Origin: Balanoglossus misakiensis
Taxonomy: Eukaryota > Animalia > Hemichordata
NCBI GenBank assembly: GCA_040954595.2
Contig: CM082583.2
Location: 3,109,060 to 3,173,059, forward strand
Length of the DNA stretch: 64,000 bases
Direction of reading: 5' to 3'
Shown: one piece after another, positions 1 to 64,000 of the stretch
How the letters are laid out: the number at the start of each line of letters is the position of its first letter
Numbering within the stretch: the stretch's first letter is position 1
Made by a program: the position numbers and the translations under genes
The notes under the pieces: model-generated
Database searches by the model: none
What the model was told of the DNA's origin: nothing
What the model saw: the letters and a program-made list of their open reading frames with translations, nothing else

Positions 1-1308
1 ATAGCAGCATAGTGGTTTTCACGTATTCTGTGAAAGGGACTGATCAGATTAGAATCAGTTTCAGGTTTGCACTCTCATTTGCTTGTGAGAGTTCATGCTG
101 CGTAATGATATATTTATGATATGACGATGTACGAAAAGTTCATGTTTCTATCAACGTCGACGTTTCGCTATCAGCTACATGTCATTTTTATGCGACTCTT
201 AAAAAGACAGTGCAAATGAAAACTGCATAGCCCAGAATTGTCGTGCCTGATCCGGAAAGCAATATAAATGCATTGTGGTAAACGAAAAAAGTCCAGACAA
301 CTATGTCAACGGCTAACAGCAACAGCTGAAATGTTAACGAGGACTGTTACTTTCTTATAGACTTGAGAGTTCGAGAATACTACTTACTCCAATCATTATA
401 AATATTATTCTCAGGAGAGTATAGTATTATTGATACATAACTTTAACAATTTTATTCAAAGTCAATATTCGTGCAGGTGTCACTCCATATTCGCTATCGT
501 CTTCAATATGCACTGACTAAATAAATAGGAAATACTGAATTAGGGTTTAGGGTATTTATTTCAAATGTGCAAAATGCACAGTCTATATAAATTTAATGAC
601 GCCAGGTAATACCGCAAAATTACACCAACAATACAATGTACTTTTATTTTTCATCAATATCCCGTCAAAACGGTGTCCGTTTAACCCTATCCCTATGAAA
701 AATGTCAAAATCTGTTCACTGAGAAAAACACATGTCAATATACGCTTTGAAATTATTAAATGGAATAGTTAGGTTAATATATCTCATTAGTGAATAATTG
801 CAATGGAGTAGTACAACATTGTGGCATTTTAAAATTCAAGCAATAATTTGCCCTCTTTTTCATTTCGATTTCATATAGCTGTTTACTGTCATTACCACAT
901 TTCATTCAAAGAGTTCACACGTTTTACAGTACAAAACCAAATTCTCATGACTGGGCTTTTCATAACAATCTATCTGTCTTTGTAAATGGTTTAGAATGAA
1001 AATACGATACAAGTAAGTGAAAAGGGACTGTATAATGTGCCAACTCCACAAGACGCTGCAAGATCAAGAGTGGCTATAGGCACTTTGTATGGGAGGATAT
1101 ACTCTTCTCACAAAGAACAAACATCACATGGTATATTATCATTATGTTAAGCGGCACAAGAATTGCAATTTGTGTTAAACTCCGCATCCCGCCTACATTC
1201 ATTACAAAGACTTGTATTACTTAGCTAGTAACTCGTTGCTACGGTAATAAACCAAGTCTCGCGATATTTTGCAATGAGTGGAAAATCATATATTCCAAAA
1301 TAAGCTTA

Positions 1309-1616
1309 GGCCAAAATAAAAAAAAATGTGCTGTTCCAATTACCCAACCTACCCTAATTTTAACCCGCCTACCCTAAACTTTTTAGAGCTTCGTAAACCC
1401 GGAAAGGAAAAATAACGATGCCAAATATACAAAATGTATGAAAATTGCACGAATCACGCGAGAACGATGACGAAATCGTGAGAACTATGACGTCATTCTT
1501 CTACACACTGGCGGCCAGAGAAATAAAAAAAATTGAAAAATAAAAAATCCCTACCTACCTACCCTATTTTTGAAAACCATGTAATCGGAACAGTACATAT
1601 TATTATTTTTTTGGCC
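1309..1616. mobile_element. PIF/Harbinger-like MITE
   Basis: TIRs GGCCAAAA(T)AAA... / ...TTTTTTGGCC, flanked by TTA at 1306-1308 and 1617-1619 (3-bp TWA TSD); internal CCTACCCTA repeats; no coding capacity. Confidence 0.8.
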
Positions 1617-2063
1617 TTACGCTGTAAGGTAATATCAAGCGCCGTACTGATACGTACATTGCAGTCCAGAACTGTAATTAACGAGACATATTTTATGTTC
1701 TTTATAGGCAGAATATTTGCGTCTCTAACATCAGAGTTTCCGCACAGTATGTAGCGCCCTCATGAAAATTGTTTTAGTTCTCCAAACATTGTACACAGTG
1801 ATTGCAAACTACAAGTGCAAACTTTGAAAAGTGTCAATGGGCATAGAACAACTCGTAAAAGTATCTCAGCTTTCATGAAATCTCCAAAAAGCGTGGATTG
1901 CGAGTGCATTGTGGGCTCCCTGAATAGCATTTTTTCTCAACATTGAAGACAACGATCTCCTTGGTCATAGCCACAATTTTATACCTTGACAGCACTATTT
2001 TTCTGGAATACAGAAGTGCCAAATTACATGTTAAAATAACGTGTGTCTCACAAACTTGTCGTG

Positions 2064-2202
2064 ACTGACGCGTATGTAAAATAGCACTATCGTGACGTCA
2101 TCAGGATGCGAACAAAAATAAACATGTTAAAATAACGTGTGTCTTACAATTTGTTCGCATCCTGCTGACGTCACGATAGTGCTATTTTACATACGCGTCA
2201 GT
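2064..2202. repeat. 53-bp inverted repeat (hairpin) whose loop copies upstream sequence
   Basis: 2064-2116 is the reverse complement of 2150-2202 with 1 mismatch; loop 2122-2149 repeats 2026-2053. Confidence 0.9.
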
Positions 2203-3479
2203 TAATTTCATCGCTTTGATGTTTTCAATCTGCAATACGTAAATTCTGTTCTGAACTGGAAAATACTATAGTAAGTTTAAGTCTAGATCAAACTAATGCT
2301 TTAAGTGAAATCTAGCCTTTAAGAGAGGGTTATTCTTTATTCGCACAAATAATTCTTTTACCAGTTTCGGTTCTTATTTGCATCATGAAAATACCCCAGC
2401 AGGGATTTACGGTCAGCTTAGATGGACGAACTAACACGTGGATGTATTTTATATAGGTTGCCTGGATGGAATGTCATATAGGGTGTATCGGAAAGTATTA
2501 TAGCTGGTCACAATCAGCAAATGGTCGGGTAACTTGGTATGTGGCAAATTAATAAAATATAACTCGACAGAATACGTCAATGAAAAGACAGAGCCAAGGA
2601 AAGACGATAAGGAAACTTGGATTCAGTGGTATGTCATTGTCTTTTAAGTGTATGGTACATTTTTCACCAACTTTTGGTTATGTTTCATCATCTATATTTT
2701 ACCATGCAATATGAAGCTACTAGGTGTCATTTCATGCCTTCAAACTGTTGTGACGCCACTATACCGTGTCTGAAATTATATTATCTAGTAGAGTATATAT
2801 GTGACTAATTACACATGTTTATTAAAAATTATAACTATTCATACCGTACATATACTGCATTTAATTTTAGCTTTTTGATCTACGGTAGCAGTTCACATGT
2901 GTTACATTGTTGTATTTCATTAATTTAATTTTTAGTGTACATGAATATTGTATAATCATGACATCGTTTTCAACTACATCTTCATACCTATGATTACCAA
3001 TTCTGTAAGCAATAGTTGAATGCAATCACTCCCTGGATAGTACCAGCCATTAGCACTTTCGTCAGTGAGTGGCCATACAGCCACTGTAAGGTATATCCAT
3101 AGTATCTGGATATGTCTTAGCACTGTTGTCAACCTTAATGCTACCCCCCCCCCCCCGTCTGTCATATGAGTGGAGACATATCTCCTAACTGGCAAATTGA
3201 GGGGCCGGACATTCTCACTACGAACACTTACTGCATATGTGACAATCGACATTTCCAAATATTTCATTGCTGGTTTGATCCGACATAAACACAAACATCT
3301 AGTTTATTAAGGATTTCAGATTATTTCCTTGGACTGTTGGAATTTAGTACAAGTTATTTCAATGAAGTGTATAACCTGTGAAAAATCATTGAACATTGCA
3401 TAAAATCAACAAAATTGATTTGTTATTGCTGTTGAAATAATGAGAAAAGGTTCTTTTTGGGTATTTAGAATTTTTTCGT

Positions 3480-3642
3480 GGTGTTTTAAAATCTGATTAA
3501 CCGTTCTTGAGATACTGATGACACGCGCACACACACGCACACACATAGTCGAGCGGACTGACGGAAAGATATACAGACACAAATGCGGCATACAGAAAAA
3601 CAGGTATAACAATAGCTCCTGTGTTCGAGAACGGGAACTAAA
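3480..3642. mobile_element. Helentron/DINE-1-like (HINE) end fragment
   Basis: CACA/GACG-type microsatellite followed by a short terminal stem (AGCTCCTG...CGGGAACT) and AAA; same layout as the HINE-like ends at 54.4-54.5 kb and 61-62 kb. Confidence 0.4.
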
Positions 3643-4297
3643 GTAAGTGACACTGTGCGTATGGTGTTATTTAATTAATAGCGTATTATCATGTAACAGT
3701 CATTCACACGTCGTTCAAGTTCAGTTTTATTATCCGATCCACTTTAATTCGACTAATCTTGAAATTGTACGTATATCAATAACACAGGGGTATCGATTTC
3801 TACAACTTGCCAGTCTCCCAAATATATATATATATATAAGTATTCGACGTTGAACATTTTCGTTCTATGTTGTGTTTTACCAGTCCGTCGACCTTTATTT
3901 GGAGGTCTATAGTTTGACATCATGTTTCTGTAGCGACCAACATCTGGCAAATGATGTGATTCACCACAAATCCGTATTATTGCAAAGAATTACGAATATT
4001 ATAGAAATTAATTTTCCACTTCCCTTGAGCAGATTACATTGAAATAGGAAGTGCACGAAGGCTTTTAACTTATCAAATGATTTATTTCTTCGTTGGCCGG
4101 TTTGCTATGCATTATTTTCTCACGACAATGTGAACGAACAAATTGTCCTCTTCATGTTCAATATGTCTCGTGATCTTAGTTGCAGCAACCAAGAAACCAG
4201 CGCCACTATGGTTCAGTCAGGTATTATTATGTCCATCGTATACCACTCGGTTGCACTGTGGGGGAAGGAACCTGTAGGCTTTTGTTTTAAGTATTAA

Positions 4298-4614
4298 AGG
4301 GTCATTATCTGTAACTTCTAGCTACTTTTTCATTATTTTTGCTTTGTGCAAAAACTACATTTTCTTGTACGTTTCCCTATAGTATCCCAACACGCCCAGG
4401 TTTCTGCTCGTAAACATGTTATGTGTATGTGCACCAAAGTGTTGACAAACGCATGTAAACGAATATAATTTTTAAACAATAACAATGATTGTTGTACACA
4501 CATTGGCTATGACACTACGCATTTAATCTAGCCTCAGGGAGTCGAACAAGAAACATTGGCTGATACACAGAATAATAATACTGGAAAACAGCCAACATTA
4601 CCGATAGTGGACCT
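4298..4614. mobile_element. Kolobok-like MITE
   Basis: TTAA at 4294-4297 and 4615-4618; AG...CT termini; imperfect TIR AGGGTCATTATCTGTAA vs reverse-complement AGGTCCACTATCGGTAA. Confidence 0.7.
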
Positions 4615-7600
4615 TTAATTGATTAAACATAATGTAATATACCATTAGATGATATTGTCTTCTCATCCCGTTATTTTGAATAAGTTACTCTGGTGTCATA
4701 TTTCATACTCAGTTTTGAAGGGACAAAGACACTACATTTTGACATTATTTATTTTATTTTTTTTATTGTCATGGAAAATTCATGGTATTCTACTCATTTA
4801 AACATGCTTAATAATAACCGGCTATTACAACTCAACCTGTACCCCTTACATGGCTATATCATGTTAATACGGTATGCAATGCAATAATTGGTACTGACCA
4901 AAAATTAAAGGATGGAATTAGCTATGTATGGGTTGTAAACTGAGCCATGGTTCAGTGAGTAAAACAACATGATTAGAAGAAAAATAAATTTAAAAAATAA
5001 GGACATATAGGAGGCCCTGCATTCCTCTGTAATAGTAAATATTTCAATCAGGTCCTTTGTAGTTTTTTGTTTTCTTAGGGAGAAAATGATTAATAAAATG
5101 TGCATAAAATTGTACATGTTTGGGTCAAAAGTACATTAACAGCAAGTAGGTGTGAAGGAACTGGCGCAATTCAATGTCAGATTAGCCTGTCCCGCATGAC
5201 GTAAGGCCACAGCACTACCAGACAAGCCTGCCCCCTATATTACACTTCTCATAAAGCAGATTATTGTATATACTCCGTATTGACTTACTACAATTCATCA
5301 ACGTCTTCTTATGATCCTATTAAATTATGAAATTGTCAGCATTTTGGTTGAAAAATAATCACAAGTAATTTGCTGTCTTTGTCATAACATATCAGTAATT
5401 TGAAGGGTCTTTATAATCACGATAAATGCTTCTTTTTTTCTAGAATTTTCTCCTTTCTGTGAGCTAAATGGGAATAATTTAGTATTGCTTTATTGTTAGG
5501 AATAATATTATTTCACGAAAAATTAGCCGCCTGTCAGTATGTACTGATTTGGTTTGTCAAATTTGAGGTATTAACAGTCTACACAGGATATTAGACCAGG
5601 GGAAATTCTCTACAATCATAGGCTCTCTTGAATTGCAATAGAGCTTAAACGATTAGTCCACTCACATATGGCTACATTCAACAAGCTCGAATTTTGAGAC
5701 CATTTAAGTTTCTGGAAAATATTTGCTGGCTTCTCCGAGACGCGGCGAAGACAGTCTCGAGTTCATGTGATCTAGACAATCCAAGGGAGAGAGTTGACAC
5801 TCCTGCCGTAAGCCGAACGAACAAACATTCATATGATAAAACAACTTTGCACAAGATTTGTACATGAATTAGGTGAACAAGAAAAATGGTCACCTCAAAG
5901 CAAGTGATAAAATACTTAAGGATGCACAGATCGCTCTGCGGACGAAATGATTGACAGAGATGGTGGTTTAATCAACGGCATAGGCCTATAGACACGGGCA
6001 GATTTGCGATTTCATAGGACTTAATAAGCTAATCACAGGACGCGGATGAAGAACAAGATTGCAAGGATAGAACTTGCAACATCAAACAGTGTGTAGGCGT
6101 CCATAAAGGGCCGATTCTCCTTGGATTCGATGGCATTGGATACATACGCGGTGCAAAGCTTTCATCTTTTCCGTCCGTTTGCTTTTAGACAAATCTGATA
6201 AAGAAGGTGCGCTTTTAAGAAAGAAAGTTCCTGACTTCATGTCAAGTCAGCTCAATTACGGGACGGTGTACATGCCGTTGCTATTTGAATATTTGTCAAC
6301 AAACCGTTACAGTTTGTGCAATGGCTATAGCCTCCTATGAAGCACTATCAAGCAGAGATAAATTACTACCGAACAAGGATAGAGAGAACATTAGTTAAAA
6401 TCTTCACGACATATTAACAGTGTACTAAGTGGCCTCGAGGAAACGTGATTTGGCATTTACTTATATTTTCTTTGTTCGTTTTCAAATCAATTTCACTGAA
6501 GGTAAATTAGATTTGTAAATGTATATTGGTTTACTAGCGGTTACTTTATAGAAAGGCACCATTGACAGCAATCAGGTGATTGTGGCGGAAAATTGCTCTC
6601 TTTACTTTCCAATTTGGCTCCTTTGGCGGGCTTTGCTGCATTTCTGATATTTGTTGTCTTCGTGCGGAAAATGTTTTTCTGTTCATTTATTTCCTTAAAT
6701 TTCCTCACGACGAATATTTGCTGTAAAGGATCTTATGTGTGAAAAAGCAGACTAGTTGACACGTGTCAGATGCAATACAGCGTTCTCAAAGGTCAAATCG
6801 ACACGGCACAGCCCTTTACATCAACAGGTTAATTGTCAAATCCAGCCTGAAGCAAAGCTCTGTGTCACATCCTGGAACGGATGATATGTTAATCAACTGC
6901 GCTCAAAATTATAAGTTTAACGTGCATTCAACAGAGTAATAACATGGTTTTGAATGGACATTGGAGTTGAAACTTATGCGTGTTCTTATACGACATTAAA
7001 TTTAAATAACTTCATTTCAACGATGAAGAAACACTTTTTTCAGTGATGTGTACGAATAAACAACACAAAGAAACTTAACATGATATATTTCTTGAAAACA
7101 CCAGAGCATAATGTTAAGATCATTGTAATTCAGTAATTCGGCAAATAAAAAAACCCACAAGAAACTCTTTAAAGTCGACAGACAATTCATGTAAGACCGA
7201 ATAGTAATTTCATGTTTTGATAATAAATACACTAACACACCTAGATAAAATTAATACAACGGTGACTGGAATCACTGACTGTTCTTTGGGTAGAGTTGTT
7301 ATGATGAAAGAAATACTGTCGGCTAACACGACTGAAAATGTTATTGAATGTTTAAGCAAATAACAAACACCGTTTAAAAAGAGGTCAACTTTGCGTGCGA
7401 TTGACAACTTATGATGAGTGATATCAAGATTATGACCAATGCATTGCAGCCTGTGTCTTGTAAACAACGTGTCGCTCTGTACAATTTGCAATTTAGTCAC
7501 TCAGCGAAGGAAATAAATTAAATCGTGTCTTTTGAACAGTGATCGAGTCACCACGTCATCATACGCGCTATTCGACGCGCGCGTCCACTGTACGAGATCG

Positions 7601-8110
7601 CGCTTGATGCCTAAATGATTCGAAACAGAGCAGTCTCCGTAACTTATTATTAAATTTTTGGCACAACGGCAGTTGTTAGTAATGATTAAGTTATCATGTG
7701 ATTTCAGAGCAGCAAGTTTTAAATGTTTGAATATCAGTATAATTTAATACATTTTTTCTAAGTACCCGCAGATTGATTTGTAAAGCACAATGTTGACAAC
7801 TTGAAAGTGGGACTAGTAACCACCGTATTGTCATGATTGTCGACAATGGAATTAACACAACTCTAACTCCAGTTGAGTCGTTGAGGGCGCTATACAGTAT
7901 CCAAATGACAGGGGTTGTTGTTCTCGAACAGAGGTCATCATGCGTGTGTTTAGCCAAAAACAGTACTGTCTATGGTGTAGCTAGCTCTGCGGCGTTAATT
8001 ATGGACACACAGGTGAGCTGTTGTCTGCTCCCCAGCAAAATGAGTGAAATTATTTCAGGGGGCTAATGATAATTGCAAAAGCACTTTGACCACAACTTGA
8101 CTACTTGTAA

Positions 8111-9221
8111 GGGACTGTCCAGAATTTACTTCCAAGGGGGGGGGGGGGGGGGGGGCTGGAGGATTTTCAGGAGGGGCCACCCATTTTCCCCAAGAAAAAT
8201 TAGGGGGGGGTCAGACATAAAAATCACAATCCTTTAGGGGGGGGGCATGTAAAAAACCCTCACAAACTCAATATTTTCCCTGAAGTACTGATTTATAAGA
8301 AACAAACCACCATGGCTACCTGGATGACAGATGAACTCCACAAGTGTATTAAATCTTCATAAGCTTGATTTTCCGGTAATTTTTACGGTGGGTTATTTTG
8401 TATATCTACTACAGTTTCTTGTTCTACTCTGTGAAGCATAATAAAATGCCCAGTATTTGGCCTGCCAGCACAGACCATAAATGTACAGTGAACAGTCAGT
8501 GTTGTTACTGTTGACGGGCTCAATTCAAGTCCAGACTAGAATTCGTTAATTTTCTCATCAATCATTCATATATGTATATAAAAAGTTAATTTGCTTTTGG
8601 GTTCATTAAAATGCAGCTTTGAGCTCTGTATTTTATAAAATTTTCTTACAGGGGAGGGGGACACCCCCTCCCAAACCCAACCCCTTCACTTCTCGGTTTA
8701 CAATATCTGCCAACACAGAATACAAATACTTAACAAATATAAACAATGTTCAGTTTTAATATCCACTGATGAGGAAAAACATCAGTTTCAAATTCTTTTC
8801 ATGGGAGCGCTGTTTTTCTTTTTTTACAAGATAGATAGGTGATGTGTTTTGCTGTGTGAAAGAAAATGGGGGGTGGGATTTCAAAATTTTAAGCTGTTCG
8901 GAAGGGGGGGATTTGAAAATATTTCGGGTTGTGTACGGGGGCCATGTGAAAATTAACGGTAAAAAAAATTTAATTCTCCCCCCCCCCTTCCAGAGGTGTT
9001 TGTAAATGCAGCCTTATCAGACTGTATGTGTCGTAGTCTGTACCGGTAAGCATGCATGTATATATTGGGGGGGGGGGTCATGGAAAAAAAAAAAACAGGA
9101 AATTTACGGGAGGGGCCACAGATTTCCTCCACAATTTACAAGGGGGGGGCCATGGAAAAAAATCACCAGGAAAATAAGAAATCCTCCAGCCCCACCCTGG
9201 AAGTAAATTCTGGACAGTCCC
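8111..9221. mobile_element. PIF/Harbinger-like MITE (about 1.1 kb)
   Basis: TIR GGGACTGTCCAGAATTTACTTCCA / TGGAAGTAAATTCTGGACAGTCCC; TAA on both sides (8108-8110, 9222-9224); G-run-rich subterminal regions. Confidence 0.9.
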
Positions 9222-10145
9222 TAAATACGTGCTCTACAAGTACCCATCATTGTAATAGAGAGGCGTGATTTTAACTTTGTCTTTAATAGCTGAGATGTGT
9301 CCTAATTATAGTGGTATCCAAAATGACGGGTTTAACAATATCTGTTCAACATATAAATATACACTCGTATCAGTTATACCGATGCTCAATATGCATAAAG
9401 GTCAAAGGTTACCCAAACTTTTGGAAGCAAATTGTGGTCCCGAACTGACACCATGTTTTCAAAAACAACGACTATCTATCTACCTTACTGGCCAACTTCA
9501 ACATATTGAAGGCTTTGCCAGTGAGTGCACCCTAGTACAGGACATCAAAAATGTCAGTTTTCTGGTTTGGTGAAGTGTAGTGCCAAAGAAGATTTGAAGG
9601 ATTCATGTGTTATATGAAAAAGCTAGAAAGGAGATGAAAAAAGATAAGGGTTCAGCTATATCACAGTCAATTTTAGTATTAGTTCAATGTATATCACGTC
9701 TATATAGTAAGTTGAGGGCGATAGTCTGCACTGAAACCAACATTATTAACAGACCAACACTAAATTACTATTGCACACCACATTGAGAATCACTGTATTA
9801 ATCACAACAAAAGGCAATGTTGGTTTTGATTCCATGATATTTCATAATTTTAATTCTACATTATTCACATAACCTAGAACTGTCATTCATCAAGGTACCT
9901 GTAATTTGCGTTGTACAGCATATTTGTTTGGCTTAAGTTTTCTTTATTATAACCAGACAATAACATTGCTTTTAAATATTCCGTATATTGTTATGGTTTG
10001 GCATTGAATGGTTTAGGCAGAAAAAAACAGTAGGTCAATTATCATCTAAACTTTATACATAAATTATATCTTATACTGACCCACGTTAAGATATTTAATG
10101 GTGGGTCAAAGTTCAATCCAAAAATTTGTGAAGAAATGTTAACAA

Positions 10146-10265
10146 GCTCTTTCTCCTCAACCTCTCTCCCTTCCTCTACCTGTCTCCCGTTCTGTCTGTC
10201 TGTCTCTATCCCTCCCCCCTCCCCCCCTCTCTCTCTCTCTCTCTCCTCCCCGCTCTCTCTCTCTC
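10146..10265 (+). repeat. CT-rich polypyrimidine / (CT)n microsatellite
   Basis: About 120 bp of nearly pure pyrimidines including (CT)n. Confidence 0.85.
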
Positions 10266-10819
10266 ATTTAGAGTGCGTCTGTGCCATCGATATCTCAGGA
10301 ATTGCTTATAAGTTGGAATCGACTTAAACGTACTGATACTAGACAGTCAGACCCTAGAGATTCTGATGGGCGTGGCATGCATATCATTGAAGTGATCCAA
10401 TATCAAAATGTTCCTGTTAATGGTTGTCTATACAACCAACATGACAGCAAACAGATACTTACTTCATCAGACTTGATGAAGTTTACTAAAAGATATATCA
10501 GACATGGTTATGGCGGTACTGAATGTAATGTTATAACATTAGCTCCCGTTTGAAGATCATGACAACTAGATGGGACATTATGATACGACAAACATACTGG
10601 GCAGATAAACAAGGCCGGTCACTACATTCTTCATCACTGGGGCTACTTTTTCAGTGTTGTTTTGTGGATTCTTGTTCTACTTTGTAAAATATTTAAAAAT
10701 GCTGGCACTGTATTTGGTTTTTCAACACAACCCTTTAAAGTAAATGGCATTGTTAATTGCTGAACATTGAATTCAAGTCCGGACCTGAATGCATATTTCA
10801 ACAATAACAGTAGATGTAA

Positions 10820-11750
10820 GGGACCGTTCAGTTTTTACGCCCGGGGGGGGGGGGGGCGGCAAAATCCAGGTGGGGTCACTTAAATTTTGAAGTCCAAAAG
10901 GGGGGGGGTCATCTGGTTTTTTTAAACGTTTAGGGGGGGTCACATACTTTTGCCACCAAACTTTTGCTTTTGAGTCCACAAAATTGCAGTTGCGCGCCCT
11001 TTATTTTACAAAATTTTATAATTTCACCCACCCCCTTCATTTTCCTCCACATTTCATTTTTTGCTGTTTTTTCTAGTGTACCAGGGCAGAGTGCTTGCCA
11101 CCCCAACCCCACCGATGATAATATTTAACAAAGTAAATACATAAAGGAGAATAATCGTTTAAACCATTTCGCATAACTGATAGATGCATCTTCTACATGT
11201 ATATACTAGAAGTATATAAATGATGATCATTATAAATGATGTCATGACGAAGATGACGCCAAATCTTCTAACTTTGAGTGGAGTGGCAAAAAGTAAAATT
11301 GGTCATCCCAAACATTGAGATAATTTGCTTTTGAGTTCATTAAAATGCAACTTTGAGCTACATATTTTACAAAATTTTCTTATGTGGGAGGGGGACACCC
11401 ACCCCGCCACTTTTCTTGTTTTACCGATTCTAGCAACTATTGTGTTGACTTGTCATTTTAATTTGTTCATAGATTTCTTTATTGCAACGATACTATTATA
11501 TACTTCAATTACTTTAAGAAATTTATAATTGAGGTGTGAGGAGCCTCATTCCCTTTATTGCATACAGTGTACATAGGGTCAGGACGGCAATTGTTTTCGG
11601 CGGGGGGGGGGGGGGTCATCATATTTTTGGGTCTGTCAAAGGGGGGGGGTCATCATTTTTTGGTCCTGGGTGAAGGGGGTCGCCCTGATTTTGAAAACCG
11701 ATGACACAAACTTGCCGCCCCCTCCCCGGCCGTAAAAACTGAACGGTCCC
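10820..11750 (+). mobile_element. PIF/Harbinger-like MITE (family A)
   Basis: TIR GGGACCGTTCAGTTTTTACG / CGTAAAAACTGAACGGTCCC; TAA TSD (10817-10819, 11751-11753); related copies at 19008-19237 and 51445-52095. Confidence 0.92.
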
Positions 11751-12097
11751 TAAACCATCGACTGGGAGACAACACGTAACAGGTGAGAATGCAGCAGAAG
11801 AAATAGCTCCCTATGACCAACTTCACGTAAAACTACAACAGCCCGAGAACGCTGTCAGAAGATACGAGGCGAATTTCAGCTTTTCATTCACAGGAATGGC
11901 TGCGATTCGGTGATGGTTTTATAAAAAACAACTAAACACAAGGACAAAAACAACAAAACGAAGAAAATGGCACCATTGTTTTGTGGTATTTCTGTTCCAA
12001 TCACAGTTAAACACACATTTTTTCAGTAACCAAGAATTATGTATATGTATGAAAGCCCTTTAGGGACATTTCGTAAAGCAAAAATTTTTTTTTTATC

Positions 12098-12319
12098 TCG
12101 TGAGCACGAGATACTAAGTCGTGAGCACGAGATACTAAGTCGTGAGCACGAGATACTAAGTCGTGCGCACGAGATACTAAGTCGTGAGCACGAGATACTA
12201 AGTCGTGCGCACGAGATACTAAGTCGTGCGCACGAGATACTAAGTCGTGCGCACGAGATACTAAGTCGTGCGCACGAGATACTAAGTCGTGCGCACGAGA
12301 TAATTATCTCGTGCTCACG
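12098..12319 (+). repeat. 21-bp tandem repeat, about 11 copies (left arm of foldback element)
   Basis: Unit TCGTG(A/C)GCACGAGATACTAAG with palindromic core TCGTGCGCACGA. Confidence 0.95.
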
Positions 12320-12889
12320 AAATAACATCGCATCTTATTGCAATGAACCTAAGGAGTCAAAAGCTTAACTGATCAATGCGGGAGGTTACGTGGCCAGACA
12401 GTTTAATTATTATGTATGTCACATTCAATGTCACCAGAAAGTCACTGCTAAATTTCAGACTAAGGGCTTTCCAGACCTGAGTCTCGAGCATTTAATCTCA
12501 ATGTTTTGAAGAGCGGGTAATAGTTCTAAATTCTGCTTTGCTTTGAGTTAGGTATTGGCTATGTTGCCAAATTTAGAGTTGTAGATTGAAGTTAACTTTA
12601 TCTGATACTCATAGTCTTATTGCTAATGCATCAAATCTTTTCGGAGCAAGAAATAGCAGCTTATCACTCGAAACATATGTATTCACGTCAGCGTTCCGGG
12701 CAATGTGATTCACTCCACCGTCAATGTTTAAGAATAGCACAATATACTAGACTTCCAGTGCTATATAATAACTGCTAACTGCATCATAGTACCCATTCCA
12801 ATCATAAGACCCCAAACGTTTTTTGCTTGATTTGTAATGTGTATTACTTTCCTGTATAAAATCACAGGAATAAACCTTATTTTTATTCT

Positions 12890-13020
12890 TCAATTTCACG
12901 TTTGCTTTGGTCAAATTATATTTGTGTTCTTCAAATCTATATTTGTGTTCTTCAAATCTATATTCTTGTTCTTCAAATCCACGTTTGCCTCCGTCAAATT
13001 ACATTCTTGTTTTTCGAAGT
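12890..13020 (+). repeat. Degenerate 21-bp tandem repeat (second type)
   Basis: Unit about TTCAAATCTATATTTGTGTTC, 5-6 degenerate copies directly inside the left arm. Confidence 0.7.
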
Positions 13021-14110
13021 TAACATGTTGCCCTCTGCAGAGGGCGCCGTCAATGACCTTTGGCTTTTCAGCAGCGTCTCAGTGAAATCGAATTACGGCA
13101 AATCTATCATTATTAATCATCTGTAGATCTCTTAATCTACTAAGCTCTTGTCTGTTCCACTGGTCTGAATCATGATGAACGGAATGCCGTCATATCATCG
13201 CAAATTTGAAAATGCTATTTTTGATAATCTTGACTCAAAATGACAAATAGTCAAATCAGCATGTTTTTATGTATTCGACTTCAATATTATTTGTCAGAAT
13301 GTGATTTGTAATAAAGCTTTACCATATCAGTCCGTATATGTCAATCCAGACCGGCACAAATTAGCGACATCAACTGTCACACAATCAAAAGTACATAATG
13401 TAACGAGATTTCGACACACGTTGCCATAAATAGGAAGCTTTAGAGCAAATTCCGACCAGAGCCAGAATACTGTTTTCCGTGTTTGTGAAGTGGCCTCAGC
13501 AACGGAAAGACTGTTGTCATTCAAGGATAATAGACATCAATATTTAGCGGACATATCTTAACCAAATGACCCGCCAAAGTGGATGTAAAACACCAGTTCT
13601 TATAAAACTGTGACATTTTCACCCAACATACCAGGAAGGTTTATGAAGTGTGGCCAGTAGAGTCGTCAAACTCATTTCTTTACGTGATAACTAAATGCCT
13701 GCAAATGACTTGCAAACCATCTTTTAAATGACCTGGGGTCAGTGACCACAAGTCGTGATTGTTTTCAATTGTGCATAACATGTAATTGTAGGAAATCCAG
13801 GTGTGATGAATCTTGATGAATTTTTTCCCCTAGAATGACATAATTTTCGAAGCTCTCTTTAAACGCTAAATCCATGTTTTTAGTGAGATATACATAAGTA
13901 GTCAATATCATAATGGCAACACGCACAGTCGAGTAGGGCACAGATAAAAGAGATTGTAAGAAGTGTGCTATCAGAAGAAGAGGTATTGGAGTCGGAAAAT
14001 GAAAGACCCGCGACTACAGAGCTCGTTACAGACACGAAGAGAAGCTAAAAAGAGGAAAAAAGCAAAACGTAAACGATAAGTAGCTAAGATATAAGGCTTC
14101 TTTGCCACCT

Positions 14111-15810
14111 ATGAACTCAAATAACATACATTTGTCATCTCTGTACTGTCGGGGTTTAAGAGGTGATGAGAAAAGACGACAAATATTTCAGTGGTGTAGA
14201 GACCAAAAACCACATGTATTATTGCTACAAGAAACTTACTGGGACGAACAAATTCAAGATCAAATTTGCAGAGAGTGGAAAGGGAAAATGTTCCATTCTT
14301 TTGGTAATAACCACAGTTAAGGGGTTACGATTTTTGCCGATGAAAAATTGGATCATGAGATAAAGTATTCAAAAAGGGAGACAATTACTTGTATCTTTAG
14401 ATATCAATGGTGAAACATTTACTATAGTTAATATTTACGCACCAAATCAACCCAAAGAAAGGGAGCTTTTCTTTATGTCTTTGAAATGTTAGATTCAAAA
14501 ACATACGAATGGGGATGATTACGTGTTCATTGGAGATGATTTCAACACCGTTTTAGATGCGTAGGTTGATTCATTTGGAACGAAGTGTCATTCTGTTAAA
14601 TCTAAGAAACTGGACGGGATTTTGAAATCTTTTAAATTGTGTGATGTATGGCGAGAAATGAACCCTGCTAAACTACAGTTCACCTGGAGACAAGTTAACC
14701 GTGGAATTGCGAGTAGACTTGACTTTTGGTTTATTCCCCATGACTTTCTTTCTAGTGTTAACTCTGCCGATATTCGGCCGATTATTAGAACAGACCATAA
14801 TGTCATTTCCTAAAAGATTAGCCTGAAAAAATATTGTAAAGGCCCGGGATATTGGAAGCTAAATACGAGTCTACTCAAGGATGATAACTATAGAATAATA
14901 ATAAACAACGTCATAACACAAGCCATAACAAATTATCAAAAACTCTATGATTATAGAAATTTATTAGATTTAATTAAAGTGAAAGTCAAAGAAGGAAGTA
15001 TTAAATATGGAAGGGAAAAGGAAAAATATAAAAAAAGAGACAAGCAATAATTAAAGAACAGCTAAAAGAAATTGAAGATAAATTACTTAGAGATAACAGA
15101 GGAAAGGAAGACCTAATAAACATTTATGAAGACAAAAAGAGGGAACTAACTTAGCTATAAGTAAATAAACTACGTGGAATTCAAATTAGATCCAGGGTGA
15201 AGTGATACGAAGAAGGAGAAAGAAACAGTCGTTATTTCCTGGGACTAGAAAAGAAAAGGCTGATGGTTAATGATAAGTTTATTACAAAGACAGATGAGAT
15301 ATTAGCAGAAGAAAAGGCTTTTTATGAAGAACTTTATAAATCCAAAAGTGTTAATAACAGTAAAGTTAAAAAATACATAAATGACATTAAAATAGAGTCT
15401 AAGTTCAAAGCAAGTGAGGCATTAATGTGTGATGGTAAAGTTTCTGAGGAGGAATGTCTAAAAGCCATGCGCAGAATGAAAAGCAACAAAACACCAGGAC
15501 CAGATAGCATTCCTTTAGAATTTTACAGAGTGCTTTGGAAAAATATAGGTAAGACAGTAGTAGACGCTTTTAATGAAGGTTATAATAAGGGTGCGCTTGC
15601 CAATTCTCAGTGTAATGGTATCATAACGTTAATACATAAAAAGGAGTGTAGGCTTAATCTAAAAAATGGGAGGCCCATATCGCTGCGCAATCATGATTAC
15701 AAAATATTATCAAGCGTGTTAGCTAATAGATTAAATCAGGTTATACCTAAGTTGATTAGTACTGACCAAGTGGGCTATATTAAAAGACGTTTTAGTGGCC
15801 AAAACGTTCG
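14111..15810 (+). pseudogene. Decayed non-LTR retrotransposon ORF2 (L1/Tx1-type): APE endonuclease plus N-terminal part of the reverse transcriptase, 3'-truncated
   Basis: Motifs SLYCRGL, LLQET, VNIYAPN, DFN, SRLDFW, TDH, GPGYWKLN, EEGERNSRYF, KTPGPD, RPISL..DYKIL...LANRL, DQVGYIK; multiple stops and frameshifts; ends before the RT catalytic YADD motif. Confidence 0.9.
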
Positions 15811-15811
15811 G

Positions 15812-15858
15812 CTTAGTATCTCGTGCGCATGACTTAGTATCTCGTGCTCACGAGATAC
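15812..15858 (-). repeat. Internal remnant (2 units) of the 21-bp foldback repeat at the LINE breakpoint
   Basis: CTTAGTATCTCGTGCGCATGACTTAGTATCTCGTGCTCACGAGATAC matches the right-arm repeats. Confidence 0.9.
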
Positions 15859-16921
15859 TGCCTCATAGTATATTATTAGCACTGGCATTATTAACTAAAA
15901 AAGTATGAAGTTTCATACACTTTATTGCTGATGCTTGGTGATTTTCACTTTCATTATGAAAGGAAAGAAGCCATTCCTTTATATTTCAACATGGGTTTCA
16001 ACCATTGTGAAATGTTGGCTTTGAAAGCAAATATCACGATTTTATTCTGAGCTTGTGAAATTTATAGAGAATATTGTACAAGAATGGATTGCACAGACGA
16101 AAACACCAGTCAGATGCCACCGACGTTATATCATACCTAAGCTATCAACCGGTCGGCTATACATAAATACAGATGGATGAAATGTCTTCAACATGGTCCT
16201 GTAATTGTCAAAGAAAGCGCCCAGCTACTTCATCATATAGCTATCAATAAAATATGTCGTTAGCGACGTCGTAACCAGCATGTTCTTGACAAAAAATCCA
16301 AAGAAGTGACAATCCTACACTTCAAATTCTTTTGTCAGAATTAAAATAAGTTGTATTCCTGTGATTTGATACAGGAATGTATTACACATTACAAATCAAG
16401 CAAAAATCGTTTGGGGGTCTTATGATCGGAAGCGGCACTGTGATGCAGTTATTATATAGCACTGGAAGTCTAGTATATTTTGCTATTCTTAAACATTGAC
16501 GGTGGAGTGAATCATATTGTCCGGAACGCTGACGTGAATACATATGTTTCGAGTGATATTCTGCTATTTCTTGCTCCGAGAAGATTCGATGCATTGGCAA
16601 TAAGACTATGAGTATCAGATAAATTTAACTTCAATCCACAACTCTAAATTTGGCGACGTAGCCAATACCCGTTTCAGTGTTTAATAAGTGTATAACTCAA
16701 AGCAAAGCAAAATTTAGAACTATTACCCGATCTTCAAAACATTGAGATTAAATGCTCGAGACTCAGATCTGGAAAGCCCTTAGTCTGAAATTTAGCAGTG
16801 ACTTTCTGGTGACATTGAATGTGACATACATAATAATTAAACTGTCTGGCCAAGTAACCTCCCGCCCTTATCAGTTAAGCTTTGACTCCTTAGGTTCATT
16901 GCAATAACATGCGAAATTATT

Positions 16922-17129
16922 TCGTGAGCACGAGATAATTATTTCGTGAGCACGAGATAATTATCTCGTGAGCACGAGATAATTATCTCGTGCGCACGAC
17001 TTAGTATCTCGTGCTCACGACTTAGTATCTCGTGCGCACGACTTAGTATCTCGTGCGCACGACTTAGTATCTCGTGCTCACGACTTAGTATCTCGTGCTC
17101 ACGACTTAGTATCTCGTGCTCACGAGATA
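16922..17129 (-). repeat. 21-bp tandem repeat, about 10 copies (right arm of foldback element)
   Basis: Reverse complement of the 12098-12319 array. Confidence 0.95.
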
Positions 17130-18884
17130 AAACATTTTTTTTTGCTTTACGAAATGTCCCTTACGGGCTTTCATATATATGGGATTTCAAACAAAGATTA
17201 AATTAGTGATAATGCTTGACCTTGTACTATTGACAGAATGGAATGGACTTAAGCACACCAATACGTTTGGAGCAAAACGTTTGAGAACCAAACCTAGAAA
17301 TACATGTCTAAAACTTCTATTAAATGAATTAATTAAAGAATTTGTTGTTAAAATTTTGAATAGAGTGTAACTTTAGTCACGTTTGTATTAAAAGAGTGTC
17401 TCGTCTGTTTGGGTCAAAGGGAAGTTAGATAAATGTGCAGTGTAGTATTTGTATTTTTCTAGTCAACTCTTTCTAAACTACACTACATAAGACTAAGTTC
17501 ACTGCATGCGGTTTTGACGAGTCAGCCCGCGAGAGCGCCCTCTCGCGGCAAATAGTCCACTTTAAGTGTACGGATACCTTAGCAGAACTGTACACAGTAA
17601 GCGGTAACGGTCACTTTTTCAGGAATTAAATGACAAGAAACTGTCAAATGTCTCTGAGTCTAAGAACAGCTGTACTTCGGAAAGATTTGTATCTCTAGAA
17701 AATTTCATCAAATTTCAGATTTGTCAATCTTCAGTACTGCAGTCATGCGTAGACATCACATTCTCACTGAGAATATCTTAAAGCAATCACTTTACACTGA
17801 ACAAATTATCTGAAGGAAGCGCGCGAGTTTCAGGGAATCTCGGGGTCTCTGCCAGACTAAATACCTCCCGTTCTCTACATCCTCACCGTTTTGTCCTCCA
17901 ATTCTCTGTCTGCTCTGATGTCTTTGTCTGTCCGTATGTTCCTTTATACTAGTATAAGGTATTGTTAGAAAATGAAACCTGTCAGCATTGTATTCATTTC
18001 GGTCTGATTCGAGTATTATACTGATAGCGATTCAAATTCACAATAAAACCGATAATGGATTTTTTATTTTCATTTTGACGCCTTCAAATTCCCTTGCATT
18101 GACAAAACTATACAATAATACCAAATGTAGAAACATCAGTATAACCAATTTTACAGCTGATAACCAATAACAGTATACACATGTTGACTGGCCATGAGGC
18201 ATCAGCATACGTCTGTAACCCGAGGGACTGTGAGTCACCTCCAAAAACGGACGGTTTACTAACTCGAGGGACCCCTCAAATACACCATTTCAGCCGTATA
18301 TGGGTGTATGTAAATTGGCGGTGACCGTACACCTTTAATGTCTAGGGGTGCACCACACATTCAATGTAGTTTCAACTAAATCTGGCCATCTAGTCAAAAA
18401 ATGACAAAATCAAATTGATTAATCACACTTTAAAAAGTGAACATCAATAAACATGGGCTACCGGGCTTTAATTCACGTTCAATCATGTCTGTTATGCTTC
18501 ACGAATGTGATCACTCTGTGAGCGCTGTATGCCGTGAGCCACAGACACCCACCATTTGAAAACGCTCCAGTAACTTTTGCTGGAATTTGGTCGACTTAAG
18601 TCAATCTCTATTGCATGCTATTTGGATTATTTTATTGAATCGTTGAAAGTTATTATTTTTGTCAATTTTTACCAATAAACATGTGCTGTTCGAAATTGCT
18701 TCAGGAACTTTTTTTTTAATTTGCAGAAAAATTAATCGGGTAAATATCATTTGTTTGCTATTTAGATTCCATGATTGAATCATTGCAAGTGCTGTTTTGG
18801 GGGCATTTTTATAAGTATATGTTCTGCGCATGCGCGTTAGCAAGGGGTTTAGTCGAGTCGATGTGATCACCGGCCCGCCATCTT

Positions 18885-19003
18885 GTTTTTAGGTCCCATA
18901 GGGTATGATATGTACCATGGGACATTTAGTTGCGTCTGTACGTATGTATGGATGTATGTATGTATGGGATGTATGTCTGTTTGTCCGTCCACATCAAAAA
19001 CTT
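18885..19003 (-). mobile_element. Helentron/DINE-1-like (HINE) end fragment
   Basis: TTTTAGGTCCCAT..ATGGGAC stem plus (GTAT)n microsatellite; its reverse complement aligns by eye with 61960-62080. Confidence 0.65.
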
Positions 19004-19007
19004 TAGA

Positions 19008-19237
19008 AAGAAATTTATAATTGAGGTGTGAGGTGTCTCATTCCCTTTATTGCATAGTGTGTACATAGGATCAAGACGGCGAATGTTTTCGGCGGGGGGA
19101 GGGGGTCATCATATTTTTGGGTCTGTCAAAGGGTGGGGTCGTCATTTTTTGGTCCTGGGTGAAGGGGGTCGGCCTGATTTTGAAAACCGATGACAGAAAC
19201 TTGCCCCCCCCCCCAGCCGTAAAAACTGAACGGTCCC
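19008..19237 (+). mobile_element. Truncated Harbinger-like MITE family A (right end only)
   Basis: Closely matches 11516-11750 and ends ...AAAACTGAACGGTCCC followed by TAA. Confidence 0.88.
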
Positions 19238-22200
19238 TAAGTATCATGCCAATCAAATTTGAGTGAAGTGTAGAGTCAACCTTTACGTCAACATTAACCA
19301 GGCCACAGTGCACAGTATCATGCCCATCTACCAAAATTTAAGTGGTGTGTAGAGTCAACATTTGCGTCAACATTAACCAGGTCACAGTGGACAGTATCAT
19401 GCCCATCTACAAAATTTTAAGTGTTGTGTAGAGTCAACCTTTGTGTCAACATTAACCAGGCCACAGTGCACAGTATCATGCCCATCTACCAAAATTTAAG
19501 TGTTGTGTAGAGTCAACCTTTGCGTCAACATTAACCAGGCCATAGTGCACAGTATCATGCCCATCTACCAAAATTTAAGTGGTGTGTACAGTCAACCTTT
19601 GCGTCAACATTAACCAGGCCATAGTGCACAGTATCATGCCCATCTACCAAAATTTAGGCGGTGTGTACAGTCAACCTTTGCGTCAACATCAACCATGCCA
19701 TAGTGCACAGTATCATGCCCATCTACCAAAATTTAAGTGGTGTGTACAGTCAACCTTTGCGTCAACATTAACCAGGCCATAGTGCACAGTATCATGCCCA
19801 TCTACCAAAATTTAAGTGGTGTGTAGAGTCAACCTTTGCGTCAACATTAACAAGGCCATAGTGGCCATCTACCAAAATTAAAGTGGTGTGTAGAGTCAAC
19901 GTTTGCGTCAACATTAACAAGGCCATAGTGGCCATCTACCAAAATTTAAGTGGTGTGTAGAGTCAACCTTTGCGTCAACATTAACCAGGCCATAGTGCAC
20001 AGTATCATGCCCATCTACCAAAAATTAAGTGGTGTGTAGAGTCAACCTTTGCGTCAACATTAACCAGGCCACAGTGCACAGTATCATGCCCATCTACCAA
20101 AATTTAAGTGTTGTGTAGAGTCAACCTTTGCGTCAACATTAACCAGGCAATAGTGCACAGTATCATGCCCATCTACCAAAATTTAAGTGGTGTGTAGAGT
20201 CAACCTTTGCGTCAACATTAACCAGGCCATAGTGCACAGTATCATGCCCATCTACCCAAATTAAAGTGGTATGAAGAGTCAACGTTTGCGTCAACATTAA
20301 CCAGGCCATAGTGCACAGTATCATGCCCATCTACCCAAATTAAAGTGGTGTGTAGAGTCAACGTTTGCGTCAACATTAATCAGGCCACAGTGGACAGTAT
20401 CATGCCCATCTACCAAAATTTAAGTGGTGTGTAGAGTCAACGTTTGCGTCAACATTAACAAGGCCATAGTGGCCATCTACCCAAATTAAAGTGGTATGTA
20501 GAGTCAACGTTTGCGTCAACATTAACAAGGCCATAGTGGCCTTCTACCAAAATTTAAGTGGTGTGTAGAGTCAACGTTTGCGTCAACATTAACAAGGCCA
20601 TAGTGGCCATCTACCAAAATTTAAGTGGTGTGTAGAGTCAACCTTTGCGTAAACATTAACCAGGCCACAGTGGACAGTATCATGCCCATCTACCAAAATT
20701 TAAGTGGTGTGTAGAGTCAACGTTTGCGTCAACATTAACAAGGCCATAGTGGCCATCTACCAAAATTTAAGTGGTGTGTATAGTCAACCTTTGCGTCAAC
20801 ATTAACAAGGCCATAGTGGCCATCTACCAAAATTTAAGTGGTGTGTAGAGTCAACCTTTGCGTCAACATTAACCAGGCCACAGTGGACAGTATCATGCCC
20901 ATCTACCAAAATTAAAGTGGTGTGTAGAGTCAACCTTTGCGTCAACATTAACAAGGCCATAGTGGCCATCTACCAAAATTTAAGTGGTGTGTAGAGTCAA
21001 CCTTTGCGTCAACATTAACCAGGCCATAGTGCACAGTATCATGCCCATCCACCAAAAATTAAGTGGTGTGTAGAGTCAACCTTTGCGTCAACATTAACCA
21101 GGCCACAGTGCACAGTATCATGCCCATCTACCAAAATTTAAGTGTTGTGTAGAGTCAACCTTTGCGTCAACATTAACCAGGCAATAGTGCTCAGTATCAT
21201 GCCCATCTACCAAAATTTAAGTGGTGTGTAGAGTCAACCTTTGCGTCAACATTAACCAGGCCATAGTGCACAGTATCATGCCCATCTACCCAAATTAAAG
21301 TGGTATGAAGAGTCAACGTTTGCGTCAACATTAACCAGGCCATAGTGCACAGTATCATGCCCATCTACCCAAATTAAAGTGGTGTGTAGAGTCAACGTTT
21401 GCGTCAACATTAACCAGGCCACAGTGGACAGTATCATGCCCATCTACCAAAATTTAAGTGGTGTGTAGAGTCAACGTTTGCGTCAACATTAACAAGGCCA
21501 TAGTGGCCATCTACCCAAATTAAAGTGGTATGTAGAGTCAACGTTTGCGTCAACATTAACAAGGCCATAGTGGCCTTCTACCAAAATTTAAGTGGTGTGT
21601 AGAGTCAACGTTTGCGTCAACATTAACAAGGCCATAGTGGCCATCTACCAAAATTTAAGTGGTGTGTAGAGTCAACCTTTGCGTAAACATTAACCAGGCC
21701 ACAGTGGACAGTATCATGCCCATCTACCAAAATTTAAGTGGTGTGTAGAGTCAACGTTTGCGTCAACATTAACAAGGCCATAGTGGCCATCTACCAAAAT
21801 TTAAGTGGTGTGTATAGTCAACCTTTGCAGTCCGAACGCAGGTCAGCCATTTGACCGTTAATTGCCCAGTTTTCTAGTTCTGGTGACGCCCTCAACGTTC
21901 TGTCGTACACGTAACCGGAAGTGGCATGCGAAAGTCCCGCGCTTTTTTTAATGCCAAGTTTAACAAGCAAGGACCGCAGTTCAATGATTCAAATTGATAA
22001 AATGGCCAAAATTATATCTAAATTACACATCTGTGTGGTTTTTTGGTGGAAAAACATGTTTTCTTTGCAAAAATGACCGAATTACAGAGTGACCCCAGAA
22101 CAACTAAAATCAAAACATGCCGCACTTCCGGGTTTTTTCGAACTGCCGCACTTTTATATAAAAAGGAATTTTTAAATTTAAATATGATTTTCAGTGAATT

Positions 22201-22858
22201 TGATATATTTTGCAATAAAATTAAAAAAATCATGATGCAACCCCCAGAAGCCTTTGCTCAAGCGCTCCTCGTAAATTCGCCCCGATGTGACGCAATAGCC
22301 TCAGATTGGCGGTATACTTGGTCCGGTTACCAGCGTTGAATCGTCGCTCTGCAATCATCCAATCTTGCATTGCACGATGGCTCGTAATTGACCACTTTTT
22401 TCGCTGTATTTTAGCGTATAAGTATTTTTTCCTCTCTTTCTATCCTTCTTGTATTCCTCTCTTTCTATCTCTGTTTTATGAAAACGTGCCGTACGTTTGT
22501 TGCGAGAGTAGAATAGAGGTGCTTGGCGCGCGCGCTTGTCTCGACTGTCATAGCCGGTCAGTCTACGGACTGTCTACGGTTATGGGGACATTGGCACTAG
22601 TATTTGTGGTCGGTTTATACTTTTTGTTCGTTTCACGGAGTTTTTGTTACTCTGGTTGGATTATTGGAGGTTGGTTTTGTTTTGGCGGCAATAATTGTCA
22701 TTGGCGCGCTTTGTCGATTTGGAAGGTTGTAGTCTACAGATCGTGGACGGTCAGACTGGTCTAGTCTTTCGTTGTTGGTGTTATTATTATATTATAGTTC
22801 GACTGTGTTTTAAGGGATTTAGTCCAATCAGTCGGTGTTGTCATTGTCTGGTTGCAGT

Positions 22859-25800
22859 ATGGGGTTAGGCAGCCTCATCAGTTGTGTTGGCCGTCAAGCT
22901 AGCAATTTTGCTATGCATTTGTCAAGTGTCCATAAACAGACAGTTTCTCGAACTAACAGAAACAAATTTAGAATTTCTGTGTTAACTGCAAACAACACCT
23001 GGCAAAATCTTGTCAGCAAACATAACTGCAGTCCTGCTATTTCATTTGGCACTGTGCTCAAGGTTTTAAAACATAAATTGCAGGGTGCCAATCCATGGCG
23101 ACATCCTGAAACATGTACAGAGTACAATGAATTTGATTTTTTATGTGGTTATGTATTGATGATATATATATCCTCAGTTTTCCTTGCCCATGAGATACTT
23201 GTTAAAAAAAAGTTCCCATTTCATGTCACATTGCCAGATCAGTCTGTTGTCTCGTACATATGTGCTTCACCACTGATACCATCATCTGTTATTACAAACT
23301 ATATACTAGAGAAAGTGGGAATCCCATGCACTGCATATAAATTGATTGCTAATGGGAAACCCATTGTCGAGAGGTCGATACTTGACCATACTGTTCATAG
23401 TAGTCTGTCTCTAAATATAACTGGGTTTGGGGGAGGGAAAAAATCTGGTGATTTAGTACATCCAGGTAAATCATGTGGCCCATGTGTTGTCTGTGGTAGT
23501 GATTCAAAGACCAGATATTATCATTTATGTTGCAAAGAAAATGACAACATGGTTCAACACATAATTGTTAATTACAAAACAAGATTGAACGAGCCTTTAT
23601 CCAAAAGTGATTGCATATGTAGCAGTTGTGACAGGAAAATGATTAGGAAGTTCAATTCACCTGTTGATGTGAGTCAATCAAAGCGCTCAAAAACAAGTAC
23701 ATCACAGTGTACTCTGAGCAAATTCAATTTATGTACAGCAAAGGCAGATCACGATGGTGCTCCCATTGCAACTTATGAACAACTGTTCTCTATGCTCAAA
23801 GTAGCAGCAAACTTTGAAGGCCTGCCAAAAGATATGCCATTATGCCACCACCATTACTGTGAAATCAACAATTTTGTGAAGGGCAAGGTTCCAGTGCCAT
23901 GTAGCATTTGTTCGGTGCTAATTCCAGCCAAACAAAGAAAGTATAAGATAAATGATCCAGACGTAATCATGAAATTTATTAAACACATTAAGATTGATGT
24001 TGACTTTGTCAGGAAGGATGATATTATTTGTGGTGCATGCAGTACGGCTTGTTCAAAGTACATTAGGACAGAATTTGGAGTTGACAGGGTAAAAGCAGCA
24101 TCAAAAGTATTCATGCGATCACTGTGTGAAGGTTACAAAGATGTAACATGCTGTGGTGAAAATTCTATTGAAGAATTTGCATTGGCATCGGCAATTTTAT
24201 TTGTGTGCAAAGAGTTTGAAGAGGATCGGGCAGTTTTTCTTTCATCTGCATATAGTGTTTACTTGAAAGTACTGCAAAGAAATACTGCCAAGTATGGAAC
24301 ATCTGATAATTATGAGTCAATGAAAAAGAATAGGAAATGGCTGATGGTAAAACTTCAGGGAGTATTTGGAGATTGTATGGTTTCCCATTCAAATCCTATG
24401 TACAAAAGGTTGGGGACATTACTAAGGAGGTGTGGGTCTTCACTGGAGGACTGCATGCTTTTCACTCTGTCTGCTGCAAAAAGCAAAATGGAAAATTTAG
24501 AAAAACAAATAAATTCTCTAGACGAACTGAACAAGTCACTGCTTGCAGATATGCCCTCTCATGACGTTAATGCACATCTTCGTGTGGCTGGCGAGTTTCT
24601 GAAATCTAAAGTCTGTGAAATGACAGAGAAGTTAATGTCAAAACAAAGTAAAGATGAGTTTGACATCACGACAATGTGTTTAAGTGACTTTGTTTCACAA
24701 GACATTGATCCATATCTGTGGAATTTTATTTTCAAGCTAACCATGACTCAAACTGAACAGGCTGATTTCTTTCAAAATGAAATTGACACGTTTGACTGGA
24801 AGGAATGTTATACTCTAAATATTAATGACAAAACGCAGAATTATCACCTTGGTCGTTTAATGAAGCGTTTATATATTGTCTCATGCATTATATATGCTAA
24901 CAATGCAGAGTGTAATTATCCATTGCATATGGCATTGGCTGATGTTGTCGACAAATTCAGTAATTCATCTTCTGAATGTTTGAAAATTTTGAACAGATTT
25001 GGTGCTGTGTCGTCCAAAGACAGCTTACAGCGATATAAGGTTGGCATATCTGAGAAAACAATGCTAGAAGGCCCGAAGATTAGTAATGAAACTTTCACTA
25101 CTGTCTCTGTTGACAACGTGGACAAACTGAGTTCGTATGCAACAGTCAAATCCAGCCAATTAGGGAGGGGATTTAATGGAACGTCTGTTCAGGCGGTAGA
25201 GAGTAAACCATCCCTGTCTCTTACTGATGAAGACTTTCCACCTTTCCGCAGACAATCATTGAAAACAAAAGCTGGAGAGTATCTTAAAGTTGTTGCAGTC
25301 AGCCATGATAATTCATTGTTAAGAGCAATTACAGCTCACAGCATTTGCTCACTGAGACACTGCAGTCGTGATGAAGTTGGAAAACCCACCTCAGTTGAGC
25401 TACTTGCACAAGAGAACAACTTAATGGCTAAAATCAGAAATGAACTCGTAGATTGTCTGGAACAAAACAGAGAACACATTGAACAACTTGACCCAACTAT
25501 GTATGATTCTTTTCTGCTTAAAGGTGACTCTCCTGATAAATATATTGACTTTGATCATAGATGTGTGGAAGTAAGGAATGGTGCTACTTGTGGTGTTCCT
25601 GAAATAATAGCTCTGTGTTACAGCACTGCCCAAGCTGTTGTCATATATAGAGAGGATAATGGTCAATATACTGAAATCTGCAAATATGGAGCTGGTTGTT
25701 TTCCAGATTCCCAGCCAATTCAACTCTTGCTTTCACATCATCAAGGTAATGAATATTACCAATTACTAATGAGTGAAAGCTTATATTATGATGAGCAATC

Positions 25801-28800
25801 ATATCTTACTGTGGAAAGCACACTTTCTCACTGGCAACGAATAAACTTGCACAATGAGCGTGATTTTTCATTCAGTGAACTGTTGTGTCCCCCTGAATCA
25901 TTTGTACAGAACAAAGTTGCACTCAAATCTTCCCGGCGAACAATTGCGCCAGTAATGATTGAAAATTATTACAGTACATTGTCGGGTATGGATGATGAAA
26001 GTGGACGTAATGCCAGTAATGAAAGTCTGTCTTTGGAGGATTTCAAAGTTACACCTGTAGAGAAAGCCGAATACAAAAAGCTTCAGTCTGACTGCTTTGT
26101 GTACATACTTGAAAAAAATGCCATACAAAATGATGATCCTGCTAGGTACATTTCCAGTTTGAAAGAAAGAATGTCAATGTTCACAACAGAAGAGACCGAA
26201 GTTTCGAATATTGTTTATTTGGATGTGCTTGACCTGCCAGCTGACAATATAGAAACCATGAAAGCTGTTCTGAATAAACTATATACCCAGTTTGGTGTTG
26301 GCAAGTACATTAATTATCTGGTGGTAGTCGGAGATGGCAAAACCTATGACTACTTACTAAAATTAAAGAAACAATATGGATTAGATTTGGCATGGTTACT
26401 ACCTTACCCTGGAGACTGGCACATTCTTAAAACCTTCCAAGCTGTGTTAATGAAAATATATCTAGATGCTGGGTTGAAGGAACTTGTCACTCTTTTCCAT
26501 TTTGGAAAAACTGCTTCATCAGTAATGCAAGCTACCAACTTTGACAGGACCCACCGATTTTTACTGCAAGTATGGGAAGCAATATACAGAGTGGAAATCG
26601 ATAAATTCATGAAATACAGGTGTGGTGATCAGCAATCATGCATGCTATCTGAAAAAGATATATATGAAGCATGCATTGAAAACCTGCAAAGAGAGCCTGA
26701 TCATTTTGATTTGCTGGATGATACAGCAGGCTTTGCAGAAATTAGAGAATCACTCAAAGAAAAACTATCTGGCTTTGAGGCAGAGTTTGACAGCTTTACG
26801 CAGAACTGCATGGCAAAAAACAGCACCTGGAAATTTTGGCATGATTTCATTCACAGGGACATGATGACATATATTGCACTGTACATATCTATGAGAAATA
26901 GAAATTTCAATTTGCGTAATGCAGCTCTCAAGGAAATGACACCACTGTTTCACAGTTTTGACAGGTTGAATTACCTGAGGCTTGTACCTCAGCATCTTGC
27001 GGATTTAAAATGCTTCCCTCCATCTGTTGTCAATTATCTTTACAGTGGGGGTTTTGCTGTCAGTCTGTCTGGTAGAAAGTGGAAATGTGTTGCCCTGGAC
27101 GAATGTCATGAAATGTGCATCAATAAAGATGTGAAAGAAGCCATGCACTCCACACAAAGAGAAGCACTTTCCAGGCTCACTTTCTATCTTCCCCACAGGG
27201 CATTGCTTCACAAAAATATCAAGAAGCAAATATTTAATGATGCAAGTATGTCATCATCTCATGAGTCACTCTCTGAAAGGAAGCATACAGAAATGAACAT
27301 CAGAGCATATATAGACAAATTAGTAGGATCAAATATACTTTTTGATCCTTCATCTTGTGGCACTGACTGTCTTAGTCATCTGTTTTCCAATAAAACACTC
27401 AATGGTAAGGATGCACATGATTTATTGACATTCAGGACTGTGGGAGAAAAATCTATGAATGATTACATCTCATGTGTGATTTTATTTAATCCCCAGTCAA
27501 AATTGCCTCCACGACACCGTAAAAACTTGAAGACTTTCACAGTAAAGCAACCTAATGTAGCAAAACAAAAGCTGCAAGTGAAAGACCAAAAACTGGTTAA
27601 TCATATCCTACGGAAAAAAATAGCATATTCTAAGGCTACAGGTGTTCCCATTGATGATCTGAGTCAGTTTATTCAGCTTCCTAGGGCCATTGCTGCAGTG
27701 GATGGTTTGCCTGAAAAGGGACAAAAGGCAAGTGTGGGTAAAGTACTGAAAGGCAGATACCCATCTGCCTTTCATTCTGAATTGCCCCGAAGTTTCACAC
27801 CAGAATGTGTGGTGTTGGAGGGTATGTTTCTTATCAATACAACACCGTTAGCATTCCATCAGACATTTCATGACTATGTTTCCTTCCTATGTAGAAGATG
27901 GGTAAAGCCATATTTCTGTAAACTCAATGCTAGTGAGGTGCATATTGTTTTTGACGATCCTCAAAGACATGGATCAAGTCCAAAGGATATAGAAAGAACA
28001 AGACGAGACACTGGAAAAGAAGAGACAGTAGTGTTTGATACTCTCACTTTACAGCAGCCTTTACCTACAAATTGGAGGAAGTTTTTAGGGGTCAGACAAC
28101 ATAAAAGACTTCTTGTCAATCTTCTGAGTGATGCTATGTTAAAATACTCGAAAACATATCTATCAGGTAACCAGAAGCTTGTTACTGCAGGAGGTTTTGA
28201 TGGTGAGCAAAGAGACACAGCACAACAGATAACTGCTCATAATGGTGCATCAGACAGTCCAATGTACTATTCCAATCATGAAGAGAGTGACTCAAGGGTA
28301 TGGTACCATGCTCTGAAATCATGCTTTCAAAACATTCTGATCTATTCCCCAGATACAGATGTTTACCATATTGGTCTACCTTTCCTAGAGGGAAATGCTA
28401 AAAATGTATTCATACAGTTACGCTCAGTGCCATTTGATAATGTCTTTCTTTCCATGTCTACATTGATTGAGTGTATGAAACATGATCTATCACTAAGCTC
28501 TCTAACGTCCAGTAAGCTTGCCAACATATTTCAAACTCTATTCATATGTACTGGGTGTGACTACATTTCATTCTTTAGAGGCTGTGGGAAAAAAGCCTTT
28601 CTAGATGTGTTTTTCAAGGAAGCATCATTTATAACTGGTACTGAAAATGAGTCCACAGTTGGAACACTGAATGCAGATAAAGAGTCTAAAGACTTGGGTC
28701 TCTTGGCCTTTTATCGGCTGATAGGGTGTGTGTACTACTACAAACATTCATCAGCATTTCCAGGGTATGGAGGGCCACATGAACATTTCAATTCACTCAT

Positions 28801-29455
28801 CAGTGGGACAAGAACACCACTTCAGGTTCATCATGAATGGCTTGATGACATCAGGAACAGAATATGGGACAGGATTGACAGTGAGGTCGGATTTGTACCA
28901 TCAAACGAGGCCTTAAAATATCACTGGTACAGGTCATGTTGGGTATCATGTTTGTGGGGAAATGCTGATAAAAAGGATGTCAGTATACATGTACCTGCAA
29001 TAACAGATTTTGGGTGGAAACTTGTTGAAGGCAAAATAAGTATTGTGTGGGATTCTAATGAAAATCTGGAAAAAGTAAAGAAAAATGTTGAGTTTTGGAC
29101 TAATGGATGCAAATGCAAAAAGTCCAAATGTACAAACAAATTGTGCAAATGCGTGAAATCAGGGAACATTTGTGGACCAGGTTGTAAATGTTTACACTGT
29201 GAAAACACACCAAATCAACCAAACTCGGCAACTGCCTTATCCCCTGAATATGTAACAGCCTTGGAGGAGGCAGAAGATGATGACGACAATTATGAGCAAA
29301 GTCTTTTGAGGGATATTGAAGAAATATTGGTGGATGAAGACACTGAGTCAGTCATTGACAATACGGAGGCAGTAGCTTTACCAGAGTCTGTCACTGATCT
29401 GGTGGAATGTGGGGGCATCCACAGTGACATAGATGGAAATATTGATGAAGACTAA
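22859..29455 (+). CDS. Academ-type transposase-XPG fusion protein with ubiquitin-like, Cys-rich, OTU-like and C-terminal Cys8/CXC domains (frame open from 22835, first ATG at 22859, true start uncertain)
   Basis: Uninterrupted 2206-codon frame. Transposase motifs SVDNVD (D760), VVGDGKTY (D1167), PGDWH, LDECHE (E1426). XPG/FEN-like motifs VVLEGM, HIVFD, NHEESDSR, SPDTDV, GCDYISFFRGCGKK. Tail CKCKKSKCTNKLCKCVKSGNICGPGCKCLHC followed by an acidic C-terminus. Numbering is from 22835. Confidence 0.92.
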   Translation: MGLGSLISCVGRQASNFAMHLSSVHKQTVSRTNRNKFRISVLTANNTWQNLVSKHNCSPAISFGTVLKVLKHKLQGANPWRHPETCTEYNEFDFLCGYVLMIYISSVFLAHEILVKKKFPFHVTLPDQSVVSYICASPLIPSSVITNYILEKVGIPCTAYKLIANGKPIVERSILDHTVHSSLSLNITGFGGGKKSGDLVHPGKSCGPCVVCGSDSKTRYYHLCCKENDNMVQHIIVNYKTRLNEPLSKSDCICSSCDRKMIRKFNSPVDVSQSKRSKTSTSQCTLSKFNLCTAKADHDGAPIATYEQLFSMLKVAANFEGLPKDMPLCHHHYCEINNFVKGKVPVPCSICSVLIPAKQRKYKINDPDVIMKFIKHIKIDVDFVRKDDIICGACSTACSKYIRTEFGVDRVKAASKVFMRSLCEGYKDVTCCGENSIEEFALASAILFVCKEFEEDRAVFLSSAYSVYLKVLQRNTAKYGTSDNYESMKKNRKWLMVKLQGVFGDCMVSHSNPMYKRLGTLLRRCGSSLEDCMLFTLSAAKSKMENLEKQINSLDELNKSLLADMPSHDVNAHLRVAGEFLKSKVCEMTEKLMSKQSKDEFDITTMCLSDFVSQDIDPYLWNFIFKLTMTQTEQADFFQNEIDTFDWKECYTLNINDKTQNYHLGRLMKRLYIVSCIIYANNAECNYPLHMALADVVDKFSNSSSECLKILNRFGAVSSKDSLQRYKVGISEKTMLEGPKISNETFTTVSVDNVDKLSSYATVKSSQLGRGFNGTSVQAVESKPSLSLTDEDFPPFRRQSLKTKAGEYLKVVAVSHDNSLLRAITAHSICSLRHCSRDEVGKPTSVELLAQENNLMAKIRNELVDCLEQNREHIEQLDPTMYDSFLLKGDSPDKYIDFDHRCVEVRNGATCGVPEIIALCYSTAQAVVIYREDNGQYTEICKYGAGCFPDSQPIQLLLSHHQGNEYYQLLMSESLYYDEQSYLTVESTLSHWQRINLHNERDFSFSELLCPPESFVQNKVALKSSRRTIAPVMIENYYSTLSGMDDESGRNASNESLSLEDFKVTPVEKAEYKKLQSDCFVYILEKNAIQNDDPARYISSLKERMSMFTTEETEVSNIVYLDVLDLPADNIETMKAVLNKLYTQFGVGKYINYLVVVGDGKTYDYLLKLKKQYGLDLAWLLPYPGDWHILKTFQAVLMKIYLDAGLKELVTLFHFGKTASSVMQATNFDRTHRFLLQVWEAIYRVEIDKFMKYRCGDQQSCMLSEKDIYEACIENLQREPDHFDLLDDTAGFAEIRESLKEKLSGFEAEFDSFTQNCMAKNSTWKFWHDFIHRDMMTYIALYISMRNRNFNLRNAALKEMTPLFHSFDRLNYLRLVPQHLADLKCFPPSVVNYLYSGGFAVSLSGRKWKCVALDECHEMCINKDVKEAMHSTQREALSRLTFYLPHRALLHKNIKKQIFNDASMSSSHESLSERKHTEMNIRAYIDKLVGSNILFDPSSCGTDCLSHLFSNKTLNGKDAHDLLTFRTVGEKSMNDYISCVILFNPQSKLPPRHRKNLKTFTVKQPNVAKQKLQVKDQKLVNHILRKKIAYSKATGVPIDDLSQFIQLPRAIAAVDGLPEKGQKASVGKVLKGRYPSAFHSELPRSFTPECVVLEGMFLINTTPLAFHQTFHDYVSFLCRRWVKPYFCKLNASEVHIVFDDPQRHGSSPKDIERTRRDTGKEETVVFDTLTLQQPLPTNWRKFLGVRQHKRLLVNLLSDAMLKYSKTYLSGNQKLVTAGGFDGEQRDTAQQITAHNGASDSPMYYSNHEESDSRVWYHALKSCFQNILIYSPDTDVYHIGLPFLEGNAKNVFIQLRSVPFDNVFLSMSTLIECMKHDLSLSSLTSSKLANIFQTLFICTGCDYISFFRGCGKKAFLDVFFKEASFITGTENESTVGTLNADKESKDLGLLAFYRLIGCVYYYKHSSAFPGYGGPHEHFNSLISGTRTPLQVHHEWLDDIRNRIWDRIDSEVGFVPSNEALKYHWYRSCWVSCLWGNADKKDVSIHVPAITDFGWKLVEGKISIVWDSNENLEKVKKNVEFWTNGCKCKKSKCTNKLCKCVKSGNICGPGCKCLHCENTPNQPNSATALSPEYVTALEEAEDDDDNYEQSLLRDIEEILVDEDTESVIDNTEAVALPESVTDLVECGGIHSDIDGNIDED

Positions 29456-29725
29456 ATGACAAAACAGAGCTTATATCTTTTTTTACATTCATTATCTGAT
29501 TGAAGACGTCACAAATGGGGGACAAGTGCACATTGTAATATCAGCAATAATGCACTGAAAATTGACTAATCGTAGAAACATGTCTGTGGGAACAAAGTAA
29601 TACAACGTTTTACAGCCAGATATAGAAATTTAATTATTTTAATCAAAAATATTCTAACAGAAGCCATATTGTGTACACTGGTACCATGACTACGCCAGTC
29701 GCGTTCACATAATTAAGACGAGACA

Positions 29726-30258
29726 GGTTCACAAGAAAGTGCAGCACTTTTTTATAATACGTTCTTAACACTTCAAATTTCACCCAGGGTTAGTCTGATA
29801 AATAATCTAACTTGTGATGTGAAAATTCTCGTGCAACCTTTAGGATTTTTTGAGATACGGGTGGGTAAACTTGAAAAATGTTACAATAATACACGTTCAC
29901 AGGAAAGGGAAGGGTTCACAAGAAAGTGCAGCACTTTTTTATAATACGTTCTTAACACTTCAAATTTCACCCAGGGTTAGTCTGATAAATAATCTAACTT
30001 GTGATGTGAAAATTCTCGTGCAACCTTTAGGATTTTTTGAGATACGGGTGGGTAAACTTGAAAAACGTTACAATAATACGCGTTCATAGGAAAGTGAAGG
30101 GTTCACAAGAAAGTGCAGCACTTTTTTATAAAACGCCCGTCACACTTCAAATTTCGCCCAGCGTTAGACTTATAAATTACCTAACTTGCTACGTAAAAAT
30201 TATCGTGCAACCTTCAAGATTTTTTGAGATACGGGTCGGTAAACTTGAAAAACGTCAA
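29726..30258 (+). repeat. Three direct repeats with about 187-bp period in the 3' subterminal region of the Academ element
   Basis: GGTTCACAAGAAAGTGCAGCACTTTTTTATAA recurs at about 29726, 29913 and 30100; the third copy is more diverged. Confidence 0.95.
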
Positions 30259-33200
30259 AATACCTCAGCTTTTCATCCAAGGTCGATCGCTGGGAAAAAC
30301 GTCTACAGTCCAATCCTATCGTGCTAAAGACGCGATAATCTGGCAACATGTCCGTATGGTTCTTGTTATATCAATAGTGTTGTCATTTCAAGGTAAAAAC
30401 TCTCGAATCGGACAAAATCGCCCGTGTTTTCCGAAGGTTAGCGCAACAACATAAATAAGTGTCCATTTTGAAAATAGTCACGTGACTTTTTCCAATAAAC
30501 GCCCTCATCGTCGGGTGGTTGCGTTCGGGCTGTTGCGTCAACATTAACAAGGCCATAGTGGCCATCTACCAAAATTTAAGTGGTGTGTAGAGTCAACCTT
30601 TGCGTCAACATTAACAGACCATAGCGGCCATCTACCAAAATTAAGTGTTGTGTAGAGTCAACCTTTGCGTCAACATTAACCAGGCCACAGTGGACAGTAT
30701 CATACCCATCTACCAAAATTAAAGTGGTGTGTAGAGTCAACCTTTGCGTCAACATTAACAAGGCCATAGTGCACAGTATCATGCCCATCTACCAAAAATT
30801 AAGTGGTGTGTAGAGTCAACCTTTGCGTCAACATTAACCAGGCCACAGTGCACAGTATCATGCCCATCTACCAAAATTTAAGTGGTGTGTAGAGTCAACG
30901 TTTGCGTCAACATTAACAAGGCCATAGTGGCCATCTACCCAAATTAAAGTGGTATGTAGAGTCAACGTTTGCGTCAACATTAACAAGGCCATAGTGGCCT
31001 TCTACCAAAATTTAAGTGGTGTGTAGAGTCAACGTTTGCGTCAACATTAACAAGGCCATAGTGGCCATCTACCAAAATTTAAGTGGTGTGTAGAGTCAAC
31101 CTTTGCGTAAACATTAACCAGGCCACAGTGGACAGTATCATGCCCATCTACCAAAATTTAAGTGGTGTGTAGAGTCAACGTTTGCGTCAACATTAACAAG
31201 GCCATAGTGGCCATCTACCAAAATTTAAGTGGTGTGTATAGTCAACCTTTGCGTCAACATTAACAAGGCCATAGTGGCCATCTACCAAAATTTAAGTGGT
31301 GTGTAGAGTCAACCTTTGCGTCAACATTAACAGACCATAGCGGCCATCTACCAAAATTAAGTGTTGTGTAGAGTCAACCTTTGCGTCAACATTAACCAGG
31401 CCACAGTGGACAGTATCATACCCATCTACCAAAATTAAAGTGGTGTGTAGAGTCAACCTTTGCGTCAACATTAACAAGGCCATAGTGGCGATCTACCCAA
31501 ATTAAAGTGGTGTGTAGAGTCAACGTTTGCGTAAACATTAACCAGGCCACAGTGGACAGTATCATGCCCATCTACCAAAATTTAAGTGGTGTGTAGAGTC
31601 AACGTTTGCGTCAACATTAACAAGGCCATAGTGGCCATCTACCAAAATTTAAGTGGTGTGTAGAGTCAACGTTTGCGTCAACATTAACAAGGCCATAGTG
31701 GCCATCTACCAAAATTTAAGTGGTGTGTATAGTCAACCTTTGCGTCAACATTAACAAGGCCATAGTGGCCATCTACCAAAATTTAAGTGGTGTGTAGAGT
31801 CAACCTTTGCGTCAACATTAACAGACCATAGCGGCCATCTACCAAAATTAAGTGTTGTGTTGAGTCAACCTTTGCGTCAACATTAACCAGGCCACAGTGG
31901 ACAGTATCATGCCCATCTACCAAAATTAAAGTGGTGTGTAGAGTCAACCTTTGCGTCAACATTAACAAGGCCATAGCGGCCATCTACCAAAATTTAAGTG
32001 TTGTGTGGAGTCAACCATTGCGTCAACATTAACCAGGCCACAGTGCACAGTATCATGCCCATCTACCAAAATTTAAGTGTTGTGTAGAGTCAACCTTTGC
32101 GTCAACATTAACCAGGCCACAGTGCACAGTATCATGCCCATCTACCAAAATTTAACTGGTGTGTAGAGTCAACCATTGCGTCAACATTAACCAGGCCACA
32201 GTGCACAGTATCATGCCCATCTACCAAAATTTAAGTGTTGTGTAGAGTCAACCATTGCGTCAACATTAACCAGGCCACAGTGCACAGTATCATGCCCATC
32301 TACCAAAATTTAACTGGTGTGTAGAGTCAACCTTTGCGTCAACATTAACCAGGCCACACTGCACAGTATCATGCCCATCTACCAAAATTTAAGTGTTGTG
32401 TAGAGTCAACCATTGCGTCAACATTAACCAGGCCACAGTGCACAGTATCATGCCCATCTACCAAAATTAAGTGTTGTGTAGAGTCAACCTTTGCGTCAAC
32501 ATTAACCAGGCCACAGTGCACAGTATCATGCCCATCTACCAAAATTTAAGTGTTGTGTAGAGTCAACGTTTGCGTCAACATTAACCAGGCCACAGTGCAC
32601 AGTATCATGCCCATCTACCAAAATTTAAGTGTTGTGTAGAGTCAACGTTTGCGTCAACATTAACCAGGCCACACTGCACAGTATCATGCCCATCTACCAA
32701 AATTTAAGTGTTGTGTAGAGTCAACCATTGCGTCAACATTAACCAGGCCACAGTGCACAGTATCATGCCCATCTACCAAAATTTAAGTGTTGTGTAGAGT
32801 CAACGTTTGCGTCAACATTAACCAGGCCACAGTGCACAGTATCATGCCCATCTACCAAAATTTAAGTGTTGTGTAGAGTCAACCTTTGCGTCAACATTAA
32901 CCAGGCCACAGTGCACAGTATCATGCCCATCTACCAAAATTTAAGTGTTGTGTAGAGTCAACGTTTGCGTCAACATTAACCAGGCCACAGTGCACAGTAT
33001 CATGCCCATCTACCAAAATTTAAGTGTTGTGTAGAGTCAACGTTTGCGTCAACATTAACCAGGCCACACTGCACAGTATCATGCCCATCTACCAAAATTT
33101 AAGTGTTGTGTAGAGTCAACCATTGCGTCAACATTAACCAGGCCACAGTGCACAGTATCATGCCCATCTACCAAAATTAAGTGTTGTGTAGAGTCAACCT

Positions 33201-36200
33201 TTGCGTCAACATTAACCAGGCCACAGTGCACAGTATCATGCCCATCTACCAAAATTAAGTGTTGTGTAGAGTCAACCTTTGCGTCAACATTAACCAGGCC
33301 ACAGTGCACAGTATCATGCCCATCTACCAAAATTTAAGTGTTGTGTAGAGTCAACCATTGCGTCAACATTAACCAGGCCACACTGCACAGTATCATGCCC
33401 ATCTACCAAAATTTAAGTGTTGTGTAGAGTCAACCATTGCGTCAACATTAACCAGGCCACAGTGCACAGTATCATGCCCATCTACCAAAATTAAGTGTTG
33501 TGTAGAGTCAACCTTTGCGTCAACATTAACCAGGCCACAGTGCACAGTATCATGCCCATCTACCAAAATTTAAGTGGTGTGTAGAGTCAACCTTTGCGTC
33601 AAAATTAACCAGGCCATAGTGCACAGTATCATGCCCATCTACCAAAATTAAGTGTTGTGTAGAGTCAACCATTGCGTCAACATTAACCAGGCCACAGTGC
33701 ACAGTATCATGCCCATCTACCAAAATTTAAGTGGTGTGTAGAGTCAACCTTTGCGTCAACATTAACAAGGCCATAGTGGCGATCTACCCAAATTAAAGTG
33801 GTGTGTAGAGTCAACGTTTGCGTCAACATTAACCAGGCCACAGTGGACACTATCATGCTCATCTACCAAAATTTAAGTGGTGTGTAGAGTCAACCTTTGC
33901 GTCAACATTAACAAGGCCATAGTGGCCATCTACCCAAATTAAAGTGGTATGTAGAGTCAACGTTTGCGTCAACATTAACAAGGCCATAGTGGCCATCTAC
34001 CAAAATTTAAGTGGTGTGTAGAGTCAACGTTTGCGTCAACATTAACAAGGCCATAGTGGCCATCTACCAAAATTTAAGTGGTGTGTAGAGTTAACCTTTG
34101 CGTCAACATTAACCAGGCCACAGTGGAAAGTATCATGCCCATCTACCAAAATTTAAGTGGTGTGTAGAGTCAACGTTTGCGTCAACATTAACAAGGCCAT
34201 AGTGGCCATCTACCAAAATTTAAGTGGTGTGTAGAGTAAACGTTTGTGTCAACATTAACAAGGCCATAGTGGCCATCTACCAATATTTAAGTGGTGTGTA
34301 GAGTCAACCTTTGCGTCAACATTAACCAGGCCACAGTGGACAGTATCATGCCCATCTACCAAAATTAAGTGTTGTGTAGAGTCAACCTTTGCGTCAACAT
34401 TAACCAGGCCACAGTGCACAGTATCATGCCCATCTACCAAAATTTAAGTGTTGTGTAGATTCAACGTTTGCGTCAACATTAACCAGGCCACAGTGCACAG
34501 TATCATGCCCATCTACCAAAATTTAAGTGTTGTGTAGAGTCAACGTTTGCGTCAACATTAACCAGGCCACAGTGCACAGTATCATGCCCATCTACCAAAA
34601 TTTAAGTGTTGTGTAGAGTCAACCTTTGCGTCAACATTAACCAGGCCACAGTGCACAGTATCATGCCCATCTACCAAAATTTAAGTGTTGTGTAGAGTCA
34701 ACGTTTGCGTCAACATTAACCAGGCCACAGTGCACAGTATCATGCCCATCTACCAAAATTTAAGTGTTGTGTAGAGTCAACCTTTGCGTCAACATTAACC
34801 AGGCCACAGTGCACAGTATCATGCCCATCTACCAAAATTTAAGTGTTGTGTAGAGTCAACGTTTGCGTCAACATTAACCAGGCCACAGTGCACAGTATCA
34901 TGCCCATCTACCAAAATTTAAGTGTTGTGTAGAGTCAACGTTTGCGTCAACATTAACCAGGCCACAGTGCACAGTATCATGCCCATCTACCAAAATTTAA
35001 GTGTTGTGTAGAGTCAACCTTTGCGTCAACATTAACCAGGCCACACTGCACAGTATCATGCCCATCTACCAAAATTTAAGTGTTGTGTAGAGTCAACGTT
35101 TGCGTCAACATTAACCAGGCCACAGTGCACAGTATCATGCCCATCTACCAAAATTTAAGTGTTGTGTAGAGTCAACCTTTGCGTCAACATTAACCAGGCC
35201 ACAGTGCACAGTATCATGCCCATCTACCAAAATTTAAGTGTTGTGTAGAGTCAACGTTTGCGTCAACATTAACCAGGCCACAGTGCACAGTATCATGCCC
35301 ATCTACCAAAATTTAAGTGTTGTGTAGAGTCAACGTTTGCGTCAACATTAACCAGGCCACACTGCACAGTATCATGCCCATCTACCAAAATTTAAGTGTT
35401 GTGTAGAGTCAACCATTGCGTCAACATTAACCAGGCCACAGTGCACAGTATCATGCCCATCTACCAAAATTAAGTGTTGTGTAGAGTCAACCTTTGCGTC
35501 AACATTAACCAGGCCACAGTGCACAGTATCATGCCCATCTACCAAAATTAAGTGTTGTGTAGAGTCAACCTTTGCGTCAACATTAACCAGGCCACAGTGC
35601 ACAGTATCATGCCCATCTACCAAAATTTAAGTGTTGTGTAGAGTCAACCATTGCGTCAACATTAACCAGGCCACACTGCACAGTATCATGCCCATCTACC
35701 AAAATTTAAGTGTTGTGTAGAGTCAACCATTGCGTCAACATTAACCAGGCCACAGTGCACAGTATCATGCCCATCTACCAAAATTAAGTGTTGTGTAGAG
35801 TCAACCTTTGCGTCAACATTAACCAGGCCACAGTGCACAGTATCATGCCCATCTACCAAAATTTAAGTGGTGTGTAGAGTCAACCTTTGCGTCAAAATTA
35901 ACCAGGCCATAGTGCACAGTATCATGCCCATCTACCAAAATTAAGTGTTGTGTAGAGTCAACCATTGCGTCAACATTAACCAGGCCACAGTGCACAGTAT
36001 CATGCCCATCTACCAAAATTTAAGTGGTGTGTAGAGTCAACCTTTGCGTCAACATTAACAAGGCCATAGTGGCGATCTACCCAAATTAAAGTGGTGTGTA
36101 GAGTCAACGTTTGCGTCAACATTAACCAGGCCACAGTGGACACTATCATGCTCATCTACCAAAATTTAAGTGGTGTGTAGAGTCAACCTTTGCGTCAACA

Positions 36201-39200
36201 TTAACCAGGCCACAGTGCACAGTATCATGCCCATCTACCAAAATTAAGTGTTGTGTAGAGTCAACCTTTGCGTCAACATTAACCAGGCCACAGTGCACAG
36301 TATCATGCCCATCTACCAAAATTTAAGTGTTGTGTAGAGTCAACCATTGCGTCAACATTAACCAGGCCACAGTGCACAGTATCATGCCCATCTACCAAAA
36401 TTAAGTGTTGTGTAGAGTCAACCTTTGCGTCAACATTAACCAGGCCACAGTGCACAGTATCATGCCCATCTACCAAAATTAAGTGTTGTGTAGAGTCAAC
36501 CTTTGCGTCAACATTAACCAGGCCACAGTGCACAGTATCATGCCCATCTACCAAAATTTAAGTGTTGTGTAGAGTCAACCATTGCGTCAACATTAACCAG
36601 GCCACACTGCACAGTATCATGCCCATCTACTAAAATTTAAGTGTTGTGTAGAGTCAACCATTGCGTCAACATTAACCAGGCCACAGTGCACAGTATCATG
36701 CCCATCTACCAAAATTAAGTGTTGTGTAGAGTCAACCTTTGCGTCAACATTAACCAGGCCACAGTGCACAGTATCATGCCCATCTACCAAAATTTAAGTG
36801 GTGTGTAGAGTCAACCTTTGCGTCAAAATTAACCAGGCCATAGTGCACAGTATCATGCCCATCTACCAAAATTAAGTGTTGTGTAGAGTCAACCATTGCG
36901 TCAACATTAACCAGGCCACAGTGCACAGTATCATGCCCATCTACCAAAATTTAAGTGGTGTGTAGAGTCAACCTTTGCGTCAACATTAACAAGGCCATAG
37001 TGGCGATCTACCCAAATTAAAGTGGTGTGTAGAGTCAACGTTTGCGTCAACATTAACCAGGCCACAGTGGACACTATCATGCTCATCTACCAAAATTTAA
37101 GTGGTGTGTAGAGTCAACCTTTGCGTCAACATTAACAAGGCCATAGTGGCCATCTACCCAAATTAAAGTGGTATGTAGAGTCAACGTTTGCGTCAACATT
37201 AACAAGGCCATAGTGGCCATCTACCAAAATTTAAGTGGTGTGTAGAGTCAACGTTTGCGTCAACATTAACAAGGCCATAGTGGCCATCTACCAAAATTTA
37301 AGTGGTGTGTAGAGTTAACCTTTGCGTCAACATTAACCAGGCCACAGTGGAAAGTATCATGCCCATCTACCAAAATTTAAGTGGTGTGTAGAGTCAACGT
37401 TTGCGTCAACATTAACAAGGCCATAGTGGCCATCTACCAAAATTTAAGTGGTGTGTAGAGTAAACGTTTGTGTCAACATTAACAAGGCCATAGTGGCCAT
37501 CTACCAATATTTAAGTGGTGTGTAGAGTCAACCTTTGCGTCAACATTAACCAGGCCACAGTGGACAGTATCATGCCCATCTACCAAAATTAAAGTGGTGT
37601 GTAGAGTCAACCTTTGCGTCAACATTAACAAGGCCATAGCGGCCATCTACCAAAATTTAAGTGTTGTGTAGAGTCAACCTTTGCGTCAACATTAACCAGG
37701 CCATAGTGCACAGTATCATGCCCATCTACCAAAATTTAACTGGTGTGTAGAGTCAACCTTTGCATCACATTAACCAGGCCACAGTGCACAGTATCATGCT
37801 CATCTACCAAAATTTAAGTGTTGTGTAGAGTCAACCTTTGCGTCAACATTAACCAGGCCATAGTGCACAGTATCATGCCCATCTACCAAAATTTAAGTGG
37901 TGTGTAGAGTCAACCTTTGAGTCAACATTAACAGGCCATAGCGGCCATCTACCAAAATTAAAGTGGTGTGTAGAGTCAACCTTTGCGTCAACATTAACCA
38001 GGCCACAGTGGACAATATCAAGCCCATCTACCAAAAGTTAAGTGGTGTGTAGAGTCAACCTTTGCGTCAACATTAACCAGGCCACAGTGGACAATATCAA
38101 GCCCATCTACCAAAAGTTAAGTGGTGTGTAGAGTCAACCTTTGCGTCAACATTAACAAGGCCATAGTATACAGTATCATGCCCATCTACCAAAATTTAAG
38201 TAGTGTGTAGAGTCAACCTTTGCGTCAACATTAACAAGGCCATAGCGGCCATCTACCAAAATTAAAGTGGTGTGTAGAGTCAACCTTTGCGTCAACATTA
38301 ACAAGGCCATAGTGGCCATCTACCAAAATTAAGTGTTGTGTAGAGTCAACTTTTGCGGCAACATTAACCAGGCCACAGTGGACAGTATCATGCCCCTCTA
38401 CCAAAAGTTAAGTGGTGTGTAGATTCAACCTTTGTGTCAACATTAACCAGGCCACAGTGGACAATATCAAGCCCATCTACCAAAAATTAAGTGGTGTGTA
38501 GAGTCAACCTTTGCGTCAACATTAACCAGGCCACAGTGGACAGTATCATGCCCATCTACCAAAATTTAAGTGTTGTGTAGAGTCAACCTTTGCGTCAACA
38601 TTAACCAGGCCATAGTGCACAGTATCATGCCCATCTACCAAAATTTAAGTGGTGTGTAGAGTCAACCTTTGCGTCAACATTAACAAGGCCATAGTGGCCA
38701 TCTACCCAAATTGAAGTGGTGTGTAGAGTCAACGTTTGCGTCAACATTAACAAGGCCATAGTGGCCATCTACCCAAATTAAAGTGGTGTGTAGAGTCAAC
38801 CTTTGCGTCAACATTAACCAGGCCACAGTGGACAGTATCATGCCCATCTACCAAAATTTAAGTGGTGTGTAGAGTCAACCTTTGCGTCAACATTAACAAG
38901 GCCATAGTGCACAGTATCATGCCCATCTACTAAAATTTAACTGGTGTGTAGAGTCAACCTTTGCGTCAACATTAACCAGGCCACAGTGCACAGTATCATG
39001 CCCATCTACCAAAATTTAAGTGTTGTGTAGAGTCAACCTTTGCGTCAACATTAACCAGGCCATAGTGCACAGTATCATGCCCATCTACCAAAATTTAAGT
39101 GTTGTGTAGAGTCAACCTTTGCGTCAACATTAACCAGGCCATAGTGCACAGTATCATGCCCATCTACCAAAATTTAAGTGGTGTGTAGAGTCAACCTTTG

Positions 39201-40544
39201 CGTCAACATTAACAAGGCCACAGTGGATAATATCAAGCCCATCTACCAAAATTTAAGTGGTGTGTAGAGTCAACCTTTGCGTCAACATTAACAAGGCCAT
39301 AGTGGCGATCTACCCAAATTAAAGTGGTGTGTAGAGTCAACGTTTGCGTCAACATTAACCAGGCCACAGTGGACAGTATCATGCTCATCTACCAAAATTT
39401 AAGTGGTGTGTAGAGTCAACCTTTGCGTCAACATTAACAAGGCCATAGTGGCCATCTACCCAAATTAAAGTGGTATGTAGAGTCAACGTTTGCGTCAACA
39501 TTAACAAGGCCATAGTGGCCATCTACCAAAATTTAAGTGGTGTGTAGAGTCAACGTTTGCGTCAACATTAACAAGGCCATAGTGGCCATCTACCAAAATT
39601 TAAGTGGTGTGTAGAGTTAACCTTTGCGTCAACATTAACCAGGCCACAGTGGACAGTATCATGCCCATCTACCAACATTTAAGTGGTGTGTAGAGTCAAC
39701 GTTTGCGTCAACATTAACAAGGCCATAGTGGCCATCTACCAAAATTTAAGTGGTGTGTAGAGTCAACGTTTGCGTCAACATTAACAAGGCCATAGTGGCC
39801 ATCTACCAATATTTAAGTGGTGTGTAGAGTCAACCTTTGCGTCAACATTAACAAGGCCATAGTGGCCATCTACCAAAATTAAGTGTTGTGTAGAGTCAAC
39901 CTTTGCGTCAACATTAACCAGGCCACAGTGGACAGTATCATGCCCATCTACCAAAATTAAAGTGGTGTGTAGAGTCAACCTTTACGTCAACATTAACAAG
40001 GCCATAGCGGCCATCTACCAAAATTAAAGTGTTGTGTAGAGTCAACCTTTGCGTCAACATTAACCAGGCCATAGTGCACAGTATCATGCCCATCTACCAA
40101 AATTTAACTGGTGTGTAGAGTCAACCTTTGCGTCACATTAACCAGGACACAGTGCACAGTATCATGCTCATCTACCAAAATTTAAGTGTTGTGTAGAGTC
40201 AACCTTTGCATCAACATTAACCAGGCCATAGTGCACAGTATCATGCCCATCTACCAAAATTTAAGTGGTGTGTAGAGTCAACCTTTGAGTCAACATTAAC
40301 AAGGCCATAGCGGCCATCTACCAAAATTTAAGTGGTGTGTAGAGTTAAATTTTGCGTCAACATTAACCAGGCCACAGTGGACAGTATCATGCCCATCTAC
40401 CAAAATTTAAGTGGTGTGTAGAGTCAACGTTTGCGTCAACATTAACAAGGCCATAGTGGCCATCTACCAAAATTTAAGTGGTGTGTAGAGTCAACGTTTG
40501 CGTCAACATTAACAAGGCCATAGTGGCCATCTACCAATATTTAA

Positions 40545-41339
40545 GATGGGTCCCTAGGATCTTTTTGCCCGTTGCTATGGGCCTTTATAGGACATTACAC
40601 CCCGATTTGGACTAAGCCGTTCTCAGAGTCTAACAAGGGGCTGGTAACTAGTTAAAAATACGCACGATTGTGAGCGCGCGCCCCCTGACGCCATTGATAT
40701 GCAAATTAGTTAGGTCAAATTTCAAAAGCCTAAGGCTTTTTATTCCGTGACCTCAAAAACGAACTTGATACGTATTAGTTAGTTGCTTGAACCAGGGAAG
40801 ATCGTGACGGATTTTGTTTTCGAATATTATCGTTGTATCCTACGATTTCAGCATACCCGTACCACACCTGAAAAAGTCATCGATTTTGGGTGTTTTTGGA
40901 CGCACTCTTCCACCGGTATCGCTTCTTAGCACGACGAAAACCGAAAAAACGATCCGTCACACTGTGCGGAAGTGCGTTCTCAACAAGCAGGTCAAATTTG
41001 GCTGGCCTACGTCGCCTATGAAAAAAGCCTTAGGGATTTTCGTGAACGGTACAAAATCTCTGTGTACAAAACATTGGATTTTTAGCGTTCGATCCAGTTA
41101 CTGTGGTTACAGGACGCGCACGCCATCGCTGACCGCTGCTTTGCCGTATTAGCGTGGAGGCCTATGGCCGGGCGGTAGCTGCCGTAAACATACTCAGACA
41201 GGGGGTGTGCACACAATCGTGTGTATTTTTAACTAGTTACAAGCCCCTTGTCGGACGTTCATAACGGTTTCGATCAAAATTGAGTGTAGTGTCCTATAAA
41301 GGCCCATAGCAACGTGCAAAAAGATCCTAGGGACCCATC
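40545..41339. mobile_element. Kolobok-like non-autonomous element (795 bp), copy 1
   Basis: TTAA TSD (40541-40544, 41340-41343); GA...TC (RR...YY) termini; about 140-bp imperfect TIRs starting GATGGGTCCCTAGGATCTTTTTGC. Confidence 0.9.
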
Positions 41340-41689
41340 TTAAGTGGTGTGTAGAGTCAACCTTTGCGTCAACATTAACAAGGCCATAGTGGCCATCTAC
41401 CAAAATTAAGTGTTGTGTAGAGTCAACCTTTGCGTCAACATTAACAAGGCCATAGCGGCCATCTACCAAAATTTAAGTGGTGTGTAGAGTTAAATTTTGC
41501 GTCAACATTAACCAGGCCACAGTGGACAGTATCATGCCCATCTACCAAAATTTAAGTGGTGTGTAGAGTCAACGTTTGCGTCAACATTAACAAGGCCATA
41601 GTGGCCATCTACCAAAATTTAAGTGGTGTGTAGAGTCAACGTTTGCGTCAACATTAACAAGGCCATAGTGGCCATCTACCAATATTTAA

Positions 41690-42484
41690 GATGGGTCCCT
41701 AGGATCTTTTTGCCCGTTGCTATGGGCCTTTATAGGACATTACACCCCGATTTGGACTAAGCCGTTCTCAGAGTCTAACAAGGGGCTGGTAACTAGTTAA
41801 AAATACGCACGATTGTGAGCGCGCGCCCCCTGACGCCATTGATATGCAAATTAGTTAGGTCAAATTTCAAAAGCCTAAGGCTTTTTATTCCGTGACCTCA
41901 AAAACGAACTTGATACGTATTAGTTAGTTGCTTGAACCAGGGAAGATCGTGACGGATTTTGTTTTCGAATATTATCGTTGTATCCTACGATTTCAGCATA
42001 CCCGTACCACACCTGAAAAAGTCATCGATTTTGGGTGTTTTTGGACGCACTCTTCCACCGGTATCGCTTCTTAGCACGACGAAAACCGAAAAAACGATCC
42101 GTCACACTGTGCGGAAGTGCGTTCTCAACAAGCAGGTCAAATTTGGCTGGCCTACGTCGCCTATGAAAAAAGCCTTAGGGATTTTCGTGAACGGTACAAA
42201 ATCTCTGTGTACAAAACATTGGATTTTTAGCGTTCGATCCAGTTACTGTGGTTACAGGACGCGCACGCCATCGCTGACCGCTGCTTTGCCGTATTAGCGT
42301 GGAGGCCTATGGCCGGGCGGTAGCTGCCGTAAACATACTCAGACAGGGGGTGTGCACACAATCGTGTGTATTTTTAACTAGTTACAAGCCCCTTGTCGGA
42401 CGTTCATAACGGTTTCGATCAAAATTGAGTGTAGTGTCCTATAAAGGCCCATAGCAACGTGCAAAAAGATCCTAGGGACCCATC
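41690..42484. mobile_element. Kolobok-like non-autonomous element (795 bp), copy 2
   Basis: Appears identical to 40545-41339 at an offset of 1145 bp; TTAA at 41686-41689 and 42485-42488. Confidence 0.9.
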
Positions 42485-45400
42485 TTAAGTGGTGTGTAGA
42501 GTCAACCTTTGCGTCAACATTAACAAGGCCATAGTGGCCATCTACCAAAATTAAGTGTTGTGTAGAGTCAACCTTTGCGTCAACATTAACCAGGCCACAG
42601 TGGACAGTATCATGCCCATCTACCAAAATTAAAGTGGTGTGTAGAGTCAACCTTTGCGTCAACATTAACAAGGCCATAGCGGCCATCTACCAAAATTTAA
42701 GTGTTGTGTAGAGTCAACCTTTGCGTCAACATTAACCAGGCCATAGTGCACAGTATCATGCCCATCTACCAAAATTTAACTGGTGTGTAGAGTCAACCTT
42801 TGCGTCACATTAACCAGGACACAGTGCACAGTATAATGCTCATCTACCAAAATTTAAGTGTTGTGTAGAGTCAACCTTTGCATCAACATTAACCAGGCCA
42901 TAGTGCACAGTATCATGCCCATCTACCAAAATTTAAGTGGTGTGTAGAGTCAACCTTTGAGTCAACATTAACAAGGCCATAGCGGCCATCTACCAAAATT
43001 AAAGTGGTGTGTAGAGTCAACCTTTGCGTCAACATTAACCAGGCCACAGTGGACAGTATCATGCCCCTCTACCAAAAGTTAAGTGGTGTGTAGAGTCAAC
43101 CTTTGTGTCAACATTAACCAGGCCACAGTGGACAATATCAAGCCCATCTACCAAAATTTAAGTGGTGTGTAGAGTCAACCTTTGCGTCAACATTAACAAG
43201 GCCATAGTACACAGTATCATGCCCATCTACCAAAATTTAAGTGGTGTGTAGAGTCAACCTTTGCGTCAACATTAACAAGGCCATAGCGGCCATCTACCAA
43301 AATTAAAGTGGTGTGTAGAGTCAACCTTTGCGTCAACATTAACAAGGCCATAGTGGCCATCTACCAAAATTAAGTGTTGTGTAGAGTCAACGTTTGCGTC
43401 AACATTAACAAGGCCATAGTGGCCATCTACCCAAATTAAAGTGGTGTGTAGAGTCAACCTTTGCGTCAACATTAACCAGGCCACAGTGAACAGTATCATG
43501 CCCATCTACCAAAATTTAAGTGGTGTGTAGAGTCAACCTTTGCGTCAACATTAACCAGGCCATAGTGCACAGTATCATGCCCATCTACTAAAATTTAACT
43601 GGTGTGTAGAGTCAACCTTTGCGTCAACATTAACCAGGCCACAGTGCACAGTATCATGCCCATCTACCATAATTTAAGTGTTGTGTAGAGTCAACCTTTG
43701 CGTCAACATTAACCAGGCCATAGTGCACAGTATCATGCCCATCTACCAAAATTTAAGTGGCGTGTAGAGTCAACTTTTGCGGCAACATTAACCAGGCCAC
43801 AGTGGACAGTATCATGCCCTTCTACCAAAAGTTAAGTGTTGTGTAGAGTCAACCTTTGTGTCAACATTAACCAGGCCACAGTGGATAATATCAAGCCCAT
43901 CTACCAAAATTTAAGTGTTGTGTAGAGTCAACCTTTGCGTCAACATTAACCAGGCCATAGTGCACAGTATCATGCCCATCTACCAAAATTTAAGTGGCGT
44001 GTAGAGTCAACTTTTGCGGCAACATTAACCAGGCCACAGTGGACAGTATCATGCCCTTCTACCAAAAGTTAAGTGTTGTGTAGAGTCAACCTTTGCGTCA
44101 ACATTAACCAGGCCATAGTGCACAGTATCATGCCCATCTACCAAAATTTAAGTGGCGTGTAGAGTCAACTTTTGCGGCAACATTAACCAGGCCACAGTGG
44201 ACAGTATCATGCCCATCTACAAAAATTTAAGTGGCGTGTAGAGTCAACCTTTGTGTCAACATTAACCAGGCCACAGTGGATAATATCAAGCCCATCTACC
44301 AAAATTTAAGTGTTGTGTAGAGTCAACCTTTGCGTCAACATTAACCAGTCCATAGTGCACAGTATCATGCCCATCTACCAAAATTTAAGTGGTGTGTAGA
44401 GTCAACCTTTGCGTCAACATTAACAAGGCCATAGTGGCCATCTACCAAAATTAAAGTGGTGTGTAGAGTCAACCTTTGCGTCAACATTAACAAGGCCATA
44501 GTGGCCATCTACCAAAATTTAAGTGTTGTGTAGAGTCAACCTTTGCGTCAACATTAACAAGGCCATAGTGGCCATCTACCAAAATTAAAGTGGTGTGTAG
44601 AGTCAACCTTTGCGTCAACATTAACAAGGCCATAGTGGCCATCTACCAAAATTAAAGTGGTGTGTAGAGTCAACCTTTGCGTCAACATTAACAAGGCCAT
44701 AGTGGCCATCTACCAAAATTTAAGTGTTGTGTAGAGTCAACCTTTGTGTCAACATTAACCAGGCCGCAGTGCACAGTATCATGCCCATCTACCAAAATTT
44801 AAGTGGTGTGTAGAGTCAACCTTTGCGTCAACATTAACAAGGCCATAGTGGCCATCTACCAAAATTAAAGTGGTGTGTAGAGTCAACCTTTGCGTCAACA
44901 TTAACAAGGCCATAGTGGCCATCTACCAAAATTTCAGTGGTGTGTAGAGTCAACCTTTGCGTCAACATTAACCAGGCCATAGTGCACAGTATCATGCCCA
45001 TCTACCAAAATTTAAGTGGTGTGTAGAGTCAACCTTTGCGTCAACATTAACAAGGCTATAGTGGCCATCTACCAAAATTAAAGTGGTGTGTAGAGTTAAC
45101 GTTTGCATCAACATTAACAAGGCCATAGAGGCCATCTACCAAAATTTAAGTGGTGTGTAGAGTCAACGTTTGCGTCAACATTAACAAGGCCATAGTGGCC
45201 ATCTACCAAAATTTAACTGGTGTGTAGAGTCAACCTTTGCGTCAACATTAACCAGGCCACAGTGCACAGTATCATGCCCATCTACCAAAATTTAAGTGTT
45301 GTGTAGAGTCAACCTTTGCATCAACATTAACCAGGCCATAGTGCACAGTATCATGCCCATCTACCAAAATTTAAGTGGTGTGTAGAGTCAACTTTTGCGG

Positions 45401-46309
45401 CAACATTAACCAGGCCACAGTGGAAAGTATCATGCCCATCTACCAAAATTTAAGTGGCGTGTAGAGTCAACTTTTGCGGCAACATTAACCAGGCCACAGT
45501 GGACAGTATCATGCCCCTCTACCAAAAGTTAAGTGGTGTGTAGAGTCAACCTTTGTGTCAACATTAACCAGGCCACAGTGGATAATATCAAGCACATCTA
45601 CCAAAATTTAAGTGTTGTGTAGAGTCAACCTTTGCGTCAACATTAACCAGTCCATAGTGCACAGTATCATGCCCATCTACCAAAATTTAAGTGGTGTGTA
45701 GAGTCAACCTTTGCGTCAACATTAACAAGGCCATAGTGGCCATCTACCAAAATTAAAGTGGTGTGTAGAGTCAACCTTTGCGTCAACATTAACAAGGCCA
45801 TAGTGGCCATCTACCAAAATTTAAGTGTTGTGTAGAGTCAACCTTTGTGTCAACATTAACCAGGCCGCAGTGGACAGTATCATGCCCATCTACCAAAATT
45901 TAAGTGGTGTGTAGAGTCAACCTTTGCGTCAACATTAACCAGGCCATAGTGCACAGTATCATGCCCATCTACCAAAATTTAAGTGGTGTGTAGAGTCAAC
46001 CTTTGCATCAACATTAACAAGGCCATAGAGGCCATCTACCAAAATTTAAGTGGTGTGTAGAGTCAACGTTTGCGTCAACATTAACAAGGCCATAGTGGCC
46101 ATCTACCAAAATTTAAGTGGTGTGTAGAGTCAACCTTTGCGTCAACATTAACCAGGCCATAGTGCAGAGTATCATGCCCATCTACCAAAATTTAAGTGGT
46201 GTGTAGAGTCAACCTTTGCGTCAACATTAACAAGGCTATAGTGGCCATCTACCAAAATTTAAGTGGTGTGTAGAGTCAACCTTTGCGTCAACATTAACCA
46301 GGCCATAGT

Positions 46310-46720
46310 AAATAACTAACTAAGTGAGTATTTATTGCATTACAAGGCCTCCGGCCCATATACAGTATAGCTCTCAGCATAAAAATTGGTGAGGTCATAC
46401 AGAGCTCTTAAAGATGCTATTTTACAGAGAATGATTTCTTTTCATAAATGCATAATGGACGTATTTACATAAATTGATTAATAAATCAGGTTGAGTAGAT
46501 TGCAAAAGTCTAAGAAATTTAACATGGTTGGTATCGTTATAGAAATAAAGGGGAATGTATTTTTGTCTTAGCTCTTTGTAAAATGGACAAATCAGCAAAA
46601 AATGAAATTCATCTTCCAGAAGTCTGAGGTTACATAATAGGCAAAGTCTATCTGTTAAATCAATGTTGTGGTGTCTCCCTACTTCAATACCCAGTTGCAT
46701 CACGGAGCATCGAAAACGGG
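46310..46720 (-). mobile_element. 5'-truncated LINE (probably RTE-X-like) 3' end
   Basis: Minus-strand peptide RFRCSVMQLGIEVGR...RLCLLCNLRLLEDEFHFLLICPFY (CCHC C-terminus of ORF2); stop at 46422; 3'UTR with AATAAA and a short TTAG-repeat tail; TSD CATAGT at 46304-46309 and 46721-46726. Confidence 0.85.
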
Positions 46721-49700
46721 CATAGTGCACAGTATCATGCCCATCTACCAAAATTTTAGTGGTGTGTAGAGTCAACCTTTGCGTCAACATTAACAAGGCC
46801 ATAGCGGCCATCTACCAAAATTAAAGTGGTGTGTAGAGTCAACCTTTGCGTCAACATTAACCAGGCCACAGTGGACAGTATCATGCCCATCTACCAAAAT
46901 TTAAGTGGTGTGTAGAGTCAACCTTTGCGTCAACATTAACCAGGCCATAGTGCACAGTATCAAGCCCATCTACAAAAATTGAAGTGATGTGTAGAGTCAA
47001 CCTTTGCGTCAACATTAACCAGGCCACAGTGGACAGTATCATGCCCATCTACCAAAATTTAAGTGTTGTGTAGAGTCAACGTTTGCGTCAACATTAACCA
47101 GGCCACAGTGGACAGTATCATGCCCATCTACCAAAATTTAAGTGTTGTGTAGAGTCAACCTTTGCGTCAACATTAACAAGGCCATAGTGGCCATCTACCA
47201 AAATTTAAGTGGTGTGTAGAGTCAACCTTTGCGTCAACATTAACCAGGCCATAGTGCACAGTATCATGCCCATCTACCAAAATTTAACTGGTGTGTAGAG
47301 TCAACCTTTGCGTCAACATTAACCAGGCCACAGTGCACAGTATCATGCCCATCTACCAAAATTAAAGTGTTGTGTAGAGTCAACCTTTGCGTCACCATTA
47401 ACCAGGCCATAGTGCACAGTATCATGCCCATCTACCAAAATTTAAGTGGTGTGTAGAGTCAACCTTTGCGTCAACATTAACAAGGCCATAGTGGCCATCT
47501 ACCAAAATTAAAGTGGTGTGTAGAGTGAACCTTTGCGTCAACATTAACAAGGCCATAGTGGCCATCTACCAAAATTAAGTGTTGTGTAGAGTCAACTTTT
47601 GCGGCAACATTAACCAGGCCACAGTGGACAGTATCATGCCCATCTACCAAAATTTAAGTGGTGTGTAGAGTCAACCTTTTCGTCAACATTAACCAGGCCA
47701 CAGTGGACAGTATCATGGCCATCTACCAAAATTTAAGTGGTGTGTAGAGTCAACCTTTGCGTCAACATTAACCAGGCCACAGTGGACAGTATCATGGCCA
47801 TCTACCAAAATTTAAGTGTTGTGTAAAGTCTACCTTTGCGTCAACATTAACCAGGCCACAGTGGACAGTATCATGCCCATCTACCAAAATTTAAGTGGTG
47901 TGTAGAGTCAACCTTTGCGTCAACATTAACAAGGCAATAGTGGCCATCTACCAAAATTAAAGTGGTGTGTAGAGTCAACCTTTGCCTCAACATTAACAAG
48001 GCCATAGTGGCCATCTACCAACATTTAAGTGTTGTGTAGAGTCAACCTTTGCGTCAACATTAACCAGGCCACAGTGGACAGTATCATGCCCATCTACCAA
48101 AATTTAAGTGGTGTGTAGAGTCAACCTTTGCGTCAACATTAACCAGGCCACAGTGGACAGTATCATGCCCATCTACCAAAATTTAAGTGTTGTGTAGAGT
48201 CAACCTTTGCGTCAACATTAACCAGGCCAGGCGACGTTGGACAAGATTATGACCTGATCTTTGCACTAATATGCATACAAGCCAACTGTTCTAAATGGTT
48301 TTGTTTTCTTAATTTTAAAGTTCATTCTTGCATAAATGCGACTCTTCCAAATTGGCATCATTTGCACATGTTCCTACTCATGTGCCTAATTAGAGTGTGA
48401 AGCAATACCATGTGAGGTACAACCACAATGAGGTTTTGAGATTCTTTATTTGACTTTTTTGGACAGCCACAGGTCAATGCAGAGTGAAGATGAAATATCA
48501 CATCAGTGAACTTCCTTCTATGAAAATGCTCCATTAACTGCTGCACTTCTCTCTACAGACTTTCTACATGAATTGGTACATTACGTCTGGCTTTGAATCT
48601 TGTAAAATACAAGTTGATTTTCTGTCCCCGGGTTGGTACAGCACTGCACATAAATATCTGCGAGGCTATCTTTTGCGAAATTAAGTATTGGAAACATTAT
48701 ACTGAATGTAATTTTGAATGATCTTTTTCTCTCTGTGTGTAAAAGTCTAATTTCATATGGTATGAACCAATTTCATCAAATACTGCCTACTGCTGGCGCT
48801 GCATCTTTCAAGAAATGTGAAAAGTTGGCAAGACAAGTTTGGTAAATGTGGGCCCCCTAACTGAAGCATAAGCACAAACTGAAAACAAAGATATGAATTT
48901 GGAATAGTTTTATTTATTACATATGAAAAATAATGAAGATTTATGCTTCAAAGTAAAGTACCGACGGAGTCGAACCGCCAATGCTACATGCATCATACCC
49001 ATAATACTTTTGTTGCTTTTTGCATGAATTGCATTATTTTTCATATGCTGTGTAGCTAAAGTGTGGCTAGGTGGCTAACTGCTGATGTAATATATCTTGC
49101 ATACCAATTTGGAACAAATACCCCAAGTAGTGGTCAAACAGAAACAATGTTTGCATTCCAATTTGAAACAAGGTGACAAAAGTGGTCGAAATGAAACAAT
49201 GAGCAAAAACAGTGTTTATCAAATTGAAATAATGTGCCAAAATAGCTTCTGTTGATATTGCACAAAAATAACTGTTGCATTTTACCCTTGAGTTAATTAT
49301 TATTTCTAAGGCAATTATGTGCTTAATACTAATTATTACCTATGGGTAAAAACGATCAGTTTCTTAAGTACAAATCGCAAGAAGCTCCCCCATACATTTT
49401 TTAGTGTGTTTTGTTTAAATCAAGCAAGATAATTACATTCTGTGTGATAAACTAATTAACTTTACGCGCCTGAGGACAGTTAAAAACCTCGAGCCAAATA
49501 TAAAATGAGGAAAAACTGCCCTCTCCCCATTGACTGTGGTGAATTTTAAAAGGTGGGGCTCAAACTAACCGGAATTGTCTTGCCAACTCTTATTTTTCTG
49601 CGTACAATTTGATGTATCATTGCGTGAGATAGATGATTCGTGTTGATGCGCGAATTACGATGATGAAAGCAAAAAATCCACCGGCGAATCACACAGGCAC

Positions 49701-50451
49701 ATGGCGAAATTCCATTACACGATGAGCGAACTGCGATGAAGAACGCGATCGCGGGTAACGCTGCAAAAAATCCATAGGCGATTAACACAAATGCATAGCA
49801 AACACATATTAACACAAATGTATTACTACCCAATCTGACACTAATATATTACCCAATGATTTCAAATTTCTTATTATTATACCCCAAGTAATGATCACAG
49901 CTTTATAATATTAACACCATTTATACATATCCCATAATGTTTATACCATCACGTTATTACCCCTTTATTATTATTATACCACCAAAACCTTGTGTTAACC
50001 ATTTTTTTATTATTAACCATTGGCGTTTACACCCTGTTATATTATACCGGTATTTACCCTCTGTACATGTACAGTTTTAATTTACCACGTGGCATTACCC
50101 TTGTTTTTATAGTACTTTAATTACTTATCACATACCCTTGAAACCATAATATTATACCCTTGCAGACAGTTTTGTTACACTACCCCTGTGCACAACATTT
50201 TATTAGTCATACACCAACCCATCACCATTCCCTCAGATTATACCATTTTTTATTAGCCTAACCTATTGACAGCATCCCTCAGGTTATGATATTGTTATCT
50301 GGCACGGCGTTGTTATAGATATTTATTAGACTCCCTCCGACGATGGTATTACCAATGAACCTATTGAAAAAAAAGAATGAATATTATTAATTAGATCAGA
50401 TCAACAAATCATGGCGTCGTTCATCCCTCTGGTCACAGTAGCATCATCTGG

Positions 50452-50940
50452 CGTCGTTACAAGTTTAAGTTCATCCATCCAGTACAGTATTAGGTGGCGG
50501 CGTAGTTACAAGTATTAAGTTCATCCCTCCAGTACAGTATTAGGTGGCGGCGTCGTTACAAGTATTAAGTTCATCTCTCCAGTACAGTATTAGGTGGCGG
50601 CGTCGTTACAAGTATTAAGTTCATCCATCCAGTACAGTATTAGGTGGCGGCATCGTTACAAGTTTAAGTTCATCCATCCAGTACAGTATCAGGTGGCAGC
50701 GGCGTTACAAGTATTAAGTTGATCCATCCAGTACAGTATTAGGTGCCGCAGTTGTTACAAGTATTAAGTTCATCCATCCAGTAGAGTATTAGGTGGCGGC
50801 GTCGTTACAAGTATTAAGTTCATCCATCCAGTACAGTATTAGGAGCTGGCGTCGTTACAAGTTTCAGTTCATCCATCCGTTACAGTATTAGGAGCTGGCG
50901 TCGTTACAAGTTTAGGTTCATCCATCCATTACAGTATTAT
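50452..50940 (+). repeat. 49-50-bp minisatellite, about 10 copies
   Basis: Unit GTCGTTACAAGTATTAAGTTCATCCATCCAGTACAGTATTAGGTGGCGGC. Confidence 0.95.
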
Positions 50941-51047
50941 GAACCTAATGTAAAAAAAAAAAGAATGAAATTATTTTAATAAACTGATTAGATCAAGTCA
51001 TCATCATTGATAAAGAAAACACTGATAAGAAGAAATCATTTAAAAAT

Positions 51048-54000
51048 TAAAGCTGCAAGCAGCATTGGCGGGGCCCAAACAGTTCCCATGGTTACCAGGG
51101 TATGCCAAGGCTGTATTCTGCTGTGAATACTAAGATATAGGAAAGCTGGTCAAAGGTTACCCCGGGGTCACTGAAAATCGCTAAAATAGCATCAAGGACA
51201 CTGTGGTCCCATTTAGTGTTTACACTAGAAAAAGGAGTAGAGACAGACAGACACACACATAGAGAGATCACTGACTGACCCATAAGGTGCTAATGGCATG
51301 TGTACGTATATACACCAAATATAACAGCTGGTCTCTTTACCAGTTAGCCAGTTATGTACATGCAGGAATTTCCTGTGCACACAAATCTCAGTAGGGGGTC
51401 CTCCCTAATTACAAACAACCATGTTTCAGTAATTTCTCTTCTTAGGGACCGTTCAGTTTTTACAGCTGGGGTGGGAGGCGGCAAGTTTGCGTCATCGGTT
51501 TTCAAAATCAGGCAGACCCCCCTTCACCCAGGACCAACAAATAATGACAGGAAAAAAATATGATGACCCCCCCCCCCCCCTCTCCTCCCTCAGACCGTCC
51601 TGATCTTATGTATGCTGCCCTGGGACAATAGACAAACCAGCCAATTAATGAAACGTGGCGAAGAATGAAGGGGGTGGGTGTATCCCCCTCCCGCATTAGA
51701 AAATTTTGTAAAAAATATGGAGCTCAAAGTTGCATTTTAATGAACCCAAAAGCAAATTAACTCAATGCTAGGACAAATATTACTTTTGCAACTCAAAAGT
51801 TAGCATCGGTGGGGTGGGATGGCAAATAGTCTGCCCTTGTACACCAGACAAACCAGCCAATAAATGAAATGTGTTGAAGAATGAAGGGGGTGGGTGGGTG
51901 TGATTAGAACAATTTGTAAAATAAAGGCCTCGAAACTGCAATTTTGTGGACTCGAGAGCAAAATTTGGAGGGGGGGGGGGCAAAAGTATGTGACCCCCCC
52001 CCCCTTAAGGTTTCAAAAAAAGATGACCCCCCCCCCCCCTTTTGGATTTCAGAATTTTAAATCCCCTCGCCCAGCCTTAAAAACTTAACGGTCCCTTATG
52101 ATACAAATTGTTTGTGGTACAAGACAAAATATCTTACTACTCAAACTTCAAAGTAATCACTCATTCACTTTCTGAGAAATATTATTCTTTTATCAAAATT
52201 TGAAAGTATCTTCTAAAAATACAAGATATTGCCCTCACAAAACATTGACACTTTCATCATAAGTTTTGTAAATCATCATGAGAACACACCCTGAACCTTC
52301 AAATGAAATTTCAAAGCAATGGGGGTAGAGGGTGTTGTGAAAAAGAGTTTTAACCAAAAATGGCAAAAATCACCCCATAAATATACTATTCAATTCATCA
52401 AGTTGATTTGAAAAACATGCATGCAAATCTTACTTGGGGTTCCCTAACATGACTAACAAATTTCAAAAGCAATGTAACAAGCAGTTTTAGAGAAAAAAAA
52501 TTTAATCAAAAAAGGCCAAAATTGTTCCAAAAGTATCAATATGCAAATTTTGCAACATTTCAACAAAAGTATGGTAACTCATATCACCTATATGAAGCTT
52601 CATACTAAATTTCAAAGAAGTCGACTGATCAATTCTAGCAAAGTAGATTTTGTACCAAAATGAGGAAAAAGCCCAAAAATGCATAAAAAAGAACATTCAA
52701 ACTATTAGCTAAACAAATACAGGACTGTATGTGGTTGACAAAAGGTACTTGCATACCAATTGTCAAATCAATCTGACCAGTGGTTGTTGAGTTTCTGAGT
52801 TTTGACCAATTTCAAATTTTCCCAGCTAATTTGTATTAATTTAAAAAGTTAACTGAATATGGCTGCTAGGTCAAATGACTGATTTTAATTTGTAGGTGCA
52901 CGCTCATTGGCAAGGACAGCTGTGACAAATTGGAGAAGTGTAGGTGTGGCAGGTTTTCAAAGCCAGGTGTGCAAAAAATCCATGGAATGGGGCCCAAGTT
53001 CCTAAAAAACCCAGCACAATAAGACTTTTCATAGAGTTGCTGTTTTTAATGGTCTTTGCAGATGCTAGAGATTGAAATAGAATCCTACAAGTTAAGATTT
53101 TCAGAAACAATGATAGCCATATCAATTACTATTTGAAAACAAAGAAAATGTGTTGTTCACCACCTTGTTTTAAGAAAATTATTTAAATTACTGTTTTTCC
53201 ATTGAGTTAATGCAGAGATTGGCAGCCATCTTGAATTTCAGAAACTGCAACAATATCCCCAATGCAACAAATATGCAAATTGTACTATTTGACACTTAAC
53301 TTGGGTCAAGGGGTTTCAGAGAAGATGACTACTCTTCAGACTCGGACATAAAATAATAATGCAATATTCGGCACAATTTCAATTAAGATCACCCAGGGAC
53401 CATACACACCAAAGATCAAAACAATTAGACGTACCTATTTTAAAGATCACTATGAAAACTTTACAGATTCAGTCATAATGTAAACAAAATTAGATCACCC
53501 CTGTGGACATGGCAAACAGACATGCATATTCTGACAAGGTTTTGTGTTTATATAAAAAGGCAACTGCCCCAAAAATACAAAATTACAGATTATGTCACAC
53601 ACCTCATGGAGATGCATACTAAATTTCAGAGAAAATTTCCCCCAAAATATGCAAATTTGAAGAAACTACTTGAGTCATCCCTAGAAACTTGCATAGTCAA
53701 AGCAATCCTACAAGCTTAGCCTTATTTCTTCCAAAAACAGCAAAAACGTGTTCCAAACTACAAACACGCACATTCCAACACAATTTGAACACACATTACT
53801 TACGCTACGCCTAGAAAGAAACCCACATACCAAATTTGAAAGCACTTGTAACAGTGATTTCAGAAAAGAAATCAAGTGTTGACAGACACAGGACGACTGA
53901 ACATCTCCCTGTCTGATAACTTTTGCAGTGCTGAGAGCAGAGCTAGAGATTGGTGTTTTCTTTTTACATTTTAAATCATCACTATTTGCTACTCAAAGCT

Positions 54001-54960
54001 ACTATTCTGCTCTGCTTGAGAAATGACTTGGGACAATTTTTGGCAGGCAATAGTCACCAATCTTCCTAAGTTTATAGTACCTACCACATTCTTTGTAATG
54101 TACTGATTATGTTTAGACTATTTTCGTCTGCATATGTCTTTATTACAGAAGAATAATCTGTTGGGGCTTTCATACCCATTTCTGAAGAGAGTTCAAAACC
54201 AATACCTATAGGAAGTGTTTTATCAAATTTGCTGCCTAACTGTGCATTTATATTCATGATATTAGCTCAAAACATGCAGGACTCTGAAGTCGTCACATGC
54301 ATACAAATTTAGAAAGCAATTTGCCCAGAAGTTGACAAGTTTAGACCAATTTAACATTTTTACAGCTCATTTGCACATTTTTGGAAATGACAACTAAAAC
54401 AAAATTCTATCTACAGATCAGCCTATACACACCAAATATTGAGGCTATATGTTGTTGTTGTGGATGGACAGATATACAGAAGCAGCTGAATCTCATAAGG
54501 TCCCAGTGGTATACACATACTGAATGTGACCTAAAAAGATTGACTAAAGTAGAAAGCAATCTGACAAGAAGTTTCAAACAAAACCATTTTTGATGAAAAG
54601 TTGCAAAATTTGAACAAGGAACACATATTTCACCAAAAGTCATACCAACAGCTTACTTGGGTTTATACGCTTAGCCTGAGTAGGAACATGCCTACAAAAT
54701 TCAAAGCAATCTGACAAGTGGTTTTAAAGAACAAAAAAAATTTGACGAAAAATTTACACCAACAACACAAATTTCACCAAAACGTACACTTGGGTTACTT
54801 CTAGGAATATGCCTTCCAAATTTCAAAGCAATTTGACAAGGGGTTTCAGAAAAACGACTTTCGACTAAAAAATTGCCCCAACATTGCAGATATGCAAAAC
54901 TGGCAATTTGTGCAAAACTAACTAAGATCACCTATAGGAAGCTTCATACCATATTTTAAA
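51048..54960 (+). mobile_element. Cluster of Helentron/DINE-1-like (HINE) sequence with degenerate internal repeats, interrupted by a MITE
   Basis: Starts AAAGCTGCAAGCAGC..GGGCCC; many CAAATTTCAAAGCAATCTGACAAG-like cores; GACA/CACA microsatellites; terminal stem AGGTCCCA..TGTGACCTAAAA near 54500-54535. Confidence 0.55.
51445..52095 (-). mobile_element. PIF/Harbinger-like MITE family A, inverted relative to the 10820 copy
   Basis: GGGACCGTTCAGTTTTTAC / AAAACTTAACGGTCCC; TTA TSD (51442-51444, 52096-52098). Confidence 0.9.
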
Positions 54961-55789
54961 GTACTATCCCATCTTAGGGTAGATACAACGCAGATGCAGT
55001 GCCTGATTATCACATAGCCTTACATGAAGATATTTAGAAAATTTAGCAACATAGTCATTTCTTAAAATTTTTACAAAATGTGCCAAAAATGGAAGTATTA
55101 TTAAATGATAAAAAGAAAACAATGTCACCATTTTTGATTTTTTGATTCAGCTGTTCAGATATTTCACCATATGAAAACTATTATAGCATTAGAGTAGTGC
55201 ACGAAAAGTGCTGACTTCGCATTTTCCACAATATTTTTTATCCCCTAACTGAAAAAGTAGTATTGAACCACCCTATTATCTCTCTGTATTTGTTCTTAAC
55301 ATTCATTATAAACAATATGTATGTTAAATGGAAATGACAACATTTTAACTTTTGAGCAGCCAACGATTAATAGAAACTTGGTGAGTTGTTTTAAAGATTT
55401 AAGCAAAAGAATGGGAGATCCACCAAATAGACCTGACCAATTTTCAAAGTAATTTAGCTTACCTCTAGAGATCAAGCTTCAACAATAGTAGAAAAATGCT
55501 TGTGAAATATCAAAATTGACCAAGAAGCTTCATTAACATTTTTCTGATTACGAGTAACTTTTGCAAAACAAGTTTAGAAAGGATACTAGTATTTGCTATT
55601 TTACTCCGAAATGAAGGGGGAAAAATCTCCAATGAGTTGAATGAGAAATCCTTGTACAAAAAGATTTGTGAAATACTTCCCGTATACCCTATATTCAATT
55701 ATATCCCCTATACAAATAGTCATTATCAACCCACTTCTTTATCGTGGAGGAAAGTACTATATAAAGGTTACCAAATGGAGGATGGTGGA

Positions 55790-56400
55790 TTGCTGCCCCA
55801 ATAAAATTGAAAGGGTGAATTAACTATTAGATAGAAAAAGGTAGCATAAACTAGCTACAAATGTATGTAGCATGTATACAACAAGTCGTGCTCACCAGAA
55901 AAAGTATTTAATGGGGCCTGGGACTTCTCCCCTTCCTTCAGCAATTGTTGACAGCATGTATACAGCATGTATACAGCATGTATACATGCTGTATACAGCA
56001 AGTCATGCCGCAAGGGTCTTCAACATAGGGTTAAAGTCTTCTCCCCCTCCTCCACAGCCTAATGATGTTCATTTAAGACACCACCTGTGAATCAAATATA
56101 TGCATGTTAATATAACCAATCACAAACTTGCTTTAGAATTATGTCATACTAATAAGTTAAAATATGCTGAACATGGTATAATGTAGGGTCAGGCTGTGTT
56201 GTGACAACGCACAACGGTGGAATACTTAGCAGAGAAATATGTGAAACAGCAATTTTGAAACTCTATTTACATCAGTAATAGTACTGCAGAGTAAAGAAGC
56301 TCCATATGGGTATACCCTAACATGGCAAACAGGTGACAAATGATATGTATGTGTAAACAACAGAAACGTGCACACACACTTAATGACAACACTGTACCCA
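55790..56400 (+). repeat. Dispersed direct repeat, copy 1 (pairs with 63090-63590)
   Basis: Shared colinear blocks AAAGGGTGAATT.ACTAT, CTGTGAATCAAATATATGCAT, TTGCTTTAGAATTATG, GTAGGGTCAG, GTGGAATACT. Confidence 0.85.
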
Positions 56401-56671
56401 AAAACCTGTCCACCCATGGACGGCAAACAAATAATTTAATTCAAGGCACCTATATACAATTATAGCTATGGGTAATTCTGCCAGAATCGAAATCTGTCCA
56501 AACTGAATTTATGTCCAGTTAATTCACGTCATCACAATCATAATACAGGAAATCATGGACAGAGCATACAGAATTTTAAGGAAAGAAAAGAGTATTGATA
56601 GCTGGAATAATAATTAGTTTGTAGATATAGAGCATTTTCCTTTTGTTTTAACAGTTTTGCTAAATAGTTAG

Positions 56672-57652
56672 AGAATAACATACGCCCCAAAGACCCATAA
56701 TGGATGAAAGCACACATTGTGCGTCATAATGTACGAAGCGAAGCAAAGTACATTATAGTACAATTTGTGCTCGAGTCCATTATGGGTCTTTGGAGCGTAC
56801 ATTATTCTTATTATTTTATAGTTTTGTCAATGCCAGTGAATTTGGTGACGTCAAAAATCTATAAAATACTATAGGTTCGAAAAATTCAGACTCACGCAGA
56901 TAGAAAATGGAGCAATAGCGTAAACAATGGATCAGGTGATCGCGGTCAATGTCTTCACATGTACTGTACATTTCTAGTATTATATTCAAACACCAGGAAA
57001 TAAATAATGAAGGTTTATCAACGCATGTGAAAATTCATTTCAGGGTTCTGCTTATATATATCTGAAAAAGTTTCCATTTCTCTGAAATCTTGGTGAGGAC
57101 ACGGGAATATTTGCATTGGTTTGCGTTCTCAGGAAAGTTCACGTATACAGGCGCTCTGAAGGTTGCAATACGTAAACAAACTCGCCCTCCTCTGTACCAT
57201 ACCACATATACAACATGACAGTGACTTGTTTTAAGTATGGCTTCGTTGACATGACTGCTTGGTACATGGTACATGGTACATGGTATGAATGGTGAACGAA
57301 TGTCAAATCCAGAATCATCAAAAGGTTTGCTTTACATGCGTGAGCAAGCCAGGTTGAAAACTGCACGTGATTCAAGAGCAGACATGTACCACCACGGTAG
57401 AAAGAAAAAATAACAAGGTCAGATTTGAAATTAATAAATATCGCAGTATTTATTCTGTGTAAATTTGCATTTTTTTTGCTCTTTTTATTTTCCCATGGTT
57501 TGAAAACCTCTGTTATTTACTCAGAAATTGTACACGTTTTGGGCTGGTTCTTGTGTGCTTCACATGTCCACGTTATAACACTCTACATTATCAGTAATAA
57601 TGTACAGCGATGACGCCATTATTCACTAGTATTGATAAAGCTATAATATAAT
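56672..57652. mobile_element. Unclassified non-autonomous element: 137-bp hairpin followed by an IR-bounded 840-bp segment
   Basis: 56672-56808 is an imperfect palindrome centred on GAAGCGAAGC; 56810-56853 is an imperfect reverse complement of 57611-57652. Confidence 0.6.
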
Positions 57653-57848
57653 GCCCTATAAAAGCAAATATAGATGAGGTCATGCTTACCAGAAAGTAGT
57701 CTTAACCAAGCTTCAGCGCACAGGAGAACGAGAAACCCGAACCAGTTGAAATTCCGACAATCGTGGCTTCCATCTGTGAATTAAATATGTATAGCAGTTA
57801 GTAAAAAATCATTCATAAACCTGTATGTCATAATATGTAGTGATATAA

Positions 57849-57990
57849 GGGAGTGTTGAGAATATGCTTCCCCGGGATTGGTGGGGGGGGGGGGGGGGGT
57901 GCTGTAGGATTTCCAGGGGCTATCAATTTTTTTACATGAGAAATTTTTTTTTGGGGGGGGGGCACAAAAGACAGTCTTTTAGGGATGGCT
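57849..57990. mobile_element. Degenerate Harbinger-like MITE left end, similar to 8111
   Basis: TAA+GGGAGTGTTGAGAATATGCTTCC, a G-run and GGATTTCCAGGGG resemble 8108-8200; no partner end found. Confidence 0.4.
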
Positions 57991-58585
57991 ATGAAAAAAA
58001 TCAAGCTTATTATTGTGACAAGTAATAGGTCTTTGAATGTGAAGTAATTTTTTCCGTGTCACTATCAGCAAAACTTTCTTTCACTGTATCTGTTATTTTT
58101 TCAAGAATTCCTATAATACTCTCACCAGAAGTTCAAATTGTCAGTTTATGACCTATGTGTGATTTCAGTAGTAGGTTCTTGAGGAGCCATTTTTATTCTA
58201 TAATTAAATTTCTTGTTTGCAATGTAAATACTTGGTATTAATGACCTATGAATTTTGGTAGTTATGATCGCAATTATTATCTGGTATAGCGTGAATATAT
58301 GCAGCTATTATTTGAAGTTTTTTTCCTTTTAGTTTATTGAATTTTGGCAACTGATGTTTATTAAGATGTTAATTAGATATCAACTGTGAATGATCATGAT
58401 CATTTGTGTTGGGATTGATGACGCAATGCAATGGAATCAAAATAGCTGATGTGATGCAATATGTTGCTTAATAAAATGCGATCATTCTTGAGATGTGATG
58501 CTAACGCGAAGTGACATGAGAACTTCAAATGGCATGCTGATATACCCAGTGCTCCACTTGTTAACATAGTCTGTATGTGTATTAA

Positions 58586-58933
58586 AGGGACAAAGTCTCT
58601 CTCTCGCTGCCCTTTTTACCATTAATTATATTTGATAAGAGACAACGTTTGTTATACTACATGTGGATATATAGTGAATGAACGTTCAACCACACACAAC
58701 TTCCATCCCTCTTATAAACAGGAGAGTGAAAAAACTCGCCAAAATGAATAATCTTTCTTTACCATTTATTCATTTTGGGCAAGTTTTTACTCTTATATCA
58801 TACAAGTGGGGTGGAAGTTATGTGTGGTTGATCATTGATTCACTATATATCCACATGTACATTAACATAAAGAGTGTCTTGTATCAAACATAATTAATGG
58901 GAAAAAGGGTAGCGAGAGAGAGACTTTGTCCCT
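58586..58933. mobile_element. Kolobok-like fully palindromic MITE (348 bp)
   Basis: TTAA TSD (58582-58585, 58934-58937); AGGGACAAAGTCTCTCTCTCGCT / AGCGAGAGAGAGACTTTGTCCCT; arms pair over nearly the whole length; a solo end of the same type lies at about 59806-59830. Confidence 0.92.
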
Positions 58934-59849
58934 TTAAGGCCATTGTTATTGTTAACAAATAAAAGTGTGAAATCCTACACCCTCCCCCAAGCTTTCATTC
59001 TGGCCAACAACTTTTTATGAAGGCCTCAGCAGTTGTTAAAAAAGATTGCCTGCTATGTTAGACTATGAATCTACAAAGGGGATGAAAAATCGCCCACAAA
59101 GCTATTGTTTTGACTTGTGTCAAGTGTCTGGTTTTTGATCAACTTCCATATGTTTCAACAGGTAAAAATATACTTGTAGATGTTTATCACTTCCCTATGT
59201 CTGATACACTAACAGTAGTCAGATGACATGAATAGTGAAGATAGCAAAACAAACCGGTTTATGCTTATGGCTGTACCTTCTATTAGTGATGTACATGTTG
59301 CACATAGCAAATAATTGTTATGATCAACTTGTTTTTATTGCATAACAGCTTTTTATTGCATCCATGTTTCGTTTTACTCTGGATAAGAGTCTGTCCAAAG
59401 AAGTTAACAGACTTGATGGGGGTAATTTAAAAAAGTGTTCTCAAAAAACCTGCAATTTCATGCCCTTTATTTATGTAGTTGAGAAGTTGTATTCCTAGTA
59501 GGATGTTGAAATCATTGGAGACAAACCCTGCCAGTACCAAAAGTTGTTGGGTGTTATCAAAATTTGAGGACACCCAACATGATAAAATCAGTGTCCACTG
59601 TAAATAGCAAGTAATTCAAGTGTGTGTGTTTTCAACCCACATAACGACTAGACAGACGAACGGACTGACGGACTGACTGACTAATGATCACTGAATATGC
59701 CTCAATGTTTTTGACATTAGCTTATCAAGTGGCTAAAAGTGTAATTTTAACTGATGGGAGACCTGTTCAAGATAATTTGGTAATTTATCTGCCGATACAT
59801 GTTGATTAAAGGGACAAAGTCTCTCTTTGTGACCTTTTTGTGATATCAA

Positions 59850-62082
59850 GAAACCATGGAATACCTGCTCCAAAACTTTGATTAACCCCCCTCCCCCCAT
59901 AAAAAAAATAGCATCAAGGACACAGTGATCCCAATTTGAGGATTACACAGAAATAGGTATACACCAAAATAAAAATCACAGGTGACATTGGCAAGCAGAT
60001 ATGATCCAACCATATGGAAATGGATAAAAATAAAGGAACATGCCCAATAAACAGTCATGTGTCATGGCAGTCTTACGAGCGGTGATAGAAGAATTTATTT
60101 TTGACCGAAAATTGTCTGTACAAAGGCATATGACAAGCAACTTCTTTCAATCAGCCCTGGAACAGACAGACACACACACACAGACAGACAAAGATGCTCA
60201 CTGACCTGCCACTGGTAATTAAAAATTTAATAGCTGGTGGTCTCTGTAACACCAATGTAAACATGTCAAAGTTGGGGGTAACAACTCCTTGTAAACATTA
60301 ACTTTCAAAACAACTGGACAATTGGTTTAGGAGAAGATTTGCTAACCAAAAACAAAGAAACTTAAAAAAAAACTCGCTAAATATTGAATATTTTTGATAT
60401 CAGAATTAAATAAAAGTTGCACATGTACCGGTATGTGTTATGAAATTGTATCCTAAATTTCAAAGCAATCAGAGAAAAAACAAATTTCAAAGCAGTTTTG
60501 AAGAAAATATTTGTTCAAAAGTGGCAAAAAAAGGTATGCAAATATCACCAAAATTGTACAATATCTTACTTCAATCACTATAAGGAACATGCCTGGCAAA
60601 ATTCAATGCAATGTGACAAGCGGTTTCAGAGAAAACAATTTTTGACAAAAATTGGGAAAAATATCACCAATAACACATTTATGCAAATATCACATTTTTG
60701 TAACCTAACTTCCAAAGCAATCAAAAAAGGGTTACCCCCAAAAATATTCCTGCCAAATTTCAAAGCAATAAAAAAGCAGTTTCAAAAAAATATTTGTTCA
60801 AAAGTGGCAAAAACACAAAAATGCAAAAATCACTATAATTGTACACTCACACCATCTTACTTCAATCACTACAAGGAACATTCCTGCCAAAGTTCAGAGC
60901 AATCTGACAAGCGGTTTAAGAGAAAAAAAATATTTTTCCAATAATGCAAACACGCAATTTTAACCATTTTCTTTACAGCATCTTACTTGGGTTACCCCTA
61001 GAAAACTGCCTACCAAATTGCAAAGCATTCTGACCAAAAATGGCAAAAATTGCTCAAAATTATAAATATGCCAATTTTACAACAATTTGAACAAAAACTA
61101 TGGTAACTCGGACCACCTATAGGAAGCTTCATACTAAAATTTCGAAGGAGTTGGCCTATCGCTTTCAGAAATGAAGATTTTTTTACCAATAATGTGGAAA
61201 GACAAAAACATTTATAAAAAAAAAGAAAATTCATAATATTACCTCAAAACAAACAGGACTGTATTGGGTTCATTGACATAAGATTTTTTAATTCAATCTG
61301 ACCAGGGGTTGTTGAGTTTTTGAGTTTTGATCGATTTCACATTTTCCCAGCTAATTTGCATATTTTTGGTAATGACAACTTCATTTGAACAAAATCCCAT
61401 CTACAGCCCGGCCTGCATCTACACGAAATATGGAAGTGATACACGTAGCGGTTTTCATTCGTTCATCCATACATACATACAGATGCAACTGATTCCATAA
61501 GGTCCCAATCTTATATATATATACATAAACCAAACGGGACCTAAAATTGCTCCAAAATTATAAATAGGCAAATTTTGCAACAATTTAAACAAGACAATGG
61601 AAACTCAGATCACCTATAAAGCTTCATACTAAATTTCAAACAAGTCAGCTGATCAATTCCAGAAAAGTAGATTTTTTACCGATAATGTGGAAAGACAAAA
61701 AAGGCATAAAAATAGAAAATTCACATTATTAGCATATAGAACTGTGTGAGGTTAACATACCGTAAGGTAAATGAATACCAATTTTCAAAGCAATTTGCCT
61801 AGTAGTTGTTGAGTTGCCGAGTTTTGATGAATGTCACACTTTCCCAGCTAATTTGCATATTTTGGCAATGACAACTTCATTTAGACAAACTCCCATCTAC
61901 TGCCCTGCCTGCATTCAACACTAAATATCAAGGTGACATGCCCATTGCCAGTGGTTTCCAAGTGTTTGATGTTGATGGACATACAGATGAACATCCATAC
62001 ATACATCCATACATACATACAGGTGCAACTGATCCCATAAGGTCCCTTGGTATAAATACATATACCAAATGGGACCTAATAA
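59850..62082 (+). mobile_element. Cluster of Helentron/DINE-1-like (HINE) sequence with two tandem ends
   Basis: Same CAAATTTCAAAGCAATC cores as 51-55 kb; (CATA)n microsatellite plus AGGTCCC..GGGACCTAA stems ending near 61546 and 62080. Confidence 0.6.
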
Positions 62083-63089
62083 TTCTGATAAAATGCCTAC
62101 ATACATAAAAGTCAGCAATAAAGTAAGGGGATAGTGGGCTGGGGCCTAATGTCAATTACTGTTGCAAATTATAAACACTCAGCTAGTGTAAAAAACACTT
62201 GTACCTTCAATGTCCTTGGACAACACATTTTTGTAACTTTCCCAGATCAATGGCTAAGATTACTTGCCAAGGGTGACTAGAAATTTGGGGGCCAGATGCA
62301 ATTCTGATACATGTTCTTCATAATTAATAGATATGGTGAAAATCCTGTAAACTGAATTACAGGGAAATCAGATTTTCCATGGAAAATCATTTCACCCAAA
62401 AATGTCAAAAGTGTAGAAAATAATTTTGAAACAAAAAGCCTAAATCAAAATAATACCAAAATTTAAATTGTAATGCAGTAAGGCAAGCAATTTGAGGATG
62501 AAGAAACTTACAATTTTTTTTTACAAATAGTACATAATTTGCAAATGCCGCACATAAACTTACAATTACTACCACATTACTTACATAAGGATATTGTACC
62601 CAGAGAGACATTGTGGTCGAGCAATCTCCAGATAAACACGACTTGGTCTAATTACAAATATTGAAAATGTAAATGACAAACACAACACTTCTCATCTTTC
62701 AGTACAGTCAGCTGCTTGTGAACAATTTGCATGTAGCTATTTTCATCAAATTTTCAGCCCAAGTCATGCCTATACAATTTTCTGCATGGGAAAGTCATGG
62801 CTAGCATGGGTTGGCAGGTTATGGGACCTCGCTCAGGTTCCCTCGAATAAAACCTAACACATGTTTGGTAACTGATTATTCTGCATTTGATGATTTTGAC
62901 ACATTTTTAGATAAATCCCTATCAATTAGTCATATTTCATTAACCTTGCTATACAGCGTCTTCAATATGAAATATGAATCTTGTTGACTGATATTGTTGA
63001 GGATAGTGGTACATTAAGTTTGCCAAGTGGAGAATATTCAAGTGATTATTAGTGGTGTCCAACTCTCCTTGATAACCAGTTGTGGCTTG

Positions 63090-63590
63090 TCACTACCATA
63101 ATTTTAAAAGGGTGAATTCACTATTTGATGGGAAAAGGTGGCATTGACAAACAAGCTATGGAGCATGTATACAGCAAGTTGTCCTTACCGGAAAGCGGTC
63201 TTGGATCAGGCCTAGGTATTCTCTCCCTCCTCCGGCATACGTTGAAATGCTGTGTTTAAGACTGTGAATCAAATATATGCATAATAATTAGTAACCAATC
63301 ATAACCTTGCTTTAGAATTATGTGTGCCATACTAATTAGTGAAAATATGCAAAACATGGTATAAAGTAGGGTCAGACTGTGCTGTGATCATGTACAACAG
63401 TGGAATACTAATCAGAGAAATCTGTAACAGTGATCTTGAAACTCCATTTACATCATTACTGCAGAAAAGAATGTCCCCTTTTGTATACCCCAAACATGGC
63501 AATTAGGTGACAAGTGAAACTGACATTATGTCTGTAAACAACAGAACGTGTACACGCACTTTGACATATACATAACACTGTACAAGGATT
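63090..63590 (+). repeat. Dispersed direct repeat, copy 2 (pairs with 55790-56400)
   Basis: Colinear diverged match to 55790-56400. Confidence 0.85.
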
Positions 63591-64000
63591 TCTTTATGTT
63601 TGTTGGGAAAATGAAACTTGTATTTGCTCAACCTCACTTTTCATTACAACTGATTAGCACAAAAATGTACATTGTTAGCAATTGTAAAACATTTATTTTA
63701 GTATAGTCAAGTTAGCCTTAACATTTAAAAGTCGAATATCAGTATACTAATATGACTAAAAATATGTCAGTATATCTGATGGCATGGTGGCGGAAGTACA
63801 TGTTGTTACCAGGGAAGACACATTGAACATAGACTAGCCCACTATTCACTTGGTGATTTTTTGTCTTTATAAAGATTCTCAATACTTTTTGTGCATTTGG
63901 AAGCTTTGAGCAAGTTTCTGGTACTGAGCCGAGTTTCGAATTCAGAAGTGGGCTGCTCTGGCTTTGGTTACCATGGGCCAATGTGATCTTATGCACACAT

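Follow-up and report, generated by a model that had tools for sequence, protein, structure and literature searches.

Why should a DNA transposase carry, close to its N-terminus, a segment that resembles ubiquitin and ends in Gly-Gly? The locus that raises this question lies in a 64,000-nucleotide stretch from the hemichordate Balanoglossus misakiensis (contig CM082583.2, positions 3,109,060 to 3,173,059; hereafter ‘the window’). A preliminary description had pointed to a 74-residue ubiquitin-like segment at 23213-23434, and proposed that the transposase might be made as a precursor and cut after the di-glycine by a host protease; the segment does indeed lie in frame, within an open reading frame (ORF) of 2,206 codons (22835-29455). 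Residues are numbered here, as there, from the GTG at 22835, with the first ATG falling at 22859 (Table 1).

The ORF, the sole long one in the window, belongs to a transposon whose insertion is cleanly delimited, as the satellite unit picks up again exactly on either side of it. The 13 bases at 21828-21840 agree with the reverse complement of 30520-30532 at 12 of 13 positions, and lie inside a 3-bp duplication; AcademX elements have a target duplication of 3 or 4 bp, according to the accessible part of one report (PMC10045372). Amongst 68 related DNA loci, most of them from one assembly, CAGTC...GACTG ends with a 4-bp duplication were found at 20, and a 3-bp duplication at one; the inverted-repeat scan was seeded with four exact bases and so misses the window’s own ends, which were read directly.

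AcademX elements encode one long ORF, comprising a transposase core, a putative XPG-type nuclease and a C-terminal cysteine cluster, and are defined by that nuclease rather than by a helicase. The window’s ORF has the cysteine cluster, as a Pfam TCR match, and a core with conserved acidic motifs at residues 759, 1166 and 1422, for which a catalytic role seems likely; no helicase family appears in the Pfam scan of the ORF. The putative nuclease region has no sequence match in the PDB and produces Atlas leads that all score below 0.9 (Pox_G5 0.83, XPG_N/I 0.79-0.80). We class the element as AcademX-type by its ends, duplication and cysteine cluster; the Pfam match of its core is to DUF6589. A 23-bp piece of the subterminal 187-bp repeat recurs in direct orientation at 22141-22163, near the left end, and is a possible candidate for a transposase binding site.

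Table 1. Features of the transposon and its ORF, in window coordinates.
Feature	Position	Strand	Evidence or detail
Left target-site duplication TTG, 3 bp	21825..21827	.	By comparison with unbroken satellite unit
Whole AcademX-type DNA transposon, 8,705 bp, in 79/67-bp satellite array	21828..30532	+	
Left terminal inverted repeat, 13 bp	21828..21840	+	Begins CAG
Intact single ORF, 2,198 aa from first ATG	22859..29455	+	A at -3, G at +4
Leader, 118 aa	22859..23212	+	Hydrophobic stretch 23132-23188; N-x-F-x-x-L motif 23126-23143
Ubiquitin-like beta-grasp domain (aa 127-200)	23213..23434	+	PDB/profile searches, AlphaFold2, Foldseek, VIA-align
Invariant Gly-Gly (Gly199-Gly200), predicted cleavage site after Gly200	23429..23434	+	16/16 carriers; cleavage predicted
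Short basic linker followed by N-terminal Cys/His zinc-finger region; mature transposase predicted to start here	23435..24094	+	
Transposase core	25109..27232	+	DUF6589, Pfam E 9.7e-12, aa 1062-1466
OTU-fold insertion inside transposase core	25268..25789	+	AlphaFold2 pLDDT 78.8; Foldseek
Putative XPG/FEN-type nuclease domain	27740..28780	+	Atlas leads; acidic motifs aa 1815, 1840, 1907
C-terminal CXC/TCR cysteine cluster	29102..29209	+	Pfam TCR E 8.8e-7
187-bp subterminal tandem repeat, 2.9 copies	29726..30262	.	
Right terminal inverted repeat	30520..30532	-	
Right target-site duplication TTG	30533..30535	.	

At the level of sequence, the likeness of the segment to ubiquitin is above chance, with 16 of 72 aligned residues identical and a local score of 50 that was reached by none of 5,000 shuffles. 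A comparison with the Pfam ubiquitin clan, which the preliminary description had put forward as a check, gives no match above the gathering score: the window’s domain has none at E<=5, and amongst its relatives P0037 alone gets to E 0.051, the domain being too diverged for these models. As a single query against the PDB it reaches ubiquitin variants at E 0.04-0.19, and a 14-sequence family profile retrieves single ubiquitin chains at E 1.5e-4 to 4e-4, in an alignment that places Gly-Gly in register with ubiquitin G75-G76. The anticipated beta-grasp fold is what AlphaFold2 predicts, with a mean pLDDT of 84.6; Foldseek ranks ubiquitin, ISG15 and SUMO highest for this model (E from 1.9e-4 upwards), and VIA-align again matches it best to ubiquitin, superposing 71 residues at rmsd 2.2 (Z 10.6). 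Integral ubiquitin-like domains (UBLs), namely those of Dsk2, BAT3 and Rad23, come within about 1.5 Z of ubiquitin, so that the fold alone cannot tell modifiers and integral UBLs apart.

The domain represents a ubiquitin-like family missed by Pfam and left unnamed in gene annotations. An Atlas search with leader plus domain yields leads below 0.8 only, mostly to ubiquitin families, and the matches listed for the domain profile against 1.84 billion proteins are mostly polyubiquitin-type proteins; five of the best 150 have a single domain, and all five (P0069, P0007, P0095, P0100, P0185) are members of the family. No further carriers came from a word-based profile search, nothing was added by a word-based search with the N-terminal region amongst shorter proteins, and no relatives were found in viral contigs.

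The homologue set comprises 76 proteins of 1,213-3,861 residues, the named ones coming from crinoid, sea cucumber, brittle star, lancelet, mussel and sponge, and 15 of these carry the domain. The carriers were initially chosen by eye and many are near kin (a profile built from all 15 had found no further carriers). To reduce this bias, profiles were rebuilt in leave-one-out fashion, omitting near kin and the last 12 columns; for each of the 11 held-out proteins the top match coincided with the position of the domain, and eight of the 11 matches had E<0.01. The domain is 13-23% identical to that of the window in the 12 carriers measured, set against 37-43% for the transposase core, its degree of conservation being close to that of the zinc-finger region. 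Just three alignment positions are invariant, one internal Gly and the Gly-Gly itself. Conservation of the di-glycine, on which the preliminary description had staked its reading, holds in all 15 carriers, hence in 16 of 16 with the window, where a third Gly follows directly, as it does in 8/11 non-redundant carriers.

The site also has a fixed relation to the transposase proper. In all 14 carriers where the distance can be measured, Gly-Gly lies 5-11 residues ahead of the first zinc finger; P0037 and P0071 possess the site with no detectable zinc finger. The zinc-finger region, for which zinc binding is suggested by its Cys/His pattern, has a profile match in 48 of the 76 homologues, and its start is intact in 42, 29 of which lack the domain. 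These domain-less proteins are informative: 21 of the 29 start no more than 25 residues from the zinc finger (median 18; database starts are gene-caller choices), four have long leaders of 101-265 aa, and in all 29 Gly-Gly is absent from the 25 residues ahead of the zinc finger. Amongst the DNA loci, 31/68 have a stop codon in frame 13-66 codons ahead of the zinc finger, though there may be exons further upstream; L066 has 142 open codons there without the domain, which amongst these loci was found in L018 only. Most domain-less relatives thus start near the site, and a cut after Gly-Gly would therefore give about the same N-terminus.

What precedes the domain is variable, with leaders ranging from 14 to more than 1,200 residues amongst carriers. 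For the window’s own leader we found no homologue and no credible Pfam match. The preliminary description had spoken of a ‘hydrophobic N-terminal 200 aa’, which overstates the case; one stretch is hydrophobic, and over 19 residues the hydrophobicity of the leader is highest at aa 100-118 (Kyte-Doolittle 1.86), within a region that is not broadly so. The motif N-x-F-x-x-L was counted 11 times amongst 3,212 leader residues, as against 8 times in 28,655 residues elsewhere, and is present in 9/16 carriers (the window, P0015, P0026, P0028, P0031, P0032, P0039, P0067 and P0071); these are mostly kin, and the window’s copy may be due to chance. The leaders of P0229, P0233, P0234, P0236 and P0015 contain Ser/Gly/Lys-rich repeats of a few dozen residues in variable number, sitting between esterase and ubiquitin-like domain, so that the leaders reach as much as 1,240 residues and stay open in frame throughout.

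In three sequence clusters the ubiquitin-like domain is preceded, within the same protein, by an SGNH esterase, which stands at the protein start in P0026 and P0032 (by Pfam) and in P0229, P0233 and P0234 (by our own profile, E about 1e-22). Elsewhere the esterase has an ORF of its own next to the transposase, as in L066 (Pfam E 3.6e-12) and L021 (E 1.5e-6); that of L018 was spotted by inspection and served as a profile seed, and so is not an independent case. No element ends were found at L066, L021 or L018, where the membership of these ORFs in the elements is accordingly unproven, and no esterase was found in the window’s element. Just downstream of the L018 transposase, the ORF at 9147-10406 combines an esterase-like N-terminal part with a NADAR domain (Pfam E 3.9e-32). 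In P0071, a mussel gene model, residues 1-200 ahead of the ubiquitin-like domain are assigned to PF04843, a deubiquitinase family of herpes-tegument type; this is a precomputed match which our Pfam scan did not reproduce, and the annotation may fuse neighbouring elements.

A second module bears on the question of which enzyme might act at the site. The span from the first to the second acidic motif of the core is 408 residues in the window and roughly 160-280 in most relatives, the additional sequence including a segment with a predicted OTU fold. The best Foldseek match to this insert is yeast Otu2 (E 4.6e-5), the matches listed all being OTU proteases or their complexes, and P0037 has a Pfam OTU match above the cut-off; lectin matches to the same region were repeat artefacts, rejected once the OTU fold had been predicted. 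An OTU profile matches 17 of the 76 homologues, 11 of which also carry the ubiquitin-like domain. P0007 and P0037, which have the ubiquitin-like domain, retain the catalytic Cys and His, and so does P0041, which lacks that domain, whilst the window has Ser827 and Tyr974 at these positions; judged by sequence, the window’s OTU is apparently inactive, and the same applies to 14 of the 17 matches. The link between the two modules is also incomplete, since P0041 has an intact OTU without the ubiquitin-like domain and four of the 15 carriers have no OTU (P0004, P0069, P0015 and P0062, the last possibly through a gap in the gene model).

A quick IQ-TREE phylogeny (no bootstrap, midpoint root) was built from 40 rows, made up of those with an intact zinc-finger start and enough of the core together with P0037, with five short rows dropped. 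All 13 carriers in the tree fall within one 21-row clade (SH-aLRT 98), where the presence of the domain requires 4 changes, compared with 11.2 in shuffles; this is compatible with a history of one gain and three losses. The two domain-less subgroups nearest the window, six rows in all, are also without the OTU, and five of the six start 8-10 residues before the zinc finger.

Synthesising these findings, an invariant Gly-Gly, placed at the end of a diverged ubiquitin fold and where relatives begin, is most simply accounted for as a processing site. We consider it probable, from sequence, predicted structure and analogy, that the protein is a cleavable precursor, in which a deubiquitinase-type protease would cut after Gly-Gly and free a transposase with a defined N-terminus. 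Leader and ubiquitin-like domain would be translated together with the transposase as one protein, and the cut would fall after Gly200, such that one mRNA would yield two proteins, a variable leader and the transposase; the leader product would be an SGNH esterase in some relatives and, in the window, 118 unexplained residues. We suggest that the original protease may have been the element’s own OTU domain. The precursor proposed in the preliminary description is strengthened by the domain-less relatives that start near the site, with cleavage itself still a prediction; its assumption of a host protease had overlooked the clade’s own OTU fold, apparently dead in this copy. As the window’s OTU has lost both Cys and His, cutting would here depend either on a host enzyme or on a relative whose active OTU works in trans.

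The cutting enzyme is the weak point of the precursor model, as the Leu/Arg tail of ubiquitin is not kept. The equivalents of Arg72 and Arg74 are Arg in 0/16 carriers, and that of Leu73 is Gly in 9/16, Leu in 5/16 and Ala in 2/16; the window’s own tail, I-T-G-F-G-G, is not of the Leu-Arg-Leu-Arg type read by canonical host deubiquitinases. Phe-Gly ahead of the last glycines recalls the ATG8/ATG4 cleavage site, a possibility we rejected with Phe present in 1/16 carriers; N-myristoylation of either N-terminus was likewise dropped, the Ser being out of register with the consensus. A private OTU would explain the drift of the tail, yet 14/17 OTUs look inactive while Gly-Gly persists, which leaves a tolerant host protease, active relatives in trans, or a vestige. 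We also raise, as a tentative and rather doubtful extension, the idea that this clade of animal cut-and-paste transposons evolved a virus-like self-processing polyprotein, in which one ORF held both a ubiquitin-like substrate and an OTU protease, private to the element and co-adapted, and that later lineages turned to host enzymes or dropped the module; the transposase would then have released itself from its cargo, in many cases an SGNH esterase protein.

It is unlikely, in our estimation, that the site is now simply a vestige, once cut by the element’s own OTU in an ancestor, with the OTU dead here and the domain persisting as a folded, uncut spacer. Ser and Tyr in place of the OTU Cys and His, a tail far from that of ubiquitin, and closest relatives devoid of either domain would all suit such a history; against it, carriers whose OTU is degenerate or missing all retain Gly-Gly, in lineages with cores only 37-43% identical, which points to ongoing selection, and the window’s ORF and element ends are intact.

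We rate as quite improbable that the domain is an integral UBL that stays uncut, binding proteasome receptors or ubiquitin readers or aiding folding, and so tuning the level of transposase, with the glycines serving as a hinge. The window does keep the equivalents of Ile44 and Ile36, the integral UBLs named above are structurally close, and the frequent third glycine would be in keeping with a hinge. Nonetheless, an uncut interaction domain fits poorly, because the Leu8/Ile44/Val70 patch is not conserved: the window has Thr/Ile/Asn at these positions, Ile44 is matched by Ile in 1/16 carriers, and Leu8 and Val70 are kept in 0/16. The domain is moreover internal, behind leaders of greatly differing length, and a hinge needs no two glycines exactly in the register of the ubiquitin C-terminus. 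A proteasome-targeting UBL, which the preliminary description had offered as its alternative, is weakened in the same way, this hydrophobic patch not being kept in the family while Gly-Gly is.

Ubiquitin E1 reads Arg72, and it is very improbable that the freed leader and domain are conjugated to other proteins as a transposon-made modifier, to be removed again by the OTU; cleavage would leave a free C-terminal Gly-Gly, and the OTU fold lies within the same ORF, but no E1, E2 or E3 was found in the element and Arg72 is absent in 16/16 carriers. Least credible of all is that the segment goes untranslated in the window’s element, the true message starting or splicing further downstream, as the lack of a leader homologue might hint, given that the 118 upstream codons are open (as in only 4/20,000 shuffles) and follow an ATG whose context is favourable, that a crude splice scan of 21828-23460 gives no donor and one acceptor-like site, at 22414, and that the domain, conserved about as well as the zinc-finger region, is in frame in homologues including the RefSeq models P0004 and P0007.

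Precedents for cleavable precursors of this kind are familiar. The divergent ubiquitin-like domain of FUBI-eS30 is cut at its di-glycine by USP36, and Gly-Gly mutants stay uncut, as stated in the available part of PMC8354635; a divergent domain can therefore still be cut by a host enzyme. USP36 anchors ubiquitin itself via Leu71/Leu73 and Arg72/Arg74 (PMC10611586, in excerpt). FUBI-eS30 (FAU), ubiquitin-eS31 and ubiquitin-eL40 likewise consist of a ubiquitin fold and di-glycine followed by the basic N-terminus of a partner; the window differs in that its domain is internal behind a variable leader, is 22% identical to ubiquitin with Gly at Leu73, and has a transposase as its partner, with cleavage predicted from sequence. 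In cytopathogenic pestiviruses an internal ubiquitin is the processing signal by which host hydrolases make an authentic downstream N-terminus (PMC8310069, in the portion accessible); those insertions are recent captures of near-intact ubiquitin, whereas the domain described here has diverged strongly and is an old, fixed component of a transposon clade.

Amongst transposons, OTU and VTD deubiquitinase domains, some inactive, occur in the ORFs of Helitrons and Helentrons, and have been proposed to protect transposon proteins from degradation; the accessible sections of the two papers concerned (PMC9741609, PMC6431247) describe no built-in ubiquitin-like substrate, and these elements belong to a different class from that of the window. 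Transposon OTU domains were reported as untested in 2022 (PMC9741609, in part). Such domains are known, and their substrates are not; here, a candidate substrate lies in the same ORF as the protease fold, and the proposal is thus directly testable with two small domains.

The window’s element shares with AcademX its short terminal inverted repeats, 3-bp duplication, one long ORF, core and cysteine cluster, may share the XPG-type nuclease, and differs in its additional leader, ubiquitin-like domain with Gly-Gly and OTU-fold insertion. In the literature covered, which did not take in Kojima 2020 or Repbase entries, we found no description of a leader, ubiquitin-like domain or OTU in Academ, nor any account of ubiquitin-style maturation of a transposase; the novelty of the proposed ubiquitin-like cut site in a transposase is therefore provisional. 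Should cleavage prove real, this would be a eukaryotic DNA transposase matured by ubiquitin-style processing, which would provide host or element with a switch for transposition and explain how cargo proteins come to be carried in one ORF.

Finally, several other features of the window may be recorded. Upstream of the main ORF and in another frame, 22306-22764 encodes a hydrophobic ORF of 152 codons with no Pfam match, which is probably a by-product of T-rich sequence. The satellite array broken by the transposon extends over 19255-48229, and includes 143-bp inverted segments at 40541-42488. Tandem repeats of 21 bp with an internal palindrome occur at 12098-12324, 15814-15871 and 16908-17130, and are possibly parts of a small non-autonomous element; a short ORF at 15206-15832 is cut off by the 21-bp repeat and, judged by eye from its motifs, resembles the start of a LINE reverse transcriptase.

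Follow-up and report, generated by a model that had tools for sequence, protein, structure and literature searches.

An OTU-fold domain without catalytic cysteine and histidine between the likely catalytic aspartates of an Academ-type transposase

Deubiquitinase domains ride on several transposon classes, and the locus described here raises the question of why a transposase should carry such a fold inside its predicted catalytic core, stripped of the residues that would make it an enzyme. The locus lies in a window of 64,000 nucleotides from the hemichordate Balanoglossus misakiensis (GenBank assembly GCA_040954595.2, contig CM082583.2, positions 3,109,060 to 3,173,059 of the forward strand; all coordinates below count from the first letter of the window). 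A sequence-only reading had pointed to an apparently inactive OTU-like domain there, in frame between the motifs DNVD (25112) and GDGKTY (26333), and had suggested that it might serve as a non-catalytic reader of ubiquitin or a ubiquitin-like protein. The location is read directly from the sequence, and the OTU-pattern motifs it listed all translate in frame from 25280.

The domain belongs to an element of 8705 bp (21828-30532) with CAG..CTG ends. The left terminal inverted repeat, 13 bp long, starts with CAG (21828..21840, plus strand), and the right one (30520..30532, minus strand) equals it in 12 of 13 bases. Arrays of a 79-bp satellite lie on both flanks; the left target-site duplication, TTG (21825..21827), is read within a satellite unit, and the satellite picks up again in register at the right TTG (30533..30535). 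Between the ends there is no further ORF of at least 150 amino acids except one upstream frame of 157 codons, and no second long ORF for a helicase. The element fits an Academ-type, AcademX-like transposon, a name that rests on DUF6589, on the length of the target duplication and on a domain architecture that we take to be that of Academ. In the extracts of PMC10045372, which supplied the criterion of terminal inverted repeats with a target duplication of 3-4 bp, duplications are of 3 or 4 bp in AcademX and 9 or 10 bp in AcademH, so the TTG, together with the 13-bp repeats and their single mismatch, fits AcademX as described there. The lack of a helicase ORF and the presence of DUF6589, a CXC domain and a likely nuclease in one protein are further likenesses, whereas the window element has a protease-fold domain inside its DDE core, and OTU goes unmentioned for Academ in those extracts.

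The transposase is encoded by a single unbroken plus-strand frame, the sole long ORF of the window, which is open from 22823 to 29455 (2210 codons stop to stop), with its first ATG at 22859 (22859..29455); the features that follow are all on the plus strand. A likely ubiquitin-like domain (23204..23437, aa 128-205) precedes a Cys/His-rich region (23459..24040, aa 213-406), likely of zinc fingers, which is marked by conserved Cys and His columns and has no Pfam match. The conserved acidic triad of DDE type consists of D764 of DNVD (25112..25114), D1171 of GDGKTY (26333..26335) and E1430 of a D-E-x-H-E motif (27098..27112), invariant in 18 of 18 covering rows, 20 of 20 rows and 18 of 18 rows, respectively, and these are likely the first, second and third catalytic residues. 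Pfam finds DUF6589 at aa 1066-1470. Farther on, conserved acidic columns (D1711, E1821, D1823, D1844, D1846 and D1913) mark a likely nuclease domain (27800..28567), presumably of the XPG/PIN family; this copy gave no significant Pfam or PDB profile match for the region, and one relative matched 5_3_exonuc_N at E 0.096 only. The frame also includes a CXC (tesmin/TSO1-like) Cys-rich domain (29102..29209, aa 2094-2129; Pfam TCR, E 8.9e-7), where the family profile matches LIN54 (5fd3) at E 8.8e-4. The acidic residues and the cysteines typical of the family are in place; among the columns conserved in at least 85% of the rows of a 20-protein alignment, the window copy departs at three, none of them acidic.

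The segment in question, which starts at 25280 and reaches about 25774 (aa 820-984) where the sequence-only reading had stopped at 25771, taken alone has no OTU match among Pfam and PDB sequences, and an AlphaFold model from its single sequence reaches a pLDDT of only 33. On these grounds, it might be ordinary variable transposase sequence, with the OTU likeness an artefact of the folding alignment. Against this stands, above all, a profile built only from 13 relatives of Cys/His type, which scores the segment at 77.3 bits (E 6.7e-26), while the best of 1000 shuffles (829 reported) reached 7.5 bits and the reversed segment 5.4. Six of those 13 relatives (P0005, P0015, P0020, P0028, P0045 and P0109) pass the Pfam cut-off for OTU (PF02338), and homology to that family was found in this indirect way, through the profile of relatives. 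The segment alone also aligns pairwise with an Owenia protein that is Pfam-OTU-positive (E 5e-8), and ESM Atlas, working from the single sequence, returns OTU clusters at 0.93. A model based on a 28-row alignment had a pLDDT of 92.5 and a pTM of 0.88, although this alignment includes intact OTUs, which may bias the model and make it not independent of the profile result. The structural comparison, which consisted of Foldseek and a re-alignment of its 622 top chains, gave 35 matches at E<=1e-3, with those listed all OTU-family structures. The closest folds were OTUD3 (4bou; VIA-align Z 13.4, rmsd 2.7 Å, 131 residues), OTUD1 (4bop), OTUD5/DUBA (3tmp) and yeast Otu2 (7pl7), with Z 12.8-13.4 and rmsd 2.5-2.9 Å over about 130 residues; in contrast to these OTUD-subfamily structures, to which it is 16-21% identical, the window domain has no catalytic Cys or His and has a family-specific insertion after the first helix. 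Since the intact-only profile, the Owenia match, ESM Atlas and the model all agree, the segment is confirmed, at the level of sequence and model, as an OTU-fold domain.

Other searches had less to say. The intact relative P0109 finds no OTU in the PDB by sequence either, and the family profile gives weak OTU matches only (E 0.011-0.04). A word-based search of longer proteins, a weak search, returned nothing with the segment, which is a weak negative, and one Helitron OTU protein with the family profile (E 3.3e-4). Lectin matches of the segment were rejected as sums of short repeats with no significant single stretch.

Alignment with relatives that lack the insert shows the segment missing as a block from 23 proteins with short spacing between the first and second aspartates (D1-D2), and with this the artefact reading is effectively refuted. 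The missing block is longer than the domain itself, extending with ragged edges from about aa 806 to 1005-1035; it starts right after a conserved strand ending in K-P (about aa 800) and ends before a basic patch (about aa 1035). Motif order would put the insertion in the loop that joins strands two and three of the RNase H-like fold, a likely placement that we assume by analogy with RAG1; the loop at this site tolerates a folded insert of 165-200 residues.

At the position of the catalytic Cys, the window copy has Ser831 (TCA, 25313..25315), just as the sequence-only reading had it; Cys is present in 12 of 12 rows of relatives with intact catalytic residues, and Ser in 10 of 12 rows of those without them (hereafter, dead). 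Tyr978 (25754..25756) occupies the position of the catalytic His, which is found in 14 of 14 intact and none of 10 dead rows; of the Glu/Tyr pair proposed for this site, the alignments uphold the Tyr and not the Glu at 25751. The loop before Ser831 falls one residue short of its D-G-x-C counterpart in intact relatives, and neither that Cys loop nor the catalytic His of OTU (PF02338) is found in the window copy. With both residues missing from the alignments, the domain would be catalytically dead. A third site is a degenerate Y-A-G-x-x-E motif (25586..25603), the aromatic of which holds the ubiquitin tail in OTU structures. This copy has lost the aromatic (Thr922) and kept the Gly and Glu; the aromatic is found in 12 of 14 intact rows and lost in all 10 dead rows that cover the position, and the dead rows have lost the Gly in 9 of 11 cases and kept the Glu in 7 of 12.

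The dead rows retain the hydrophobic core, the Ser at the start of helix 1 and three residues, R849, G853 and E864, of the family-specific insertion after the first helix (25367..25414), each present in 12 of 12 dead rows and in 14 of 14, 13 of 14 and 15 of 15 intact rows, respectively. Besides the His and the motif aromatic they lose the Cys loop, which varies in both length and sequence, and the His column has no consensus residue. The Ser in 10 of the 12 dead rows could be read as a sign of residual enzyme activity, with Ser831 as the nucleophile and a relocated base. However, no His is conserved anywhere in the dead rows, and in the model Ser831 opens helix 1, where helix capping, an established role of Ser at a helix start, explains it; that the domain is still an enzyme is very improbable.

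The relatives were drawn from a set of 162 proteins (12 from one search and the best 150 of 204 from another). Both aspartate motifs were found by pattern in 41, among which the D1-D2 spacing is 160-302 in the 23 without an OTU match and 330-468 in the 17 with one (206 in one partial gene model); one protein with a spacing of 520 and no OTU match was left out. A profile of the insert matches 37 of the 162, namely 17 of intact type, 19 dead ones including the window copy, and P0121, a non-transposase protein with three such domains. Relatives that keep the catalytic pair at the same site do exist, since 12 of the intact type have both Cys and His, the other five being fragments with one visible; P0109, P0140 and P0155, all of intact type, have no transposase context. 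None of the 19 dead proteins has the Cys or the His, and nine of them are from Mytilus or are near-copies of those. The named relatives are marine invertebrates: the intact forms come from Owenia (annelid), Amphiura and Patiria (echinoderms) and Branchiostoma (lancelet), the dead ones from Ptychodera (hemichordate) and Mytilus (mussels), and the OTU-less ones include Antedon. The Patiria protein already bears an automatic UniRef label as OTU domain-containing. Against the intact-only profile, the window copy at 77 bits is the least eroded of the dead copies, the others scoring at most 57; the most eroded reach 6-16 bits, some under the shuffle maximum, and were called homologous from position and joint alignment.

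Raw DNA was also scanned with core motifs only, which gave 55 loci, of which 18 were readable (16 by pattern and 2 by eye) and 37 were too short, broken or unmatched. The OTU domain is intact at L016 and L020, clearly dead at L001 and L002, and a faint remnant at L023, where it is nearly erased (9.7 bits) within an unbroken ORF of 1986 codons. It is absent by pattern from nine copies of the L004 family, L032 and L033, and by eye from L003 and L005. Where an OTU-less protein is a gene model, as some are, splicing might conceal the domain; the ORFs of L003, L005 and L007 are OTU-less and unspliced. Eight full copies of the L004 family are 99.7-99.9% identical, six with 4-bp target duplications, which shows that transposases of this kind work without the OTU, in a family outside the dead clade.

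A core tree of 44 rows, built without the OTU columns (a length filter retained 48 of 59 labelled proteins, from which four Mytilus near-copies were removed), placed all nine dead rows in a clade of 17 (SH-aLRT 99) with eight OTU-less rows and no intact one, and the 12 intact rows in another clade with three OTU-less rows. What the sequence-only reading had framed as a feature of this element alone is instead an old trait of a whole clade. In a 36-row tree with the raw-DNA ORFs, made under a simpler model, a clade of 18 (support 98) unites nine dead rows, L023 among its members, with nine OTU-less ones, and in a tree of the upstream core plus the OTU, catalytic columns included, one branch (98) splits 12 dead from 16 intact rows. 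Topology tests rejected the dead rows as a sole clade (p-AU 1.2e-4) and all OTU-bearing rows as one clade (1e-75), and the former result means that OTU-less lineages are interleaved with dead ones; the nearest relatives of the window element in the core tree are without the domain. Given that these domains share both their site and the family-specific insertion, the simplest account of the sequences would be that the domain was gained once, lost its catalysis once and was deleted repeatedly, in an order that unrooted trees can only suggest. More than one loss of catalysis is possible, given that P0041 and P0155, fragments with one catalytic residue visible, branch beside the dead clade.

Relative to the intact clade, the dead domain is the one region in which conservation falls. 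Core identity is much the same in intact and dead pairs (0.46 over 45 pairs versus 0.45 over 21), whereas OTU identity is 0.35 versus 0.19, and the ratio of OTU to core tree distances is 1.33 in intact versus 2.5 in dead forms. Among nine regions compared, none falls as far in the dead clade as the OTU (0.20 versus 0.32 in intact forms); the linker after it stands at 0.16 versus 0.18, the core regions do not differ, and both the zinc fingers and the ubiquitin-like domain are, if anything, more alike within the dead clade. The value of 0.20 is also that of the ubiquitin-like domain, so low identity is no proof of lost function. Between L001 and L002, a pair of dead loci compared at the DNA level, dN and dS are 0.30 and 0.82 for the OTU, 0.10 and 0.70 for the core, and 0.28 and 0.39 for the linker, giving a dN/dS of about 0.37 for the dead OTU and 0.15 for the core, with the OTU dN near that of the linker. 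In 300 of 300 bootstraps the OTU has pN < pS, and the dead domain still appears to be under purifying selection, to judge from this one pair, which lies on another branch of the dead clade than the window element. The pattern looks like that of a fold held in place and not of a conserved ubiquitin-binding face, though the window copy, the least eroded, has its Gly and Glu.

That the domain should read ubiquitin or a ubiquitin-like partner, and so bind the element's own ubiquitin-like domain or anchor the transposase at ubiquitylated chromatin or repair proteins, nonetheless has points in its favour. The OTU fold is kept, the replacement of Cys by Ser in 10 of 12 dead rows looks like a trapping substitution, Y-A-G-x-x-E retains its Gly and Glu here and its Glu in 7 of 12 dead rows, and a likely ubiquitin-like domain with a terminal di-glycine is part of the protein as well. 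That domain aligns with 10 other proteins, all with GG at the same end; ESM Atlas places it among ubiquitin clusters at 0.87-0.89 only, which is a lead, the window copy has no Pfam match, and weak ubiquitin-family matches were found in the relatives P0010 and L016. However, seven of the 10 aligned relatives have a dead OTU, one an intact OTU (P0022) and two none (P0030 and P0122); with the domain present beside dead (eight rows), intact and absent OTUs alike, it is not tied to the state of the OTU. A complex prediction of the OTU domain with the element's own ubiquitin-like domain scored 0.00, with alignments not used and the partner fold uncertain, and counts neither for nor against such binding. 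Ubiquitin is nearly invariant, so a surface that binds it should be conserved, yet conservation of the dead OTU halves, and its motif aromatic (lost in 10 of 10 dead rows), motif Gly (9 of 11), variable Cys loop and His column without consensus all count against binding. Of the original proposal, a pseudo-deubiquitinase within the catalytic fold, the OTU fold, the lost residues and the in-frame site all stand; the reader role is unsupported and we consider it improbable. Self-processing of the ubiquitin-like domain by the element's own OTU was rejected for the window copy, which has no catalytic residues, and the ubiquitin-like domain persists where there is no OTU; its cleavage in this element, if any, would fall to a host enzyme.

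A contact role independent of ubiquitin fares somewhat better, though it too is rather unlikely. Through its Arg/Gly/Glu insertion, the domain might pack against another transposase subunit, DNA or a host protein; the three residues of this insertion are kept in 12 of 12 dead rows, and both the persisting purifying selection and the long retention across hemichordate, mussel and further lineages would agree with this. A parallel is the human pseudo-OTU FAM105A, which in the extracts of PMC7862380 does not bind ubiquitin and is thought to mediate protein contacts. However, intact forms and the three P0121 domains retain R849, G853 and E864 just as well, as would suit a structural role inside the fold; all three are gone from L023, and the nearest core-tree relatives do without the domain.

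The dead OTU is probably the vestige of a deubiquitinase, a pseudoenzyme that persists only because the predicted catalytic core around it requires it to remain folded. An ancestral element would have captured a working deubiquitinase at this site, and once only, as many relatives have an OTU with D-G-x-C and His at the identical site; by analogy with the proteases of Helitrons and Ginger1, it may have stripped ubiquitin from the transposase or its partners. Catalysis would then have been lost once, long ago, since the dead forms are all confined to a single transposase clade from which intact forms are missing. From then on, stops, frameshifts or misfolding in the loop would kill the transposase, and selection would keep the fold and not the substrate site, as is suggested by a dead domain whose rate of change, measured against that of the transposase core, has about doubled since then and which yet keeps its hydrophobic core and the Arg/Gly/Glu set. 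A clean in-frame deletion would be tolerated and would be the usual end state, which agrees with several lineages without the domain and one OTU-less family with fresh copies. Some evidence counts against a relic. The dead domain has persisted while the conserved core of its branch accumulated about 0.6 changes per site, a long span for a useless domain of 165 residues when deletion is possible; no other dead copy is as little eroded as that of the window, in which the Gly and Glu of Y-A-G-x-x-E are still in place; and the fresh copies that speak for deletion come from the L004 family, outside the dead clade.

Comparison with known systems sets the relic in context. Ginger1 transposases carry OTU or Ulp1 domains, for which a ubiquitin-pathway role in transposition was proposed (Bao, Kapitonov and Jurka 2010, PMC2836005); in the extracts of that paper, Ginger1 resembles the window element as a cut-and-paste transposase fused to OTU and differs in that its OTU is attached to the C-terminus of an integrase-like enzyme, whereas here the OTU splits the catalytic core and is dead across a whole clade. 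Helitrons and Helentrons carry OTU and VTD deubiquitinases, with inactive VTDs known in insects (PMC9741609, as excerpted), and are alike in having transposon-borne deubiquitinases with catalytically dead derivatives. They are rolling-circle elements, however, and the inactive VTDs sit outside transposons in host genes, unlike the dead OTU of the window, which remains inside an unbroken transposase; a Helitron OTU matches the Academ profile well in the C-terminal half only. FAM105A/OTULINL, reported to have neither activity nor ubiquitin binding (PMC7862380 and PMC3705208, in extracts), shares an OTU fold with a broken triad; it differs in being a host gene, one of the larger OTULIN type that includes a membrane-targeting motif, and serves as an analogy rather than as a demonstrated relative.

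The literature searched held no account of an OTU in Academ, of one between catalytic aspartates or of a dead clade, a search outside which lay Kojima 2020, supplements and Repbase, which may mention OTU. In a paper that brings together Academ, transposase and OTU, the last appears only as a general filter domain, and PMC10318531 does not mention transposons. OTUs on Ginger1 and Helitrons and pseudo-OTUs are known already; what is unusual here is the position and the three-state series. The role of deubiquitinases on transposons has been guessed at since 2010 (PMC2836005, in extracts), and transposon OTU domains had not been tested for activity as of PMC9741609, again in extracts. The intact, dead and deleted versions at one site could serve as natural controls for what a transposon gains from a deubiquitinase. 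A bolder and less probable reading, though one with a slightly better chance than the contact role above, is that the captured deubiquitinase is now a non-catalytic module that reads ubiquitin or a partner near the active site and so gates transposition, with a sister clade keeping the working enzyme; if true, this would be a natural series of enzyme, pseudo-enzyme and deletion at one site. With the dead copy of the window most likely a relic, the intact relatives of Owenia, Patiria, Amphiura and Branchiostoma are probably more useful, as candidate active OTUs between catalytic aspartates.

Sequencing reads from two DNA runs of one sample gave contigs that were compared with the window. Those across the OTU region show no differences at a depth of about 23 (X1), and one high-depth contig starts exactly at 21828. 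Long flank contigs have a depth of about 30-34, and at the element ends it runs from several hundred into the thousands, which suggests, although read depth is no copy number, that the full element is low-copy and has many derivatives sharing its ends.

The N-terminal part of the transposase likely contains a ubiquitin-like domain that terminates in a conserved di-glycine (window 23204-23437), and this domain is common to related transposases whatever the state of their OTU domain. The di-glycine end is a possible site of cleavage by a host protease. Other domains are carried by the related transposases as well, with a GDSL/SGNH domain present as cargo in P0006 and NADAR at the N-terminus of both P0122 and P0004, in the latter as a match below the cut-off. 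The precomputed PF04843 label of P0014, another of the related transposases, was not confirmed by a Pfam scan of that protein.

A different arrangement was seen in P0121, a protein of 1502 amino acids that matches the Mab-21 C-terminal domain and bears three Academ-type OTU domains in tandem (aa 803-1397). Of the three, one has both Cys and His, another retains Cys but not His, and the remaining one lacks both residues. P0121 is possibly a host gene product whose OTU domain was acquired from Academ-type elements.

Among the loci found in raw DNA, a young family without the OTU domain was recognized (L004, L006, L007 and L010-L014; approximately 3295-9700 in L007). Its members start with CAGTCC, as does the Academ-type element of the window, and have 4-bp target duplications and long inner inverted repeats. 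This family is a candidate active transposon.

Many contigs that are diverged and of high depth map to the ends of the window's Academ-type element (21828-22300 and 29827-30532), and one of them begins exactly at the left end. This coverage suggests that the element has numerous non-autonomous derivatives. Between the transposase frame and the right end there is a 187-bp unit in 2.9 copies (29726-30262). The Academ insertion interrupts a 79/67-bp satellite array of more than 20 kb (19255-21827 and 30533-48229), which contains inverted blocks near 40541-42488. Farther along, an open frame of 166 codons (60444-60944) had no significant Pfam match.

A second element (12042-17175) has long inverted arms at about 12043-12889 and 16337-17180, within which there are 21-bp sub-repeats. 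A frame of 208 codons inside it (15206-15832) gave a partial reverse-transcriptase match (E 3.7e-6). Contigs from both sequencing runs skip exactly 12042-17175, and therefore an empty site of this element exists.
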